The position numbers were made by a program, and so were the translations under genes. A stretch of 64,000 nucleotides of DNA, taken from contig CAWFPG010000009.1 of assembly GCA_963817715.1 (NCBI GenBank), forward strand, positions 117,574 through 181,573. The letters are read 5' to 3'. Origin of the DNA: an uncultured Gemmatimonadales bacterium. GTDB taxonomy: Bacteria; Gemmatimonadota; Gemmatimonadetes; Gemmatimonadales; GWC2-71-9. Under the pieces are notes generated by a model. The model did not search any database. It was not told the origin of the DNA and was given only the letters and a program-made list of their open reading frames with translations. This document shows, one piece after another, positions 1 through 64,000 of the stretch. Position 1 is the stretch's first letter. The number at the start of each line of letters is the position of its first letter.

Positions 1-2
1 CT

Positions 3-731
3 CCCGACCCCGCTGCCTGGCAATCCAAGGCCCCCCAGGACTTCGTCACCGTGGTCGATCGCACCGCCGAGGCGATGATCAGCGAGAGTCTCGGCCGGGC
101 GGTGCCCGACAGCCGGGTCCTCGGCGAGGAGGGCAGCCCGACCCTGGCCGATCTCGCCGGACTGGTCTGGGTGGTCGATCCGCTCGATGGCACCACCAAT
201 TTCCTGCACGGCTACCCGATGTGGGCCGTCTCGATCGGCGCCGCGATCGATGGCGAGCTGGTGGCCGGCTGCGTGTTCGATGTCCCGTCGATGCGGCGCG
301 CCACGGCGTGGCGCGGCGGTGGCACCTGGTGCAACGGCACCCGGGCGCGGGTCTCGACCATCGCAGAGCCATCGCGCGCGCTGCTCGCCACCGGCTTCCC
401 GTTCAAGCATCCCGACCAGCTGGCGGCATTCCTGGCGCAGTTCGCCAGGGTGCTTCCCTCGACCAGCGGCGTGCGCCGTGGCGGCGCCGCCGCGATCGAC
501 CTGCTCGACCTCGCCCTGGGCCATCTCGATGCCTTCTGGGAACTGCGGTTGGCTCCCTGGGACACCGCAGCGGGCATCGTGCTGGTGCGCGAGGCCGGTG
601 GGGTGGTCACCCGGCTCGACGGGACGCCGCTGGGCGTGGAGCACGCCGCGGTGGTCGCCGGCAACCCGGCGATGCACGCGTGGCTGCTGGACATGATGGA
701 CGAGATACGAGATACGAGATACGAGACATGA
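3..731 (+). CDS. inositol monophosphatase family protein, 5' end cut by window edge
   Basis: ORF 51..731 has IMPase motifs WVVDPLDGTTNFLHG and WDTAAGIVLVREAGG. The same frame is open back to nt 3 (KAPQDFVTVVDRTAE), so the start lies upstream of the window. The last codons (DEIRDTRYET) and the stop are encoded by the heptamer repeat at 701-742. Confidence 0.85.
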   Translation, partial: PDPAAWQSKAPQDFVTVVDRTAEAMISESLGRAVPDSRVLGEEGSPTLADLAGLVWVVDPLDGTTNFLHGYPMWAVSIGAAIDGELVAGCVFDVPSMRRATAWRGGGTWCNGTRARVSTIAEPSRALLATGFPFKHPDQLAAFLAQFARVLPSTSGVRRGGAAAIDLLDLALGHLDAFWELRLAPWDTAAGIVLVREAGGVVTRLDGTPLGVEHAAVVAGNPAMHAWLLDMMDEIRDTRYET

Positions 732-822
732 GAGACGAGAGACGTGATCATCAGGAGGGCCGGCTCCCGCAGCGGGATGCCGGCCGTACAAACGTCCATC
801 GTATCTCGTATCTCGTATCTCG
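701..822. repeat. inverted repeat with tandem-heptamer arms (unit CGAGATA)
   Basis: 701-742 is cgagata x3 followed by cgagaca tgagaga cgagaga. 799-822 is the perfect reverse complement of 701-724 (24/24). The 74-nt spacer holds a nested ggccggc...gccggcc stem. It lies between the convergent IMPase and map stop codons. Confidence 0.9.
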
Positions 823-823
823 C

Positions 824-1576
824 CTACCCCGTCGTCAGGATCACCGGCCCATCGCCGGTGATGGCGATCGTGTGCTCGAAGTGGGCCGAGCGGGAGCCGT
901 CCTGGGTGACGACCGTCCACTTGTCACTGAGGGTGCGGGTGGCCGGCGAGCCGATGGTGATCATCGGCTCGATCGCGATGGTCATGCCGGCGCGGAGTGC
1001 CGGCCCACGATGCGGCGAACCGAAGTTGGGCACCTGCGGCTCCTCGTGAAACCGGGCGCCGATACCGTGGCCCACCAGCTCGCGCACCACCCCGTAGCCG
1101 GCGCCCTCCGCGACCGTCTGCACGGCGTGGCCGATGTCGCCGACGTGGTGCCCCACCACCGCCGCGGCGATCCCGGCGGCCAGCGACGCCTGGGTCACCT
1201 CCAGCAGGCGGTGGATCGCCTCATCGACCTCGCCCACCGGGATCGTGGTGGCGCTGTCGGCGTGGAGTCCGTCGAGGCAGGCGCCGACATCGACCGACAC
1301 GATCGAGCCCTCGTGCAGCACCACCTTTGGCGAGGGGATACCATGCACGATCTCGGTGTCGACCGAGGTGCAGAGGGTGGCCGGAAAGCCGTAGAGCCCC
1401 TTGAACGACGGGGTGGCGCCGGGGTGGCTCCGGATGAAGCGCTCGGCCTCGGCGTCGAGGTCGGCGGTCGACATCCCCGGCTCGAGGATCTCGCGCATCC
1501 GGGCCAGGGTGTCGTGCACGATCCGGCCGGCGCGGCGCATCGTGTCGAGCTCGCGGGGCGACTTGAGGGTGATCAC
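824..1576 (-). CDS. map: methionine aminopeptidase, type I
   Basis: ORF 824..1669 has MetAP motifs (EIVHGIPS, DVGACLDGLHADSA, GHGIGARFHEEPQV, MTIAIEPMI). Start set at GTG 1576 (VITLKSPRELD), which overlaps the adk stop as GTGA. Confidence 0.9.
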   Translation of the reverse strand: MITLKSPRELDTMRRAGRIVHDTLARMREILEPGMSTADLDAEAERFIRSHPGATPSFKGLYGFPATLCTSVDTEIVHGIPSPKVVLHEGSIVSVDVGACLDGLHADSATTIPVGEVDEAIHRLLEVTQASLAAGIAAAVVGHHVGDIGHAVQTVAEGAGYGVVRELVGHGIGARFHEEPQVPNFGSPHRGPALRAGMTIAIEPMITIGSPATRTLSDKWTVVTQDGSRSAHFEHTIAITGDGPVILTTG

Positions 1577-2139
1577 GCGGCGGCGATCGCTTTGCGGACC
1601 CGGGCCGCGACATCGTCGACGCTCCCCACCGCGTCGAGCCGGGTCACCCCGCCCCGTTCGTCGTACCACGAGAGCACCGGCGCGGTCTGCTCCCGGTAGG
1701 CGCGCAGTCGGCGCGCCACGGCGGTCGGATCGTCGTCGGCGCGGCCTTCGATGTTCCGGCGCTTCTCGAGCCGGGCCAGCAGCTCCTCATCGGCGACATC
1801 GAAGAAGAGCACATGGTCGATCCGGCGGCCGCGCTCGGCGAGCATCGCCGCCATCCCCTCGGCCTGCGGGATGGTGCGCACCACGCCGTCGAAGATCACC
1901 CCGCCGGCGGCCCGCGGCTGGTCGAGCTCGTCGCGGATCACCCCGAGGATGATCTCGTCGGAGACCAGTTCACCGGCCTCCATGACGGCCCTGGCCTGGC
2001 GCCCCAGTGGGGTCTCGCGGGCCACCGCGTCCCGCAGCAGGTCGCCGGTGGCGAACCTGGGGAGGCCGAGGGCCTCGGCGAGGATGGCACCCTGGGTGCC
2101 CTTGCCGGCCCCCGGGGGGCCGAGGAGGAGGATGTCCAT
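1573..2139 (-). CDS. adk: adenylate kinase (short-LID form, 188 aa)
   Basis: MDILLLGPPGAGKGTQG P-loop and conserved position after secY. Confidence 0.93.
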   Translation of the reverse strand: MDILLLGPPGAGKGTQGAILAEALGLPRFATGDLLRDAVARETPLGRQARAVMEAGELVSDEIILGVIRDELDQPRAAGGVIFDGVVRTIPQAEGMAAMLAERGRRIDHVLFFDVADEELLARLEKRRNIEGRADDDPTAVARRLRAYREQTAPVLSWYDERGGVTRLDAVGSVDDVAARVRKAIAAA

Positions 2140-2156
2140 CGGTCAGTGCGCTCCTT

Positions 2157-2209
2157 GTTCGCAAACGGCGAACGGCGAACGGCGAGAGGAATCCGCACCG
2201 TTCGCCGTG
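2157..2209. repeat. heptamer-arm hairpin (unit AACGGCG) in the secY-adk spacer
   Basis: aacggcg x3 at 2164-2184. The complementary caccgttcgccgtg at 2196-2209 pairs with about 11 nt of the array. Confidence 0.75.
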
Positions 2210-2233
2210 TACCGATCGCCGTGGCCGGTTGGC

Positions 2234-3553
2234 CTACGTGCCGAACCGGCTCTGCCGGCCACGGGCCTTGACCCGTCCCGACTTCATGAAGCCGTCGTAC
2301 TTCCGCAGCGTGCGGTGCTGCTCGATCTGGGCGATCGTGTCGAGCAACACGCCGACGACGATCAGGATCGAGGTCCCGCCGAACTGGAAGGTCGGGACAT
2401 TGAGCATCTTGGCGACGATGATCGGGATGATCGCGACCACGGCCAGGAACAGCGACCCCGGCAGGGTGATCCGGCCCAGCACGCCGTCGATGTAGTCGGC
2501 GGTGGCGGCGCCGGGCTTCACGCCCGGGATGAAGGCGCCCTGCTTCTTCAGGTTCTCGGCCAGGTCAACCGAGTTGAAGATGATCGAGGTGTAGAAGTAG
2601 CTGAACACCACGATCAGCAGCGCGAACAGGATGTTGTAGGCCGTCGAGCCGGGCACCAGGAAGTTGGCGACCTCGCGCAGCATCCCGTTCTGGGTGAACG
2701 AGGCCAGCGTGGTGGGCACGATGATCACGGTCTGGGCGAAGATGATCGGCATCACGCCGGCGGTGATCAGCCGGACCGGGATGAAGGTCTTCTGGCCCTC
2801 GCGGACCCGGCCGCGACCCATCACCTTGCGCGGGATCTGGATCGGGATCTTGCGGGCGGCGAGGGTCATCGACACCACCGCGGTGATCATCCCCACCAGC
2901 ACCGCCAGGAAGAGCACCGCCGCGGGGAACGACATCACCCCATCGCGGACGAAGCCGATCATGTGGAAGGTGCCGGGCCAGAGCCGCTCGAGGATCGACA
3001 CGGTGATCAGCAGCGACATGCCGTTGCCGATGCCCCGCTCGGTGATCTGCTCACCGAGCCACATCACGAAGATCGCGCCGGTGGTGAGGATCACCACCAT
3101 CAGCATCCGGCTCACGAAGCCCGGGTTGGGCACCGCGCCGAGTCCCTCGACGAAGAGCGCGAAGGTGTAGGCCTGGGAGAGCGAGATCAGGACCGTGAGG
3201 TACCGGGTCCACTGGGTGATCTTCTTCCGGCCCTCCTCGTCCTTCTGCATCTTGCCGACGGTCGGCACCACGCCGGCCGCCAGCTGGAAGACGATCGATG
3301 CCGAGATGTACGGCATGATCCCGAGGGCGAGGATCGTCGCCCGCGAGAGGCCGCCACCGAGGGCGTCGTAGAGCTGGAAGAGGGTGCCGGAGGTCGTGGA
3401 GGTCTGCAGGTAGGCCTGCAGGGCGGCCACGTCGACGGTGGGCGACACGATGTGCGCGCCCACCCGATAGATGAAGATCGCCAGCGCCGTGAAGAGGAGC
3501 TTGTTCTTCAGTTCCTCGTCGATGTTGAGGCCCGGCATGCGCGGTGCGGTCAT
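2234..3553 (-). CDS. secY: preprotein translocase subunit SecY
   Basis: 439 aa multi-TM protein with SecY-typical sequence (LGIMPYISASIVFQL, GGTSILIVVGV). Follows rplO with a 1-nt overlap. Confidence 0.95.
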   Translation of the reverse strand: MTAPRMPGLNIDEELKNKLLFTALAIFIYRVGAHIVSPTVDVAALQAYLQTSTTSGTLFQLYDALGGGLSRATILALGIMPYISASIVFQLAAGVVPTVGKMQKDEEGRKKITQWTRYLTVLISLSQAYTFALFVEGLGAVPNPGFVSRMLMVVILTTGAIFVMWLGEQITERGIGNGMSLLITVSILERLWPGTFHMIGFVRDGVMSFPAAVLFLAVLVGMITAVVSMTLAARKIPIQIPRKVMGRGRVREGQKTFIPVRLITAGVMPIIFAQTVIIVPTTLASFTQNGMLREVANFLVPGSTAYNILFALLIVVFSYFYTSIIFNSVDLAENLKKQGAFIPGVKPGAATADYIDGVLGRITLPGSLFLAVVAIIPIIVAKMLNVPTFQFGGTSILIVVGVLLDTIAQIEQHRTLRKYDGFMKSGRVKARGRQSRFGT

Positions 3554-4020
3554 CAGCCCTCGACCTTGCCGCCCGCTGCCTCGATCTTGGCCCGGGCCGA
3601 CGCCGACACAGGAATCCCGCGGACCGTGAGCGCCCGGTCGATCTCACCGGTACCCAGCAGCTTGACCGCGGCGCCGACCTTGTCCAGCAGCCCGGCGGCG
3701 ACCAGCGTCTCGGGGCTCACCTCATCACCGGTCAGGTCGACGAGCTCGCGGAGGTTGATCCCGCGAACCTCGACCCGGAACGGATTCGTGAAGCCGCGCT
3801 TGGGCAGCCGCCGGTAGAGCGGCATCTGGCCGCCCTCGAAGCCGGGGTTGGAACTGCCGCCGGAACGCGCCTTGTGGCCCTTGTGGCCGCGACCCGACGT
3901 CTTGCCGAGGCCGCTGCCGGGCCCGCGGCCCACCCGCTTGCGAGCCTGCCGCGAGCCGGGGGCCGGGGCAAGGTTCGAGAGGGTCACCCGCTCGACCGTC
4001 TCCTGGTCCTTCTTCGCCAT
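3553..4020 (-). CDS. rplO: 50S ribosomal protein L15 (uL15)
   Basis: 155 aa with KRVGRGPGSGLGKTSGRGHKG motif; spc-operon position. Confidence 0.95.
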   Translation of the reverse strand: MAKKDQETVERVTLSNLAPAPGSRQARKRVGRGPGSGLGKTSGRGHKGHKARSGGSSNPGFEGGQMPLYRRLPKRGFTNPFRVEVRGINLRELVDLTGDEVSPETLVAAGLLDKVGAAVKLLGTGEIDRALTVRGIPVSASARAKIEAAGGKVEG

Positions 4021-4023
4021 GAG

Positions 4024-4284
4024 CTAGTTCTCCTGGACCGGGGCCACCTCGACGAGGTGGCGCACCTTGGTCAGCATGCCCCGCATGGTCGCGGTGTTGT
4101 CCACCTCGACCGAGGCCTGGTGGTGCCTGAGGCCGATCGCCTCGAGGGTACGGCGCATCGTCGCCGGGTGACCGATCCCCGATCGGATCTGCTTCACCCA
4201 CAGCCGCTTGGCGTCGGCCTCGGCCGGAATCACCGCCGCATGATGCGCCGGGCCCTGCCGACCGACCACTGGATTTCGTCCCAT
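4024..4284 (-). CDS. rpmD: 50S ribosomal protein L30 (uL30)
   Basis: Contains VKQIRSGIGHPATMRRTLEAIGLR..RGMLTKVRHLVEV. The longest ORF (86 aa) starts 3 nt after the rpsE stop. A shorter GTG start near 4233 is possible. Confidence 0.85.
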   Translation of the reverse strand: MGRNPVVGRQGPAHHAAVIPAEADAKRLWVKQIRSGIGHPATMRRTLEAIGLRHHQASVEVDNTATMRGMLTKVRHLVEVAPVQEN

Positions 4285-4287
4285 CGT

Positions 4288-4950
4288 TCAGCGCTCCTGC
4301 TGGCGGGCGCGATAGCCGACCTGGTTCGGTGCGATGCCGCGCTCGCGCGCGACCTGCTCGACCGACACCAGATGGTTCAGCCCTGACATGGTGGCCTGCA
4401 CCATGTTGTGCGGGTTGTTGGAGCCGAGGCTCTTGGTCAGGATGTCGGTGATCCCGGCGCACTCCAGCACCGCGCGCACCGGGCCGCCGGCGATCACGCC
4501 GGTGCCGCTCGCGGCGGGCTTGAGCAACACCCGTCCGGCGCCGTGCTCGCCCACGATCTCGTGGGGGATGGTCGACCCGGTGCGGGGAATCGAGGTCATC
4601 GCCCGCTTGGCGGCCTCGACCGCCTTGCGCACCGCCTCGGCCACCTCGTTCGCCTTGCCGGTGGCCACGCCGACCCGGCCCTTGCCGTCGCCGACCGCCA
4701 CCAGGGCGTTGAACGAGAACCGCCGGCCGCCCTTGACCACCTTGGCGACCCGGTTGATCGAGATCACGTTCTCCACCGTGTCCTTGTCGCCGTCGCGATC
4801 GTCGCGCCGGTCACGACCGCGTCCCGGCCCGCGACCGCCACGACCGCCGCGTCCCTGGCCGCCCCGGCCACGGCCCCGACCCTGGGTGGCATTGGTCGGG
4901 GGACTCCCCTCGATCGGGGTGGCGCTGGGCTGCGTCTTCTCGTCGCTCAT
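4288..4950 (-). CDS. rpsE: 30S ribosomal protein S5 (uS5) with RG-rich N-terminal extension
   Basis: uS5 core ([31 protein letters not shown]) preceded by about 55 aa of [30 protein letters not shown]. Confidence 0.93.
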
Positions 4951-5321
4951 CAGAACTCCAGTCCGCCCTCGCGGGCACCGTCGGCGACCGCCTTGACGCG
5001 GCCATGATACTGGTAGCCGGCGCGGTCGAACACCACCCGGGTGATTCCCGCCGCCTTCGCCTTGTCGGCCAGCAGCTTGCCGACCGCGTGGGCCCGGACC
5101 GTCTTGCCGGTGCCATCGACCACGACGCCCTCGCTGGTGTCGGCCACGCCGAACAGTGCCACGCCGCGATCGTCGTCGATCAGCTGGGCGTAGATGTGCT
5201 TGAGTGACCGGTACACCACCAGCCGCGGGCGCTCGGCGGTGCCGGCGACCCGGCGGCGCACCCGGAGGTGGCGGCGGTAGCGCCGCTGGCGCTCGGTCTT
5301 GGGACTGTGAATCGGCCGCAT
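4950..5321 (-). CDS. rplR: 50S ribosomal protein L18 (uL18)
   Basis: 123 aa: [18 protein letters not shown]...[22 protein letters not shown]. Confidence 0.95.
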
Positions 5322-5862
5322 TTACTTCGCTCCGGTCTTGCCCGCCTTGCGGCGGACCTGTTCACCCTGATAGCGGATCCCCTTGCCCTTGTAGGGCTCG
5401 GGTGGCCGCACCGCACGGATCTCGGCGGCGACCTGACCCACCAGTTCCTTGTCGATTCCCTCGACCTTGAGCAGCGTCGGGGTCTCGACCACCAGCGAGA
5501 TACCCTCGGGCGCCTTGAAGGCGACCTGATGGGACAGCCCCACCACCAGGTTGACCCCGAACGGCTTCGGTTCGGCCTTGTAGCCGACGCCCTGCAGCTC
5601 GAGGGCCTTCATGTACCCCTGCGACACTCCCTGGACCATGTTGGCCACCAGGCTCCGCGACAGGCCGTGCAGCGCCTTGTGGCGGGTCGCTTCGGAGGGA
5701 CGCTCCACCGTGACGATGTTCCCCTCGACGACGAATCGCATCTCACCCGGCAGGGTCCGCGCTGAGGCTCCCCTTGGGACCCTTCACGGTGACCGTGCTG
5801 CCGTCGATGGCGATGGTGACGCCGGCCGGGAGCTCGATCGGCTGCTTACCAATGCGCGACAT
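5322..5862 (-). CDS. rplF: 50S ribosomal protein L6 (uL6), reading frame broken once
   Basis: ATG 5862 to TGA 5743 encodes [34 protein letters not shown]... ORF 5322..5741, plus its open upstream frame, encodes ..[33 protein letters not shown]. Total length is 541 nt (3n+1). Dropping one G of the GGGG run (cccc 5770-5773 on the + strand) gives one continuous uL6. Confidence 0.85.
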
Positions 5863-5872
5863 CGGCTCCCCC

Positions 5873-6268
5873 TTACCAGACGACGGCGAGGAGTTCGCCG
5901 CCCAGGTTGGCCGAGCGGGCCTCGCGATCGGTCATCAGCCCCTTCGGGGTCGAGACGATCGCGATGCCGAGGCCGTTCTTGACGCGCGGGATCTCGCGGC
6001 ACTTCACGTAGCGCCGCAGGCCGGGCGTCGACACCCGCTGCAGCGCGCGGATCACCGGCAGCTCGTTGTGATACTTCAGGTACAGTCGCAGCGTCCCTGC
6101 CGGGCCATCCTCGAGCACCCGGAAGTCGGCGATGTAGTGGTTGTCCCGCAGCAGCCGGGCGAACTCGGCCTTGAGCTTCGACGCGGGAATATCCACGCGC
6201 TTGTGCCCTGCCGAACAGGCGTTGCGGATGCGGGTCAGCATATCCGCGACCGGATCAGTCATGCTCAT
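5873..6268 (-). CDS. rpsH: 30S ribosomal protein S8 (uS8)
   Basis: [17 protein letters not shown]... from ATG 6268, preceded by GGAGAGA. The longer ORF start at 6358 would overlap rplE. Confidence 0.93.
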
Positions 6269-6278
6269 GCGTCTCTCC

Positions 6279-6968
6279 TCAGGCCAGCTGGAGCGACAAC
6301 GGTGTCTCGCCCCGGAACGGCCAGCCGAACTCGCGAAGCAGCGCCATCGCGAGGTCATCGCGGCCTGCCGTGGTCACCAGGGTGATGTCCATCCCGTGCA
6401 CCTGTTCGACCTTGTCGTAGTCGATTTCCGGGAAGATCATCTGTTCCTTCACACCGAACGTGTAGTTCCCGCTGCCGTCGAACGAACGGTCCGGCAGGCC
6501 GCGGAAGTCGCGGATACGGGGGATCGCCAGGGTGATGAAGCGGTCGAGGAACTCGTACATCCTCGCGCCGCGAAGCGTCACCCTCGCGCCGACGGGCATC
6601 CCGGCGCGGAGGTGGAAATTGGCGATCGCCTTCTTGGCCCGGGTCACGACCGCGCGCTGGCCGGTGATCTGGGCCAGCTCCTCGATCGCGACCTCGACCA
6701 GGCGGGGCGTGCCCGCCGCCTCGCCGAGGCCGACATTGAGGACGATCTTGTGGAGCCGCGGCACCTGATTCGGGTTCTCGAGCCCGAATTCCTTGGCCAG
6801 TCGGGCCCGGATCGTCTCCTCGTAGTACCGCTGCAGCCGGGGCTTCCCCACGCTCGCGCGGGGGCTCTCCTCGACCGGCAGGGTCGCGCCGCCCTTGGAT
6901 CCGCCGCCGGAGGCGGCCGACTTGGTGCGGGTGGCGGCGGTGCCGCCCTTGGTGGTCTTCGTCGCCAT
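6279..6968 (-). CDS. rplE: 50S ribosomal protein L5 (uL5) with N-terminal extension
   Basis: uL5 core ([29 protein letters not shown]) after about 40 aa of a Lys/Gly/Thr/Ser-rich extension. Confidence 0.93.
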
Positions 6969-6970
6969 CG

Positions 6971-7354
6971 TCAGCGGTTCCTCGGGATGGCATCGCCCGA
7001 GCGGACCGCGATCCGCTCCAGCGTCCCGTCGGCATCCTTGCGCCGGCGGACGCGGGTCGGCGCGTCGGTCTTCGGGTCGATCAGCATCACCTTCGAATGG
7101 TCCAGCGGGGCCGGGAACGTCACGATCCCGGCCTCGGCAGTCTGGGTCGCCTTGCGGTGCCGCTTGGCGAGGTTGACCCCCTCGACGACCACGCGGCCGG
7201 TCTTGGGGAAGACCCGGAGCACGGTGCCGCGCTTGCCCTTCTCGTCGCCCCGAATCACCTGGACGAGGTCGCCCTTGGTGATGTGGAGCTTCTTCCGGGT
7301 CGGCTTCGGCTGGGTGCGCACCCGGGCCGCCTTGCGGTGGACGAGCGGCTTCAT
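6971..7354 (-). CDS. rplX: 50S ribosomal protein L24 (uL24)
   Basis: KOW motif [24 protein letters not shown]; operon position. Confidence 0.94.
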
Positions 7355-7355
7355 G

Positions 7356-7724
7356 TCAGATCACCTCCGGCGCGAGCGAGACGATCTTCATGTACCGCTT
7401 CTCGCGCAGTTCACGGGCCACCGGCCCGAAGATGCGGGTCGCTCGGGGCTCGCCCTGATCGTTGATCAGGACGGCCGCGTTCTCGTCGAACCGGATGTAG
7501 GAGCCGTCCTTGCGGCGGACCTCCTTGGCGGTCCGGACGATGACGGCCTTGGCCACCTCGCCCTTCTTCACCTGGCCGGTCGGGATCGCGTCCTTGATCG
7601 CCACGACCACCTTGTCGCCAAGGGAGGCGTAGCGGCGGCGCGACCCGCCCAGCACGCGGATCACCAGCGCCTTTCGGGCACCGGAATTGTCCGCGATCTT
7701 CAACATGCTCTCCTGCTGCACCAT
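7356..7724 (-). CDS. rplN: 50S ribosomal protein L14 (uL14)
   Basis: 122 aa: [27 protein letters not shown]. Confidence 0.96.
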
Positions 7725-7742
7725 CGCTCGTTCCCCCGGGGC

Positions 7743-8030
7743 CTACTTGGCCCGCTCGACGACCGCGACGGTGCGCCAGCGAACGGACTTCGCCAGCGGT
7801 CGGGTCTCCATGATGCGCACGGTGTCGCCCGCCTTGGCGTCGTGATCGTTGCGGGCCTTCACCTTGGTGCTGCGCGTGATCTGCTTGCCGTACTTCGGGT
7901 GCGTGAATTGCCGGGTCAGGCGGACGGTGACCGTCTTCTCCATCTTGTCACTCACCACCACGCCCTGTCGGGTCTTCCGGGCGGCGCGCAGGCCGGCCGT
8001 CGTCGTCGTCTCGTCGCTCATTGGCATCAA
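7743..8030 (-). CDS. rpsQ: 30S ribosomal protein S17 (uS17)
   Basis: [29 protein letters not shown]. An alternative ATG at 8021 is possible. Confidence 0.93.
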
Positions 8031-8224
8031 CCCTCGCGCGCCTTCTCGCCCAGGACGGTCTGCACCCGCGCGATGTCGCGGCGCAGCGCCCGGAACTCCA
8101 TGGGATTCTCGATCGCCTCAGTGGCCGAGCGGAACGAAAGCTTGAGCCGGGCCGTCTTCAGCTCGGCCAGGCGGGCCTCGAGTTCCTCGGTCGTCAGTTC
8201 GCGCAGGTCGGTCGCGTCCAGCAT
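8027..8224 (-). CDS. rpmC: 50S ribosomal protein L29 (uL29)
   Basis: 65 aa from ATG 8224 ([32 protein letters not shown]). Embedded in the longer spurious ORF 8027..8839. Confidence 0.9.
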
Positions 8225-8226
8225 CG

Positions 8227-8640
8227 TCAGATCTCCTCGCGCTGGATGACCCGGGTCCGCACCGGGAGCTTGGCCATCGCCAGCGCCATCGCCTTCCGTG
8301 CGAGGTCCTCGGGCACCCCGTCGACCTCGAACAGCACCCGGCCCGGCTTGATCACCGCGACCCAGCCCTCGGGGTTGCCCTTGCCCTTCCCCATCCGCGT
8401 CTCGGCCGGCTTCTTGGTGATCGGCTTGTCCGGGAAGATCCGGATCCAGACCTTGCCGCCGCGCTTCATCTCGCGGGTCATCGCCACACGGGCCGCCTCG
8501 ATCTGCCGGTTGGTGATCCAGCCCGGATCGAGCGACATGACGCCCCACTCGCCGAACGCGACGGTGTTGCCCCGGGTCGCGATGCCCTTGGTCCGTCCCT
8601 TGAAGGTCTTGCGGAACTTGATCCGCTTCGGTGCGAGCAT
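8227..8640 (-). CDS. rplP: 50S ribosomal protein L16 (uL16)
   Basis: 137 aa: [19 protein letters not shown]. Confidence 0.96.
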
Positions 8641-8645
8641 GGTCG

Positions 8646-9323
8646 TCAGCTCCCCGTGCTGTAGGTGCGGCCACCCATGTCGTCGACCACCTCACCGCGG
8701 AAGATCCAGACCTTGATCCCGATCGTCCCGTAGGTCGTCTTGGCCGTGCTGGTCGCGTAGTCGATGTCGGCCCGCAGGGTATGGAGTGGCACCCGCCCCT
8801 CGCGGTACCCCTCGGTCCGGGCGATCTCGGCGCCGCCAAGTCGCCCCGCGGCGCGCACCCGGATCCCCTGGGCGCCCATCCGCATGGCGCTCTGCACCGC
8901 GCGCTTCATCGCACGGCGGAACGAGATCCGCTGCACCAGCTGGGCGGCGATGTTGTCGCCAACCAGCTTGGCCGACAGCTCGGGCCGCTTGATCTCCTCG
9001 ACGTTGACCGCCACCTCGCGCGGCGAGCCGCTGTGCCGCTGGAGCACCAGCGCCAGCTCCTCGCGCAGCTTGTCGACCTCGGCGCCCTTCTTGCCGATCA
9101 CCACGCCGGGCCGGCCGGTGTGGATGGTGATGGTCACCTTCCCCGGCTTGCGCTCGATGTGGACCTCGGCGATCGCCGCGTGTCCGAGCCGCTTCTGGAT
9201 GTAGTCGCGGATCAGCCGGTCCTCGCCCAGCAGGGCGGGCATCGACTTGCCGGCGTACCAGCGCGACAGTGCCTGGCGGGTGATTCCGAGCCGGAACCCG
9301 ACCGGATGGGTCTTCTGCCCCAT
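8646..9323 (-). CDS. rpsC: 30S ribosomal protein S3 (uS3)
   Basis: 225 aa: [16 protein letters not shown]..., with KH-domain region. Confidence 0.96.
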
Positions 9324-9324
9324 G

Positions 9325-9681
9325 TTACTTCGCTCCCTTCGGCGCCACGGCGATCTTCACGTGGCTGGTCCGCTTCCGGATCGGTGTGGCCCGGCCCTGG
9401 GCCGCGGCGGTGAACCGCTTGAGCGGCGCCCCCATGTCGACCTGGGCATCGACCACCACCAGGGTGTCGAGATCGAACGCCTCGTTGTCGCGCGCCGCGT
9501 GCTGCTCGGCGTTCGCCACCGCCGACTTCAGCGTCTTGGCGATCTGCCGCGCGGCCTGCTTCTTGTTGAACTGCAGGATCGCGTACGCCTCGTTGACGTT
9601 CTTGCCGCGGATCAGGTCGACCACGAGCCGCATCTTTCGCGGCGACTGGCGGACCCACCGCTGGATCGCGTAGCCACGCAT
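9325..9681 (-). CDS. rplV: 50S ribosomal protein L22 (uL22)
   Basis: 118 aa: [26 protein letters not shown]. Confidence 0.95.
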
Positions 9682-9682
9682 C

Positions 9683-9970
9683 TCAGGCCTTCGCCTTCTT
9701 GTCGGCCACCAGCCTGCCGCTGTGACCGCGGAAGAGCCGCGTCGGGGCGAATTCCCCGAGCTTGTGCCCGACCATGTTTTCCGAGACGTACACCGGCACG
9801 AACTTGTTGCCGTTGTGCACCGCGAAGGTGTGACCCACGAACTCGGGCAGGATGGTGCTCGCCCGGCTCCAGGTCTTGATCACCTTCTTCTCGCTCCGTT
9901 CGTTCTGGGCCGTCACCTTGTCGAGCAGTGCCTGCTGGACGAAGGGGCCCTTGCGGATGCTTCGCGCCAT
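9683..9970 (-). CDS. rpsS: 30S ribosomal protein S19 (uS19)
   Basis: 95 aa: [11 protein letters not shown]...[11 protein letters not shown]. Confidence 0.96.
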
Positions 9971-10809
9971 TACTTGGTCGCCTTCCCACGCTTGCGGCCG
10001 CGCACGATCAGCCGAGTCGAGGCCTTCTTGCGCTTCCGGGTCTTGGTGCCCTCGGGCTTGCCCCAGGGCGAGACCGGCGGGCGTCCGCCCGACGTCTTGC
10101 CCTCACCGCCGCCGAGGGGATGGTCCACCGGGTTCATTGCGACGCCGCGCACCGTCGGGCGGCGGCCCTTCCACCGGGTCTTGCCGGCCTTGCCGACCGA
10201 GAGCAGCTCGTGTTCACCGTTGCCGACCTCGCCAACCGTGGCGAGGCAGCGCCCGTGCACCATCCGCATCTCGGTGCTCTTCATCCGCAGCGTCACGTAG
10301 TCACCCTCGCGGGCCACCACCTGTGCGCCCTGGCCCGCGGCGCGCGCCATCGCGCCACCCTTGCCGATCTTGACCTCGATGTTGTGCACCACGGTGCCCA
10401 GTGGCATCTCGGCCAGCGGCAAGGCGTTGCCAACCCGCACGTCGCTCCCGGGGCCGCTCATCACCGCGTCGCCCTGCTTGAGCCCCTGCGGGTGCAGGAT
10501 GTAGCGCTTCTCGCCGTCGGCGTACACGATCAGGGCGATGCGCGCGGTCCGGTTGGGATCGTACTCGATCTCCGCCACCCGGCCCGGCACGCCGAACTTG
10601 TCGCGCTTGAAGTCGATCCGGCGATACTGCCGCTTGTGCCCGCCACCGCGATGGCGGACGGTCATGTGGCCCTTGTTGTTGCGGCCGCCCGACTTCTTGA
10701 GCGGCTCCAGCAACGACTTCTCCGGCGTCGATCGGGTGATCTCGTCGAAGCCGGCAACCGACCGGAAGCGGGTGCCCGCCGTCATGGGGCGAAACTGTCG
10801 AATGCTCAT
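9970..10809 (-). CDS. rplB: 50S ribosomal protein L2 (uL2)
   Basis: 279 aa from ATG 10809 ([15 protein letters not shown]...[18 protein letters not shown]). The upstream part of ORF 9970..11106 overlaps rplW in another frame. Confidence 0.95.
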
Positions 10810-10811
10810 CT

Positions 10812-11099
10812 TCAGCCCTCGAACACGGCGAGTGACTCGCCGTCCTGCAGCGTGACGATGGCCTTCTTCCAGCGCGGCGTGACCCCGCGCGTCCGCGCCC
10901 GGGCCACCGCGTTGCGGCGCATCTGCATGGTCCGCACCGACACCACGTGCACCCCGAAATGCTCGAGGAGCGCGGCACGGATCTGCGGCTTGGTGGCCAA
11001 CGGATGCACTTCGAAGGTGTACTCGCCGCGCTGCTGCCAGGCGACGGAGCTCTTCTCGGTGATCAGCGGCTTCACCACGATCTGATGGAGGTCGGCCAT
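10812..11099 (-). CDS. rplW: 50S ribosomal protein L23 (uL23)
   Basis: 95 aa: [10 protein letters not shown]...[13 protein letters not shown]. Confidence 0.94.
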
Positions 11100-11758
11100 C
11101 AGGCACTCTCCTTCTTGGTCCGGGTCCGCGCGGGTGCCGCGGCCGGCTCCGCCCCGAGGGCGCTGCTCTCGATCACCAGCGCCTCGGCATGGAGGATCTC
11201 GTATGCCGTGGCGTCGCTGAACGGCAGCACCGTCACGCCCGGGGCGTTGCGGGCCGAGAGGTGGACCGTGCCCGACGGTCCCGCCGTCAGGATCAGAGTC
11301 CGCGTCTCACCCAGCCCGAGCTTGTCGAGCAGCGCCAGCAGTGCCCGGGTCTTGGGCGCCTCCATCGTGATCGGGTCGATCACCCGCACCATCCCCTCGC
11401 GGGCACGGGCGTTGAGCGCCGAGCGACGCGCCAGCTGGCGCACCTTCTTGGGCAGGTCGATCCGGTGGTCGCGCGGGGCCGGCCCGAAGACCACCCCACC
11501 GCCGCGCCACTGGGCCGCCCGGGTGGTGCCCTGGCGGGCCCGGCCGGTGCCCTTCTGGCGCCATGGCTTCGCACTGCCGCCGGAGACTTCCTGGCGACGC
11601 TTCACCTTGGCGGTTCCCTGCCGCTGATTGGCCAGGTAGCTGGTCACCGCCTGGTGCAGCACCGGCTCGTTCACCGTGCCGTCGAACAGGTCGGCCGGGA
11701 GCGCGAACGCGGCGCCGTGCTTCTTGCCGGCGGCGCTGAAATGCGGGGCCTCAATCAT
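11099..11758 (-). CDS. rplD: 50S ribosomal protein L4 (uL4)
   Basis: 219 aa from ATG 11758 ([13 protein letters not shown]...[11 protein letters not shown]). 8-nt overlap with the end of rplC. Confidence 0.93.
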
Positions 11759-12380
11759 GGCGGCTCTTCCCCCCCTGCCTGGCAACGGTCACGATGCCGT
11801 TCTTCGAGCCTGGCACGGCGCCGCGCACGAAGAGCAGGTTGCGCTCGGCATCGACCCGCACGATCCGGAGCCCCAGCTCGGTGTGACGCGCCGCGCCGTG
11901 GTGGCCCGGCATCTTCTTGCCCTTGATGACCCGTGACGGGTCGGTACCCGGCGAGATCGAGCCCGGCCGGCGGTGTCGGGTGTTGCCGTGCGAGGCCGGT
12001 CCGCCGCTGAAGCCATAGCGGTGGACCACGCCCTGGAAGCCGCGCCCCTTCGAGGTCCCGGTCACCTTGACGAGGTCACCCTCGGCGAACATCGCGACGG
12101 TCACCAGCACGCCCGGCTCGACGCCATCCTCGCCGGCGACCCGGAACGACCGGACCACCTGCGGGGCATAGTCGACCCCGGCCTTGGCGGCGTGGCCCAG
12201 CTCACCGCGCGAGCTGCGCAGCGACTTCTTGCGGCCCCAGCCCAGCTGGACCCGGTCCTCGCGCACCTGGAGCACCGGGCACGGCCCGGCCTCGATCACC
12301 GTGACCGGCACCGCGGTGCCATCCTCGCCGAAGACCCGGGTCATCCCGAGCTTGCGGCCGATCAGTCCGTTCGTCGCCAT
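11751..12380 (-). CDS. rplC: 50S ribosomal protein L3 (uL3)
   Basis: 209 aa from ATG 12380 (MATNGLIGRKLGMTRVF). Confidence 0.95.
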   Translation of the reverse strand: MATNGLIGRKLGMTRVFGEDGTAVPVTVIEAGPCPVLQVREDRVQLGWGRKKSLRSSRGELGHAAKAGVDYAPQVVRSFRVAGEDGVEPGVLVTVAMFAEGDLVKVTGTSKGRGFQGVVHRYGFSGGPASHGNTRHRRPGSISPGTDPSRVIKGKKMPGHHGAARHTELGLRIVRVDAERNLLFVRGAVPGSKNGIVTVARQGGKSRHD

Positions 12381-12382
12381 GA

Positions 12383-12691
12383 CTATTCGACCTTGATCTC
12401 GACGTCGACGCCCGCCGGCAAATCCAGCTTGGTGAGCGCGTCCATCGTCTGGGGTCGTGAGTCGTGGATGTCGAGCAGGCGCTTGTGCGTGCGCAGCTCG
12501 AACTGCTCCCGGCTCTTCTTGTCCACGTGCGGCGAGCGCAGCACCGTCCACCGCTCCATCTTGACTGGAAGCGGGATCGGCCCGGAGATCTGGGCGCCGG
12601 TCTTTTCCGCCGTGCGCACGATGTCCGCCGCGGCCTGGTCGAGCACCACGTGGTCGAACGCCTTGAGGCGGATGCGGATCTTGCCTGCCAT
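12383..12691 (-). CDS. rpsJ: 30S ribosomal protein S10 (uS10)
   Basis: 102 aa from ATG 12691 ([18 protein letters not shown]). Confidence 0.95.
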
Positions 12692-12785
12692 CGGTGTCCT
12701 CGTCAGTTGCGCATCATGAGCCGGCACCCTCGGCCGGGCCACTGTCACGTTTGCCGTCGCGCTGCGTGCAGCGCATCCTGCTCGT

Positions 12786-12820
12786 ACTCGGGATCCCTCG
12801 CCCTGCGGGCTCGGGATGAC
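12786..12820 (-). repeat. REP-like hairpin element (GTCATCCCGAGC...GGGATC family), copy 1
   Basis: Minus strand reads GTCATCCCGAGCCCGCAGGGCGAGGGATCCCGAGT. It shares its termini with the copies at 29461-29499 and 38149-38192. Located in the tuf-rpsJ spacer. Confidence 0.65.
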
Positions 12821-12837
12821 CGTGCGCTAGCGCACGG

Positions 12838-14040
<1,203 letters not shown>

Positions 14041-14170
14041 TGCGACGTTCCTCGTCCAGGTTCGTGTCGTGGCGCTGCGTGCAGCGCGTCAATCCCCATC
14101 GTTCACCGGCCCGGGCGGCCCGCCAGCGGGCCGCCTCTGCACCGCGTCGTCGTGCGACGCCGGACTTCCC

Positions 14171-16294
14171 CTACTTGGTCGCCGCCTTGGCGATGATCTG
14201 CTCGGCGACCGCCTTCGGCACGGCCTCGTAGTGATGGAACTGCATGCTGTACACGGCGCGACCCTGGGTCGCGCTCCGCAGCGAGGTCGAGTAGCCGAAC
14301 ATCTCGGCCAGCGGCACGTGGGCCGTGACCACCTGCGACTCGCCCCGCTGGCTCATCCCGCCGACCTTGCCGCGGCGCGACGAGAGGTCGCCGATGACCG
14401 AGCCGAGGAAGTCCTCGGGCACCACCACCTCGACGTCCATGATCGGCTCGAGGATGACGCCGCCGGCGTGCTTGACCGCATCCTTGATCGCCATCGACCC
14501 GGCGATCTTGAACGCCGTCTCGCTCGAGTCGACGTCGTGGTACGAGCCGTAGACCAGCTGCACCTTCACGTCGACCATCGGGTAGCCGGCGATGATGCCG
14601 TTCTCGAGCGCCTCGCGGATGCCGGCCTCGACCGGCTTGATGAACTCCCGCGGGATCACGCCGCCGGAGATCTTGTCCTCGAAGGTGAACCCCGAGCCGG
14701 TCTCGCCGGGCTCGGCGTTGATCACCACGTGGCCGTACTGGCCCTTGCCGCCCGACTGGCGGATGAACTTGCCCTCGACCTGCTCGACCCGCTTGGTGAT
14801 GGTCTCGCGGAACGCGACCTGCGGCCGGCCGACGTTGGCCTCGACCTTGAACTCGCGCTTCATCCGATCGACCAGCACCTCGAGGTGCAGCTCCCCCATC
14901 CCGGCGATGATCACCTGGCCGGTCTCGGCATCGCTGCGGACCCGGAAGGTGGGGTCCTCCTCGCTCAGCTTCTGCAGCGCGATCGACAGCTTGTCCTGGT
15001 CGGCCTTCGACTTCGGCTCGATCGCCACGTCGATGACCGGCTCGGGGAACTTCATCGCCTCGAGGATCACCGGGGCGTCCTCGTCGCAGAGCGTGTCGCC
15101 GGTCCGGGTGTCCTTGAGGCCGATGGCCGCACCGATGTCGCCGGCGAGGACGTCCTGGATCTCCTCGCGCTTGTTGGCGTGCATCTGCAGCAGGCGGCCG
15201 ACCCGCTCCTTCTTGTCCTTGGTCGCGTTGTACACGTAGCTGCCGGAGGAGAACTTCCCCGAGTAGACCCGGAAGAAGGTCAGCCGACCGACGTAGGGGT
15301 CCGTCGCCACCTTGAAGGCGAGGGCACTGAACGGCTCCTCGTCGTCGGCGTGCCGCTCCACCACGTGCAGCTCGTCGTCGGGCGCATGCCCCACGATCGG
15401 TGGCACGTCGAGCGGACTCGGGAAGAAGTCGACCACCGCGTCGAGCAGCGCCTGGACGCCCTTGTTCTTGAACGAGGCACCGCACAGGATCGGCACGAAC
15501 TCGAGCGCCAGCGTCGCCTTGCGGACCGCCAGCCGGATCTCGTCGTCGGTCAGCTCCTCGCCGCCGAGGTACTTCTCCATCAGCGCCTCGTCGTGCTCCA
15601 CCACCGCCTCGATCAGCTCGTGGCGGGCCGTCTCGATGGCGTCGTGGAACTCCGCCGGCGGATCGACGACCTGGAACTTCCGCCCCATCGTCGAGTCATC
15701 GAAGATGTACTGGCGCCGGGTGATGACATTGATGTGCCCGGTGAAGGTCTCACCGCTGCCGACCGGCAGCTGGATCGGGAGCGCCTTCTTGCTGAGGCGG
15801 TCACGGATCATCGCGACGCAGCGCTCGAAGTTGGCCCCGACCCGGTCCATCTTGTTCGAGAAGATCATCCGCGGCACGCGGTACCGGTCGGCCTGCTTCC
15901 AGACCGTCTCGGTCTGCGGCTCGACGCCGGCGACCGAGTCGAGCAGCGCGACGGCGCCGTCGAGCACCCGCAGCGAACGCTCCACCTCGACGGTGAAGTC
16001 GACGTGCCCCGGGGTATCGATGATGTTGATCCGGTACTCCGGCCCGGTGCCGAGCTCGTCGCTCTCGCCATGGCGCATCCAGAAACAGGTCGTGGCCGCG
16101 GAGGTGATGGTGATCCCCCGCTCCTGCTCCTGCTCCATCCAGTCCATGGTGGCCGCACCGTCGTGGACCTCGCCGATCTTGTGCGACTTCCCCGTGTAGT
16201 AGAGGATCCGCTCGGTCGTCGTGGTCTTCCCGGCATCGATGTGGGCCATGATGCCGATGTTCCGGTACAGCTCGATCGGGTGCTTGCGCAACAT
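14171..16294 (-). CDS. fusA: elongation factor G
   Basis: 707 aa: [28 protein letters not shown]. Confidence 0.97.
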
Positions 16295-16516
16295 CGTCGT
16301 CCTTCACTCCAGCGAAAAAGCGGGGCGACCGGTCCGGGCCTGGGCCCGCGGTATCGCTCCGCGCCTCGTCCGGCCCGAAGGCCGTGACGGGGATGCCCGT
16401 GGGGCATCCCGGCGTTTTCCGAGGAACCAGAGGTGGGCGGGGATTTCGCCGCTCACGTGATCCCGATTTCACCACGGTCGAGGATCAATCGACCATCAGT
16501 CCTCGACCCTCAGCCG

Positions 16517-16987
16517 CTACCAGCGATAGTGTGCAAACGCGCGGTTGGCCTCGGCCATCCGGTGCGTGTCTTCCTTCTTCTTGATGGTGCTGCCCTCGCC
16601 CTTGCTGGCCAGGATCAGCTCCGCCGCCAGCCGCTCGGCCATCGTCTTTTCACCGCGCGCCCGGGCGAACGAGATCAGCCAGCGCATCGCCAGCGCGGTG
16701 CGCCGCTCGGGCCGCACCTCGACCGGCACCTGCAGCGAGGCGCCGCCGACCCGGCGGCTCTTCACCTCGACCGCCGGCTTGACGTTGTTCACCGCCTGCT
16801 TGAAGACCGCCACCCCGGCCTGGCCGGTGCGCTCCTCGATCAGGTCCATCGCCCGGTAGAAGATCGCTTCCGCCAGCGACTTCTTGCCCTGATACATCAG
16901 GTTGCTGACGAACTTCGACACCGTCTGCGAGTCGTAGCGCGGATCCGGCGGCACTACCCGCTTCACCGCCCGCGTGCGGCGGCTCAC
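16517..16987 (-). CDS. rpsG: 30S ribosomal protein S7 (uS7)
   Basis: 156 aa ending ...[15 protein letters not shown]. 4-nt overlap with rpsL. Confidence 0.96.
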
Positions 16988-17367
16988 TGGCCACTCGCCT
17001 TGGGCCGCTTGGCCCCGTACTTCGACCGGCTCTGGCGACGGTCATTCACCCCGGCGGCGTCGAGCGCCCCGCGGAGAATGTGATACCGCACCCCGGGGAG
17101 GTCCTTCACCCGGCCACCGCGAATCAGCACGATGGAGTGCTCCTGGAGATTGTGCCCCTCGCCCGGGATGTAGGCGATGACCTCGATCCCGTTGACGAGC
17201 CGCACCTTGGCCACCTTGCGCAGCGCCGAGTTCGGCTTCTTCGGCGTGGTGGTGTACACGCGAGTGCAGACCCCCCGCTTCTGCGGGTTGGCCTTCAGGT
17301 GTGGCGACTTCCCCTTGAACTTCGGGGCCGTACGGCCGTGGCGCAGCAGCTGGTTGATCGTCGGCAT
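16984..17367 (-). CDS. rpsL: 30S ribosomal protein S12 (uS12)
   Basis: 127 aa from ATG 17367 ([12 protein letters not shown]...[10 protein letters not shown]). Confidence 0.96.
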
Positions 17368-17432
17368 TCGTGTCCGCTTGAGCAGCCCAAAACAGGGCCG
17401 ACCCGGCAAGCCCGGATCGGCGACAGACCCCA

Positions 17433-17461
17433 ATGATACCGGGGCATCGGCCGGGGGTCAA
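17433..17461 (-). promoter_or_regulatory. sigma70-type promoter candidate for the rpsL-rpsG-fusA-tuf operon
   Basis: Minus strand reads TTGACC, then a 17-nt spacer, then TATCAT, about 66 nt upstream of the rpsL ATG. This AT-containing motif stands out in GC-rich sequence. Confidence 0.6.
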
Positions 17462-17647
17462 GCGGCAGGAAGCGACAGGCGACAAGCGACCCGCGACAGG
17501 AGGATCGGGACCAGCACGGATCGGCCGCCCAAGTTCCACTATGAAACCAAACATCACTGCGCCGCTCGCCTGTCGCCTGTCGCCTGTCGCCCGTCGCCCG
17601 TCGCCTGTCGCCGGTCGCCTGTCGCCTGTCGCCTGTCGCCTGTCGCC
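17462..17647. repeat. asymmetric heptamer-arm inverted repeat (unit GCGACAG / CTGTCGC)
   Basis: Left arm 17472-17499 is gcgacag gcgacaa gcgaccc gcgacag. Right arm 17571-17647 is 11 units of tgtcgcc, with variants cgtcgcc and ggtcgcc. About 70-nt spacer. It sits between the terminator at 17655-17681 and the rpsL promoter. Confidence 0.9.
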
Positions 17648-17654
17648 CCCCAAG

Positions 17655-17681
17655 CAAAACAGCGCCCCCACCCGGGAGCGC
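17655..17681 (-). terminator. intrinsic terminator after the accessory lipoprotein pair
   Basis: Minus strand reads GCGCUCCC-GGGU-GGGGGCGC (8-bp stem with one G.U pair) followed by UGUUUUG, 24 nt after the stop at 17705. Confidence 0.65.
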
Positions 17682-17704
17682 CGTCCGCTGCTCCCTGTTC
17701 TGGG

Positions 17705-18635
17705 TCAGCCCCAGTCCAGCACCCAGGTGAGCGGGCTACCCTCCGGCAGCGCCCGCCACATCGCACCATCCGAGAAGCGATAGAACCAGACACCGTCGAC
17801 CATGTACGACCCTTCCAGGGCTACCGAAGGACGCCTCCACGCCAAGATCTTCCCATCGGGCGAGAACGCCGGCAGGATCCCGCGGAGCTGGGTCGGGTAG
17901 CCGGGCGCCGCGGCGCCATCGAGCGTAATGAACCGCAGCTCGCCGGTGTGGGTGTTGTAGGCGATCGTCCGCCCGTCCGGCGAGAGGTCCAGCGTCTGCG
18001 ATCATTTCCAGCGTGGTGGTGGGCTCGGTGATCGGCGTGATCAACCCCGAGGCCAGGTCGTAGTGGACGATCTGCACCACGTTGATGTCGAAGAGCTGCC
18101 GATCATCCCGCTCTGATCCGGCAACCAGCGCAGGTAGACGGGTGCCCAGTCCGGGTGGTCGTCCGGCGCGACCCACCGCACCACCGGTGCCGCCGTGCCG
18201 CCGAGCTCGACCGTGGCCAGCACGAGCGCGAGGTCCCGCCCAGCCCGCAGCGCCGAAGATCAGCGTCCTGCCGTCGGGGGCCACCACACTGGACGCAGGC
18301 GAGCACGTCATCGACGACGGTGGTGATCATCCCGGACGCGAGATCGAGCCGGCGGATGCCGGGTGCGGACTGCAGCACCCCGGAGCCACCACCGATCACC
18401 GTGGCGGCATCCTTGCCGAAGACTGCCGAGACCCAAAGGAAGGGCTCGCCGTAGCGCGACAGCTCGCGGGACTCGCCGGTGGCCACGTCGACGACATGCA
18501 CCGTACCGGTGGGGTCGTAGACCAGCAGCGATCCCGGTCGGCTCCGCCGGCACGGACGGTCCGGTTCCCGGATCGCTGCCACAGGCGACGATCGCGAGCA
18601 GCGACCAGGCCGATGAGCGGATGGCGGCTGCTCAT
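17705..18635 (-). pseudogene. TolB/WD40-like beta-propeller lipoprotein with about 6 frame changes (pseudogene or indel-laden CDS)
   Basis: ATG 18635 overlaps the upstream stop (ATGA). Conserved-looking segments jump between frames in this order: MSSRHPLIGL; SLLAIVACGSDPG (lipobox); GSLLVYDPTGTVHVVDVATGESREL; APDGRTLIFGAAG; LATVELGGTAAPVVRWVAPDD; LFDINVVQIVHYDLASG; LDLSPDGRTIAYNTHTGELRFITLDG..FSPDGKILAW..VLDWG*. Length is 931 nt (3n+1). Confidence 0.55.
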
Positions 18636-20019
18636 TGCTGCTCCGGCGGGCAGTTCTCCACGGCATCGGGGCGGATTCCCCCCGGCTTCCCCGACAAGGC
18701 GAAGTTCTCGGAGCCGCCCCCCGTGCAGACCGGGATCTGCTGCTCGTGCCAGCCCGCTGGCAGGTACGTATGGGTCCAACCGGACGGCCAGGGAGACAAG
18801 CCGACGCGGAAGATCAGCGTGTAGGACCCCGCGTCGACCCCGAGCTCGGCGACCTGCCCCGACGTCGAAAAGGTGGTGTCGGGATCGACCGTGGTCGTGC
18901 GGCTGTCGTCGACCCGCCAGTAGACCGTCGACCCCGAGCCGCCGATGTGGGCGGTAAAGGCATGCGATCCGGGTGTCACGATCGGGCTCTCATCCGCCGT
19001 CACCGCGTAGAGCAGGGGCGGTTCCGGCACCGTCACGATGGTCGAGACGCCGGTGCTCACGAATGGATGCGCAAACAGGTAGGTGCTGGATCCAGTCGGC
19101 TTGGCCCGGATCGTCGCCGTGCCGGGTGCCACGGCCGTGACGACTCCGCCGGTGAAGGTCACGGTGGCCACGGCAGTGTTGGTGCTGCTCCACGTGTAGC
19201 TGCTCGCCGTGCCGGGCACGGTCGCACCGCCCTCCAGGCGCCAATCCCCCGGTGACGGACTGGCCCTCTGCCCGACCGGAAGGGTGAATGGCGCCATTCC
19301 GCCCTGCGTACCGACGACGAAGGGCTTGTCGAAGAAATGTTCCGGGTCGTAGCTGACCAGACCGTAGGCCGCCAAGGCACCCTCGATCTCGTGGGCACAG
19401 ATGACGGTGTTGAGCGAATGATCTTCCGGCAGGTGCATGACGCAGTGGTCGGCCATGGCCGTCGCGAAGTAGAGCTTGTGCACGCCGCTCCCCGTCCAGC
19501 CCACCGCGTGACCAACCTCGTGGCGCAGCACTGCCGAGAGCAGGCCGCCGTTGCTGTAGTTGGCACAACCGGCGTCCGCGAACACCTCGAGCAACCGGGT
19601 GTCGTTGTGCCACTGGCCGCAAAAGGCAGCTTCCGGTCGGCAGTCCCGGTGACCGTGGCCTCGGCCGAGGAGGGACGTTCGTCGTGGTGAAGGTCGGCAG
19701 GGCGCCGAAGCCGGTGGCGGCCAGCTTCGCCTGCCACTCCGCCACCGCCGATCCTGCTGACGGGGCAAGGGATGGGTTGCTGGTGTAGAACTCCACGGTT
19801 GCATTGCAGTTCCAGCCATCCACGGCGCGGAACCCCGTGAAGATCCCCGGACTGCAGACCATGGCGAACGCCGGCTCCGACGCCCTGGTGGCCGCGTCCC
19901 GCTCGAGCGGAACGGCGGTTGGCGAGTCAGCGCATCCGAAGGCGAGAATGGCTGCCGCGACGGTCAGTATCCCCGACCCGTGGCGGTGCGGCGGTGCGGC
20001 GGTGCGAACGAATGGACAT
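18632..20019 (-). pseudogene. HExxH zinc-metalloprotease-like lipoprotein with Big_2-like Ig domain, about 3 frame changes
   Basis: ATG 20019 follows GGAGGT. Signal peptide MSIRSHRRTAAPPRVG / ILTVAAAILAFGCADSP is broken at the GGGG run (19971-19974). Further breaks lie near 19671 and 19615 (T-run). The main frame, ORF 18632..19819, has LRHEVGHAVGW and TWSSTNTAVATVTFTGGVVTAVAPGTATIRA. Length is 1388 nt (3n+2). Confidence 0.55.
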
Positions 20020-20226
20020 ATGACCTCCGGGGGAAAGGTGGGACTGCCACTGCAAAGCTCGGCCCTGGACTCACCCGCGTCAAGAACTGGCGACCCTTCT
20101 CGTATCAGCCCCCGGTGGAGAGGGCTCGACCGTCATCGTGATCAGCTCGTCAATCGACAACCCAGGTGCCCACCCGTTCAGCGGGGCACTCCAAGGCAAG
20201 TCAGGTCCCCCGTCCTCCCGCCAACG

Positions 20227-20257
20227 CAAAACGGCGGCCCCGTCCGGGACCGCCGTC
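20227..20257 (-). terminator. intrinsic terminator after rpoC
   Basis: Minus strand reads GACGGCGGUCCCGGACGGGGCCGCCGUUUUG: stem ACGGCGG/CCGCCGU plus inner CCCG/CGGG, then a U4 run. About 25 nt after the rpoC stop at 20280. Confidence 0.7.
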
Positions 20258-20279
20258 TGCCACCACGCTGGGGTCTGGC

Positions 20280-24840
<4,561 letters not shown>

Positions 24841-24844
24841 CGCT

Positions 24845-29317
<4,473 letters not shown>

Positions 29318-29350
29318 GTGCTGGGTCCCGGTACAAGGGAACACGGCGAC

Positions 29351-29382
29351 GCCCCGCCCCCCGCTCGAAGCGGGGGCGGGCG
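29351..29382 (-). terminator. GC-rich hairpin just upstream of the rpoB start (attenuator-like)
   Basis: Minus strand reads GCCCGCCCCCGC-UUCGA-GCGGGGGGCGGGGC (about a 12-bp stem with G bulges), followed by a U-containing tract. The E. coli rplL-rpoB spacer is known to carry a partial terminator. Function here is inferred. Confidence 0.35.
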
Positions 29383-29460
29383 CCATGGAACATCCGGTTG
29401 TCGAGGTCTCGTGCGTTGCTCATGCCGTCTCACTGAGAGTGACGTTGCGAAGGACGAGGA

Positions 29461-29499
29461 GATCCCGCCGCCGGCCAATGGCGCCGGGCTCGGGATGAC
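29461..29499 (-). repeat. REP-like hairpin element, copy 2
   Basis: Minus strand reads GTCATCCCGAGCCCGGCGCCATTGGCCGGCGGCGGGATC. Located in the rplL-rpoB spacer. Confidence 0.6.
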
Positions 29500-29512
29500 C
29501 CGCTTCGCGAGG

Positions 29513-29890
29513 TCACTTCAGTTCGACGGATGCGCCCTGATCCTCGAGTCGCTTCTTCATCTCCTCGGCCTCGGCCTTCGAGACGCCCTCCTTGATGTTG
29601 CTGGGGGCGCTGTCGACCAGGTCCTTGGCTTCCTTCAGGCCGAGCGAGGTCAGCTCGCGGACGACCTTGATCACGTTGATCTTCTTGTCGCCACAGCCGT
29701 TGAGCACGACGGTGAATTCCGACTGCTCCTCGACCGCTGCGGCCCCACCTGCGCCGCCAGCCGCCGGAGCGGCCGCCGCCAGGACGGAGACGTTGAACTT
29801 CTCCTTGAAGGCCTCGATCAGGTCGGCCAGCTCGAGCACGGTCTTGTCGCCGATCGCGTCGAGAATCTCTTCGTTGGTCATCGTTGCCAT
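29513..29890 (-). CDS. rplL: 50S ribosomal protein L7/L12 (bL12)
   Basis: 125 aa with an Ala-rich hinge and ..[19 protein letters not shown]... Confidence 0.96.
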
Positions 29891-29911
29891 GGTGTCCGTT
29901 CTCCGGGTTGC

Positions 29912-30409
29912 TTACGCGGCCGAGTCGGCCAGACGCTGTTCGCGGAGCGCCTCGAGCGCGCCGACCATCTGATAGAGGATCCCGTTGAGGCCGCCGACCA
30001 TCTGGCCGAGCAGCACGTCCCGGGACGGGATCTCGCCCAGCCGCTGGACATAGGCGGGTTCGACGGCACGGCCGTCGAGCCAGCCACCCTTCACGGTGGG
30101 ACGCTGGTGCTCCTTGGCGAACTCGCCGAGCACCTTCGCGGCGGCCATCGGGTCGGCGCCGGCGAGGACAAAGCCGGTCGTGCCCGAGAGGTGCGCCTCG
30201 ATCTCCGCAATGTCGTTGGCCGCCAGGGCCCGCGACGCCAGGGTGTTCTTGACCACCACATAGCGCGCGCCCGCCGCCCGGAGCCGGCGACGGAACTCCG
30301 TCATCTTCAGCACGTTGAGGCCACTGAAGTCGGTGACGAAGAGGTTGGGCGACCCCTTGATCTGTTCGGTCAGGGTCTCGACCATGTTCTGCCGCTGTGT
30401 CTTGCTCAT
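29912..30409 (-). CDS. rplJ: 50S ribosomal protein L10 (uL10)
   Basis: 165 aa from ATG 30409 ([33 protein letters not shown]). ATGA overlap with the rplA stop. Confidence 0.93.
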
Positions 30410-31095
30410 CGGTACCCCGCCATGTCGAGCTTGATGCCGGGCCCCATCGTGCTGGAGAGGGTGGCCGACCGGAGATAGGTCCCCTTGGCCGCCGACGGCT
30501 TGGCCTTCACGATCGTCTCCAGGAAGGCGGCGAGATTCTCCGCCAGCTTCTCCTCGGCGAACGACACCTTCCCGATCGGCACGTGCACGTTGCCGGTCTT
30601 GTCGACCCGGAACTCGATCTTGCCGGCCTTGATCTCGGTGACCGCACGGGCCACGTCCATCGTGACGGTGCCGGCCTTCGGGTTCGGCATCATGCCGCGG
30701 GGACCGAGGATCCGGCCCAGCGCGCCGAGCTGGCCCATGACGTCCGGGGTCGCGACGATCACGTCGCAATCGAGCCAGCCGTCCTTGAGCTGCTGGAGGT
30801 ACTCGAGTCCGACGTAGTCGGCCCCGGCGGCCTCCGCCTCCTTGACCCGGTCGCCCTGGGTGATCACCAGCACCCGGACCGCCTTGCCGGTGCCGTGCGG
30901 GAGCACCACGGTGCCACGGACGACCTGGTCGGCGTGGCGGGGGTCGACCCCCAACCGCACCGCGACGTCGACCGTCGCGTCGAACTTGGTGAAGGAGGTC
31001 TGCTTGACCAGCGCGACCGCGTCGGTGGCGGCGTAGAACCGGTCGGCCTCGACCTTGGCGGACGCGGCGCGATACTGCTTGCCTGCGGTCGGCAT
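30406..31095 (-). CDS. rplA: 50S ribosomal protein L1 (uL1)
   Basis: 229 aa from ATG 31095 ([29 protein letters not shown]). The start overlaps the rplK stop. Confidence 0.94.
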
Positions 31096-31520
31096 CAGTC
31101 GATCACCTCCAGCCCCATCGACCGCGCGGTGCCGGCGATCATCCGCATCGCCGACTCGACGTCGGAGGCATTGAGGTCGGCCATCTTGATCTCCGCGATC
31201 TTGCGGAGCTGCGCGCTGGTCACCTTGCCCACCTTGGTGCGGTTGGGCTGGCCACTGCCCTTCTCCACGCCGGCTTCCTTGAGCAGGAGATTCGGCGCGG
31301 GCGGGGTCTTGGTGATGAAGGTGAAGGTGCGATCCGCAAAGATCGTCACCACCACCGGGATCACCATCCCGGCCTGCGCCTGGGTGCGCGCATTGAACTG
31401 CTTGCAGAACTCCATGATGTTGACCCCATGGGGGCCCAGCGCGGTACCCACCGGTGGCGCGGGATTGGCCGCGCCGGCCGGGCACTGCAGCTTCACCATG
31501 GCCGCGATCTTCTTCGCCAT
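31095..31520 (-). CDS. rplK: 50S ribosomal protein L11 (uL11)
   Basis: 141 aa: [40 protein letters not shown]. Confidence 0.96.
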
Positions 31521-31637
31521 GTCACTCCTCTCACGACGCCCGCTGGCGAGGCGGGCCGCCGAATGACGGAAGGGCGCCCATCGCCCATCCTGCCGCCAGT
31601 TGACCCGGGGCGGTCGCCGGGGGGAGCGGGGCTCCCT

Positions 31638-31686
31638 GTCGATCGTCGATGGCTGATGGTCGATCGACCATCGACCATCGACCGTC
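31638..31686. repeat. heptamer-built palindrome (unit GTCGATG / CATCGAC), nusG-rplK spacer
   Basis: Reads gtcgatc gtcgatg gctgatg gtcgatc | gaccatc gaccatc gaccgtc. About 38 nt of near-perfect palindrome centred on ggtcgatcgacc. Starts 4 nt after the nusG stop. Confidence 0.85.
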
Positions 31687-31689
31687 CCG

Positions 31690-32244
31690 CTAGTGCCCGC
31701 GCAGCTGCAGGTAATCCAGCTCCACGGTCGTCGGCCGCCCGAAGAGCGACACCGACACCTTCACCTTCCCCTTCTCGGGGATCACTTCCTCGACGGTGCC
31801 GTTGAAGTCGCTGAACGGCCCCTCGATGATCTCCACGGCCTGGCCGACGAGGAACGGAATCTCCTCCTTCGGCCCGGTGTCGGCCTCTTCCTCGGCGACC
31901 CCGAGGAGACGGTTGACCTCGTCCTCGCGCAGCGGCACGGGCGCCTTGCTGGTCCCGACGAACTTGATCACGCCCTGGATCGAGTTGACGAGGTGCTGGG
32001 CCTCCTGGCTCATCCCCATCTGCACGATCACGTAGCCGGGGTAGAGCTTGCGCTCCACCGTGACCTTCTTGCCGTTCTTGATCTCGACCACGTCCTGGGT
32101 CGGGACCAGGGCCTGGGCGACCAGCTTCTCCCCCTCGGGGCGCGGGTCGTCCTGGATCCGGCGTTCCAGCAGCGAGCGGACCTTGTTCTCGTGACCGGCC
32201 GTGGTCTGGATCGCGTACCAGCGATACTCCGCCATGGTCGTCAT
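31690..32244 (-). CDS. nusG: transcription termination/antitermination factor NusG
   Basis: 184 aa from ATG 32244 ([22 protein letters not shown]...[17 protein letters not shown]). The start overlaps the secE stop. Confidence 0.93.
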
Positions 32245-32477
32245 CACCGCGACAGCAACGCGACGCCGTCGACCAGGATCAGCTGGAGCGCCTTGTCGAC
32301 CAGGCCGATCGCCACGCCGAGGAGCAGTGACCCGAGGATCACCGCGCGAGTGGACGCCGTCAGCTCGACCTTGCCGGGCCAGCTGACCTTGTCCATCTCG
32401 ATCCGGGTGTCGACCAGGAAGTCGCGAACCATCCCGATCTTTCCCGGCTCCTCGTGCTGGATCTGCTCTGCCATCAT
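32244..32477 (-). CDS. secE: preprotein translocase subunit SecE
   Basis: 77 aa from ATG 32477 (MMAEQIQ..VRDFLVDTRIEMDKVSWPGKVELTASTRAVILGSLLLGVAIGLVD), with a single C-terminal TM. Position upstream of nusG. Confidence 0.88.
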   Translation of the reverse strand: MMAEQIQHEEPGKIGMVRDFLVDTRIEMDKVSWPGKVELTASTRAVILGSLLLGVAIGLVDKALQLILVDGVALLSR

Positions 32478-32495
32478 CACTCCCTGCCGCTGAAC

Positions 32496-32556
32496 CACCA
32501 TCGCGATGGTGGTCGATGGTCAATGGTCCTTGGTCGATCGACCATCGACCATCGAC

Positions 32557-32557
<1 letters not shown>
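32496..32557. repeat. heptamer-built palindromes (same GGTCGAT / ATCGACC unit as 31638-31686), tuf-secE spacer
   Basis: caccatcgcgatggtg is a perfect 16-nt palindrome (32496-32511). It is followed by ggtcgat ggtcaat ggtcctt ggtcgat | cgaccat cgaccat cgacc, ending at the tuf stop codon. Confidence 0.85.
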
Positions 32558-33759
<1,202 letters not shown>

Positions 33760-33811
33760 TGCGACGTTCCTCGTCAATACCCGGTTCAGTGTCAGCTTCG
33801 AGTCCCGATAA

Positions 33812-33874
33812 GTGAGTCCTGAGAGTGCTTCGCGCGGCGTCGCCGGGCGACTGCGATCTCAGGACTCAGGACTC
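33812..33874. repeat. heptamer-arm hairpin (unit AGTCCTG / CAGGACT), tRNA-tuf spacer
   Basis: gtgagtcctgaga (33812-33824) pairs with tctcaggactcaggactc (33857-33874). The loop contains gtcgcc-g-ggcgac. Confidence 0.75.
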
Positions 33875-33898
33875 CATCCCTCACTTCTGCTCCCACAG

Positions 33899-33971
<73 letters not shown>

Positions 33972-34049
33972 ATCCCTGCTGTTGCCACCATCCGACGGTC
34001 GGTCGGTCCCCTCCCTCACGACGACCGGCCCACCTTGCGGGCCGGTCAG

Positions 34050-34122
34050 AGCGGGCGACGGGACTCGAACCCGCGACCCTCAGCTTGGAAGGCTGATGCT
34101 CTACCAACTGAGCTACACCCGC
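34050..34122 (-). tRNA. tRNA-Gly (anticodon UCC)
   Basis: Minus strand reads GCGGGTGTAGCTCAGTTGGTAGAGCATCAGCCTTCCAAGCTGAGGGTCGCGGGTTCGAGTCCCGTCGCCCGCT. Anticodon loop CTTCCAA. Confidence 0.9.
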
Positions 34123-34147
34123 AACGGTCGCGTCCCGCGCCAACAAG

Positions 34148-34232
34148 TGGTGGGGGTAGGATTCGAACCTACGTAGGGCGTAAGCCCGGCAGATTTACAG
34201 TCTGCTGCCATTAGCCACTCGGCCACCCCACC
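34148..34232 (-). tRNA. tRNA-Tyr (anticodon GUA), long variable arm
   Basis: Minus strand reads GGTGGGGTGGCCGAGTGGCTAATGGCAGCAGACTGTAAATCTGCCGGGCTTACGCCCTACGTAGGTTCGAATCCTACCCCCACCA. Anticodon loop CTGTAAA; class II variable arm. Confidence 0.9.
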
Positions 34233-34276
34233 GTGGCCTGCCCTTCCCCGGTCTCGCTGGCCGACGCCCAGGTCGC

Positions 34277-34352
34277 TGGAGCTGACGGTGGGTCTCGAAC
34301 CCACGACCTCCCGCTTACAAGGCGGGTGCTCTACCAGCTGAGCTACGTCAGC
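34277..34352 (-). tRNA. tRNA-Thr (anticodon UGU), 3' CCA present in DNA
   Basis: Minus strand reads GCTGACGTAGCTCAGCTGGTAGAGCACCCGCCTTGTAAGCGGGAGGTCGTGGGTTCGAGACCCACCGTCAGCTCCA. Anticodon loop CTTGTAA. Confidence 0.9.
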
Positions 34353-34381
34353 CAAAAAGCCCGGTTCCCCGGCAGACCCCA

Positions 34382-34410
34382 AGGATACTTGAGGGGCAAG
34401 TGGGCGTCAA
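34382..34410 (-). promoter_or_regulatory. sigma70-type promoter candidate for the tRNA(Thr-Tyr-Gly-Thr)-tuf operon
   Basis: Minus strand reads TTGACG, then a 17-nt spacer, then TATCCT, ending about 30 nt upstream of the first tRNA 5' end. Confidence 0.6.
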
Positions 34411-34484
34411 CGGGTCACTGCTGCCCCGTTCCGCGGCCGAGGCCGCGGCTCGGCACCAGCCCCTCGCAGGAGGGGGTAGCGGCT

Positions 34485-35978
34485 CTAACGCCTCACCACC
34501 TCGGCGGTGCCGTCCTTCCGGTCCCGCACCTCCCAGCCCGCCGCCGCCAGCAGGTCGCGGATCCGGTCCGATTCGGCGTAGTCCTTCTCCATTCGGGCCG
34601 CCAGCCGACGGTTGGCCCACGCCAGGGCCCAGGCCTGGGCCTCCGCCGCATCGGCCGGCCCCTGCTCGCCGAGTTCCGTCGCTGTGGTGGTGACTTGGCC
34701 GCCTTCAGCCTTGAGCGTAGAGCTCGGCTCGGGCAGCACCTGGAGTACTCCGGTCGCCCTGGCCCATGCCTCCCGAAACGCCTCGCACGGCAGCTCGCCG
34801 GCGTCGAGCAGCCGGTTGCCCTCCTTGGCCGCCTCGAAGAGCGCTGCCAGCGCACGGGGGGTGTTGAGGTCGTCGTCCATCGCCTTGCCGAAGTCCTTGC
34901 CGAGCCGGGTGGCCGCGAGCTCGAAGCCGGGCGAGCCGTCGTCCCCGGCCTGCCGGAGACGGGCCTCGAACACCCCCAGCCGTCGCGAACCCTCCCGGGC
35001 GGCGTCGAGCGAGTCGTCGGTGAAGTCGAGCGGTGCCCGGTAGTGGGTGGTGGCAAACAGCAGCCGCACGGTGCCGGGGTCGACCCCCTCCTCGCGCAGG
35101 TCGCGCGCGGTGAGGATGTTGCCGAACCGCTTGCTCATCTTGGTGCCGGCCATGGTGAGGAACTCGCCATGGACCCAGAAGCGGGCGAACTCCGGCTCGC
35201 CGGTATGGGCGCAGCTCTGGGCGATCTCGTCCTCGTGGTGCGGGAAGACCAGGTCGATCCCGCCGGCATGGATGTCGAGCACGTCGGCGCCCAGCTTCCG
35301 CTTGATCGCCTCGAGCGCCATCGCCGAGCACTCGAGGTGCCAGCCGGGGCGGCCGCGACCGAAGGGGGCGTCCCAGGCGGCGCCCACCTGCTCGTCGTCG
35401 GGACGGGCGGCCTTCCAGAGGACGAAGTCGCGGGCGTCCTCCTTGGTGTACTCGTCCTCGCTGGTGCGGCCGCTGGCGCCGCCCTTGAGCTCGCGGGTGT
35501 CGAGCCGCGACAGCTTGCCATAGGCCGGGAAGCGGGCGATCGCGAAGTAGACCGAGCCGTCGTCGCCCTTGTAGGCCACGCCCTTGGCGAGCAGCGACTC
35601 CACGAGCGCGATCATCGGCTCGATGAATTCGGTGGCGCGGGGATACTCGTGAGCCGGCAGGATGCGCAGGTAGTCTCGATCGGCGAAGAACGCGTCGACG
35701 TACGGCGCGGTGTACTCCACCAGCGGCTTCCCTGCGGCGCGGGCACCCTTGATCGTCTTGTCGTCGACGTCGGTGAGGTTCATCACCTGGAACACGTCGT
35801 AGCCGCTCGCCTCCAGCCAGCGCCGCAGCACGTCCTCGAAGAGGAACGTCCTGAAGTTGCCGATGTGGGCGTAGTTGTAGACCGTCGGGCCGCAAGTGTA
35901 GAGCGACACGTGCGGGGGCCTGAGCGGCGCGAACGGATCGACGGATCGGGTCAGCGTGTTGTGCAGCCGGAGCGTCAC
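34485..35978 (-). CDS. cysS: cysteine--tRNA ligase
   Basis: 497 aa: CGPTVYNYAHIGNFRTF (HIGH-type motif) and KMSKRFGN (KMSKS motif). Confidence 0.95.
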   Translation of the reverse strand: MTLRLHNTLTRSVDPFAPLRPPHVSLYTCGPTVYNYAHIGNFRTFLFEDVLRRWLEASGYDVFQVMNLTDVDDKTIKGARAAGKPLVEYTAPYVDAFFADRDYLRILPAHEYPRATEFIEPMIALVESLLAKGVAYKGDDGSVYFAIARFPAYGKLSRLDTRELKGGASGRTSEDEYTKEDARDFVLWKAARPDDEQVGAAWDAPFGRGRPGWHLECSAMALEAIKRKLGADVLDIHAGGIDLVFPHHEDEIAQSCAHTGEPEFARFWVHGEFLTMAGTKMSKRFGNILTARDLREEGVDPGTVRLLFATTHYRAPLDFTDDSLDAAREGSRRLGVFEARLRQAGDDGSPGFELAATRLGKDFGKAMDDDLNTPRALAALFEAAKEGNRLLDAGELPCEAFREAWARATGVLQVLPEPSSTLKAEGGQVTTTATELGEQGPADAAEAQAWALAWANRRLAARMEKDYAESDRIRDLLAAAGWEVRDRKDGTAEVVRR

Positions 35979-36926
35979 GACTCCTCACCCGCCTTCGGTG
36001 TCTGGCGCAGGTGCACGGTGCGCTGCGGGAACGGGATCTCGATCCCCTCGCGGTCGAAGCGGTTCTTGACCCGGCGCCGGAACTCGCGGGCCACCTCCCA
36101 CTGGAAGCCCGGCTGGGTGCGCAGCATGGTGCGGAGGGTGACCGCGCTGTCGTCGAGCCCCTGCACACCGGCCACCTCGGGCGCTTCGTCGAGCTTGGGC
36201 TTCCAGCCGCCGTCGGCGAAGAATGCCGCCGCCTCGTCGCGGAGCACCTCGAGGGCGTGGTCGATGTCGGTGTCGTATGCGACCCCGACGTCGAGCACCA
36301 CCCGCGACCAGAGCCGGGTCTTGTTGCTCACCGTGGTGATCTGGCCATTGGGCACGAAGTGAACGACGCCCTCGACGTCGCGGAGCACCACCACTCGCAG
36401 CGTCATCCTCTCGACCGCGCCAGCTTTCCCGGCCACCTCGATCACGTCGCCGACATCGAACTGGTTCTCCGACAGGATGAAGAAGCCGCCGATGAGGTCC
36501 TTGACCAGCGACTGCGAGCCGAACGACACCGCCAGGCCGATCACGCCGGCGCCGGCGAGCAGCGGCCCGATGTCCATGAAGATGTCGAGCGTGAGGATCA
36601 GCGCGAAGACCAGGATCACGATCCAGCCGACGCCCTTGAGCAGCCCGGAGATCGTCTGGGCGCGCTTCTCCCCATAGGAGAGGTGGGAGTCATCGCCGTC
36701 GTCGGCGAGCCGGATGATGTGGGCGGCGACCAGCTTGAGGCCCGACCCAGGCGGCCAGCGCCAGCAGCCAGATGATCAGGATCCGCACGCCATAGGCGCG
36801 GGCCGTCTCGAGCTCCACCCCGAAGGCGGCGAAGAAGCGCTCCAGGGTGGTGGAGAGGTCGGGGAGGGTGCCGAATGGGAGCGGAATCATCTGGGCAAAG
36901 TGGCCGGGAGAGCGCCGGAGGGTCAA
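35975..36926 (-). CDS. MscS-family mechanosensitive channel, reading frame broken once
   Basis: ORF 35975..36619 has the MscS core (GSQSLVKDLIGGFFILSENQFDVGDVIEV..GVVHFVPNG). The N-terminal TM part (TTG 36926, ..AYGVRILIIWLLALAAWVG) is in ORF 36690..36926. The break is at GTCGGGCCTCAAG (about 36739-36743). Length is 952 nt (3n+1). Confidence 0.8.
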
Positions 36927-37327
36927 CGTCGCCCTCCGTCGCTCCGCTCCTCAGGGTGGCAGGGGGTCAGGCCTCGACCACCCGCGACCCTCGGACCGCC
37001 ACCCCCCGCGACAGCAGCTCGGCGAGGACCTCCTCGGGGGAGAGGTCGTCGAGCGCCACCGCCGCCCGGTTCTCCCCCAGCGGCAGCAGCACCAGGGGGG
37101 TAGGTCGGGGAAACGGCCCGGCCATGGGGCCGAGGTCGAGAACCAGCATCCGGCGTCGCATGGCGGGGACGATACCGAGCGGATCGTCACCGGGCCGTCA
37201 CGGTGGCGCGGCAGGGCGGCACGCGGGAACGCGACACGCGGCCGCTCCCCTCGGGGAGCGCTCGCCGGGTCAGGCGATACGCGCGCCGCGGGCGGCGCGC
37301 CAGCGGCTTCCGGGACCCGATCCCGGT

Positions 37328-37357
37328 TTGACGTGGACCGCCGCCGATCACTAGGTT
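37328..37357 (+). promoter_or_regulatory. sigma70-type promoter candidate upstream of the VOC-domain gene
   Basis: TTGACG, then an 18-nt spacer, then TAGGTT, about 80 nt upstream of ATG 37439. Confidence 0.4.
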
Positions 37358-37438
37358 GCCATTCGCGCATCGGGGTGCATCGGCAATCCGCCGAAAGGGC
37401 CAGGCCCGCCCGCTGGAACCTTCAGCCGGAGCGCACGC

Positions 37439-38077
37439 ATGCCCACCATCGAGACCTACCGCAAGCAGGCCAAGCAGCTCGTCCACTGGCATCGCGACCG
37501 CAACTACTCGGTCGGGGAGAGGGTCCGTCTCCTCGAGCGGTACCGCGAGCTGTCCGACGTCGAGATCCTCGACATGCCGCTGCCGCTCACCCTGGCCCAG
37601 GAAGTCGTGGCGGTGGAGGCGGGCTTCGTCGACTGGGCGGCGCTCAAGGCCGGCGCGGAACCGGTGAAACAGCCGACCGGCCCCACCAGCGCGCCGCCCG
37701 AGCTCACGTCGGTGACGCCGATCCTCTTCACCAGGGACGTCGCGACCACCGCCGAGTTCTACCGCGACATGCTCGGCTTCGCCATCGACTTCCTGCACGG
37801 CAAGCCGGCCTTCTACGGCGCAGTCTCGCGCGACGGGGTGTGCATGCACCTGCGGCACGTGGACCGGCCCAACTTTCCCGAGCTCGCCGCGCGCGAGGAG
37901 GCGCTGATCCTCGCCACGGTCGAGGTCACCGACGTCAAGGCGCTGCACGCCGAGTTCGAGGAGCGCGGCGTGCCGATCGCGCGGGCGCTGATGCGCCAGG
38001 CATGGGGTGGGCTCGATTTCCACGTGCGCGACCCGGCCGGCAACGAGATCTCGTTCGTGGAATTCCGGGGGGCGTAG
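37439..38077 (+). CDS. VOC (glyoxalase/bleomycin-resistance) domain protein with about 85-aa N-terminal helical domain
   Basis: 212 aa. The C-terminal half (ILFTRDVATTAEFYRDMLGF..DFHVRDPAGNEISFVE) fits the paired beta-alpha-beta-beta-beta VOC fold. Confidence 0.75.
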   Translation: MPTIETYRKQAKQLVHWHRDRNYSVGERVRLLERYRELSDVEILDMPLPLTLAQEVVAVEAGFVDWAALKAGAEPVKQPTGPTSAPPELTSVTPILFTRDVATTAEFYRDMLGFAIDFLHGKPAFYGAVSRDGVCMHLRHVDRPNFPELAAREEALILATVEVTDVKALHAEFEERGVPIARALMRQAWGGLDFHVRDPAGNEISFVEFRGA

Positions 38078-38089
38078 GCGCGCCCCTCG

Positions 38090-38115
38090 CTGCCGGCCCG
38101 CTTGCGGGCTGGCAG
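38090..38115 (+). terminator. stem-loop after the VOC gene (no U-tract)
   Basis: ctgccggcccgc-tt-gcgggctggcag: a 12-bp stem with one G.U pair, 13 nt after the stop. Confidence 0.4.
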
Positions 38116-38148
38116 AGGCCGGCGTCCGGGCGGGATCAGCCGCGCCGC

Positions 38149-38192
38149 GATCCCTCGACCTCGGTCGCTCCGCGGCCTCCGCTCGGGATGAC
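38149..38192 (-). repeat. REP-like hairpin element, copy 3
   Basis: Minus strand reads GTCATCCCGAGCGGAGGCCGCGGAGCGACCGAGGTCGAGGGATC. Confidence 0.65.
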
Positions 38193-38200
38193 GGTCGATC

Positions 38201-38228
38201 GCCCGTCGCCCGTCGCCCGTCGCCTGTC
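38201..38228. repeat. direct heptamer array GCCCGTC x3 + GCCTGTC
   Basis: Four tandem units immediately after the stop (38234) of the GWxTD-like gene. Same unit family as 17571-17647. No inverted partner is nearby. Confidence 0.8.
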
Positions 38229-38233
38229 GCGCC

Positions 38234-40515
38234 TCACCGGACCAGCAGCCTCGCCGACCGTCGCGCCTCGGCGCCGGTCGCCGTGTCGGTCACCGTCAGT
38301 TCCAGGCGGTACTCGCCCTTGTCGAGCGTGTCGATGCCCAGCTCGCGCTGCAACTCGTTGATCCCGGCCGTGAGTGGCCCGGTGAACGCCACCTCGATCG
38401 CCGGCTTCTCGCCCCGCGCCCCCACCTCATAGAGCGCCACCCGCGTGGACACCTCCTCTCGCGCGGTGGTGCTCCGCACCTGCCAGTAGAGCGCCATCGG
38501 TTCCTGGCGGTCGAAGGTGCCGAGCGGGGCGAGCGGCACCACCTTGCCGGACGTGGTGGTCCAGTGCTGCCTTGCGACGGTGCGCCGAGGATCAGGTCGG
38601 AGAGCCGGAGCGCGTCGGCGCCCAGGGCCGGCTTGTCGTCTTCCCAGGCACGACCCCGTCGATCGTCGCCCTGCTGGGCGATCAGTGACCAGGCACTCAC
38701 CCCGGTGGAGGTCGGGGTGACCAGGTAGCCCGTCAGGTGCGACGACTTGCGCAGCTTGTCGGGCAACCGCAGCCGGCGGATCACGTCGGTCGCCTGCCAG
38801 CTCACCTTGACCGGGTCCCATTGGCGCAGGGTGAGGGCGATCGTGGCGGTGATGCCGGTCGAGTCGTCGGTGCGCTCCACGTCGCCGACCTTGATCGCGT
38901 AGGGGATCACGGCGAGTGGGGCGCCGGTTCGGGGATCCCAGATGCGTGAGAGCTGCGCGACGACCGAGATCGGATGCTCGACCCGGACTGAGTTGTCGTC
39001 CTTGGTAGTGGCCTCGCGGATGATGTTCTCATCCTCGAACCGCAGTTCGGCAACCTTCTCGAGCGGAAGGCCCATGCTGGAGGAGCGGTTGGTCAACCGG
39101 CATCGGTAAGAATCAACGTCGCAGAGATACTGGCCGAGGACCCCAGCCACCAGCCGAGTCGCGCCCACCGACCCGTCGAATTGCTCGCCTTCGAAGTTCA
39201 GAAGGAGATGCGCCCCGTCGACCTGGTATGCCCATGCCTCTCGGACATTCGTGTGCGTGCCCAACGGATGACAGAGGTTGAGCGAGAAGTCGTTGGCGCT
39301 GCCGCCACCAAAGCCGGTGGTGTCACCGGAATCACACCGCCCGGCCGATCTGCGGGCCGACGGAAGCGAAATCGAGCCCGACCAAGGAATTCGGCTGGTC
39401 GGTGCTCCCCAGCGCATCCAGACCTCAGCGCGATCGTCGTATCGCGGATGAGTGCGCCGAAAGTAGCGAAATGCTTGCGCGGGAATCACCGCCGGATTCC
39501 CCCAGCCGGCAACCCAGCCATCACCAAGGTCGTTGTCTGGCATCGCGGCGACCGCGAACCGACCAAGGCTGCGCACTGGGACGTCTGTCCGGAAACTCGA
39601 ATCGACCACGGTCAGCCGTTCGAAGTGTTCCGCCATCCTGCTCCCCGGGGCTCGTCCATCGCGCACGTCGCGCGACGCGAAGCGATCGCGCACCCAGGCG
39701 GCGCGCGCCGAATCCGGCAGCCCGCGCCACGCCGCCTCCTCGTCGGGCTCCAGGAACCAGCGCAGGTGCCAGCCGACCTCGCTCCAAGCCGTCGAGTCAT
39801 GGGCGGCGGCGAGCGCACCGTTGAACAACTGCTGACCCGACGTGGTGTCGGCCGCATCGAATGCCGCCCACGCGAGCTGCAGCAGCTGCCAGGTGGAGTC
39901 GACGCCGGCGTCGAGCGCCGCTCGGGCACAGCGCAGCTCCGCAGCACGATCACCGCTGCGCCGAGACAGCTCGGTGCAGCCGCGCAGTGCCCTGGCGCCT
40001 CGCACGCCACCGTCGACTGCCGCGACCAGTGCGGCCGTGGCCCGCTCCCGCTCCGGCGGGACGTTCTCGTCGAGCATCAATTCGCCGAGCAGCTCGGCGG
40101 CCTGATCGTGCGCCGGGTCGCGATCGAGCGCCTCGAGCAGCGACCGGATCGCGCCCTTGTGCCACGAGTCGCCGAGGACCATCAGCGGGCCGGCGTGGGC
40201 GATCGCCTGGGCCGAGTAGAGCAGCGCCCGGGCACAACCGAGGCGCAACCAGGTCGTGGCGTCGGCACCGTTCACGGTGGCCGCGATGCGTCGTTCGCCG
40301 GCCAGCAGCGCCGAGCGGTCGTCGGGATGGTCGCTGGGACAGGCGGTGTGGATCCGGGCATCGGCCGCCGCGATCATGGCGCGGAGGTCAGGCATGCCGG
40401 ATTCGCCAGACTGGGCGGCGAGGGGGGCGAGTGCCCCGGCTATCGCCGTCGCCAGCATCAGCCGCGCCGCAAGCGACGCGGCAGCACGCCATTCGGCGGA
40501 GGGCGATCGCCTCAT
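38234..40515 (-). CDS. GWxTD-like domain secreted protein (paralog B), reading frame broken once
   Basis: ATG 40515 (MRRSPSAEWRAAASLAARLMLATAIAGALAPLAAQSG, a signal peptide) overlaps the upstream stop as ATGA. ORF 38296..41019 carries ...HPRYDDRAEVWMRWGAPTS (a WxxDRG..Y.YG.PD-like GWxTD core). The C-terminus continues in ORF 38234..38821 (HWTTTSGKVVPLAPLG...RSARLLVR). The break is near 38565-38572. Length is 2282 nt (3n+2). Confidence 0.7.
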
Positions 40516-43500
40516 CGCAGCAGGAGCCGCGCCGACCGCCGCGCCTCGGCGCCGGTCAGCAGGTCGCGCACCACCAGCTCGATGCGGTACGCGCCAGCGT
40601 CGAGTCGGTCCACGCCGATCTCGCGCTGGACCTCGTTGAGCCCGGCGCCGAGGCGGCCGCCGAAGGCGACCTCGAAGGCGGGTTCCTCGCGCCGCACGCC
40701 GACCTTGTGGAGCGCCACCGTGGTGCGGACACTGTCGTGCACCGCGCGAGTGCGCACCTGCCAGTACACGGAGACCGGCTCGGTCCGGGAGAACGCCCCG
40801 AGCGGCGCCAGCGCCACGTGGCCGCCGGTGGTGGTGGGCCAGGCGTGCCCCTGCGACGCCGCGCCCAGGACCAGGTCGGAGAGCCGGAACGCGCCGTCGC
40901 CGATCAGGACCAGCGAGTCGGCCCAGGCCCGGCCGCGATGGGCGGTGTCCTGCACTGCCACCAGCGACCAGGCGCTCACGTCGGGGGTCGACGGGATCAC
41001 CACGAAGCTGGTGAGCCACGACTTGTCATCGGGCGTGCCGCGGTAGTGGAGCCGTCGAGTGATCGAGGTGGCGAGCCAGGTCTCGGTGGCACGACTCCAT
41101 TGCCGCAGCGTCAGTTCGAACTCGGCCGAGACGCCGGTGGAGTCGGGGGTGAGGACCAGGTCGCCGGCGCGGAAGGCGTAGGGGATCACCGCCAGCGGGG
41201 CGCCGGTCGCCGGGTCCCACACTCGCGACAGATGCGCCTCGGTCGTGATCGGGTGGCTGACGCGGACAGCGTTGTCGTCGGTGGTGGTGGCGATGGCAAT
41301 GTCCGCCTTGTCCTCGGTGCGGAGCGTCTCGAGACGTTCGGGTGAGATGGGGCTCCATTGAGGGTTTGATGGATCACAGCCGCCTGGGAGGTCCCAACAA
41401 CTCAACCGCATCGTGAGCTGGCACCTCGCATTGTCAATGCTGCAGAGATAGTGGCCCAGGACTCCCGCAACGAGACGGTTGGGCTCCGGGGATCCATCGA
41501 ACGACTCGCCCTCGAAGTTCAGGATGATCCGGCGATCACCATAGTCGTACAACCAGACGGCTCGCGTGTTGTAGCCTCCCCTGGCGTCCTTCCAGAACAC
41601 CGACTTGTCCGGCTTGCCGAACCGCAACCAGACCGCGCCCCGATCATCAAACCAGGGACTCCATGGCCGGAAGAACCGGTACGGCTGGGCAGCGATCGAT
41701 TCCGGCAGGGCCGTGAATCGGATATCGTCCGGGTCCGAAGGCCTCCCGATCGGATCAGCTTCGGGAACCGCTGCCAGCGCCATCCGACCCCGCTGTTTCC
41801 GCGGCATGTCGCGGAGGAAGTGCTCCTCGGCGTAGTCGAGCCGGTTGAAGTGCTTCACCAGCCGGCTGCCGGGGCGTCGGCCGTCGCGGATGTCGCGCCG
41901 CGCCAGCTCGTCGCGCACGAACGGGCCACGGACCGAGTCGGGAATCTCCTGCCACGCTTCCCACTCACCGGGTTCCAGGAACCACCGCAGCTGCCAGCCG
42001 ACCTCGGCCCAGTCGCTGGGCTGGTGGGCGGCGGCCATCGCGGCGTCGAGCAGCGAGGCGACGGTGGCGGTGTCGGCGCTCCGCGAGGCGAGCCGCGCGA
42101 GGTGGAGCAACTGCCAGGTCGAATCGCCCCCGGCCTCGAGTCCGATGATGGTGCAGCGATTCGACGCCGCCAGCTCGCCCATCCGGAGCGAGAGGAGCGC
42201 GCAGCCGCGCACCGCCGCCGGCGCGGTCACCCCGCCAGTCACGGCCCGGGCCAGCGCGTCGCGCACGGCCCTCCCCTCCTTCGGCTCGGCCTGGTCGAGC
42301 GCCACCACCGCGAGCACCTCGGCGGCGCGACTCGACCGGTGATCGAGCTCCAGGGCGCTCAGCAGCGACCGGGTGGCTCCCGTCTGCCAGCTGGTGCCGA
42401 GCGGCATCTGAAGCCCCTCGCGCGCGATCGCCCCGTCGAGGTCGAGCAGCGCCCGGGTGCAGCCGAGGTCGAGCCAATCGCTGGCCAATGCGCCAGCCTT
42501 GGCGTCGCGGGCGGCGAGGACCCGTTCCTCGGCGAGCAGCGACGTCCGGTCGAGCCCGCTCCGGTCGGGACATCCGGCGGCGAGCGCGTCGTGCAGGTGC
42601 GAGATGTCGGTGAGTGAATCGGGTGGTGCGAGGGTGGCGCGCGGGATCGTGAAGACCAGCGGCCGGGTCATGCCGGTGCCAGTCGGCGGTGACCGGCTCG
42701 AGACGCCGCCGGGCTGGGCGGAGAGCAACCGACCATCTCGCTCGTCGATCCCCATCGCGCGCCCGGTCCGGTCGCTCTGGATCGGGGCGAAGATCCGCCA
42801 GGTCATCGGAAGCCAGAGTCCCGACGGCAGCGGTGCAAAAGTCAACTCCCCGCCCGCCACACCATTGCGGAGATGATCGGGGAGATTCCGGTGTTCGAAG
42901 GTGAGTCGCTTGAGCGCCAGCGTCTTCGGATCAAGGAGCATTGTGCCGGCGATGTCGACCAGCTTCCCCTTCTTCGCCGGCTCGAAGACCAGCCTGATGC
43001 CCGTCGAGTCCTGGGGACCCGTGGCGAGATGAAAGCAGTGCGACTGCAGGAACCAGTCGGCCGAAAGGACACTCACGTCGGGGCCGTACCAGACGCGGCC
43101 CTGCTGGAAGTTGACCAGTCCCTCGGCCATGAAGCCGACCCGACGGAGCGAGTCGGGGTCGACCGCCTGAATCGGCCAGGCGACCATGGCGCCGCGGGTG
43201 GTGTCGGCGGTGATGATCGAGTCGCCGCGGCCGGCAAGCGCGGTGCGATGCACCGCCTCGATCCGGAAGCCGCCGCTGCCTTCGAGGGTGGCGGCCATCA
43301 CGTCGAGTGAGGTCCGCGCGCCGTCGAGGAGCCTGGTGAGCACCGACGACTCACCGCCGAGCGACCCGCACTTCCCGGCGTCGCCGAGCACCTGGAGGTC
43401 GCGCAGGGTCACGACAGCCGGCTGCATGGCGACATCGACCAGGCGAACATCACCCTGCACGTCGAAGAGCGGCAGTTGTTGCGGGGAGTAGCCGATCGCG

Positions 43501-43724
43501 GCGACCCGGAGCGTGTACCGGCCGATGGCAGGGGCCTGGATGACAAAGGCGCCCGACGGCGTGGTGACCGTGCGGGCGCTGAATCCGGTCGAGGGCTGCC
43601 GGAGTTCCACCAGCGCCCGGGAGAGCGGATGATGATCATCGCCGCCGACCACGCGGCCACGAACCTGCTGTCCCGGCAGGAGTCCGGGCAGGCTCAGGGC
43701 CAACAGCAGGGTCGCCACACGCAT
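40512..43724 (-). CDS. CarboxypepD_reg-like N-terminal module fused to GWxTD-like domain protein (paralog A), 1070 aa
   Basis: ATG 43724 (MRVATLLLALSLPGLLPGQQ, a signal peptide), then VRGRVVGGDDHHPLSRALVELRQ..GRYTLRVAAIGY. From about residue 400 it is colinear with paralog B (..WSPWFDDRGAVWLRFGKPDK...RSARLLLR). Confidence 0.7.
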   Translation of the reverse strand: MRVATLLLALSLPGLLPGQQVRGRVVGGDDHHPLSRALVELRQPSTGFSARTVTTPSGAFVIQAPAIGRYTLRVAAIGYSPQQLPLFDVQGDVRLVDVAMQPAVVTLRDLQVLGDAGKCGSLGGESSVLTRLLDGARTSLDVMAATLEGSGGFRIEAVHRTALAGRGDSIITADTTRGAMVAWPIQAVDPDSLRRVGFMAEGLVNFQQGRVWYGPDVSVLSADWFLQSHCFHLATGPQDSTGIRLVFEPAKKGKLVDIAGTMLLDPKTLALKRLTFEHRNLPDHLRNGVAGGELTFAPLPSGLWLPMTWRIFAPIQSDRTGRAMGIDERDGRLLSAQPGGVSSRSPPTGTGMTRPLVFTIPRATLAPPDSLTDISHLHDALAAGCPDRSGLDRTSLLAEERVLAARDAKAGALASDWLDLGCTRALLDLDGAIAREGLQMPLGTSWQTGATRSLLSALELDHRSSRAAEVLAVVALDQAEPKEGRAVRDALARAVTGGVTAPAAVRGCALLSLRMGELAASNRCTIIGLEAGGDSTWQLLHLARLASRSADTATVASLLDAAMAAAHQPSDWAEVGWQLRWFLEPGEWEAWQEIPDSVRGPFVRDELARRDIRDGRRPGSRLVKHFNRLDYAEEHFLRDMPRKQRGRMALAAVPEADPIGRPSDPDDIRFTALPESIAAQPYRFFRPWSPWFDDRGAVWLRFGKPDKSVFWKDARGGYNTRAVWLYDYGDRRIILNFEGESFDGSPEPNRLVAGVLGHYLCSIDNARCQLTMRLSCWDLPGGCDPSNPQWSPISPERLETLRTEDKADIAIATTTDDNAVRVSHPITTEAHLSRVWDPATGAPLAVIPYAFRAGDLVLTPDSTGVSAEFELTLRQWSRATETWLATSITRRLHYRGTPDDKSWLTSFVVIPSTPDVSAWSLVAVQDTAHRGRAWADSLVLIGDGAFRLSDLVLGAASQGHAWPTTTGGHVALAPLGAFSRTEPVSVYWQVRTRAVHDSVRTTVALHKVGVRREEPAFEVAFGGRLGAGLNEVQREIGVDRLDAGAYRIELVVRDLLTGAEARRSARLLLR

Positions 43725-43999
43725 GGGGCCTCCGCAGGGGGCGGAGCGGGGGTGGTCGCGAGGTCCGGATTGGCGAAGAAGGTGCCGGCCATGGCTCGGC
43801 CGACACCGGGGTGACGCCGCCGCCCCGGACAGGCACACACCTGATCCTCGGGCCGATCGGCCCGAACCGCAACTGCCCGAGCCCACCGGTTCCCGACCCG
43901 ACCGCCAGGCAGGGCACCAGCAACGGGACCGTTCCCCCGCCCCCTCGCGCGATGACCGGTTCGGCAGTTGATTGCGAGCATCCCTTTCCCAGCAGAGCC

Positions 44000-45535
44000 A
44001 TGCAGCGACGCGACTTCCTGGAACTGACCCGGAACGCGGCCCTGGCGGCCACGATCCCCACCATCTGGCGGGTGCGGCACCGCCCTCACTTCGCCGATGA
44101 CCCCTTCACCCTCGGCATCGCCTCGGGCGACCCGACGCCCGAATCGGTGATGCTCTGGACCCGGCTCGCCCCGAAGCCGCTGGAGCCCGGCTACGGCATG
44201 GACCGGGTGAGGACGGCGGTGAGCTGGGAGGTGGCCCACGACGAGAGGTTCAGCAACGTGGTGCAGCAGGGGCGCGCCACAGCGGCCCCCGAGCTGGGCC
44301 ATGCCGTCCACGCCGACGTGCAGGGGCTCGAGCCAGATCGCTGGTACTTCTACAGGTTCCACAGCGGCGACGCCGTGAGCGCGGTGGGTCGCGCCCGCAC
44401 CGCCCCGGCGCTCGACGCCGAGTCGCCGCTCCGGTTCGCGGTGGCCAGCTGCCAGTACTACGAGTCGGGCTACTACACGGCCTACCAGCACATGGCCGAG
44501 GAGGAGCTCGACCTGATCACTCACCTGGGCGACTACATCTACGAGTACAGCGCCCACGACGGCGACGTGCGCCGCCATGCCAACAACGAGGTGATCACCC
44601 TGGAGGACTACCGGATCCGCTACGCGCAGTACAAGAGCGACCGGCACCTGCAGGCAGCCCACGCCCGCTGTCCCTGGCTGGTCACCTGGGACGATCACGA
44701 GGTCGACAACAACTACGCCGGCCTGATCGGCGAGAACGGGATGGAGTCGGAGGAGCAGATGCGGGCCCGCCGCGCCGCGGCGTATCAGGCGTGGTGGGAA
44801 CACCAGCCGGTGCGCGTCGACCGGGCGATCTCGTGGAGCGACCTGTCGATCACCCGGAACGTCCCCTGGGGTGGCCTGGCCGACTTCTGGATGCTCGACA
44901 CCCGCCAGTTCCGCTCCGACCAGGCCTGCGGCGACGGCAGCAAGGTGGTGCCCTGCGGCGACTGGAACGCCGCCGACCGCACCATGCTCGGCGATGTGCA
45001 GGAGCGCTGGCTGGTGAACGGACTCGGCAACAGCCGGGCCCACTGGCAGGTGCTCGCCAACCAGGTGATGATGGCGCCGTTCGATTCGAAGCCCGGCGAC
45101 GAGCAGCAGCTCTCGATGGACCAGTGGAGCGGCTACCCGGTGGCCCGCGACCGGCTGCTCGGCGCCATCGCCCAGCGCGCACCCAATCGCACCGTGGTGG
45201 TGACCGGCGACATCCACAGCAACTGGGTCAACGAGCTCTGGTCGAGCTTCAACCGCTTCGAGGCGCCGGTGGTGGCGGCTGAGTTCGTGGGCACCAGCAT
45301 CACCTCCGGCGGCGACGGCGCCGACGATTCGGCCACGGTGGAGGCGAACCGCGCCGAGAATCCCCACGTCAAGTGGTTCAACGGACGACGGGGCTACATC
45401 CGCTGCGAGGTGACGCCCGACGCGTGGCGGGCCGACTACCGCACGGTGCCCTACGTGACGCGGCCCGACGCGCCGATCGCCACCGCCAGCAGCTGGCGGG
45501 TGGAGAACGGGGTGGCGGGGATCACGCGGGTGTAG
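44000..45535 (+). CDS. phoD: alkaline phosphatase D family protein with Tat signal
   Basis: 511 aa from ATG 44000. MQRRDFLELTRNAALAA is a twin-arginine signal. PhoD motifs present: FTLGIASGDP, WDDHEVDNNY, VVVTGDIHSNW. Confidence 0.88.
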   Translation: MQRRDFLELTRNAALAATIPTIWRVRHRPHFADDPFTLGIASGDPTPESVMLWTRLAPKPLEPGYGMDRVRTAVSWEVAHDERFSNVVQQGRATAAPELGHAVHADVQGLEPDRWYFYRFHSGDAVSAVGRARTAPALDAESPLRFAVASCQYYESGYYTAYQHMAEEELDLITHLGDYIYEYSAHDGDVRRHANNEVITLEDYRIRYAQYKSDRHLQAAHARCPWLVTWDDHEVDNNYAGLIGENGMESEEQMRARRAAAYQAWWEHQPVRVDRAISWSDLSITRNVPWGGLADFWMLDTRQFRSDQACGDGSKVVPCGDWNAADRTMLGDVQERWLVNGLGNSRAHWQVLANQVMMAPFDSKPGDEQQLSMDQWSGYPVARDRLLGAIAQRAPNRTVVVTGDIHSNWVNELWSSFNRFEAPVVAAEFVGTSITSGGDGADDSATVEANRAENPHVKWFNGRRGYIRCEVTPDAWRADYRTVPYVTRPDAPIATASSWRVENGVAGITRV

Positions 45536-45625
45536 GAGAACGGAGAACGGAGAACGGAGGGCGGAGAACGGAGAACGGAGAACGGAGGGCGGAGAACGGA
45601 GAACGGAGAACAGAGAACGGAGGGG
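45535..45625. repeat. direct tandem heptamer array, 13 units (GGAGAAC; every 4th unit GGAGGGC)
   Basis: Starts on the G of the phoD TAG stop. The pattern (ggagaac x3 + ggagggc) gives a 28-nt super-period. No inverted partner is seen. Confidence 0.92.
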
Positions 45626-45666
45626 ATTCGACTGGCGGCCCTCCGGCGCATGCAGTAGGCTCGGGA

Positions 45667-46815
45667 ATGCGCCATCCGGCCACCATCCTCGTCCTCGGGT
45701 TCTCCGTCGCCTGCACCGGGCCCTCGAATGCAGGCACGGGCGAGGGACGCTGGCCGGCAGTGGCTGAATGGACCATGCTGGATCTCGCCCACCCCGACAA
45801 CTACGCCCACCCCGATCTTCCGGCCCCATACCGGGACCCCGCCGTCGAGGCGATCGACAACGCCCGCAACCACCCCATCACCGACGCCGGCGCCACCCTC
45901 GGCCGGGTGCTCTTCTTCGACAGCCACCTGAGCGTCGATGACCGGACGGCCTGCGCCTCGTGTCACCTGCCGGCGTGGGGGTTCACCGACACCGCAGCCT
46001 TCAGCACCGGGCACGCCGGGGCCCGACTCACTCGCCGCACCATGCGGCTCGCCAATGCACGGTGGTACGCTGGCCCCGGCTTCTTCTGGGACCGACGCGC
46101 CCCGACGCTCGAGGCGCAGGCCACGATGCCGATCGTCCATCCCGACGAGATGGGGTGGGATGCGGATCATGGCGGGCTCGATGCCCTGGTCACGAAGCTC
46201 GCTGCCCTGCCCTACTACCCCGAGCTCTTCGCCTGGGCGTGGGGCGACCGCGAGATCACCGTTGGGCGCGTGCAGCGCTCGCTGGCGATGTACGTGCGGA
46301 GCATCGTCGCAGTGCGGAGTCGCTGGGACGCGGGCTACGCGCAGGTCTACGACCCCACCCTGCCCGATCGGGGGCTGTCGCGCGACGTGCCGGGACTCAC
46401 CACCCAGGAAAACCTCGGTCGCTCGCTCTTCATGCGGACCCACGCAGAGGGCGGCTTCGGCTGCGCCTCCTGCCACGTGCCCCCAACCTTCTCGCTCGAC
46501 GCGACGGCGAAGAGCAACGGGATCACCCAGCACGAGACGGTGGTCTTCAAGGCTCCGTCGCTCAAGAACGTGGCCCTCACCGGTCCCTACATGCACAACG
46601 GCCGCTTCCCCCGACTCGCGTTGGCAGTGGCCTTCTACGGTGGCTTCTTCAACGACGGCCCGGCGCTCGACGACCGGCTGCGGGGCCCGGGTGGCAGCCA
46701 GCTGCACACCCCGATGAGCGGCGAGCAACGCGAGGCACTCACTGCCTTCCTGCGGACCCTGACCGACACCACCCTGCGCCACGATCCGCGCTTCGACACG
46801 CCATTCCGCCGCTGA
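45667..46815 (+). CDS. di-haem cytochrome c peroxidase (CCP/MauG family)
   Basis: 382 aa from ATG 45667. MRHPATILVLGFSVACTG is a signal peptide or lipobox. Two CxxCH motifs: CASCHLP and CASCHVP. Confidence 0.85.
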   Translation: MRHPATILVLGFSVACTGPSNAGTGEGRWPAVAEWTMLDLAHPDNYAHPDLPAPYRDPAVEAIDNARNHPITDAGATLGRVLFFDSHLSVDDRTACASCHLPAWGFTDTAAFSTGHAGARLTRRTMRLANARWYAGPGFFWDRRAPTLEAQATMPIVHPDEMGWDADHGGLDALVTKLAALPYYPELFAWAWGDREITVGRVQRSLAMYVRSIVAVRSRWDAGYAQVYDPTLPDRGLSRDVPGLTTQENLGRSLFMRTHAEGGFGCASCHVPPTFSLDATAKSNGITQHETVVFKAPSLKNVALTGPYMHNGRFPRLALAVAFYGGFFNDGPALDDRLRGPGGSQLHTPMSGEQREALTAFLRTLTDTTLRHDPRFDTPFRR

Positions 46816-46824
46816 CGCGACGAC

Positions 46825-46847
46825 GCCCGGCGGGCAATCCGCCGGGC
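46825..46847. terminator. bidirectional stem-loop between convergent genes
   Basis: gcccggcgg-gcaat-ccgccgggc: a perfect 9-bp stem with no U-tract. Confidence 0.45.
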
Positions 46848-46875
46848 GCCTCGCCCTCCCGTCATCGCGCCAGGC

Positions 46876-48420
46876 TCAGTGCCAGAGCTGGAGTCCGTTG
46901 ATGTCGATGAACCGATCGTTGGGTCCGGTCACGTCGATGTACATCGTGCCGCCCGGCACCGTTCCCCAGAAGCAGGATGGTGCAGTGTCGACGTGGTCCA
47001 CCCCGAGCGAGGCGAGCGCGCCATCGCGATAGGTGAGGTCCATCGTGTGCGAGGCATCGAGGGTGGTGTTCAGTACACACACCGCCACGCCACTCACACT
47101 GTACGGCTGGCTGTTCACGCTGATCCCCAACTGGATCCGCCAGCCGGAGTTGGCACCTGACCCCAGTCGGAATGGGCTGGTGCCATAGAAGGTCTGGGCG
47201 CCGATGGTGCTCAGGTCGACGGTCCCCACCGGGGTCGCACCGTCGAGCAGCGGGCGGGTGTAGGTGCCCGCCGGCACCGCACCAGCGCTCCCCTGGAAGT
47301 TCGTGAGGTCGATGCCGACCGTTGTCGGCAGTCCACCACCGGTCGAGGTGCAGCTGAAGTCCGCACTCTCGGTGCCGCCGGGGGCGAGCGTCACCGGGAT
47401 GCTGGCGGGTGTGCAACTGAAGCCCGAGGGATCGGTGATGGTGAAGGTGTAGCTGCCGGCCGCCAGCCCGGTGACCGGCACCGGGGTGCTCCCGGCGCTC
47501 ACCATGCCGCTCGACGGACCAGTGTAGCTCACGTCAGCGGTCGCACCACTCACCGTCACGTTGACCGTGCCCGGCTGCGGGGTGCAGGCGAAGGTGACCG
47601 ACGCCGTCTGGCCGGCGCTCACCGTGGCCGACTGGGTGCTCGGACAGGTATAGCCGTCGGGCGCGGTGAGCGACAGGAGGTAGTCGCCCGGCATCACGCT
47701 CACCGTCACCGGCGTCTCGCCGGCCTGGACGCTGCCGTTCTCCGGACCGCTGTAGCCCACGGTGTGGGTCATCCCGGTGCCGGTCACCGCCACCAACAGG
47801 CCGCCCAGGTCCGACTGGCAATCGATCATCTGGGTGAAGGTGCCGCCAGCCGCCAGATCGAACGCACCATCGGTGGGCATGCAGGTGAAGCCGGTGGTGC
47901 TCCCGAGCGACCAGGTCCAGTGTCCCGGATGCACGTTCATGAAGGTCGCGCCGCTGCTGGTGAGTGATCCGTTCAGCGTGGTGCCGTCCATCAGGGAGAG
48001 CCCGAACGAGGTGCTTCCGGTGATCCCGGTCGACGTGAAGCTCACTGTCCCCGGGGTCTCCATGCACAGGAAGGCGACCTCGGCGTCGGTGTTGCTCGCG
48101 TCGTAGGAGAGATCCTGCGAAGTCTTGTCGCAGACGAAGCCCATCGGCACCGCGATCGACACGGTGTAGGTACCGCCCAGCAATGGCGCGAAGCGATACC
48201 CACTGAGGTCGACGACATGGGTTCCCAGCAGTCCCACCTCGCCGTTCAGCGTGACGGGCGCCCCGCCGGGGATACCATTGACGACGACATGGATGCCGCC
48301 GGTGAAGCCCGAGTCGGAGTAGGTGAAGAAGTCGGAGTCCTTGCGGCTGCAGGACACCGTCCCGGCCAGGAGCAGGACCCCGAGGAGGGTGCGGATCGGT
48401 CGCAGGATGAATCGTGGCAT
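46876..48420 (-). CDS. secreted/lipoprotein with tandem Cys-pair Ig-like repeats, 514 aa
   Basis: ATG 48420 (MPRFILRPIRTLLGVLLLAGTVSC). At least 4 repeats follow the pattern G.Y...(L/I)..P.G(F/Y).C......(20-22 aa)..F.C. The longer upstream part of the ORF (to 49002) overlaps the OMP gene. Confidence 0.7.
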   Translation of the reverse strand: MPRFILRPIRTLLGVLLLAGTVSCSRKDSDFFTYSDSGFTGGIHVVVNGIPGGAPVTLNGEVGLLGTHVVDLSGYRFAPLLGGTYTVSIAVPMGFVCDKTSQDLSYDASNTDAEVAFLCMETPGTVSFTSTGITGSTSFGLSLMDGTTLNGSLTSSGATFMNVHPGHWTWSLGSTTGFTCMPTDGAFDLAAGGTFTQMIDCQSDLGGLLVAVTGTGMTHTVGYSGPENGSVQAGETPVTVSVMPGDYLLSLTAPDGYTCPSTQSATVSAGQTASVTFACTPQPGTVNVTVSGATADVSYTGPSSGMVSAGSTPVPVTGLAAGSYTFTITDPSGFSCTPASIPVTLAPGGTESADFSCTSTGGGLPTTVGIDLTNFQGSAGAVPAGTYTRPLLDGATPVGTVDLSTIGAQTFYGTSPFRLGSGANSGWRIQLGISVNSQPYSVSGVAVCVLNTTLDASHTMDLTYRDGALASLGVDHVDTAPSCFWGTVPGGTMYIDVTGPNDRFIDINGLQLWH

Positions 48421-48433
48421 GATGTCTCCGCTC

Positions 48434-49417
48434 CTAGAGGGTCCGGGTGAGGCCGAAGGCGAACCAGTAGCCGGAATCGGCATCCCGCGAACTGCCCGAG
48501 TCATAGCTGGCACTGGCGCGCGCCCCCCAGTTGCCGCCGATGCGGAGGTCGAGACCACCTCCCCCGCCGAACCGGAATCCGGTCTGGTGGCGCGTGTCGA
48601 GGAGATCCTGCAACATCCGGATTTCGCTCTTGTTGAAGTACAGCGACTCGCGCAGCTGCACGTACGGCACCACCGGCCCGTCGAGCACGTCGTAGCGCAC
48701 GTAGGAGCCAACCGCATGCACCGACACATCGTGCAGGATCGACGAGCTGCCGGAGCCCTGGGTGACCGAGTAGGAGCCATGGTGATAGCCAAGGCCGAGT
48801 CGCAGTCGTGGACCGAGATGCCATTCGGCAAATGCGCCGAAGCTGGCGCCCTTGTCGTCGACCGTGCAGCCACTGAGACCGGGGATCGCCTGCCTGTCGC
48901 AGGCGACATCGCTGAGGCGGGTGAAGTTGGTCCGGCCGTACTCCACGCCGATGGTGAGCTGGGGCGCCCACCAGTTGGAGGTGGCCGCGTCAAGCATCCC
49001 ACCGGTGCTGTTGATCCCCAGGGTGGCCGTTCGACCAGCCACCACCGTGCCGAGGATCACGCAACGCTCGGTGTCCTGCTGGGTCGCCTGCCCGGGTTCC
49101 TGCCGCGACGCGTCGCACAATCGGTCCGACTCGCCATCACCCAGCAACAGGATGGTGTTGTTCCCTGTGGCGGTCTGGTGCATCGCCACCTGATACCTGG
49201 TGCCCTTCACCGCGTTGATCGCCGAGAAGTCGAGCGCCAGCGGGCGGCCAGCGGCGACGGTACCGACCGGCTGTCGGCTGCCGTTGTTCACGGTCGCCAC
49301 CGTCGCGCTGTTGACACCGCTGAGCGAGATGGTGAGGACCCGGGCCTGACCGCTGGCGGCCACCGGCACCAGGGCCAGCAGCAGGGCACCACTGGCGAGG
49401 GCTGGCAGGATGCGCAT
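48434..49417 (-). CDS. outer-membrane beta-barrel domain protein, 327 aa
   Basis: ATG 49417 (MRILPALASGALLLALVPVAASGQ, a signal peptide). The C-terminal half has alternating aromatic/Gly beta-strand pattern (..RFGGGGGLDLRIGGNWGARASASYD..GYWFAFGLTRTL). Confidence 0.65.
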   Translation of the reverse strand: MRILPALASGALLLALVPVAASGQARVLTISLSGVNSATVATVNNGSRQPVGTVAAGRPLALDFSAINAVKGTRYQVAMHQTATGNNTILLLGDGESDRLCDASRQEPGQATQQDTERCVILGTVVAGRTATLGINSTGGMLDAATSNWWAPQLTIGVEYGRTNFTRLSDVACDRQAIPGLSGCTVDDKGASFGAFAEWHLGPRLRLGLGYHHGSYSVTQGSGSSSILHDVSVHAVGSYVRYDVLDGPVVPYVQLRESLYFNKSEIRMLQDLLDTRHQTGFRFGGGGGLDLRIGGNWGARASASYDSGSSRDADSGYWFAFGLTRTL

Positions 49418-49452
49418 CGAAGACCTCCTCCCGGGCAACACGGGCCGGGAAC

Positions 49453-52400
49453 TCAAGGTTCAGGGAAGCCGGCGTCGTGCAGCACTCGCTGCACGTCGTT
49501 CCAGCGATTGGGGGCGAGCCGGCGGAGCGCCTGCTCGGTCTGGTCGGTCCACGCCTCGCCGCTCCCCTCGATGGTGCGGCGGCTGATTGTCACGAACGCG
49601 TCGCTGAATCGCTCGGCGTCGAGGCCTTCCTCGGCGGACCAGAGGGCCCACTGGCGGATCGCGTGGAAGTACTGCTCCGGGTCGCTGTCGGGATGCAGCC
49701 CGCCGGCGTCGCGCACCCGCGTGGCAGCATCGAGGATCCCGGTGTAGCGCTCGAACGGGGCGGCCACGTTGCCGCCGACGATCCGGAGCAGCGTGCCGGC
49801 GGCCGGTGGCAACCGGACCATCTCCAGGCAGTACATGTCGAGCACCAGCGGGGAGCCCCCCGCGGCCACGTAGCGCTGCAGCAGGCCGGTCACCCGTGAC
49901 TGGATCGCCGGGGTGATCGCCACCGGCTCGACCACCACGGCGTGCGTGGGCAGCCGGAGCGGCTGGCCGCTGCGGTTGATCGCGAAGAGCTGACCCACCG
50001 GTCCGGTGGAGCCGCCGGTGGCCAGGATGTAGGTCTCGATGGGCGGTCGGCCGGGACCGGCGACCTCGCTCAGCACCAGTCGCAGCGAATCGAGCAGGAT
50101 CGCCGCACTTGGGCCGGCAGGCGGCCCCGCCGCCGAGGTCGGCGCCACAGTGGCGCCGCCGAGCAGGGCGAACTGGGCCTGGCCAGCCGGATCGCGGGGG
50201 GCGGTCGCGATGTCTTCCGGCGTGGCCGGGTCGCCGAGGGCCACCTTGTCGTCCTCGCGCTTCCCGCCGCAGTCGAGCACCTCGAACGGCATCTCGACCT
50301 GCGCATGCTTGTCGCGCGGTCGTTCCTCGACCAGGAGCCGCAGCGTGTAGTGCCCCGGCTTCGGCGGGGCGTTCATGTCGCCGATCCAGATCGCGCCACT
50401 GCTGTTGCGGAAGGTGACCTCCGCGCCCGTCTCGACGATGATCCCCTTGACGTCGAGGGTGTCGCCCTCGGGATCACGGGTGATGAGGCCGGCGCGGAAG
50501 TGGTCGTTGGGGCAGAGGCCCTTGGGGGGCGCGAGGAGGATTCTTGTGGGATCGTCGGCTGCACGGACGCTGTCGGCATCGAGGAGGTAGCCGTGGCCAC
50601 CGATCACCGGTGCCTCGTTGCCGACGTGGAGCACCCCCTTGCCGATGCCCAGATGCGAGGGGTCCTTCACCTCGATCGGGATCGGGTACACGCCACCGCG
50701 CTTCTGCTGGTCGAACGGCATCGCCAGCTCGTACTCGATCCAGGCCGAGTCGTGCGCCACCTCCTTCAGGCCGCTGCCGATCCCATAGATCCCACCACCG
50801 GTCGCCGCCTGTCGCGCATCGACACTGACGGCAGTGATGTCGTGGTAGGTGTTCGCGTCGCGCACCCGGAGCCGGACCTGGATCTGCGCGTTGCCGTTCT
50901 GGTGCACGAATTCGGGCGAGACCGTCACCCGCTCCACCGTCGGGGCGACGTTCTCCACGGTGGCTTCGATGGTGCCGCTGGTCTGCCGCCCCTGATCGTC
51001 GGCCGCCCTGATGCCGACATCGAAGACACCTGAGGGGTGCGGATCGTGCACCCGTGACTGGGCGCCATCGAAGTCGAACCGCAGCATGCCGGACGCCGGA
51101 TCCCTGTCGGCAAGGCGCGCATTCGCCACGTTGCCGAAGGGCGGGGTCGAATTCAGGCCGGCGGGATGGCTCAGGGCGATCGTCTTTGGATCGACCTCGC
51201 CGGGGTTGCTGGCGTCGGCATTTCGGTCCGTCACGAACAGGCGGGCACCCCGCAGGTTGAGGACGCCACCCGGGGGGGCCGACAGCTTGTCAGGAACGGT
51301 CGCCATGAAGGTCGGTGTCACATTGAGGACCGTGACCTTGCCCCTGGCCGTGCCGGTCAGCCGGCCGGTCGAATTGTTGGTGGTGAGCACGGCGTTGAAG
51401 TCGTAGTCGCGATCGGCGCGGATCTTGGCGGCCGTGAAGTTGAACGTGGCCGTGGCGCCGGCAAGGACCGCCATCGGCTCGCCGACGCCCGCCTCCTCGA
51501 CCGGCGCCACCCCGTTGACCTTGGCGGCCTGGAGCGGGAACGGCACCTTGAGCTGGCTGAATGCCTGGGCCACCACGGCACCGGCAGCGCCGGGCTCCAC
51601 CGCCGGATTCGTCGCCGTCACGTTCGAGATCGCATCCTGCGGCGCCGGGCCGCAGGTCACGGTGAGCACACCGCGGTAGGCGCCGCCCTTGAACTCCCAC
51701 CACACGATCAGGAAGTGGGTGCAATCGTCGTTGGCGTTGTAGGCCGAGACCTGGATCGTCTGGGTGCTCGGCTGCTGCTCGACCAGGGCCTTGGTCACGT
51801 CGCCGGCGATCTGCTTGAGCAGCGGCTTGAGTGCCTGCTTGAGCCTGGGACCGCCGACGGTCTGCGCCAGCGTGCCGGCGTGCCCCTGGAGGTAGCTGAC
51901 CATGTCGGTCAGCAGCCCGTCGACAATCAACCCGGGATCGCGCCCCTCCACGTACGACTGCATCATCAGCTTCACCGCCTGCTGGGCGATCCACTTGGCA
52001 CCCTTGTCGGTGAAGTACCCCGCCGGGTTGGCATACCGCGAGATCAGGTCGGACGCGATCGCCGCCACCGTCTGCCGGAACCCGGCCAGCAACGCCTGCT
52101 GCTGGATGCCGATCGTCATGTTGCCGAAGTCACGGTAGGGCCAGCTGAACTGACTCCGCTGGCTCGCCTGGTACCGTACCTTGGCCGACGAGTAGAGCTC
52201 GGTCGCAACGTGGTAGAGGAGCGGGGTGGCGTTGCGCGACGGCTCGACCTTGAGGGTGCCCATCGGCTTGTCGCACTGACGGGCCGCGATGGACTGGGTC
52301 GGCGCCCAGTTGATCGGGTCCCAGGCTGGCCCCGAGGCCTTCCGGAAATTGACCACCGGAACCGGGCCGCTGGTGTTGACGGCGAGGCGATACGTCCCGT

Positions 52401-52539
52401 GGCCCGCCAGGATGACCCGACAGCCCGGCGCCCCCGGGGGGGAGGCGGGCGACACGATCCGCCGGGCCGGGCCGGCACCGAGGGCCAGACCGGAAAGCCC
52501 GAGCAGCGCCCCGTACCTGGCGGTGCGGCGGTGGAACAC
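49453..52539 (-). CDS. large secreted multidomain protein, 1028 aa (cadherin/Ig-like repeats, unknown N- and C-terminal domains)
   Basis: GTG 52539 (MFHRRTARYGALLGLSGLALGAG). Recurrent N(V/E)(A/T)P(T/V) repeat boundaries: VLNVTPTF, VENVAPTV, VGNEAPVI. The C-terminal domain carries YCLE...RQWALW. Confidence 0.7.
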   Translation of the reverse strand: MFHRRTARYGALLGLSGLALGAGPARRIVSPASPPGAPGCRVILAGHGTYRLAVNTSGPVPVVNFRKASGPAWDPINWAPTQSIAARQCDKPMGTLKVEPSRNATPLLYHVATELYSSAKVRYQASQRSQFSWPYRDFGNMTIGIQQQALLAGFRQTVAAIASDLISRYANPAGYFTDKGAKWIAQQAVKLMMQSYVEGRDPGLIVDGLLTDMVSYLQGHAGTLAQTVGGPRLKQALKPLLKQIAGDVTKALVEQQPSTQTIQVSAYNANDDCTHFLIVWWEFKGGAYRGVLTVTCGPAPQDAISNVTATNPAVEPGAAGAVVAQAFSQLKVPFPLQAAKVNGVAPVEEAGVGEPMAVLAGATATFNFTAAKIRADRDYDFNAVLTTNNSTGRLTGTARGKVTVLNVTPTFMATVPDKLSAPPGGVLNLRGARLFVTDRNADASNPGEVDPKTIALSHPAGLNSTPPFGNVANARLADRDPASGMLRFDFDGAQSRVHDPHPSGVFDVGIRAADDQGRQTSGTIEATVENVAPTVERVTVSPEFVHQNGNAQIQVRLRVRDANTYHDITAVSVDARQAATGGGIYGIGSGLKEVAHDSAWIEYELAMPFDQQKRGGVYPIPIEVKDPSHLGIGKGVLHVGNEAPVIGGHGYLLDADSVRAADDPTRILLAPPKGLCPNDHFRAGLITRDPEGDTLDVKGIIVETGAEVTFRNSSGAIWIGDMNAPPKPGHYTLRLLVEERPRDKHAQVEMPFEVLDCGGKREDDKVALGDPATPEDIATAPRDPAGQAQFALLGGATVAPTSAAGPPAGPSAAILLDSLRLVLSEVAGPGRPPIETYILATGGSTGPVGQLFAINRSGQPLRLPTHAVVVEPVAITPAIQSRVTGLLQRYVAAGGSPLVLDMYCLEMVRLPPAAGTLLRIVGGNVAAPFERYTGILDAATRVRDAGGLHPDSDPEQYFHAIRQWALWSAEEGLDAERFSDAFVTISRRTIEGSGEAWTDQTEQALRRLAPNRWNDVQRVLHDAGFPEP

Positions 52540-52692
52540 CGGGTCCTCCGTGGGAATCGCCCCCGAACGGGGGCCTCAGGAAGTAACGCGACAAACGACC
52601 GGCGATTCGGCCAGATCGACCGCCGGTCGGCTGGCGGGAGCCGCGGGTCGGGCTAGACTAGGAGAGGGATCCCGCTCGCCTCCGAGGAAGCC

Positions 52693-53295
52693 GTGACCGA
52701 CCCATCGACCGAACCGGCCCCACACCAGATCACCGGCCTGCTGCGCCAGGCAGCCGCCGGCCGCCGGGACGCGCTCGATGAGCTGATGCCGCTGGTGTAC
52801 GACGAGCTCTCGGGGATGGCCCGGGCCCGGCTCCGGCACGAGGCCCCCGGCCACACCCTGGAGACCGCCGGCCTGGTCCATGAGGCCTGGCTGCGGCTGA
52901 TCGACCAGCACCGGGCCAACTGGCAGGACCGCCAGCACTTCTTCGCCGTGGCCTCCGAGGCGATGCGACGCATCCTCGTCGACCACGCCAAGCGTCGTCG
53001 CGCGGCCAAGCGCGGCGGGGGAGCGGCTCACCTGCCGCTCGACGCCGCCGACCGGATTGGACGGGCGTTCGGGCCGGGCCACGATCCCGACGACACCGTG
53101 GTGGCACTCGACGATGCGCTCGACCGACTCGCCGCCTTCAATGCCGACGGTGCCCGAGTGGTGCAGTACCGCTTCTTCGCGGGTCTGTCGAATGGCGAGG
53201 TGGCCGAGTTGCTGGGGACCAGCGAGCGCACCGTGCGGAGGGCGTGGACCGCGGCGCGAGCCTGGCTCCGTCGTGAGCTCGTCACGGCGCGGTAA
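52693..53295 (+). CDS. ECF-type RNA polymerase sigma factor (kinase-associated ECF43-like group)
   Basis: 200 aa. ITGLLRQAAAGRRDALDELMPLVYDELSGMARARLRHEAPGHTLETAGLVHEAWLRL..ANWQDRQHFFAVASEAMRRILVDHAKRRRAAKRGG and the region 4 sequence ERTVRRAWTAARAWL are diagnostic of this ECF family. The stop overlaps the kinase ATG (TAATG). Confidence 0.85.
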   Translation: MTDPSTEPAPHQITGLLRQAAAGRRDALDELMPLVYDELSGMARARLRHEAPGHTLETAGLVHEAWLRLIDQHRANWQDRQHFFAVASEAMRRILVDHAKRRRAAKRGGGAAHLPLDAADRIGRAFGPGHDPDDTVVALDDALDRLAAFNADGARVVQYRFFAGLSNGEVAELLGTSERTVRRAWTAARAWLRRELVTAR

Positions 53296-55952
53296 TGGAT
53301 CAGGTGCGCTGGGCCCGGATCGAGGCGCTCTGCGAGGCGGCGCTCGAGCAGCCATCCGGCGAACGAGAGGGCTGGCTCGCCGCGGCATGCGGGGACGACG
53401 CGCTGCTGCTGGCCGAGGTCACCTCACTACTGGAGCAGCTTCGCGCCGACCCCGATTTCCTCGAGCGGCCGGCCGTCGACCTGGGCAGGGCGTCATTGGC
53501 AGCGCCCGGCGGCGGCACACTGCCGACGGCAATCGATCGGTGGCAGATCGTGCGACGGCTCGGTCGCGGCGGGATGGGCGAGGTTTTTCTCGGTGAGTGC
53601 AACGGCGACCAGGTGGCGATCAAGGTCCTGCGCGACGACATCGACTCGGCCGAGATTGTCCGGCGCTTCGCCCTTGAGCAACGGATCCTTGCCACCCTGC
53701 AGCATCCCAACATCGCCAGACTCCTGGAGGCCACGCTCACGGCCGATGGCCGGCCCTGCGTGGTCCTCGAGTACGTGGCCGGGGTGCCGATCACCGCCCA
53801 CGCCGACCTGCGCCGCCTCTCGCTGCGCGACCGCATGGCGCTCGTGATCGCGGTGTGCGGTGCGGTCGAGCACGCCCATCGCAGTCTCGTGGTCCATCGC
53901 GACATCAAGCCCGCCAACATCCTGGTGACCGACGACGGCACGCCGGTGCTGCTCGACTTCGGCATCGGGAAGGTCCTCGACCGGACCGGGATGATGGGCT
54001 CGGTGATCGAGACCAGCGGCACCGACCGCTTGCTGACCCTCGACTATGCCGCACCGGAACAGTTGCGGGGCGAGGTCGTGACCACCGCCACCGACGTGCA
54101 TGCACTTGGCGTGCTCCTGCACGAGCTGCTCACCGGGCTCCATCCCTTCCGGCACGTGGGATCGACTCCGGGCCAGGTCGAGCACGCGATTCTTGAGCAG
54201 GAGCCCGATCGACCGAGCGCGGTGGTCCGCGTGGCCCCGGCGAGCGGCCCGGTCGCCGAGGGCGACGCCCGAGCTCGCGCGGAAGCGCGCGGGTTCGGCA
54301 GCGCCGAGGCGCTCGGCCGTCGCCTCGGCGGCGACATCGACAACATCGTGCTCATGGCGCTCCGCAAGGAGCCGGAGCGACGCTATCCCTCGGTCGCGGC
54401 ACTGGCGGAAGACCTGCGCCGTCACCTCGGGGGCCGGCCGGTTCGCGCCCGGCCGGACACGCTCGGCTACCGCGCCCGCAAGTTCGTGCGCCGCAACGCC
54501 GGGTCGGTCGCAACGGCCACACTCGCGGTGCTGGCGCTGCTGGCCACCACGGGGGCGGCGCTGCGGGCATCGCGCCGTGCCACGCACAACGCCGCCGCAA
54601 CCGAGGCCGAGCGAGACGAGGCAGTTGCGGTCCGCGGTTTCCTGATGGAGATGTTCGGCGCGACGGGTGGCGGCCAGCGGGTCGGCCAGTCGGAAACGGT
54701 GCGGCAGCTGCTCGATCGCCAGGCCGCGCGCATCGACAGTGCGCACGGCGACGACCCGCTTCTGGCGGCGCGCCTCGACGAGGTCGTGGCCGACGCCTAC
54801 GACCGGCTCGGGCTCCCCGATCAGGCGGTGCCGCTCGCCGAGCGCGCACTGGCGCTGCGACGGGCGAACCAGCCGGAGAGCGATCCCCGGGTGACGGGGG
54901 CTGAGAACCTGCTCGGCTGGGTCCTGCACCAGAGCGGGCATGGCGACGAGGCCGAGTCGCACCTGCGCGTTGCCGCAACGCTCGCCCGGACCCACGGCGA
55001 TTCCGGCGCCCTGGCCCATGCACTCAACGATTTGGGGGTGCTGTACAACGCCGCGGGTCGCTATGCCGAGGCCGACTCGACCCTCACCGAGGCGCTGGCG
55101 CTGCGACGCGCCGTCGACGGCGATGGCAACCTCGGCGTGGGGATCACCGCCAACAACCTCGCGGCCGCGTTCTACTATCAGGCCAGGTACGGCGAGGCGG
55201 TTGCCACCCAGCAGGTGGCGCTCGGCGCGCTGCGTGCCAGTGTGGGGAAGGACCACCAGCGCACGGTGATCGCCCGCAGCAACCTGGCCGCGTTCCGGAT
55301 GGCCGACGGCGACTTCATCAGCGCCGAGCGCGACTACCGCGAACTGCTCGCGCAGCAGACCCGCCTGCAGGGCCCCGAGCATCCGGTCACCCGTCGGGTG
55401 GTGCTGGCGCTGACCGCTGCCCTGATCGGGCGGCAGGATGCCGGTCGGCCGGAGGCGCTCCGCGAGGCGGACTCCCTGCTCACCGCCCTGATGGCAATCG
55501 AGGAACGCACCAACGCGACACCGGCCGATCGAGGCTCCACCTTCGACCGCCTTGCCGGGGTGCGATTGGCGCGAGACGACGCCACGAGTGCCCTCGACCT
55601 CGCCCGTCGGGCGGTCGCGACGCTCACCCTGGCGCACGGCCCGCGACATCCCGACGTGGCATCGGCCAGCGGTCGACTCGCGTTGATCGAAGCACGACTC
55701 GGCGACACCCAGTCGGCCATGCGCCACGCGCGCGAGGGGCTGGCCACGCTGGTCGATCGCCTCGGCAGCGATCATCCCGAGACGGCGCGCGGACGCGGCC
55801 GGCTGTGTCGAGTCATGGTTGCGGTCGGGTCGGATTCCGCGAACGCCGCCGACACCTGTGCGGCGGCGATGGCCGGGCTCGAGAATGCGCCCGCCGGCTA
55901 TCGCGGCGAGCTGGCGGAGGTGCGGCGGGTATCAGGCCGCCGAGGGGGATGA
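53295..55952 (+). CDS. Ser/Thr protein kinase with one TM and C-terminal TPR repeats, 885 aa
   Basis: Hanks-type kinase motifs (GRGGMGEVF, VAIKVL, HRDIKPANILV, DFGIGK, APEQ), TM segment AGSVATATLAVLALLATTGAAL, then multiple TPR-like repeats. The last 8 codons lie in repeat 55927-56107. Confidence 0.9.
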   Translation: MDQVRWARIEALCEAALEQPSGEREGWLAAACGDDALLLAEVTSLLEQLRADPDFLERPAVDLGRASLAAPGGGTLPTAIDRWQIVRRLGRGGMGEVFLGECNGDQVAIKVLRDDIDSAEIVRRFALEQRILATLQHPNIARLLEATLTADGRPCVVLEYVAGVPITAHADLRRLSLRDRMALVIAVCGAVEHAHRSLVVHRDIKPANILVTDDGTPVLLDFGIGKVLDRTGMMGSVIETSGTDRLLTLDYAAPEQLRGEVVTTATDVHALGVLLHELLTGLHPFRHVGSTPGQVEHAILEQEPDRPSAVVRVAPASGPVAEGDARARAEARGFGSAEALGRRLGGDIDNIVLMALRKEPERRYPSVAALAEDLRRHLGGRPVRARPDTLGYRARKFVRRNAGSVATATLAVLALLATTGAALRASRRATHNAAATEAERDEAVAVRGFLMEMFGATGGGQRVGQSETVRQLLDRQAARIDSAHGDDPLLAARLDEVVADAYDRLGLPDQAVPLAERALALRRANQPESDPRVTGAENLLGWVLHQSGHGDEAESHLRVAATLARTHGDSGALAHALNDLGVLYNAAGRYAEADSTLTEALALRRAVDGDGNLGVGITANNLAAAFYYQARYGEAVATQQVALGALRASVGKDHQRTVIARSNLAAFRMADGDFISAERDYRELLAQQTRLQGPEHPVTRRVVLALTAALIGRQDAGRPEALREADSLLTALMAIEERTNATPADRGSTFDRLAGVRLARDDATSALDLARRAVATLTLAHGPRHPDVASASGRLALIEARLGDTQSAMRHAREGLATLVDRLGSDHPETARGRGRLCRVMVAVGSDSANAADTCAAAMAGLENAPAGYRGELAEVRRVSGRRGG

Positions 55953-56107
55953 CAGGCTGGTGAAGGGTGGAAGGGTGTCGGATCGTGCTCCCCATTCACC
56001 ATTCACGATTCAGGGTATCAGGCCGCCGAGGGGGATGACAAGCTGGTGAAGGGTGAAGGGGTGTCGGATCGTGCTCCCCATTCACCATTCACGATTCACC
56101 ATTCACC
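55927..56107. repeat. 86-bp tandem duplication, each unit containing a heptamer-arm hairpin (GGTGAAG vs ATTCACC)
   Basis: Unit 1 is 55927-56012 and unit 2 starts at 56013; the period is 86 nt with few differences. Each unit reads ggtgaag ggtg(g/a)aag gg(g)tg - tcggatcgtgc - tcccc attcacc attcacg attca(cc attcacc). Located between convergent genes. Confidence 0.9.
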
Positions 56108-56121
56108 CGCACCCACACCCC

Positions 56122-57195
56122 TCACTCCGCACCGACGACGGCGCCACGACGATGCGTGGCGTGCGCCTCCTGCAGCGCGTCGAGCAGCGGTGCGGCGTCG
56201 AATCGTACCGGGTCGGTGGCCGGCAGTCCGGTCTCCTCACTGGCCTTGCGGCACGCCTCGCGCGCCTCGTCGTCCGGGAGGTCGAAGGTGTTGAGCGCGA
56301 TGCCCACCACCTTCGAGGGATGGACCAGGTTGGCCATCGTCTCGTACAGCCGCACATACTCCGCCAGCGGCGGCAGCGCCAGCCAGCTCGCCTTGCGGTA
56401 GTCGCCGATGTACTTGCGGCTGGCCTGGTGGCAGAGGATCATCGCGTCGGGGCAGCTGCCATGCAGCAGGCCGAGGGTCACCCCGGAGTAGCCCGGATGG
56501 TTGATGCTCCCCTGCCCCTCCACCAGCACCACGTCGGCACCCTCGGCGCCCTTGCAGGTGATCACCTCGGCGGCGCCGCCGATGAAGTCGGCCACCACCG
56601 CGTCGACGCCGATGCCCCATCCCTCGACCATGATCCCGGTCTGGCCGGTGGCCACGAAGTTGGTGCGCAGGCCGCGAGCCCGGAGCCCGCGCACCAGCTG
56701 CAGCTGGGCGGTCATCTTGCCGACGTTGCAGTCGGTGCCGACCGTGAGCACCACCAGCGCGTCGAGGTCGCGCGCCTTGCCGCTGGAGACCGGCAGTCCC
56801 CGCGGCGGCCGTCGGATGTCGGTGATGGTGCGGCCGGTGCGGGTCGCGGCGGCGGCGAGATCGGGGTCGTCGCCGAGGAAGGTGTGCAGCCCCGAGACGA
56901 TGTCGCAGCCGCCTTCGAGTGACTCGAGCAGCCACGCGTGCCAGGTGTCGGGGAGGCCGCCACCCACCGGGGCGATCCCGATCAGCACCGAGTTGGCGCC
57001 AAGCGCCAGCCCCTCGGCCATGGTGGCGACGACGGGAATCCCCCCGCCGTAGCCCAGGACGTCCTGCACGGTCTTGCCGGCCTGGGTGCTGTCGAGCACC
57101 GCCACCACTGCGTCGGGCTGGTAGCGGATGACCGAGTTGGCGGTCTTGGAGAGCAGCGGCGTGAAGTCGCCGTCGGCGAGAATGAGATGGCGCAT
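56122..57195 (-). CDS. DUF1611-family protein (P-loop-like, DgcN-type putative N-acetyltransferase)
   Basis: 357 aa from ATG 57195 (MRHLILADGDFTPLLSKTANSVIRY..VLTVGTDCNVGKMT..VLVEGQGSINHPGYSGVTLGLLHG). The family assignment is from memory of conserved blocks. Confidence 0.6.
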   Translation of the reverse strand: MRHLILADGDFTPLLSKTANSVIRYQPDAVVAVLDSTQAGKTVQDVLGYGGGIPVVATMAEGLALGANSVLIGIAPVGGGLPDTWHAWLLESLEGGCDIVSGLHTFLGDDPDLAAAATRTGRTITDIRRPPRGLPVSSGKARDLDALVVLTVGTDCNVGKMTAQLQLVRGLRARGLRTNFVATGQTGIMVEGWGIGVDAVVADFIGGAAEVITCKGAEGADVVLVEGQGSINHPGYSGVTLGLLHGSCPDAMILCHQASRKYIGDYRKASWLALPPLAEYVRLYETMANLVHPSKVVGIALNTFDLPDDEAREACRKASEETGLPATDPVRFDAAPLLDALQEAHATHRRGAVVGAE

Positions 57196-57260
57196 CGCGT
57201 CTCGCGGTGCGCCATCCTGCTGCGACGTCGCTCGCGGCGTCGACGAGGAATCGTGGTTCG

Positions 57261-58028
57261 TCACCCCTGGTCGTTCTCCTCGACCACTTCGGCCTCGCTC
57301 TCGTCGCCGTCCTTGGCGCCACCGATCTGCTTGGGCGGGCCCTCCTGCCCCGCACCGAGCACGCCCATCTTCTGCTTCAGCTCGAGCAGCTGCTGATCGG
57401 CGTTGCCGTGGAACTCGAGTTGCTCGAATTCGCGGCTCAGGTTGTCGCCGCTGAACTCCTCCTGCAGCTCGGCCGCGGCCAGCGCCTTGCGCTCGTTGGC
57501 CTCGATCCGCTCCTGCATCCGGTCGAACGACTCGAAGGCGCTCTTGTCGCCCATCCCCGCCAGCGTCTCCTGGATCTTCTGCTGCGCCTCGGCCCGTCGG
57601 GCCCGGGCGATGAGGATGTTCTTCTTGCGCTTCGCCTCCTCGATCTTCTCGTTGAGCTGGCGCAGCGAGTGCTTGAGCGCCTCCGTCTCCTGCTTGCTCT
57701 TGACCCATGTCTCGTGCAGCGCCTGGGCGCCCTGGAGCGCCTCGTTGTAGCGCATCAGCGCCTGCTTGGCGAGGTCGTCGCGCCCCTCCTGCACCGCCAG
57801 CATCGCCCGGCGTTCCCAGTCCTCGGCCTGCTTCTTCTGGGCCGCCGCGTCGGCCGCGAGCTTCTTCTCGTCGGCGATCGCCTGGGCGACCTGCTGGCGT
57901 GCCTTGTCGAGCTGGCTCCGCATGTCGGTGATCAGCTGCACCAGCATCTTCTCGGGATTCTCGGCCCGGGAGATGAGGTCGTTGATGTTGCTGCGCAGCA
58001 TCGTCGCGAAACGGTCAAAGATGCCCAT
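57261..58028 (-). CDS. pspA: PspA/IM30 family protein
   Basis: 255 aa: MGIFDRFATMLRSNINDLISRAENPEKMLVQLITDMRSQL, followed by a long coiled coil. Confidence 0.9.
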   Translation of the reverse strand: MGIFDRFATMLRSNINDLISRAENPEKMLVQLITDMRSQLDKARQQVAQAIADEKKLAADAAAQKKQAEDWERRAMLAVQEGRDDLAKQALMRYNEALQGAQALHETWVKSKQETEALKHSLRQLNEKIEEAKRKKNILIARARRAEAQQKIQETLAGMGDKSAFESFDRMQERIEANERKALAAAELQEEFSGDNLSREFEQLEFHGNADQQLLELKQKMGVLGAGQEGPPKQIGGAKDGDESEAEVVEENDQG

Positions 58029-58034
58029 GGTCGT

Positions 58035-58505
58035 TCACCCCTCCCCGAACGGCGCGAGGCTGCCGGCGTGTGACGCGAGTGCAAGGCTGAGCGAGTCGAC
58101 GCTCCCCTCGAACTCGGAGTAGTCCAGGTTGGCGAGTTCCAGCGTGTCCGTGAGGACCACGTGGTCGCCCTCGACGCCGTACGACCCGTGCACCAGGTCG
58201 CGGGCGTTGTATTCCAGCAGCTTGCGGCAGAGCTCTCCGGCACGCGCCGGGTCGGCGGGCAGCTGCAGGACGCGCACCCGCAGCACCAGCACTGGCGGAG
58301 CGTAGTTCACGGCCAGCTCGGCACCGTCCGCGATGCGGACCAGCCAGATGTCCTCGGCCACCGATTCGACCGGCGCTTCGAGCCGGTCGAGCCAGGCCTG
58401 CACGTCCTCGCGAGTGGTCATCGTCGCTCCTTCTGACCCGGCCCAGCCGGGTATCCATTCGGGAAACGTAGCGGCCCCCGGAAGCGGGGCCAACGACTGC
58501 GTCAT
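58035..58505 (-). CDS. YbjN / type III secretion chaperone-like domain protein
   Basis: 156 aa. ATG 58505 overlaps the upstream stop (ATGA). The alpha/beta pattern ..WLVRIADGAELAVNYAPPVLVLRVRVL..LLEYNARDLVHGSYGVEGDHVVLTDTLEL..FEGSVDSLSLAL fits the YbjN/CesT-like fold. Inferred only. Confidence 0.5.
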   Translation of the reverse strand: MTQSLAPLPGAATFPEWIPGWAGSEGATMTTREDVQAWLDRLEAPVESVAEDIWLVRIADGAELAVNYAPPVLVLRVRVLQLPADPARAGELCRKLLEYNARDLVHGSYGVEGDHVVLTDTLELANLDYSEFEGSVDSLSLALASHAGSLAPFGEG

Positions 58506-58849
58506 CGCTGTTCGGTCACCTCGTCGCGACTGGCCAGCAGCCGCTCCGCGAAGTCCTGGCGTTCCTCCAACTCCAGCACCCGGGCCCGCAGCTCATCGAG
58601 CTCGCCGTAGACCTCGGCCGACACCTCGCCGGTGCTCTCCGCCGGGTCCTGGCCGATCCTGGCGGCGAGCGCCTTGGCCACCGGGGAACGCGCCAACACG
58701 ATCACCAACACCACGGCCATCAGCCAGATGGGCACCGCGTCGTCGCCCATCGAGGCCGACGCCGCCGCCAGCGCCCCGCCGATCCCCAATCCGGCGAGCC
58801 CCAGCCCGATGAACGCCGCCGTGCGCCAGTCGTCCTTGTGCTCACTCAT
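58502..58849 (-). CDS. PspB-like small membrane protein, paralog 6 (115 aa)
   Basis: 2 TM segments (..VPIWLMAVVLVIVLA), RSPVAKALAARI, and C-terminal helix ELDELRARVLELEERQDFAERLLAS. Confidence 0.75.
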   Translation of the reverse strand: MSEHKDDWRTAAFIGLGLAGLGIGGALAAASASMGDDAVPIWLMAVVLVIVLARSPVAKALAARIGQDPAESTGEVSAEVYGELDELRARVLELEERQDFAERLLASRDEVTEQR

Positions 58850-59213
58850 GCTGTCCCCCTGACTCTATCGCGGCGGACTCCGAACGCCTCGCCAGCAATC
58901 GCTCGGCGAAATCCTGCCGTTCCTCCATCTCCAGCATCCGGGCCCGCAGATCGTCGAGCTCGGCATACACCTCTTCGGGGACATCGAGCGCGGCGTCGGA
59001 GGGCTCGGCGGCCCCGTGAAGCCGTGCGGCGATCGCCTTGCCGACCGGGCCGCGCATGATCAGGATCGCGGCGACCATCGTGACGCCCCAGATCGGGATC
59101 GCGGCGGGACCGATGATCCCGGTGACCCCGAGGAGTCCGCCCATCACCGCCATCGTTGCGATCGCGAGCCCCAGGAACATCCATCCCGTTCCGCCATCGT
59201 GTCTGGGGTTCAT
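58842..59213 (-). CDS. PspB-like small membrane protein, paralog 5 (123 aa)
   Basis: 2 TM segments (..IPIWGVTMVAAILIM), RGPVGKAIAARL, and ELDDLRARMLEMEERQDFAERLLAR. 8-nt overlap with paralog 6. Confidence 0.75.
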   Translation of the reverse strand: MNPRHDGGTGWMFLGLAIATMAVMGGLLGVTGIIGPAAIPIWGVTMVAAILIMRGPVGKAIAARLHGAAEPSDAALDVPEEVYAELDDLRARMLEMEERQDFAERLLARRSESAAIESGGQHE

Positions 59214-59575
59214 CCCTCACCCTCCTTGCCACTGCGGGAGAGGAGCCGCTCCACGAACTGGACCCGCTCCTCGAGTTCGTACATCCGGTGGTCGGCCACT
59301 TCGAACTCGCCGCTCCCGATCGCCTGTTGTTCCATCATCTCCAGTCGCGCCCGGAGATCCTCCAGCTCGACCCGGAGCTTCCTGTCACCGCCCTCCAGCC
59401 GTCGGGCGATCGCTCGTGCCAGCGGCCAGAGAATGATCACCGCACCGAGCGTCATCGCGACCACGATCAACACCATCGCCTCGGGCGGCATCGTCTCCCA
59501 TGGCGGCAGCGGTCCCGTCTGGGTCACCACCACCGGATCGGGGATGGGCGGAATGTCGGGGATCGCCTGGATCAC
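59210..59575 (-). CDS. PspB-like small membrane protein, paralog 4 (about 121 aa, Pro-rich N-terminus)
   Basis: GTG 59575 (GTGA overlap with the paralog 3 stop; an internal ATG alternative exists). TM segment AMVLIVVAMTLGAVIILWPL, ARAIARRL, ..YELEERVQFVERLLSR. Confidence 0.65.
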   Translation of the reverse strand: MIQAIPDIPPIPDPVVVTQTGPLPPWETMPPEAMVLIVVAMTLGAVIILWPLARAIARRLEGGDRKLRVELEDLRARLEMMEQQAIGSGEFEVADHRMYELEERVQFVERLLSRSGKEGEG

Positions 59576-59955
59576 GACTCCTCCGACGACCGCAACCGTC
59601 CCGGATCGGTGTGCTGGGCCAGCAACCGCTCGGTGAAGTCGAGCCGGTCCTCGATTTCCATCAGCCGCTGGGTCTCGAGCGAGATCTCCTGGAGCCGGTC
59701 CTCGACGTCGGCGAGCCGCACGCCGAGCATCGGGTCGTGCTCCCTCCCGTCCTCGAGCAGGCCGGCGATCGCCTTGCCGACGGGCCCGCGGAAGACCAGC
59801 CAGGACATCGCGATGAGTCCGATCAGACCAGCGCCCACCATCGCGTCGCCCTGACGCGAGATCTCGTCGAGCAGGACCACGAGAAAGGTCCCGGCCATCA
59901 GGATCAGCCCCAGCACCATCACCATGCCGATCACCTTCGACGTTCGAGAGGCCAT
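59572..59955 (-). CDS. PspB-like small membrane protein, paralog 3 (127 aa)
   Basis: 2 TM segments, RGPVGKAIAGLL, ..LMEIEDRLDFTERLLAQ. The start overlaps the paralog 2 stop. Confidence 0.75.
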   Translation of the reverse strand: MASRTSKVIGMVMVLGLILMAGTFLVVLLDEISRQGDAMVGAGLIGLIAMSWLVFRGPVGKAIAGLLEDGREHDPMLGVRLADVEDRLQEISLETQRLMEIEDRLDFTERLLAQHTDPGRLRSSEES

Positions 59956-60230
59956 CAGGTCGTCTCTCCATGCTGGTGGGTGGGCGCATCCGCACGCTGG
60001 GCCAACAGCCGCTCGCTGAAGTCGAGCCGCTCGTGCACCTCGCTCAACTGCTCGTGCACATGGTCGAGCTCGGCGCGCAGGGCATCGACCTCGGCCAGCA
60101 GCCGCGGATCGGCCTCGCCACCGCGACCCGCGATCCGATCGGCCAGCGCCAGCCCGACCGGGCTCTTCACGAGGATCGCCGAGACCGGCACCAGGAACGC
60201 CATGGCCATGATGATGAGGGCGAAGCTCAT
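59955..60230 (-). CDS. PspB-like small membrane protein, paralog 2 (91 aa)
   Basis: MSFALIIMAMAFLVPVSAILV (TM), KSPVGLALADRI, ..LSEVHERLDFSERLLAQ. Confidence 0.75.
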   Translation of the reverse strand: MSFALIIMAMAFLVPVSAILVKSPVGLALADRIAGRGGEADPRLLAEVDALRAELDHVHEQLSEVHERLDFSERLLAQRADAPTHQHGETT

Positions 60231-60231
60231 C

Positions 60232-60501
60232 TCAGCCCTCTCCCTCGGATGGTCGGGCCGGCGGTGCCTCGCTGCCACGCGCCAGCAGCCGCTCGGCAAA
60301 GTCGAGCCGCTCGTGTATCTCACTCACCTCGACCCGTAGCCGGTCGACCTCATCGTACAGCCCCTCATCGATCTCGGGCGCCGGCAACGGCTGCTTGCCG
60401 TGCCGAAGCCGCTCGGCGAGCGCCTTCCCCAGCGGCGAGAACGACAGCATGACCAGGGTGCCCCCACCGAAGAGGAGGATGATGGCAAGGATGTCTTCCA
60501 G
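60232..60501 (-). CDS. PspB-like small membrane protein, paralog 1 (about 89 aa if CTG start)
   Basis: The ATG ORF 60232..60450 lacks the TM. The same frame is open upstream through LEDILAIILLFGGGTLV, with CTG 60501 placed 6 nt after AGGAGG (60508-60513). SPLGKALAERL, ..VSEIHERLDFAERLLAR. Confidence 0.55.
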   Translation of the reverse strand: MEDILAIILLFGGGTLVMLSFSPLGKALAERLRHGKQPLPAPEIDEGLYDEVDRLRVEVSEIHERLDFAERLLARGSEAPPARPSEGEG

Positions 60502-60574
60502 CGGATGCCTCCTGATATGGGAGATGACCGCCCTACGGGGGACAGCGGGCTGATGTTTCAGCCAGAAACGGGCG

Positions 60575-61459
60575 TCAGGACTGGCGCGGCTTGAGCTGGA
60601 CCAGCCGCTCCTTGGCCAGCCGCCGGCCAGTGGGGGTGGCGGCCAGCCCGCCCCCAGCGGTCTCGCGGTAGCGGACGTCCATGTCCCGGCCGATCTTGCC
60701 CATCGTGTCGATCACTTCATCGACCGGGATGGGGAAGCCGACATCGGCCAGCGCCATCTCGATGCCGGCCAGCGCCATCGCCGCCCCGGTGGCATTGCGA
60801 TAGACGCAGGGCACCTCGACCAGGCCGCCCAGGGGATCGCAGACCAGGCCGAGGGTCCCCTGCATGGTGATCGAGACCGCCTGCATCGCCTGCCGCGGGG
60901 TACCCCCGAGCAGCTCGACCCCAGCGGCTGCGGCCATTCCGGCGGCGGCCCCGGTCTCGGCCTGGCAGCCGCCTTCGGCACCCGAGAGCGAAGCCCGGAC
61001 GGCGACCACCGCACCGACCAGTCCGGCCGTGGCCAACGCCCGCACCAGTTCGGCATCGCTCGATCCGTGATGCTTGGCGAGCCCGAGCAGGGTACCCGGC
61101 AGGACCCCGGCCCCGCCGGCGGTCGGGGCGGCGACGATCACCCCCATTGCGGCATTGATCTCCTGCACCGCAAGCGCGGCGGCGAGCGCGTCGACGAACG
61201 CCGTGCCGGCGAGCGGACCGTGGCCGGCCGCGAGCTTGGCGGCGTCGCCGCCGACCAGCCCCGACACCGAGCGGATGTCGCCCTTGATGCCGCGCTCGAC
61301 CGCACCGCGCATCACATCGAGGGCACGCTGGAGCCCGGCCTCGACCTGCTCGCGGGTCCGGAGCCCCTCGTCAGCCTCGGTCCTGAGCGCCAGCTCGCCG
61401 AGGGAGAGCCCAGCCGCCTCAGCTGCCTCGACCGCCTCGAGCACCGAGTCGAACATCAT
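60575..61459 (-). CDS. sdaAA: L-serine dehydratase, iron-sulfur-dependent, alpha subunit
   Basis: 294 aa from ATG 61459 (MMFDSVLEAV..PTAGGAGVLPG..GAEGGCQAE..LVCDPLGGLVEVPC). ATGA overlap with the sdaAB stop. Confidence 0.9.
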   Translation of the reverse strand: MMFDSVLEAVEAAEAAGLSLGELALRTEADEGLRTREQVEAGLQRALDVMRGAVERGIKGDIRSVSGLVGGDAAKLAAGHGPLAGTAFVDALAAALAVQEINAAMGVIVAAPTAGGAGVLPGTLLGLAKHHGSSDAELVRALATAGLVGAVVAVRASLSGAEGGCQAETGAAAGMAAAAGVELLGGTPRQAMQAVSITMQGTLGLVCDPLGGLVEVPCVYRNATGAAMALAGIEMALADVGFPIPVDEVIDTMGKIGRDMDVRYRETAGGGLAATPTGRRLAKERLVQLKPRQS

Positions 61460-62122
61460 GCGACACGCTCCACGACGCGCACCGTCTTGATCGCGGGAAT
61501 GGCAAGGATCCGCTCGATCGCGGCCTGGGCGGGCGGTTCGTCGAGCTCGTAGACATGGATCGCGTCGCCACCCTTCTGGCGGCGCGACACCCGCATGGTG
61601 GCGAGGTTGACGCTTTCGTGGGCCAGCGCGCCAGCGACGCTGGCAACGATGCCGGGCTCGTCGTGCGCCACCGCCACCAGGGTGGTGTAGGCCCCGGTGA
61701 TCTCGACCGGGAAACCGTCGATCGCGGTGACCATGATGCGGCCCGCCCCGAGCGACGAGCCGACGAGGATGGCCGACTTGCCGCCCCGCCACACGGTGAT
61801 CCGGGTGGTGTTGGGATGATGGTCGCCGCGCAGCCTGGTGTTCTCGAAGGTGATCTCGAGGCCGGCGGCCTCGGCGGCGCTGAGCGACTCGCGCAGTCGC
61901 TCGTCGTCGGGCTGGTAGCCCAGCAGCCCGCCGGCGATCGCCCGGTCGGTGCCGTGACCGGTGCCGGTGCGCGCGAACGAGCCGTGGAGCTCGACCTTGG
62001 CCTTGTCGGGCGTGCCGCCCACCAGTGCCCGGGCGATGAGGCCCAGCCGGCAGGCGCCCGCCGTGTGCGACGACGAGGGGCCCGACCATGACCGGGCCGA
62101 TGATGTCGAGGATGGAGACCAC
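61456..62122 (-). CDS. sdaAB: L-serine dehydratase beta subunit, reading frame broken once
   Basis: GTG 62122 gives MVSILDIIGPVMVGP and then goes out of frame. ORF 61456..62022 plus its open upstream frame gives PSSSHTAGACRLGLIARALVGGTPDKAKVELHGSFARTGTGHGTD...ACT-like C-terminus. The break is at the CCCC run (gggg 62077-62080). Length is 667 nt (3n+1). Confidence 0.85.
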
Positions 62123-62124
62123 GC

Positions 62125-62340
62125 TCAGACCAGTTCCGCCGTCGTGATCGCGCCGAGCGAGATGGCAATCTCGGTCTCGTCGTCACCCGATGGCTTGAGG
62201 AAGACCTCATGGGCGGTGGGATGCAGGTCGACGCTGGTGGGCAGGCCGAGCACCTCGGTGCCGTCCTCCAGCACCAGACGCACCGCGCGGTCGTTGCCGC
62301 TGGCAAATCCCAGGATCTCGATCATGGCGTCGAATTGCAT
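62125..62340 (-). CDS. hypothetical small protein (71 aa)
   Basis: ATG 62340 (MQFDAMIEILGFASGNDRAVRLVLEDGTEV...). The stop lies 2 nt before the sdaAB start. Coding-like composition; no family recognised. Confidence 0.5.
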   Translation of the reverse strand: MQFDAMIEILGFASGNDRAVRLVLEDGTEVLGLPTSVDLHPTAHEVFLKPSGDDETEIAISLGAITTAELV

Positions 62341-62372
62341 CGGGGCCTCCTGACCGCGGATACCCATGGAAT

Positions 62373-64000
62373 CTAGCGCGGATTGCCCGGGAGACCTTGA
62401 GGGTCGCCGGGCGAGCCGAATACCTCCCGGCTCCGGACGTTGGCACCCACCCGTTCGATCATGCCTGCCAGGTGCTTCCGGGTCTCCCGCAGGGTGCGTC
62501 GCAGCCCCCACCTGGTCCCCGCCACCGTCGCGCCGGCGAGTCCGGCCAGCGGGAGCACGCCGAAGAGCGGCACCACGAACGCCGCCGCCCCACCCATGCA
62601 GGGCGATGCCGACGCCGGCCGCTCCGCCGATCGTGCCAAGCGCCATCCCGATGCCGGCTCCGATCTTCGCGTTGCGCCCGACACCCGGCCGGATGTCGAC
62701 GGTCACGACCAGTTCGCACCGCTGCGAGTCGCCCGCCACCAACTGCAGGGCCACGCGCAGTTCCCGGACCCCCAGGGCTGAGAGGTGATAGCGGAGCGGG
62801 TTGCTCCCGAGGCTGGCCTCCAATTGCTGGAGCACCCCGACCTCGGGGCAGGAAAAGGTGAGGATCCCGCCGTCGAGGGGGTGACCGCCAATCGTGTCGC
62901 GGAACGGCAGGTTCCAGGGCGCGGCGGGAAGCGTGCGCCCCACCGATTCGAGCACGGCAGCAGGCCGGGCATCGAGGACTCGCGAGACCCGCAGCGAATG
63001 CTCGACGTCGCCGAGCATCACCCGTTCGAGCCGCGAGCCGCCGCCATGGGTCACGACTGGTGTGGCCAGTTCTTCGTCGGTGAGTTCCGCCAGTGCGAGC
63101 TGGATGAACTCCTCGGCGATCCCCGCCTCGACCCCGGCTGCCTCGACATCACCGATCCGATACCCATCGGTGGGTACCGCGGCGTGCAGCCCGGTGGCGA
63201 ATTCCTCGGCCTGCGCGGTGCGCTCACGGATCCGGCGCGACGCGTCGGCCTGCAGTTGGGCGGCACGCAACCACACCCCCTTGGCGGTTTCCTCGCCGAG
63301 GACCCGCTCCGGGACGGCCTGCGGGCCGCTCTGGGCCTGCCGCAATGCGTCGTCGAGCGCCTCGGCAAGCGCCTCCCCGGTCGGGTACCGGGCGGCGGGA
63401 TCCTTGGCGAGGCACCGATCCACGACTGCCACCAGCGAGGCCGGCACACCCGGAGCCAGCCCGCCGAGCGAAGGCGCCTGGGCAGTGGCCTGCATCAACA
63501 GCACGGCCGACGCCTGGGGCGCGTCGAAGGGCAGCCGCCCCGACAGCAACTGGAAGGCGACCACGCCGAGTGAGTAGAGATCCGAGCGACCATCGGCGGC
63601 CCCGCCGCTCACCCGCTCGGGCGCCATGTAGTGGACCGAGCCGAGCACCATCCCGTCGGCGGTCATGCCACTGGCCCGCGCGTCTCGCGCGATGCCGAAG
63701 TCGGTGACCATCACCCGACCGGTGCCGCGCTCGATCATGATGTTCTCGGGCTTGATGTCGCGGTGCACCACCCCGCGGGCATGCGCGTAGGCGAGCGCCC
63801 ACGCCACCTCACGGACGATCCGCACCACGTCGGCCGGTCGGCAGCGGGCCACGCGCGGCAAGCCGCTCGGCCGCGCTCTCGCCATCGATGTATCCCATCG
63901 CGAAGAAGGCGATGCCGTCGATCTCGTCGGCCCGGAAGATCGGCACGATGTTGGGATGCGACAGCTGGGCCGCCGTGCGCGCCTCGCGCACGAACCGCTC
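62373..64000 (-). CDS. Ser/Thr protein kinase with C-terminal membrane anchor, 5' end beyond window, two frame breaks
   Basis: Kinase motifs HRDIKPENIMI, DFGIARD and APERV are in ORF 62125..63885. The upstream part (..LSHPNIVPIF..FFAMGYIDGES) is in ORF 63809..63991, with a break near 63831-63842. The C-terminal TM tail (AAAFVVPLFGVLPLAGLAGATVAG...) is in ORF 62373..62684, with a break at the GGGG run near 62588-62596. Confidence 0.8.

Follow-up and report, generated by a model that had tools for sequence, protein, structure and literature searches.

What are the hairpins with an internal period of seven nucleotides that recur at the ends of genes in this Gemmatimonadales DNA, and what could they do there? 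The whole stretch analysed, 64,000 nucleotides in length and referred to here as the window, carries nine such sites (A to I), whose arms are built from a 7-nt unit present 1 to 13 times per arm. The original prediction had described tandem heptamers at these positions, most of them with inverted copies nearby, and every one of the coordinates that it listed contains what it described. The sites and the genes that frame them are as follows.

51-731, plus strand: inositol monophosphatase (IMPase) gene
700-748: site A, purine-rich arm, ACGAGAT x3.9, exact over 700-726 with degenerate units beyond; this 5' arm is coding and supplies the final codons of IMPase and its TGA stop (729-731)
757-785: site A, GC-rich, non-periodic inner hairpin, GGGCCGGCTCCCGC AGC GGGATGCCGGCC, lying in the loop of the heptamer stem
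799-822: site A, pyrimidine-rich arm, TCGTATC x3.4, matching the reverse complement of 701-724 at all 24 nt
824-1576, minus strand: methionine aminopeptidase gene, its stop 2 nt from the site A pyrimidine-rich arm
2164-2223: site B, hairpin in the secY-adk operon spacer, 11 nt from the secY stop; AACGGCG x3.1 at 2164-2185 and a partial reverse-complement arm at 2196-2223
16984-17367, minus strand: rpsL
17433-17461, minus strand: promoter-like, sigma-70-like TTGACC-17-TATCAT (10/12 matches) upstream of rpsL
17472-17500: site C, short arm, degenerate GCGACAG-type x4, directly upstream of the rpsL promoter-like site
17566-17647: site C, long arm, TCGCCTG x11.7 with variants TCGCCCG and TCGCCGG
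31638-31686: site D, palindrome in the nusG-rplK spacer, GTCGATN-type units with ATCGACC x3 immediately after them; the upstream gene's stop (31690) is 4 nt away
32504-32557: site E, palindrome in the tuf-secE spacer, GGTCGAT GGTCAAT GGTCCTT GGTCG, then ATCGACC x3; abuts the tuf stop
33812-33824 with 33857-33874: site F, hairpin formed by GAGTCCTGAGAG and CTCAGGA x2.4, enclosing a smaller GC hairpin; tRNA-Thr (33898-33971) lies on one side and the tuf start (33759) on the other
38185-38230: site G, between convergent genes, TCGCCCG x4.6 (38199-38230) faced by a short arm rich in purines, GGGATGACGG (38185-38194); 4 nt from a stop at 38234
45535-45645: site H, GGAGAAC x12.6 at 45535-45622, beginning within the PhoD stop codon, with a higher-order 28-nt structure [(GGAGAAC)3 GGAGGGC]; its inverted partner is a single unit (GGAGGGG at 45619-45625 against CCCTCCG at 45639-45645)
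55927-56107: site I, between convergent genes, hairpin made of a GGTGAAG-type array and a CCATTCA array (55958-56107); the module and the last 26 nt of a Ser/Thr kinase gene are tandemly duplicated (55927-56098, 86 nt x2, 96% identical)

The heptamer-array hairpins are a real feature of this DNA. Exact heptamer arrays of at least three copies were found 11 times in the window, whereas 200 first-order Markov simulations produced none (mean 0.0, maximum 0), and the neighbouring periods gave none (period 6) and one (period 8). Tandem-repeat scores (TRF) reached 143, and folding gave -75.7 kcal/mol for site A (z = -9.0) and z = -3.9 for site C. Short-read assemblers can miscount repeat units, and the difference of a single unit between relatives L126 and L127 described below could in principle be an assembly error; arrays of this kind are also a likely source of contig breaks and of unit miscounts in metagenome assemblies. 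As an account of the arrays themselves, chance or faulty assembly has a probability close to nil, given the 11 arrays seen where none was expected, the recurrence of the architecture across dozens of assemblies made independently with different pipelines and from different samples, and the identity of the L121 and L122 arrays across assemblies of separate sequencing runs.

An inverted partner was present at 9/9 sites. The original prediction had seven inverted sites and two with direct repeats only; the inverted arrangement held at all of them, but the direct-only class did not, as G and H both carry short partners. Its statement that each locus has a different heptamer was overstated. The window holds at least 6-7 unit families in its 64 kb, but sites D and E have 27-28 identical nt in common, C and G share the unit TCGCC[C/T]G, and the units of B and H are one base apart.

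All nine sites fall within the 11.9% of the window that is intergenic on a gene map built from codon usage, and each of them lies 0-15 nt downstream of a stop codon or of the 3' end of a tRNA. Three of the four convergent gaps contain a site, compared with none of the three divergent gaps. The proposed location at gene ends was thus borne out for 3' ends, in convergent pairs or operon spacers, as was the suggestion that the elements themselves can supply terminal codons: those of IMPase (ending DEIRDTRYET) and of the kinase (ending RVSGRRGG), each with its stop, and the TAG of PhoD (45533-45535).

A search for the same architecture in relatives, which had been suggested at the outset, was made in related and unrelated loci amounting to roughly 2 Mb. 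In the Gemmatimonadales clade to which the window belongs (clade 1), 31 exact heptamer arrays of at least three copies were found in 367 kb, compared with one in 370 kb of a sister Gemmatimonadales clade (clade 2) and none in 408 kb of other high-GC sequence. The comparison of k = 7 with other periods, also proposed at the outset, showed the excess to be specific to k = 7, in clade 1 as in the window: hexamer arrays in the same loci numbered 7, 7 and 9, respectively, and clade 1 had two octamer arrays. Heptamers in only two copies were nearly as common outside the clade (72, 59 and 52), being only 1.2-1.4 times commoner in clade 1. The lineage specificity is therefore confined to the step to three or more copies at period 7.

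Comparison of orthologous gaps showed that the hairpin is kept in relatives while its units are altered, both arms changing jointly so that complementarity is maintained; the orthologous hairpins thus differ in sequence because their units turn over. At site A, for example, the unit is CGAGATA in the window, CGATAGA in L039, CGAGATT/CGCGATT in L040 and L121, GCGAGGG in L123/L124 and GGTCGAT/ATGGACG in L126. At the secY stop a hairpin begins 0-12 nt downstream in 19 of 21 clade-1 genomes, and at least 14 of these hairpins are 7-periodic; L039, L002 and L043 have a non-periodic hairpin at the orthologous site, and L022 and L038 have no secY-adk spacer. Array length changes in steps of 7 nt, each arm gaining or losing whole units independently. 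L126 and L127 are identical across 1597 nt except for one 7-nt unit, and site H, with its GGAGAAC unit, has 13 copies in the window and about 2.7 in the ortholog of the close relative L128. These differences support the view that the arrays are slippage-prone, and the changes in copy number would be produced by replication slippage. The companion idea, a symmetric expansion of both arms, does not fit the copy ratios of the two arms, which were 13:1, 11.7:4, 6.5:3.4 and 8:1.5 (L126).

One rival account is a neutral one, in which ordinary intergenic hairpins of this lineage gather heptamer slippage since its replisome or repair machinery tolerates 7-nt loops, with neither function nor specificity of sequence or orientation. 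The confinement of lineage specificity to arrays of at least three copies agrees with it, as do the non-periodic hairpins at orthologous secY-adk sites, and polymerase-related slippage has been proposed for heptamers (Mrazek 2007, as cited in PMC4679880 and PMC4692102). We nevertheless consider it unlikely, because of three properties of the arrays. The first is polarity. The purine- or G-rich arm is almost always the 5' arm, on both strands: it came first in 15:1 periodic hairpins but in 21:16 non-periodic hairpins of the same loci, and in 68:8 cases in unrelated viral contigs. The purine skew of the units is itself modest (5.13 versus 4.59 of 7). The second is a loose unit consensus, A-N-N-G-G-Y-G, which is stronger than composition alone would give (5.51 bits; null, 4.30 +/- 0.21). 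The third is the clustering of units, with 74 near-identical pairs where 24 were expected. From simple slippage within hairpins that already existed one would expect neither the polarity nor a shared consensus, nor the presence of an identical unit at neighbouring non-homologous sites, and this counts against the reading favoured below as well. The assumption that the unit is independent of locus fails on the same evidence, as units fit a degenerate consensus and recur within and between genomes. Any explanation is thus constrained by expansion beyond two copies at a strict period of 7, by a fixed polarity of paired arrays that is missing from ordinary hairpins, and by a loose consensus combined with recurrence between sites.

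This recurrence could indicate a few families of palindromic element that spread through ectopic gene conversion or through mobilisation of a REP/RAYT-like or MITE-like kind, with their arrays acting as inward-pointing terminal binding sites. Identical units occur at two non-homologous neighbouring sites within a genome in L001, L009 and L123/L124, where the shared identical strings are 15-23 nt long, the average for comparisons between genomes being 7.7; GGTGAAG and GCGACAG, two units of the window, appear again at other sites in L129, and in L143 a single unit family occupies nearly all gene gaps. Unit pairs within one mismatch made up 20% of those within a genome, 7% of those between genomes and 2% of random pairs. 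The sequence common to D and E and the fixed polarity also fit such elements. However, the sharing is confined to the arrays, loops and flanks being unrelated between sites, so that the conserved 20-40 nt palindrome of REP/BIME elements was not found; target-site duplications, defined ends or conserved termini of the MITE type were absent at the secY-adk site in 21 genomes; no transposase was seen in the window; and orthologous sites are kept across the whole clade. A candidate for a shared inner core, GGGATGCCGGCC, is present in site A and in the secY-adk hairpin of L126, but it is not a dispersed element. We hold dispersal to be distinctly improbable. CRISPR-type repeats (23-50 nt, with unique spacers) were not seen either, the units here being 7 nt and contiguous, and the original view that the arrays are not REP, MITE or CRISPR is upheld. 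Enterobacterial REPs stabilise upstream mRNA and attenuate transcription. The hairpins resemble REP/BIME elements by position, both being imperfect palindromes that lie between the genes of operons and where genes converge; REPs, however, are conserved in sequence genome-wide and mobilised by RAYT transposases, whereas in the present sites nothing but the 7-nt arrays recurs and each arm is made of tandem repeats.

The nearest counterpart comes from Xanthomonas, where each genome has about 185 GGGAATC repeat sites and 70-75 cases of convergent inverted heptamer pairs among them (Rehm et al. 2015, PMC4692102). These pairs are capable of forming stem-loops, and their position is conserved while their length varies between species; the GGGGAYT repeats of Nostoc include only a few inverted pairs (PMC4692102). 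Like the Xanthomonas and Nostoc repeats, which are transcribed in either direction, the arrays described here are tandem 7-nt units in intergenic DNA near gene ends, keep their position between related species and vary in length and sequence. As in Xanthomonas, opposite-strand arrays lie close together and convergent, and the polarity is the same, with the G/purine-rich arm 5' in 27-28 of 31 clade-1 pairs. Neither this polarity rule nor the Xanthomonas precedent for paired inverted arrays had been part of the original prediction. The differences are that Xanthomonas uses a single G-tract unit (GGGANTN) genome-wide, unlike the several families of the window, and that the phylum is Gemmatimonadota, for which no earlier report of such repeats was found in the literature.

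The Xanthomonas and Nostoc units have been interpreted as G-quadruplex elements, and a minority of related units here have G-runs (GGGGCGA in L123/L124, CAGGGAT in L045). A quadruplex would need at least four units with GGG. Read cyclically, however, only 9/39 units contain GGG or CCC, and site G (CGGGCGA) is the one site of the window whose unit has GGG, together with a few variant copies in C, H and I. The G-quadruplex reading is very improbable in general and effectively refuted for the window.

More broadly, the over-representation of heptanucleotide repeats in some bacteria has been known since 2007, and slippage is the only hypothesis offered for it in PMC4679880 and PMC4692102; one of the two remarks that heptameric repeats had at that time not been studied in detail. 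Heptanucleotides dominate among long SSRs of 5-11 nt (Mrazek, Guo & Shah 2007, as summarised in PMC4679880 and PMC4692102). The arrays belong with these long SSRs in that head-to-tail units in the 5-11 nt range exceed chance, period 7 is in excess over its neighbours, intergenic regions are enriched and copy number changes by whole units (L126/L127; site H against L128); the sporadic occurrence among lineages and the proposal of slippage are also common to both. That survey, as the two papers summarise it, concerned direct tandem repeats, and hairpin pairing and polarity are not mentioned in their summaries. The cyanobacterial STRR, the TAACTGA repeats of Beggiatoaceae and the (GATAGRA)n of Chloroflexus are likewise lineage-specific intergenic tandem heptamers; unlike the arrays, they have one or a few fixed units per genome and are mostly direct. 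Beggiatoa has 169 sets in direct orientation and a single inverted one, often upstream of start codons rather than after stops. The arrays are a lineage-specific relative of the cyanobacterial repeats, as they are of those in Xanthomonas. The reading to which we give somewhat better than even weight is that the sites are hypervariable heptanucleotide repeat hairpins, kin to the inverted pairs of Xanthomonas, and putative 3'-end stem-loops.

On this reading, the hairpins would be transcribed as stem-loops that serve as terminators lacking a U-tract, as insulators or as protectors of mRNA 3' ends, and would act at convergent gene ends and between the cistrons of ribosomal-protein operons, with stem length tuned by the length of the arrays. 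The original prediction had proposed slippage-prone terminator or insulator hairpins. The slippage-prone part stands, as described above, but a canonical terminator (GC-rich stem-loop and U-tract) was flagged at none of the window sites, and terminator-like matches in the window were at or below the expectation from shuffling. Since no site is a canonical U-tract terminator, the term is applied on grounds of position; from that position, the most likely role of slippage-prone stem-loops that follow stops and have no U-tract would be that of terminators, insulators or mRNA-end protectors. Rfam covariance models at gathering score found four tRNAs and nothing else in the window. For the secY-adk hairpins, the sense strand folded better than the antisense at 12/20, with G-U pairs at 69 against 58; this is no asymmetry, so the comparison does not separate constraint on RNA from constraint on DNA.

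There is a precedent for such ends in GC-rich Streptomyces, where transcripts commonly end in a structure that lacks a U-tract (353/535; PMC8269248). The hairpins resemble the I-shaped terminators and structured 3' ends of GC-rich bacteria in being stable stem-loops without a U-tract at gene 3' ends in a high-GC genome, and differ from them in having an internal tandem periodicity (PMC8269248). Another suggestion, that a weak RNA:DNA hybrid lets the pyrimidine-rich 3' arm stand in for a U-tract, was set aside as an explanation of polarity because Streptomyces terminators show the opposite G/C polarity: in S. clavuligerus, C is enriched in the region of the 5' arm and G in that of the 3' arm (PMC8269248).

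Period and polarity might instead be a functional signal in their own right, the arrays serving either as oriented platforms that offer many sites to a factor whose footprint is 7 nt, or as runs of a motif. The variants considered were a cold-shock or S1-type OB-fold protein, pause-like runs for RNA polymerase, and Chi-like motifs pointing at a break-prone palindrome. Tandem ANNGGYG would, we presume, satisfy the pause-like pattern G-10 / Y-1 / G+1, and for the Chi-like orientation we assume textbook logic. The polarity rule and the unit consensus are in keeping with a signal, as is the recurrence of period 7 in unrelated lineages (viral contigs; PMC4692102; PMC4679880), and CspB of B. subtilis is reported to bind heptamer repeats with one protein per heptamer (review in PMC4679880). 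However, the diversity of units within a genome is too great for a sequence-specific reader such as Chi, and cold-shock proteins favour pyrimidine-rich strands whereas the first-transcribed arm is purine-rich. We rate it as quite improbable.

A wider proposal is that the arrays are not passive microsatellites but the product or target of an oriented, sequence-biased process common to many bacteria and phage-like contigs. We put this forward tentatively and think it rather unlikely. If it were true, motifs of approximately A-N-N-G-G-Y-G that always point toward the centre of a hairpin after a stop would mean that bidirectional terminators or insulators lacking U-tracts are built and maintained by a mechanism not yet recognised. 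Candidates would be a factor whose footprint is 7 nt, or an expansion that R-loops or break repair drive. The array-rich and array-lacking sister clades of Gemmatimonadales offer a natural contrast that could be mined for a causal gene; given such a process, the presence of arrays in clade 1 and their absence from clade 2 would allow comparative genomics to find the gene or genes behind it. Hairpins of this kind also overlap the 3' ends of genes, as in IMPase, whose array-encoded C-terminus varies between species.

The window has a G+C content of ~69% and carries the ribosomal-protein, str, rpoBC and tuf operons. Exact tandem arrays of at least three copies were found in it at period 7 (n = 11) and period 8 (n = 1), with none at period 6 or at periods 9–15, and 200 first-order Markov simulations of its sequence gave an expectation of 0.0 period-7 arrays (maximum 0). 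Every array listed in the original prediction was recovered where it had been placed, but the two described there as direct-only proved to have short inverted partners, so that all nine heptamer sites (A to I) are associated with hairpins. Site A (700-822) folds at -75.7 kcal/mol (z = -9.0), and site C (17472-17647), computed as DNA, gave z = -3.9. The copy numbers of the two arms can be very unequal (13:1, 11.7:4, 6.5:3.4 and 8:1.5), which contradicts the idea that both arms had expanded symmetrically. Three further tandem features of the window are as follows.

45535-45622, site H array: 13 copies, with a 28-nt higher-order repeat, (GGAGAAC)3 GGAGGGC
55927-56098, site I tandem duplication: 86 nt, 2 copies, 96% identical
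19982-20006, period-8 array in the gap downstream of rpoC: GGCGGTGC x3.1

The site H array lies downstream of phoD, and GGAG, a Shine-Dalgarno-like motif, recurs along its sense strand at 7-nt intervals. The 86-nt duplication, whose length is no multiple of 7, spans the last 26 nt of a Ser/Thr kinase gene and the heptamer hairpin of that gene. No inverted partner was seen for the period-8 array.

Loci with genes related to the flanking IMPase and methionine aminopeptidase came from Gemmatimonadales. In all, 128 loci were fetched, plus close relatives obtained through exact-protein look-ups, and the Gemmatimonadales loci were divided by adenylate kinase identity into two clades, 1 and 2, the window belonging to clade 1.

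Exact tandem arrays of at least three copies, by unit length k
Clade 1, 367 kb: 31 at k = 7, 7 at k = 6, 2 at k = 8
Clade 2, 370 kb: 1 at k = 7, 7 at k = 6, none at k = 8
Other high-GC loci, 408 kb: none at k = 7, 9 at k = 6, none at k = 8

With the window removed, clade 1 still had 20 heptamer arrays in 303 kb. Heptamers in two copies were only slightly in excess (72 in clade 1 versus 59 and 52 in the other two groups), indicating that the lineage-specific property is the growth or retention of arrays to more than two copies, and this strictly for period 7. The heptamer hairpins are restricted to one Gemmatimonadales clade; as a finding they are real and lineage-specific, with overwhelming statistical support. 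The comparison of k = 7 with other unit lengths, proposed in the original prediction, therefore supports its observation of a period-7 excess; its interpretation was right in that part and wrong as to symmetric expansion and direct-only arrays, and the non-arbitrary units, polarity and breadth described below had escaped it.

On a gene map built from codon usage, with flanking genes confirmed by Pfam, intergenic DNA makes up 11.9% of the window, and 9/9 sites fall within it. Three of the four convergent gaps and none of the three divergent gaps hold a site, the remaining sites being in spacers of co-directional genes. At 8/9 sites the distance from an arm to a stop codon is 0–15 nt, or to a tRNA 3' end 24 nt; the elements are post-stop palindromes with tandem 7-nt arms. 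At three sites, as had been claimed, the element itself encodes the final codons or stop of the gene upstream (IMPase ...DEIRDTRYET*, kinase ...RVSGRRGG* and the PhoD TAG). Site C is immediately upstream of a sigma-70-like rpsL promoter. The array-encoded C-terminal tail of the inositol monophosphatase differs between species, and a one-unit change in the array would shift its reading frame.

Array-encoded IMPase tail in the window and three comparison loci
Window: 701-731
L039: 1677-1702
L123: 10799-10825
L126: 8136-8160

In the map/IMPase convergent gap, a heptamer hairpin was present in relative after relative with its units changed, and the arms were complementary to each other in every case. 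The arms remain complementary through unit turnover.

Site A units in comparison loci, with aminopeptidase identity to the window
Window: CGAGATA, 100%
L039: CGATAGA, 92%
L040/L121/L122: CGAGATT/CGCGATT, 88%
L123/L124: GCGAGGG/GCGAAGG, 82-83%
L126/L127: GGTCGAT in one arm and ATGGACG-type in the other, 7-10 copies, 83%
L001: GCGAACG, 77%

Between L040 and L121 the loop region of this gap has been replaced and the outer arms conserved. In the secY-adk spacer, a strongly folding hairpin starts 0–12 nt after the secY stop in 19/21 clade-1 genomes, the other two having no spacer; at least 14 of these hairpins are 7-periodic and one, that of L007 (GGTCAGGC), is 8-periodic. Arrays change length in unit steps: L126 and L127, from two metagenome samples, are identical over 1597 nt save for one 7-nt array unit, and the GGAGAAC unit of site H is present in 13 copies in the window versus ~2.7 in L128. 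Replication slippage would be the source of such changes. The arrays of L121 and L122, assemblies of separate sequencing runs, were identical, which argues against an assembly artefact. A 13-nt sequence, CGGGATGCCGGCC, is common to the inner GC hairpins of site A (757-785) and of the L126 secY-adk spacer (6518-6550), and was not found dispersed elsewhere across the loci examined.

The heptamer units are not arbitrary. Among 42 sites, 74 unit pairs differed by one mismatch at most (24 expected, and 42 at maximum, with random units of matched composition), and alignment to A-N-N-G-G-Y-G, with the best rotation and strand chosen for each unit, gave 5.51 bits, against 4.30 +/- 0.21 for random units under the same procedure, both figures being somewhat inflated by orthologous sites. 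Units are also shared between sites. Non-homologous neighbouring sites of one genome can carry the same unit: the map/IMPase and secY-adk hairpins in L001, L009 and L123/L124 have 15–23 identical nt in common (between-genome mean 7.7). In the window, sites D and E have 27–28 nt in common and C and G share one unit, and the window units GGTGAAG and GCGACAG recur at other sites of the distant relative L129. This sharing would be accounted for by mobility or gene conversion, but the flanks of the hairpins are not shared, and neither defined ends nor target duplications were seen at the secY-adk site in 21 genomes. The L129 arrays of GCGACAG, the unit of sites C and G (16913-16944 and 19263-19287 in L129), in opposite orientation and 2.3 kb apart, flank a single called gene, as sites D and E flank nusG-secE.

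The polarity of paired arrays is fixed. The purine/G-rich arm is 5' in 27–28 of 31 clade-1 inverted pairs, a rule that applies on both strands, and periodic hairpins were purine-first 15:1; non-periodic inverted repeats at the same loci were unbiased (clade 1 21:16, clade 2 23:20, other high-GC loci 32:25). Neutral slippage inside pre-existing hairpins is contradicted by this polarity and by the unit consensus. Viral contigs were scanned for four consensus-type units on both strands, so the scan was neutral as to pair polarity. In the 120 loci that it returned (G+C 0.35-0.72), exact arrays numbered 191 at period 7, 29 at period 6 and 18 at period 8, and 68–69 of 76 inverted pairs were purine-first. 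L143, a putatively viral 10-kb IMG/VR contig (G+C 0.61), had eighteen period-7 arrays, all from a single family (CAGTGGY and complement), with hairpins in almost every gap of co-directional ORFs.

As cited in PMC4679880 and PMC4692102, Mrazek et al. (2007) found heptanucleotides to be the period over-represented in the long SSRs of some bacteria and put forward polymerase slippage as the cause. The closest known case is Xanthomonas, with ~185 GGGAATC arrays per genome, 70–75 of them close inverted pairs 'in convergent orientation', variable in length and conserved in position between species (Rehm et al., PMC4692102). Their polarity is the same as here, but they belong to a different phylum, the Gemmatimonadota lineage has many unit families per genome where Xanthomonas has one, and the G-tract general in Xanthomonas units is not general here (GGG in 9/39 units). 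REP, MITE, CRISPR, canonical terminators and Rfam families each have a defining feature that the window sites lack. In the literature searched, no report of such repeats in Gemmatimonadota was found; the hairpins are a variant of a known, poorly understood kind of repeat.

Their position, together with the commonness of structured 3' ends without U-tracts in GC-rich bacteria (PMC8269248), suggests that the hairpins may act as U-tract-less terminators, insulators or protectors of mRNA 3' ends. Sense and antisense strands of the secY-adk site folded without asymmetry, a result that does not distinguish RNA-level from DNA-level constraints. That the 7-nt phase is itself recognised, through an OB-fold footprint or pause-like or Chi-like motifs, is speculation.

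Two stretches of the window appeared gene-poor. Positions 17650-18631 (~1 kb) had no confident gene; the overlapping minus-strand ORFs 17736-18311 and 18103-18666 read as parts of one protein in different frames and may be a frameshifted gene or pseudogene, and the two ORFs scanned here, 17736-18311 and plus-strand 18082-18957, had no Pfam match. Positions 38543-40511 (~2 kb) had no gene by codon usage, and the long minus-strand ORF 38296-41019 (907 aa) likewise had no Pfam match. Two long ORFs were identified by operon position only, and their unusual length suggests lineage-specific insertions.

20080-24840, minus strand, rpoC-like ORF, 1586 aa
24845-29344, minus strand, rpoB-like ORF, 1499 aa

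The two minus-strand tuf genes (EF-Tu; 12838-14040 and 32557-33759) differ at 7 of 1203 nucleotides (99.4% identity) and in one amino acid, which looks like tufA/tufB-type gene conversion. A non-periodic hairpin lies 3' of the first copy and heptamer site E 3' of the second, and the differences cluster at the 3' end, beside the heptamer hairpin.

Follow-up and report, generated by a model that had tools for sequence, protein, structure and literature searches.

A kinase-linked ECF43-like sigma factor locus and a candidate promoter motif for its divergent cell-surface operon in an uncultured Gemmatimonadales bacterium

In the 64-kb stretch of DNA from an uncultured Gemmatimonadales bacterium analysed here (the window), a kinase-linked sigma factor and a Hanks-type Ser/Thr kinase are encoded opposite a three-gene cell-surface operon, which is preceded by a candidate promoter, TGGCCG-N17-CGCGT. 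The gene architecture, the family assignments and the conservation of the module in relatives are established here, as is the association of the motif, which is conserved and specific, with the sigma factor subfamily regardless of the cargo genes. The regulatory type is already known; the motif and the cargo are previously undescribed.

We consider it probable that the five genes form an envelope-response module, in which a sigma factor set by its kinase drives the divergent operon through TGGCCG-N17-CGCGT. The sigma-kinase operon would be transcribed from its own housekeeping-type promoter, with a TAGACT -10 box, and would yield the ECF43-like sigma factor together with a Hanks kinase that crosses the membrane once. 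The catalytic domain of the kinase and its N-terminal extension would be cytoplasmic, with the TPR region beyond the transmembrane (TM) segment. The kinase would control how active the sigma factor is, most likely through phosphorylation, on the analogy of EcfP/PknT and EcfK/PknS, for which this has been shown. The sigma factor would then steer RNA polymerase to the motif, 46 nt upstream of the divergent operon, and the output would be a large secreted Ig/cadherin-repeat protein, a small OMP beta-barrel and an Ig-repeat lipoprotein.

Gene architecture and conservation of the locus

The sigma-kinase operon (plus strand) diverges from the three-gene cell-surface operon (minus strand) across a spacer of 153 nt (52540-52692). 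The features of the locus are as follows.

52693..53295, plus strand: sigma factor gene, GTG start, 200 aa
53295..55952, plus strand: Hanks-type Ser/Thr kinase gene, 885 aa, with Pkinase and TPR_12/TPR_10 matches
52631..52659, plus strand: candidate sigma-70-like promoter of the sigma-kinase operon (CTGGCG, 17 nt, TAGACT)
52586..52613, minus strand: candidate ECF-dependent promoter of the cargo operon (TGGCCG-N17-CGCGT)
49453..52539, minus strand: first cargo gene, 1028 aa, GTG start with GGAGGA before it
48434..49417, minus strand: second cargo gene, 327 aa, ATG at 49417, stop at 48434
46876..48420, minus strand: third cargo gene, 514-aa lipoprotein, ATG at 48420, stop at 46876
46824..46848, no strand: perfect 10-bp GC-rich hairpin, CGCCCGGCGG-gcaat-CCGCCGGGCG, 5-nt loop, read from the sequence

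The initial annotation had given the same gene coordinates, with a TAATG overlap of the sigma factor and kinase genes, the 153-nt spacer and gaps of 35 nt and 13 nt within the minus-strand cargo cluster; all are present in the sequence, as are the three minus-strand genes of 1028, 327 and 514 aa at their positions. It had also described a stem-loop at 46825-46847, and a perfect 10-bp stem does lie there, at 46824-46848, where the lipoprotein gene and a CCP_MauG gene run towards each other, between their stops. The hairpin has no T tract and a consensus terminator scan does not call it; it is likely a bidirectional terminator or a 3'-end stabiliser.

The genes proposed to belong together do co-occur. 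All 13 distinct loci with a relative of the 1028-aa protein have a divergent sigma factor gene beside it, and the kinase gene is present wherever the contig reaches. The relatives of the 1028-aa protein are 42-55% identical (36% over a truncated fragment in L021) and the sigma factor orthologues 62-85%, and the kinase is coupled to the sigma factor in all orthologous loci. The flanking genes are shared only in part: CCP_MauG and PhoD are missing from L003 and L007. The window, L001 and L015 are syntenic over at least 20 kb, and co-occurrence among close relatives alone is therefore weak evidence. It had been held at first that finding the sigma-kinase pair without the divergent cluster would speak against their link. 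In L022, a close relative, the pair keeps the OMP and lipoprotein genes only, and the large protein, which is absent, is therefore dispensable.

The cargo proteins

Of the two halves of the locus, the cargo may be the more novel. The 1028-aa protein has a signal-peptide-like N-terminus and no Pfam, NCBIfam or PADLOC match. Its AF2 model comprises a helical N-terminal region at low confidence, an Ig/cadherin-like beta-sandwich array at about residues 300-755 and a C-terminal domain of about 195 aa that is alpha/beta plus helical; Foldseek matches of the model are cadherin, S-layer and C3 Ig arrays. The C-terminal domain has no Pfam match and no PDB fold match, and is found in more than 400 representative protein clusters. 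One other protein with this domain is encoded in the same gene order, with LuxR-type (GerE) regulators replacing the sigma-kinase pair.

The 327-aa protein has a signal peptide, conserved in the orthologues read, and an N-terminal domain of about 130 aa; its C-terminus is probably an OMP beta-barrel. The match to PF13505 (OMP_b-brl) has an E-value of 4e-5 and a score of 24.3 bits, under the gathering cut-off of 28.7, and in the precomputed Pfam record OMP_b-brl is present in most of the orthologues, that of L001 excepted. The 514-aa protein carries a lipobox-like ...TVSC, 11 Cys (one after the signal peptide and 10 further) and Ig-like repeats of PEGA/SdrD_B/CarboxypepD_reg-like type, with weak PEGA and SdrD_B matches. 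All eight lipoprotein orthologues have the lipobox-like Cys; seven have 11 Cys, and that of L001 has 10. The three cargo proteins would form an outer-membrane or surface complex.

Could they form a more particular assembly? The large variable protein, the small OMP barrel and the Ig-repeat (lipo)protein might constitute an undescribed outer-membrane cassette for surface display or anchoring, with the C-terminal domain docking passengers, a reading that we regard as unlikely. The domain of about 195 aa would then attach variable passengers (Ig arrays, for example) to the pair of barrel and lipoprotein, and the Gemmatimonadales would have multiplied sigma-kinase modules, with one common promoter motif, to deploy sets of barrel and lipoprotein. 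A dedicated ECF sigma factor beside an outer-membrane barrel and a surface lipoprotein is familiar from the Bacteroidota, where ECF sigma/anti-sigma pairs adjoin, and presumably control, SusC/SusD-like OMP-lipoprotein pairs and are multiplied as paralogous modules. Unlike these, the locus described here has a Ser/Thr kinase as regulator in place of an anti-sigma factor, a barrel of the small OMP_b-brl type rather than a TonB-dependent transporter, and no glycan-utilisation genes.

The sigma factor and its kinase

Profile matches place the sigma factor in the kinase-linked PF07638/TIGR02999 type and make it ECF43-like, as it had been called at the outset. It matches PF07638 (Sigma70_ECF) at 186.8 bits (cut-off 21.1) over 182 of 185 profile positions, and NCBIfam TIGR02999 (Sig-70_X6) at 200.2 bits (cut-off 126.15). 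As in the ECF43 type, a Ser/Thr kinase is adjacent and a profile search found no anti-sigma gene or domain among the neighbouring genes. The coupling to a kinase claimed in the initial annotation is seen in the overlap itself: the kinase ATG shares one base with the TAA stop of the sigma factor gene (...cggTAATGgat), and on this arrangement the two genes are translationally coupled.

The kinase had been described as an 885-aa protein with one TM segment and a long TPR domain, in agreement with the Pfam matches and the hydrophobicity profile. An N-terminal extension of about 80 aa precedes the kinase domain (residues 80-380; Pkinase match at 84-290, 129 bits), in which every Hanks motif is present (GRGGMGEV, VAIK, HRDIKPAN, DFG, APE). 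A single hydrophobicity peak marks the TM segment at about residues 403-425 (nt 54501-54569), and the C-terminal TPR region occupies residues 431-885, with TPR_12/TPR_10 matches between about 490 and 730 (TPR_12 at 112 bits). Extension, complete Hanks domain, one TM segment and repeat domain are those of a PknS/PknT-like receptor kinase with a predicted topology. The extension carries a motif common to paralogues, RWxR[IV]ExLC...C..D..L..[ED]V..LL..L..DP.FLE, and a profile search detected no anti-sigma domain in the kinase.

In the ECF43 type the DAED of sigma 2.2 is replaced by uncharged residues; the consensus is QTTA, with a third-position Thr in 88% of members. The window sigma factor has neither the uncharged motif nor the third-position phospho-acceptor Thr. 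Its sigma 2.2 motif, which aligns without indels with QTTA, NTTA and STTA homologues, is E57-T58-A59-G60 (encoded at 52861-52872), and because its Thr is one position earlier and position 1 is acidic, it belongs to the ECF43 minority without the canonical Thr. The module orthologues have [E/D]-T-[A/G/S]-[A/G], whereas most close homologues have NTTA, STTA, DTTA or QTTA. The canonical phospho-Thr position, Ala (A59) in the window, is therefore A, G or S across the module orthologues; T58, one residue before it, is invariant and the acidic residue at position 1 is kept. No conserved Ser/Thr is evident in the sigma2-sigma4 linker of the orthologues. With ETAG instead of QTTA or STTA the phosphorylation switch may differ, and since the canonical site is Ala, activation by phosphorylation there has no sequence support. 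Phosphorylation could thus matter less to this sigma factor, or take place at another site.

Experiments on EcfP and EcfK have shown activation of these ECF43 sigma factors to depend on phosphorylation (PMC8999054, PMC13147305). In EcfP/PknT of Vibrio parahaemolyticus, beta' binding is restored once the second Thr of STTA is phosphorylated, and the system is involved in polymyxin resistance (PMC8999054, PMC8103513). The likeness lies in the sigma family and, on our reading, in a sigma factor with little or no activity before the neighbouring kinase acts on it (PMC8999054, PMC8103513). EcfP, however, has no acidic motif residue and has Thr at position 3, where the window sigma factor has Glu at position 1 and Ala at position 3, and the sensor domains of PknT and the EcfP regulon are unlike those of the window system. 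EcfK/PknS of Xanthomonas citri activates a type VI secretion system (T6SS) against amoeba predation (PMC13147305). EcfK likewise lacks an anti-sigma factor and has its kinase encoded next to it, and PknS, with an 83-aa extension, kinase, TM segment and periplasmic TPRs (PMC13147305), is built like the window kinase (about 80 aa of extension, then the Hanks domain, a single TM segment and the C-terminal TPRs). Both sigma factors have one acidic residue in the four-residue motif (QATE in EcfK, ETAG here), but Thr is at position 2 here and at position 3 in EcfK (T51), and EcfK has T106 in the linker, where no orthologue-conserved Ser/Thr is evident here. The cargo here is a three-gene envelope operon, not a T6SS, and the phylum is the Gemmatimonadota, in which the system is known from sequence.

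Might the module and promoter be as proposed and the switch a different one? The sigma factor would then be competent without sigma 2.2 phosphorylation and the kinase would act otherwise, through phosphorylation of T58 or another site, through anti-sigma-like holding by its N-terminal extension, or mainly on other proteins. This we think rather improbable. It would fit the contrast in sigma 2.2 between all module orthologues and most close homologues, the acidic residue kept at position 1, the extension motif conserved among paralogues and the finding that EcfK T51A is still functional, since the second linker site suffices (PMC13147305); yet the invariant T58 adjoins the canonical site, and the kinase, translationally coupled to the sigma factor at every locus, retains the full set of catalytic motifs and has no detected anti-sigma domain. 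Keeping to the five-gene module with a kinase-set sigma factor, we infer that the kinase activates the sigma factor, and likewise a phospho-acceptor residue and a sensed signal.

Candidate promoters of the two operons

On the minus strand of the spacer, TGGCCG (52613-52608) is followed after 17 nt by CGCGT (52590-52586), 46 nt before the GTG start of the 1028-aa gene. Hexamer, pentamer, spacing and position are kept across the orthologous loci and the 17 spacer bases vary; the exceptions are N18 in one locus and a one-base variant in two. No second exact match occurs in the 64 kb of the window, which include the rpoBC and ribosomal-protein operons. We regard TGGCCG-N17-CGCGT as a candidate conserved non-sigma-70 promoter of the divergent cargo cluster. 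The initial annotation had named GAATC-N15-CGTTA as a candidate promoter motif; it is present on the minus strand (52608-52584) and its -10 part lies on the conserved element, but its -35 part is misplaced, as GAATC falls in the non-conserved spacer. No ECF43 target-promoter consensus was found in the literature available for comparison.

Association of the motif with the sigma factor was assessed in 14 loci (141.6 kb) chosen by sigma homology alone. These contain eight exact matches against 0.59 expected, an enrichment of about 14-fold (maximum 4 in 300 simulations), and seven of the eight are in intergenic DNA beside the sigma factor gene. In all seven loci with a readable downstream ORF, the motif is 34-76 nt upstream of an ORF whose product has a signal peptide or lipobox, irrespective of the kind of cargo: Big_1 lipoproteins, OMP_b-brl proteins and CarboxypepD_reg/SdrD_B proteins are all represented. 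The motif accompanies sigma-kinase pairs with unrelated cargo in unrelated genomic contexts (L017, L022, L024, L029, L032 and L033), in divergent and co-directional arrangements, and the same motif adjoins related sigma factors that are about 60-66% identical. By this association, the sigma factor would read TGGCCG-N17-CGCGT.

Sigma-54 promoters have GG and GC dinucleotides 10 nt apart (TGGCAC-N5-TTGC). A sigma-54 promoter reading of TGGCCG was rejected, because over 18 sites the -12 bases, 10-13 nt after TGG, are not conserved; the second conserved block is 17 nt after the hexamer. In a rival reading, another sigma factor reads the motif or some other regulator binds it, and the sigma-kinase pair controls genes elsewhere, its adjacency being inherited synteny; this is very unlikely in our view. 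The long synteny of the window with L001 and L015, a sigma-motif link drawn from association and the sharing of the motif by several related sigma factors would accommodate it, but the motif follows the pair into the unrelated contexts listed above, is enriched in the loci selected on sigma homology alone, does not occur in the window's housekeeping operons and misfits the sigma-54 layout.

The proposed module, in which the sigma factor drives the divergent operon, has a separate candidate promoter for the regulators. On the plus strand, CTGGCG (52631-52636), 17 nt and TAGACT (52654-52659), the last ending 33 nt before the sigma factor GTG, form a candidate sigma-70-like promoter of the sigma-kinase operon, which a strict consensus promoter scan does not call. 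TAGACT is kept in orthologous loci, with TACAAT in L006 and TAAGCT or TATGCT in related pairs. A motif common to both transcription units had been expected at the outset; instead, the sigma operon has its own TAGACT-type -10, so that a shared motif and autoregulation are both absent. The original idea of a switch from sigma factor to cluster gains a conserved promoter before the cluster, with the promoter sequence corrected and the large protein dispensable.

To our knowledge, kinase-linked ECF sigma factors have been studied in few proteobacteria only, namely Vibrio, Xanthomonas and one Hyphomonas example. The locus gives a concrete, testable promoter for a Gemmatimonadales subfamily, and its sigma factor, a natural variant without the canonical phospho-threonine, is useful for the generality of the sigma 2.2 charge switch. 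In a phylum with hardly any genetics, the locus also provides a defined set of envelope proteins as the proposed output, and the cargo points to a widespread domain without a Pfam match and to a recurring pairing of barrel and Ig-repeat lipoprotein.

A divergent five-gene module and its conservation

A sigma factor gene and a Ser/Thr kinase gene on the plus strand diverge from three minus-strand cargo genes. The gene coordinates of the initial annotation all hold on direct reading of the window.

Features of the module
52693–53295, plus strand: sigma factor ORF, 200 aa
53295–55952, plus strand: kinase ORF, 885 aa, overlapping the sigma ORF by the A of TAATG
52540–52692: divergent spacer, 153 nt between the sigma gene and the 1028-aa gene
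49453–52539, minus strand: large-protein ORF, 1028 aa
ATG at 49417, minus strand: OMP ORF, 327 aa
ATG at 48420, stop at 46876, minus strand: lipoprotein ORF, 514 aa
46824–46848: hairpin with a perfect 10-bp GC-rich stem, between the cargo cluster and the convergent CCP_MauG gene

The cargo genes are separated by gaps of 35 and 13 nt, and each is preceded by a Shine-Dalgarno-like sequence. The hairpin at 46824–46848 has no T tract and was not called by a consensus terminator scan; Rfam gave no match in 46000–56500 at E up to 1. The window has a G+C content of 68–71% and also contains rpoB/rpoC-sized genes and ribosomal-protein operons. Its closest relatives in database searches are Gemmatimonadales MAGs.

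The expected co-occurrence of the five genes is borne out among relatives. A PF07638 sigma gene is divergent in every readable locus encoding a relative of the 1028-aa protein (the window, L001–L003, L005–L007, L010–L012, L014, L015/L020 and L021), and the kinase gene is present wherever the contig is long enough. The large protein of L003 or of L007 recurs on four additional contigs (L004, L008, L009 and L013). Judged by amino acid identity, the orthologues show that the regulators are more conserved than the cargo.

Identity of module orthologues to the window proteins
Sigma factor: 62–85%
Kinase: 54–71%
Large protein: 42–55%; 36% for the L021 fragment, which is truncated
OMP: 32–42%
Lipoprotein: 34–57%

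Synteny of the window with L001 and L015 extends over both flanks, one with CCP_MauG, PhoD and a CarboxypepD_reg protein, the other with DUF1611, PspA, CesT_Tir_1 and a serine dehydratase. This indicates that the module is a stable part of the chromosome and not an island. The cargo-side flanks differ in L003 and L007, so the five genes remain joined through some rearrangement. On the kinase side, a conserved run is found in all three syntenic genomes (window 57261–60323, minus strand; L001 1431–4678; L015 15252–18740), made up of PspA/IM30 and a CesT_Tir_1-like chaperone together with six or seven short ORFs (85–128 aa) that match nothing in Pfam.

The 1028-aa protein has few full-length relatives: 10 in a word-indexed search of 5.8 billion proteins and about a dozen full-length clusters when 1.8 billion representatives were searched exhaustively with a profile. 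The word-indexed search missed the large proteins of the window's own contig and of L015, yet found their sigma factors (P0011, 100% identical, and P0012, 83%, respectively), so its family size is an underestimate; the L015 large protein was recovered by the exhaustive search (P0132). The 1028-aa profile had no match in GTDB representative genomes, and the protein had no plasmid match.

Candidate promoters of the cargo and of the sigma-kinase operon

An alignment of the divergent spacers from nine separate loci brought out two conserved blocks, the remaining sequence being free. The candidate cargo promoter lies on the cargo strand.

52613–52586, minus strand: candidate cargo promoter, TGGCCG-N17-CGCGT

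TGGCCG and CGCGT are 17 nt apart, or 18 nt in L001, L012, L014 and L021, and single-base variants occur in L006 and L010. In most loci the CGCGT block ends 38–46 nt upstream of the start codon. The 64-kb window holds one exact match, at the divergent spacer, and each orthologous locus having N17 likewise has one at its spacer. The initial annotation had proposed GAATC-N15-CGTTA as the promoter. The CGT of its CGTTA falls on the conserved -10 block; the GAATC taken as the -35 lies in the variable spacer. A strict consensus promoter scan called neither the cargo nor the sigma promoter. A conserved 5'-UTR hairpin beyond the -10 was considered and rejected, its stability being that of shuffled sequence (z -2.3 to +1.3). 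A GC-rich hairpin does occur in the short cargo 5' leader of the window (52561–52574, minus strand), L001, L002, L005, L007, L020 and L021, with a different sequence in each locus.

Is the same promoter used by the sigma-kinase operon? A shared or autoregulatory motif was not found upstream of the sigma gene. What stands on the sigma strand is sTGGCG-N17-TAGACT, whose -10 box ends 28–40 nt before the sigma start in all loci except L011. This box varies to TACAAT in L006 and to TAAGCT or TATGCT in related pairs, and retains T1, A2 and T6 of the housekeeping -10 hexamer. Since the conserved sequences of the cargo and sigma strands differ, the two units have different promoters, and in the divergent arrangement the sigma operon looks constitutive, without autoregulation. 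A near-palindromic conserved block lies at the sigma -10 box (52651–52661, both strands; CTAGACTAG and CTAGTCTAG on opposite strands). The near-palindrome may be an operator for a dimeric regulator; the block is read here as the -10 hexamer (TAGACT; TACAAT in L006).

The strongest evidence for TGGCCG-N17-CGCGT as the putative cognate promoter of this sigma subfamily is its enrichment in loci fetched by sigma homology alone, where it lies beside the sigma gene whatever the cargo. Some of these loci came from GTDB species representatives, others by way of two sigma homologues of roughly 66% identity. The 14 Gemmatimonadota loci whose sigma factor reaches 57% identity or more, 141.6 kb in all, contain 8 exact matches against 0.59 expected from first-order Markov simulations (maximum 4 in 300 runs). 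All but one of the eight are intergenic and adjoin the sigma gene, and L021 has an additional match in the N18 version. One-mismatch searches of loci without an exact match returned mostly noise. At the seven loci with a readable downstream ORF, the first ORF begins 34–76 nt past the motif, and its product carries a signal peptide or a lipobox. The consensus of 18 sites is TGGCCG-g-n-T-y-g-G ... w-w-T-n-T-CGCGT-w.

Cargo behind the motif at loci of sigma homologues, with sigma identity to the window protein
L022, 78%: OMP and lipoprotein homologues only; large protein absent
L024 and L017, 65–66%: Big_1 lipoproteins, in L017 encoded upstream of sigma and in the same direction
L029 and L032, 58–62%: OMP_b-brl proteins, then 560–750-aa proteins
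L033, 59%: small secreted protein, plus a repeat protein of the CarboxypepD_reg/SdrD_B type

This comparison shows that the recurrent output behind the motif is an outer-membrane barrel plus an Ig-repeat (lipo)protein. The accessible literature offered no published promoter consensus for ECF43.

Two side observations concern individual loci. At L022 (3317–5919, from an uncultured Gemmatimonadaceae MAG), a close relative, the kinase is 67% identical and the 1028-aa gene is absent at the locus. L018 has inverted short-repeat arrays at 6138–6379 and 8863–9242, formed by CTCTCACCTCTTACCT and its complement; they sit between MacB-type ABC transporter genes, adjoining a paralogous sigma-kinase pair.

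The sigma factor and its kinase

The sigma factor matches PF07638 with 186.8 bits and TIGR02999 with 200.2 bits (cut-off 126), and by these profiles it belongs with the ECF43-like sigma factors that are associated with kinases. Its partner kinase has the motifs GRGGMGEV, VAIK, HRDIKPAN, DFG and APE in its Pkinase domain, a single hydrophobic segment at residues 403–425, and TPR_12/TPR_10 repeats spanning about 450 residues. The kinase's N-terminal extension of ~80 residues contains a motif common to paralogous kinases (RWxRIExLC...C..D..L..EV..LL..L..DP.FLE). PknS of Xanthomonas citri, the best-studied of the kinases paired with ECF43 sigma factors, is described with a domain layout that matches the window kinase: an extension of 83 aa, then kinase, TM and TPRs in the periplasm (PMC13147305). 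PADLOC matches of the kinase to defence systems (PD-T4-6, mad6) were rejected as generic kinase-domain matches. A second Hanks-type kinase gene lies at 62125–63999 (minus strand) and extends past the window end; its Pkinase match begins at profile position 97, which places the N-terminus beyond 64000.

ECF43 sigma factors have uncharged residues in place of the region 2.2 DAED motif, STTA in EcfP of Vibrio parahaemolyticus and QATE in EcfK of X. citri, with the consensus QTTA. Binding of the beta' subunit is restored when the third-position Thr is phosphorylated (PMC8999054, PMC8103513, PMC13147305). In the window protein this stretch is HTL-ETAG-LVHEAW, and the module orthologues have [E/D]-T-[A/G/S]-[A/G]. 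Canonical x-T-T-A dominates among 120 close homologues (NTTA 35, STTA 8, DTTA 7). The ETAG, ETAA, DTAA, DTGA, ETGA and ETSA forms cover every module orthologue, but also the L017 paralogue (DTAA). No indel is required to align the window motif with QTTA, NTTA, STTA and QATA sequences. In the module orthologues position 1 is acidic, the Thr one residue before the canonical acceptor position is invariant, and the acceptor position itself has no Thr or Ser in most and Ser in one.

How, then, would the sigma factor be switched? Control by the kinase is retained as the best reading of these sequences, because the kinase is intact and its coupling to the sigma gene is strict. The absence of the canonical phospho-acceptor from most module orthologues gives weight to an altered switch, whether at the invariant Thr (T58 in the window protein), at another site or by control through the kinase N-terminal extension, although the intact and strictly coupled kinase counts against it.

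Envelope cargo and standing of the module

The large protein has a signal-peptide-like N-terminus followed by a nearly invariant Cys. Its AF2 model (mean pLDDT 64) has a helical stretch of low confidence at ~100–255, a confident beta-sandwich array at ~300–755, and an alpha/beta plus four-helix domain at the C-terminus. The array matches cadherin, S-layer, contactin and complement C3 arrays in fold. Sequence searches with the protein gave no match in Pfam, NCBIfam, PADLOC or the PDB, and all that the whole-protein fold search returned were Ig, cadherin, S-layer and C3 arrays of a generic kind. A Peptidase_S8 domain is present in one relative of the Ig region.

49456–50040, minus strand: C-terminal domain of the large protein, ~195 aa, residues about 834–1028 (profile positions 830–1026)

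This domain behaves as a module: the exhaustive profile search found it at the C-terminus of proteins 180–1800 aa long, in >400 clusters (50% identity) at E < 1e-30; a word-indexed search with it returned only 12 short unnamed proteins. ETYxLATGGSTGPV and YCLE..R.PP..GT are among its conserved motifs. In the nine members sampled, no Pfam match fell on the domain. Modelled separately, the domain reached pLDDT 75 and pTM 0.68, and the model had no PDB fold match at E < 0.4. The same domain is carried by P0172, a 1471-aa protein on a 130-kb contig of JGI sample 3300067032. Downstream of it are an OMP_b-brl gene (334 aa) and then a CarboxypepD_reg/SdrD_B gene (580 aa), the order seen in the window, and nearby are two GerE-type regulators and no sigma-kinase pair. 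This single example suggests that the three genes form a cassette of broader occurrence whose regulators can be exchanged.

All OMP orthologues have a signal peptide. Every lipoprotein orthologue has a Cys after the signal peptide and 11 Cys in total, except L001 with 10, which fits the earlier description of a Cys-pair Ig-repeat lipoprotein. We infer that the three cargo proteins form an outer-membrane or surface complex.

The finding is confirmed, and the regulatory model of the initial annotation, in which the kinase acts through the sigma factor on the divergent surface cluster, is largely supported: the conserved module and a cargo promoter stand, while the promoter sequence is revised and its sharing with the sigma operon dropped. 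The locus belongs to the known ECF43-like sigma/Hanks-kinase systems. What it adds to them is a promoter motif, a conserved five-gene module in Gemmatimonadales, a non-canonical sigma 2.2 motif and an uncharacterised envelope cargo.

Follow-up and report, generated by a model that had tools for sequence, protein, structure and literature searches.

In the proteobacterial pspFABC system, PspB and PspC are small inner-membrane proteins produced from the pspA operon, which combine a transmembrane (TM) segment with a leucine-zipper-like helix in the cytoplasm; they sense membrane stress or anchor PspA, and control is exerted through PspF and sigma54. Bacillus subtilis pspA is sigmaW-dependent, and both this sigmaW pspA (ydjF) operon and the LiaI-LiaH system place a PspA homolog under envelope-stress control, the latter with the small membrane protein LiaI as its anchor. 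Also, a CesT/Tir-fold gene immediately upstream of a PspA-family gene is a known pair across bacteria, one proposed to provide a chaperone for membrane-associated assembly (PMC11237479).

Here I discuss a locus in a 64-kb stretch of DNA (the window, at its full length) from an uncultured Gemmatimonadales bacterium, in which PspA is likewise found with small inner-membrane proteins of similar plan and under predicted envelope-stress control. It differs from pspFABC in having 2-12 differentiated paralogs, placed upstream of pspA and carrying an invariant ELEERxDFxERLL, and in the predicted use of an ECF sigma factor rather than PspF/sigma54; and it differs from the sigmaW pspA operon and LiaI-LiaH in belonging to another phylum and in possessing a multi-paralog array that has no counterpart there. 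The CesT/Tir-PspA pair is in itself already known, but in contrast to yjfI-yjfJ type neighbourhoods it has the paralog array before it and a DgcN-like DUF1611 gene after it, and gene calls around related loci did not include the Band-7/flotillin, AAA+ and YqiJ partners of the yjfI-yjfJ class. A reading of the window made earlier from its sequence alone (the sequence-only reading) knew of no Psp locus described with six tandem PspB-like genes; a broad 2024 survey of Psp systems yielded no locus of this type and mentions neither Gemmatimonadetes nor DUF1611. I consider it fairly probable that this is a Gemmatimonadota-specific PspA (IM30/ESCRT-III-like) membrane-stress locus whose paralogs are new membrane partners of PspA under envelope-stress control.

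The array consists of six consecutive minus-strand ORFs called at 58502-60501: paralog 1 (60232..60501, 89 aa, with CTG as the probable start), paralog 2 (59955..60230, 91 aa), paralog 3 (59572..59955, 127 aa), paralog 4 (59210..59575, 121 aa, GTG start), paralog 5 (58842..59213, 123 aa, AAIPIW class) and paralog 6 (58502..58849, 115 aa, VPIW class). Paralogs 1, 2 and 4 have one hydrophobic segment (TM) and paralogs 3, 5 and 6 have two, while paralog 4 is further distinguished by a proline-rich N-terminus and a split C-terminal helix. All six starts have a GGAGG-like Shine-Dalgarno sequence 5-10 nt on their 5' side, and the junctions are, in order, a 1-nt gap, TGATG, GTGA, ATGA and an 8-nt overlap. 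The sequence-only reading had described these ORFs, their one or two hydrophobic helices and their overlapping or nearly abutting stops and starts, all of which were found as stated, and had called them paralogs, which alignment bears out with pairwise identities of 23-43%. The one start that needs comment is that of paralog 1, since position 60501 holds a CTG codon rather than ATG, GTG or TTG, and ORF calling begins instead at ATG 60450 (72 aa), a choice that would lose the TM helix. In class-1 units of other loci the codon aligned to 60501 is ATG (36), GTG (15) or TTG (1), with CTG seen only in the window and in L001, the relative nearest to it; because of these aligned starts, and of an AGGAGG 6 nt 5' of the CTG, the 89-aa form with a rare CTG start is probably the correct one. 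The family member P0120, which is 76% identical to paralog 1, also begins MEDIL.

What defines the family is its predicted cytoplasmic end. In each protein the TM part, of one or two helices, is followed by a basic juxtamembrane segment [RK][SG]PxGKAxAxR and a helix of about 35 residues with a heptad pattern, in which the near-invariant motif E-L-E-E-R-[LVQ]-D-F-x-E-R-L-L is found in all paralogs; the alignment of the six retains P..A.A in the juxtamembrane part and E..R..F.ERLL in the C-terminal helix as invariant, so the two shared motifs noticed earlier stand. The combined pattern (last TM, [RK][SG]PxGxAxAxR, linker, and a helix ending E-E-R-x-D-F-x-E-R-[LM]-L) is matched by all six window paralogs and by 482/496 units from 88 loci, and among 453 unique units conservation reaches 95% at E-4, 99% at R-3, 93% at D-1 and 96% at L+5, the 100% at F0, E+2 and R+3 not being independent as these positions anchored the pattern. 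An AF2 model of paralog 6 (pLDDT 90) has helices at 7-53, 56-66 and 78-114, comprising the TM region, a juxtamembrane helix and the long C-terminal helix, which the positive-inside rule would place in the cytoplasm. The most conserved class is that of paralog 1 (MEDILAI.F.FGGG...SPxGKAxAxR), recognised in 61/88 loci. Positional orthologs are 50-80% identical (67%, 80% and 78% for paralogs 2, 3 and 4 in L001) compared with the 23-43% between paralogs, and it follows that the paralogs are old and each conserved individually. Similarity within the family is far above chance, since family-profile E-values reach about 1e-41 in a database of 5.8 billion proteins, and the family holds at least 3437 proteins (2438 representatives at 50% identity). 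Profile-HMM searches of the six paralogs against Pfam, NCBIfam, PHROG and PADLOC models, the Pfam LiaI/LiaF-TM models included, gave no match, and by these comparisons the paralogs are an undescribed family of small inner-membrane proteins.

The claimed link between this array and pspA was upheld by a synteny survey of relatives, for which 88 loci (1.29 Mb) were sampled, 73 of them with complete context. In all 73, between 2 and 12 paralogs form an array immediately upstream of pspA and in its orientation. The earlier notion of an expanded set of small membrane paralogs is also supported. The genes upstream of the array vary, a serine-dehydratase gene being detected in only about a third of loci, and because these genes differ between loci, the linkage is not passive synteny. 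The CesT/Tir-like gene stands between array and pspA in 52/73 complete loci and is absent, with the array kept, in about 21/73; in the CesT-less loci the last paralog is 4-7 nt from pspA in seven and no more than 130 nt away in most others. The DgcN-like DUF1611 gene follows pspA in 59/73.

In the window, the gene following the array encodes a CesT/Tir-like (YbjN-like) chaperone fold (58035..58421, minus strand, 128 aa) that matches PF22550 (CesT_Tir_1) at 3e-25 (89 bits against a cut-off of 27), while the YbjN model scores 18.2 bits, under its cut-off of 22; the YbjN/chaperone-like assignment was thus sound, though weak for YbjN itself. The start of this gene is most likely ATG 58421, which is preceded by AAGGAG: the calls in L001-L007 are also 128 aa, and the N-terminus MTTREDVQAW is conserved, in contrast to the 28-codon extension. 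The ATGA overlap with paralog 6 is present in the sequence but probably spurious as a start, and from ATG 58421 it follows that an 80-nt structured intergenic region separates the two genes and that the translationally coupled chain proposed earlier, valid among the six paralogs, ends after paralog 6 and does not run into the YbjN-like gene. The next gene, the membrane-repair gene pspA (57261..58028, minus strand, 255 aa), is confirmed by PF04012 (PspA_IM30) at 4e-48, 164 bits against a cut-off of 33.9, over residues 2-219 (model 1-216/220), with TIGR02977 at 139 bits, under its equivalog cut-off. Its stop is overlapped (GTGA) by the GTG start of the DUF1611 / DgcN-like gene (56122..57264, minus strand, 380 aa; PF07755 at 1.5e-73, PF17396), which reaches 290 bits with the DgcN model NF041892, under the cut-off of 480. 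About 170 nt past the operon lie, in convergent orientation, an ECF sigma gene (PF07638 / TIGR02999) and an overlapping Ser/Thr kinase-TPR gene.

The conserved intergenic element (58422..58501, minus strand, 80 nt) contains a -35-like TTGGCC (58493-58488), a GC-rich hairpin (58492-58472) formed by the 17-nt spacer, a -10-like TACGTT (58470-58465), a second hairpin (58452-58436) and the Shine-Dalgarno AAGGAG (58432-58427) that serves ATG 58421. Within it, TACGTTTC is invariant and TTG- stands 16-18 nt upstream of TACGTT in 10/11 distinct loci, whereas the hairpin stems differ in sequence among loci and yet keep their folding at -10 to -17 kcal/mol; Rfam gave no match. TACGTTTC also occurs in front of unrelated genes, about 17 nt past a TTGACG or TTGAAT. 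The cesT-pspA-DUF1611 genes would additionally be expressed from their own predicted internal promoter, and the hairpin and promoter-like element that separate cesT-pspA from the array suggest that, in this lineage, the two are transcribed separately at least in part. The sequence-only reading had called the array stoichiometrically coupled to one PspA, a proposal that is not supported on two counts, as a copy number varying from 2 to 12 argues against a fixed stoichiometric machine and the conserved 80-nt region splits the array from cesT-pspA.

A second candidate promoter precedes the array itself, and both assignments rest on motifs. In the 73-nt gap after sdaA-alpha, 33 nt 5' of the paralog-1 start, lies TGAAAC-N17-CGTA (60534..60560, minus strand), the sole match in the window against an expected 0.02. 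Across the 88 loci (1.29 Mb), the motif is matched 64 times on the array strand and never on the opposite one; 56 of the 64 matches, in 56 loci, stand at most 250 nt ahead of the first paralog, and 57 have a 17-nt spacer; in CesT-less lineages it stands directly before the last paralog or pspA itself. The B. subtilis sigmaW consensus comprises the same two boxes, TGAAAC / CGTA (PMC5758882), and at the array these are found as -35 and -10 upstream of a gene, the 17 nt between them in the window agreeing with the 16-17 nt of sigmaW-type promoters. The motif is thus a predicted ECF-sigma promoter and the array a putative member of an envelope-stress regulon. A generic sigma-70 promoter scan found nothing. 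The sequence-only reading had included neither this motif nor the conserved 80-nt gap before cesT.

How, then, should the paralogs themselves be understood? They were originally read as PspB-like, and it is true that in outline they share with PspB a small size, an N-terminal TM and a cytoplasmic helix, that paralogs 5 and 6 have in their last TM a PIW(L) string similar to the PspB LPIWLWL, that hhalign pairs the family helix LRxRVxELEERLD with PspB RMRERIQALESILD, and that pspB duplicates are known in psp operons (PMC11237479). However, none of the six window paralogs matches PF06667 (PspB) at E<=1, and only 5/72 family members do so at all (best E=0.09), less often than they match generic coiled-coil families; hhalign against PspB returned probabilities of 11.7% (single PspB sequence), 10.4% (PspB alignment) and 1.1% (PIW class), aligning 16-26 helix columns and leaving the TM region unaligned. 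The PspB profile was shallow, made of enterobacterial sequences 84-99% identical, so that a small chance of very remote homology is left. The defining ERxDFxERLL is absent from PspB, and the gene order is reversed relative to pspABC (where pspB is downstream of pspA). As to the PspB plan of about 75 aa with one N-terminal TM and a cytoplasmic helix, paralogs 1 and 2 fit it loosely, paralogs 3, 5 and 6 have two TM, and paralog 4 has a proline-rich N-terminal extension. No PspC-core or PspF (GAFTGA) signature was found by crude regex on the window's six-frame translations, in agreement with the earlier statement that both are absent from the window. It is therefore very unlikely that the paralogs are divergent true PspB homologs forming an expanded anchor/sensor array for PspA; with no detectable PspB relationship, "PspB-like" is an architectural analogy only. 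Slightly less likely still is that, instead of being partners of PspA, they are signalling parts of the ECF pathway (for example anti-sigma-like or kinase-modulating membrane proteins), an idea prompted by the ECF-type motif upstream of the array and by the convergent ECF sigma and kinase-TPR genes, which also accompany the locus in L001-L004. L005 and loci related to it do not keep this pair beside the array, no TGAAAC-N17-CGTA stands upstream of the ECF sigma gene in the window, 6-12 paralogs per locus would be atypical of such regulators, and the paralogs have no anti-sigma domain or zinc-binding motif and are conserved in a C-terminal helix, whereas anti-sigma factors have an N-terminal cytoplasmic domain.

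The array might also be a self-contained hetero-oligomeric membrane complex, scaffold- or channel-like, with its C-terminal helices bundled in parallel beneath the membrane; it would be co-regulated with PspA in an envelope-stress regulon, or be a client that PspA protects, without being a PspA receptor. An invariant motif in a heptad-patterned helix common to all paralogs fits mutual packing, translational coupling is tight among the six but not into cesT-pspA, and a hairpin and promoter-like element divide the two. The sole PDB sequence match is full-length KcsA (TM2 and the C-terminal tetramerisation bundle, LHERFDRLERMLDD, E=0.025), in which, by analogy only, a TM helix runs into a cytoplasmic helix of about 40 residues of ER.D..ER.L type that forms a parallel four-helix bundle below the membrane. 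Against this, the KcsA likeness is marginal and may be convergent coiled-coil composition, the paralogs lack a pore helix or selectivity filter, a Foldseek search of the PDB gave no structural match, some lineages have the ECF motif directly in front of pspA or the last paralog, and adjacency to pspA in 73/73 loci, near-abutting where CesT is absent, is stronger than usual for co-regulation. I regard such a complex as possible but unlikely.

Returning to the preferred reading of the paralogs as PspA partners, their link to PspA and the CesT-like protein is one of association and shared predicted regulation, and the biochemical mechanism of the partnership is inferred. An ECF sigma factor acting on TGAAAC-N17-CGTA would bring the array under envelope-stress control, the shared cytoplasmic helices would assemble into a hetero-oligomeric coiled-coil platform beneath the membrane that recruits, nucleates or regulates PspA, the CesT-like protein would probably act as PspA chaperone, and the variable TM and periplasmic parts could bring diversity to the signals sensed or to the position of the platform; the paralogs would in this way fill, via a non-homologous family, the role that PspB/PspC, LiaI or PspM have in other phyla. 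The assembly of the paralogs with each other could, however, be all that the invariant motif serves. It is a tentative and rather doubtful step further to propose that the paralogs co-assemble via their ELEERxDFxERLL helices into a dedicated, ECF-switched membrane receptor/nucleator of the ESCRT-III-like PspA polymer, but if true, ESCRT-III/PspA recruitment would here depend on a kind of device not known before, and the composition of the array (2-12 subunits) would tune where and when PspA polymerises.

Judged on the best 80 of 270 genome hits, among which all named loci are from Gemmatimonadota, the family is so far specific to this phylum. One cluster member is labelled Actinomycetota, its source being a 4-kb MAG contig.

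The six small membrane-protein genes upstream of pspA (paralogs 1-6, minus strand, 60501 to 58502), the 156-codon YbjN-like ORF and pspA itself, all placed in 57261-60513 by the sequence-only reading, were recovered by ORF listing and direct translation, and an alignment with an invariant P..A.A in the juxtamembrane region and E..R..F.ERLL in the C-terminal helix agrees with its view that the six are paralogs. The junctions within the array are likewise as it described them (a 1-nt gap, TGATG, GTGA, ATGA and an 8-nt overlap), a GGAGG-like Shine-Dalgarno site stands at the start of all six genes, and a hydropathy scan finds one hydrophobic segment in paralogs 1, 2 and 4 and two in paralogs 3, 5 and 6. 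Not flagged earlier was the start codon of paralog 1, which is CTG (60499-60501, minus strand) with AGGAGG 6 nt upstream; the automatic ORF start, ATG 60450, would remove the TM helix, and the gene call for the corresponding (class-1) gene of the nearest relative, L001, begins at a downstream ATG and drops the helix too. The aligned codon in class-1 units of other loci is ATG (36), GTG (15) or TTG (1), CTG being found only in the window and L001, and from this comparison the long form of paralog 1 is probably real, with a rare CTG start. At the other end of the array, the ATGA overlap that was thought to lead from paralog 6 into the YbjN-like ORF is probably unused: relatives encode a protein of 128 aa with a conserved MTTREDVQAW N-terminus, the 28 codons upstream of this N-terminus are unconserved among them, and translation likely begins at ATG 58421, downstream of AAGGAG, leaving an 80-nt intergenic region between the two genes. 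The product is a CesT/Tir-like chaperone-fold protein (PF22550, 3e-25; the YbjN match is weak), and pspA encodes a full-length PspA/IM30 protein (PF04012, 4e-48). The operon continues into a DUF1611/DgcN-like gene on which the earlier reading was silent (56122-57264, minus strand), whose GTG start codon shares bases with the pspA stop (GTGA) and which scores 290 bits against the DgcN model NF041892, under the equivalog cut-off.

None of the six paralogs has a credible model match in Pfam, NCBIfam, PHROG or PADLOC. Their profile matches at least 3437 proteins among 5.8 billion, with E down to 1e-41; none of these carries a Pfam domain and nearly all of the named ones are a "hypothetical protein" of Gemmatimonadales or Gemmatimonadetes. 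When 1.84 billion cluster representatives were searched exhaustively with HMMER, 2438 matched at E<=0.001, 488 of them at E<=1e-10, and scanning a single genome for each GTDB species gave 270 confirmed loci, the best 80 of which are titled Gemmatimonadota, Gemmatimonadales or Gemmatimonadaceae in 79 cases and "uncultured bacterium" in one. A single cluster member, on a 4-kb MAG contig, is labelled Actinomycetota, possibly through mis-binning. Two apparent fusions of two units (P0004 and P0009) would have an inconsistent topology, were for this reason judged to be probable artefacts of read-through or frameshift, and did not enter structure prediction. The family is large, undescribed in the libraries searched and so far confined to Gemmatimonadota, a poorly studied phylum.

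The linkage of the array to pspA was followed through 87 related loci and the window (88 loci in all), whose stop-to-stop ORFs were compared with the family HMM and four proteins of the window (PspA, CesT-like, DUF1611 and SdaA): pspA lies downstream on the same strand in all 73 complete loci, that is, those with at least 500 nt upstream of the array and a contig continuing downstream. Most of the nine loci without pspA stop at or close to the array. The genes upstream vary, SdaA being detected there in only about a third of loci (in the window, serine dehydratase beta and alpha chain genes), and this variation, set beside the obligate adjacency of array and pspA, makes the latter a selected association and not passive synteny. 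The CesT-like gene is found in 52 of the 73 loci. Among those that lack it, seven have 4-7 nt between the end of the last paralog and pspA, and most of the others have no more than 130 nt. At least 59 of the 73 Gemmatimonadota loci carry the DUF1611 gene behind pspA. Loci have from 2 to 12 copies of the paralog gene (19 loci have five, 16 have six, 12 have seven and 8 have four), and for L045 and L063 the count takes in one solo copy that is separated from the array, on its upstream side, by about 4 kb. Tandem runs of 10-11 paralogs stand upstream of pspA in L045 (7224-10378), L063 (7875-11488), L083 and L082, so the window's six are not the extreme.

The paralogs are differentiated by position. 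Identity among the window's six is 23-43%, while identity to positional orthologs is 64-80% in L001, 43-70% in L002 and 50-57% in L005; the order 1-2-3-4-5-6 is kept in close relatives, with gains, losses and reshuffling in distant ones, and 61 of the 88 loci have a recognisable class-1 paralog (MEDILAI.F.FGGG). Over 453 unique units the C-terminal motif reads E(88%)-L-E-E(95%)-R(99%)-[LV]-D(93%)-F-[ATS]-E-R-[LM]-L(96%), where the F, E and R after D are part of the anchoring pattern, and the helix that bears it has hydrophobic residues at heptad spacing and would, by the positive-inside rule, be cytoplasmic. An AF2 model of paralog 6 (pLDDT 90) has a TM region at residues 7-53, a juxtamembrane helix at 56-66 and a long C-terminal helix at 78-114, and a Foldseek search of it against the PDB returned 0 matches. 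The only PDB sequence match of the family profile is full-length KcsA, a marginal one (E=0.025) spanning TM2 and the C-terminal four-helix bundle (LHERFDRLERMLDD); on the paralog side it concerns the C-terminal helices (for example window 58502-58620, minus strand). The match is treated as an analogy and not as homology, and the helices may perhaps form a parallel bundle beneath the membrane.

The sequence-only reading had called these proteins PspB-like, and the likeness is one of outline only. PF06667 matches none of the six paralogs and only 5 of 72 family members (best E=0.09), more rarely than generic coiled-coil models do. Comparison of the family by hhalign with E. coli PspB (a query 97-100% identical to database PspB proteins) gave 11.7% probability, with a 20-sequence PspB alignment 10.4%, and the class containing PIW (the type of paralogs 5 and 6) gave 1.1% on its own, each time aligning part of the helix and none of the TM region. 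On these Pfam scans and three hhalign comparisons PspB homology was rejected, and nothing supports even an extremely remote relationship, as judged with a PspB profile that was shallow. The companion statement that the window holds no PspC or PspF is supported by a simple motif search of six-frame translations, which finds neither a PspF-type GAFTGA nor a PspC-core motif.

Also unnoted before, TGAAAC-N17-CGTA (60560-60534, minus strand; TGAAACATCAGCCCGCTGTCCCCCGTA) stands in the 73-nt gap ahead of paralog 1 and is the single occurrence of TGAAAC-N14-19-CGTA in the 64-kb window, where 0.02 would be expected. All 64 copies of the motif in 1.29 Mb of loci are on the strand of the array; 56 of them, in as many related loci, lie no more than 250 nt ahead of the first paralog, and 57 have a spacer of exactly 17 nt, the spacer sequences being unrelated. 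In lineages without the CesT-like gene the motif directly precedes either the last paralog or pspA. The two boxes are the same as those of the Bacillus subtilis sigmaW consensus, TGAAAC and CGTA (PMC5758882), and we infer a putative ECF-sigma promoter from this pattern, with transcription predicted to start near 60527, some 7-10 nt past CGTA.

The 80-nt element between paralog 6 and the CesT-like gene (58422-58501, minus strand) is conserved as well, and consists of TTGGCC, a 17-nt hairpin, TACGTTTCC, a second hairpin and a Shine-Dalgarno site. The same layout of TTGGCN, GC-rich hairpin, invariant CTACGTTTC(C), second hairpin, AAGGAG and ATG recurs in at least 11 distinct loci, in which the stem of the first hairpin varies in sequence and keeps its pairing, and 10 of the 11 have a TTG at a distance of 16-18 nt ahead of TACGTT. 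Elsewhere TACGTTTC follows TTGACG or TTGAAT by about 17 nt upstream of unrelated genes. RNAalifold on a MAFFT alignment of the gap recovers hairpin 2 only, with one compensatory pair, because indels misalign hairpin 1, and the hairpins were assessed from folds of the individual sequences. Rfam has no match in 57000-60800, and a generic sigma-70 promoter and terminator scan gave no promoter and two terminator-like sites, which is chance level. The element is probably an internal promoter, a terminator-like hairpin or both; more specifically, and with moderate confidence, we predict a sigma-70-type promoter with a non-consensus -10 whose spacer doubles as the hairpin closing the array transcript; its predicted start would be near 58458, some 7-10 nt past TACGTT. 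Whichever of these readings applies, translational coupling does not extend from the array to cesT-pspA in the window's lineage.

To our knowledge, how PspA/IM30/Vipp1 proteins (the bacterial ESCRT-III) reach stressed membranes has been worked out for only a few partners, each specific to a lineage, namely PspBC, LiaI and PspM, and we rate the present locus as a Psp system with a new, non-homologous family of proposed membrane partners. The paralogs would be inner-membrane proteins induced by an ECF sigma factor, their cytoplasmic helices would oligomerise and serve as the membrane partner of PspA, whether as anchor, sensor or nucleator, and the CesT-like protein may chaperone PspA, as has been proposed for CesT/Tir-PspA pairs elsewhere (PMC11237479). 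The main rival is that the array forms a hetero-oligomeric membrane complex that works on its own and has no more than its regulation in common with PspA, a reading that would suit both the hairpin and promoter-like element separating it from cesT-pspA and the marginal resemblance to the TM2 and C-terminal bundle of KcsA (E=0.025). The features of the locus that lend themselves to testing are unusually clear: the invariant 13-residue cytoplasmic motif, the positional paralog classes, the conserved ECF-type promoter and the conserved internal hairpin with its promoter-like element. Should the motif bind PspA or the CesT-like chaperone, this would represent a new mode of recruitment for ESCRT-III-like proteins; should it bind neither, the family would still be a new, phylum-wide component of an envelope-stress regulon and worth a family definition.

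The CesT/Tir-PspA pair and PspB duplication have already been described in a 2024 Psp survey (PMC11237479), in which there is no mention of Gemmatimonadetes, of DUF1611 or of an association of PspA with the latter. The paralog family is absent from that survey, from Pfam (2025 copy) and from NCBIfam (2026), and our searches of the literature on Gemmatimonadetes together with PspA, and on DUF1611, found nothing relevant; what is new here is the family itself with its motif and its confinement, so far, to Gemmatimonadota, the arrays of 2-12 genes that it forms, and the ECF-type promoter.

Just past the psp operon and convergent with it lie an ECF sigma gene (PF07638/TIGR02999) and a Ser/Thr kinase-TPR gene (together 52693-55952, plus strand), the second beginning at the last base of the first. 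The pair is present in L001-L004 and absent beside the locus in L005, and there is no TGAAAC-N17-CGTA upstream of the window's ECF sigma gene. Solo, high-scoring family members of about 100 aa were seen directly after uvrA in L045 (3266-3568), L063 (3268-3570) and L052 (2472-2771), all without the ECF motif; L052 has the solo copy only, and in L045 DPP-IV-like and M23 peptidase genes stand between the solo copy and the array. Finally, a 71-aa ORF with no family match (62125-62340, minus strand), between the upstream Ser/Thr kinase gene and sdaA-beta, is conserved in the close relatives L001 (5336-5551) and L002 (5597-5812).
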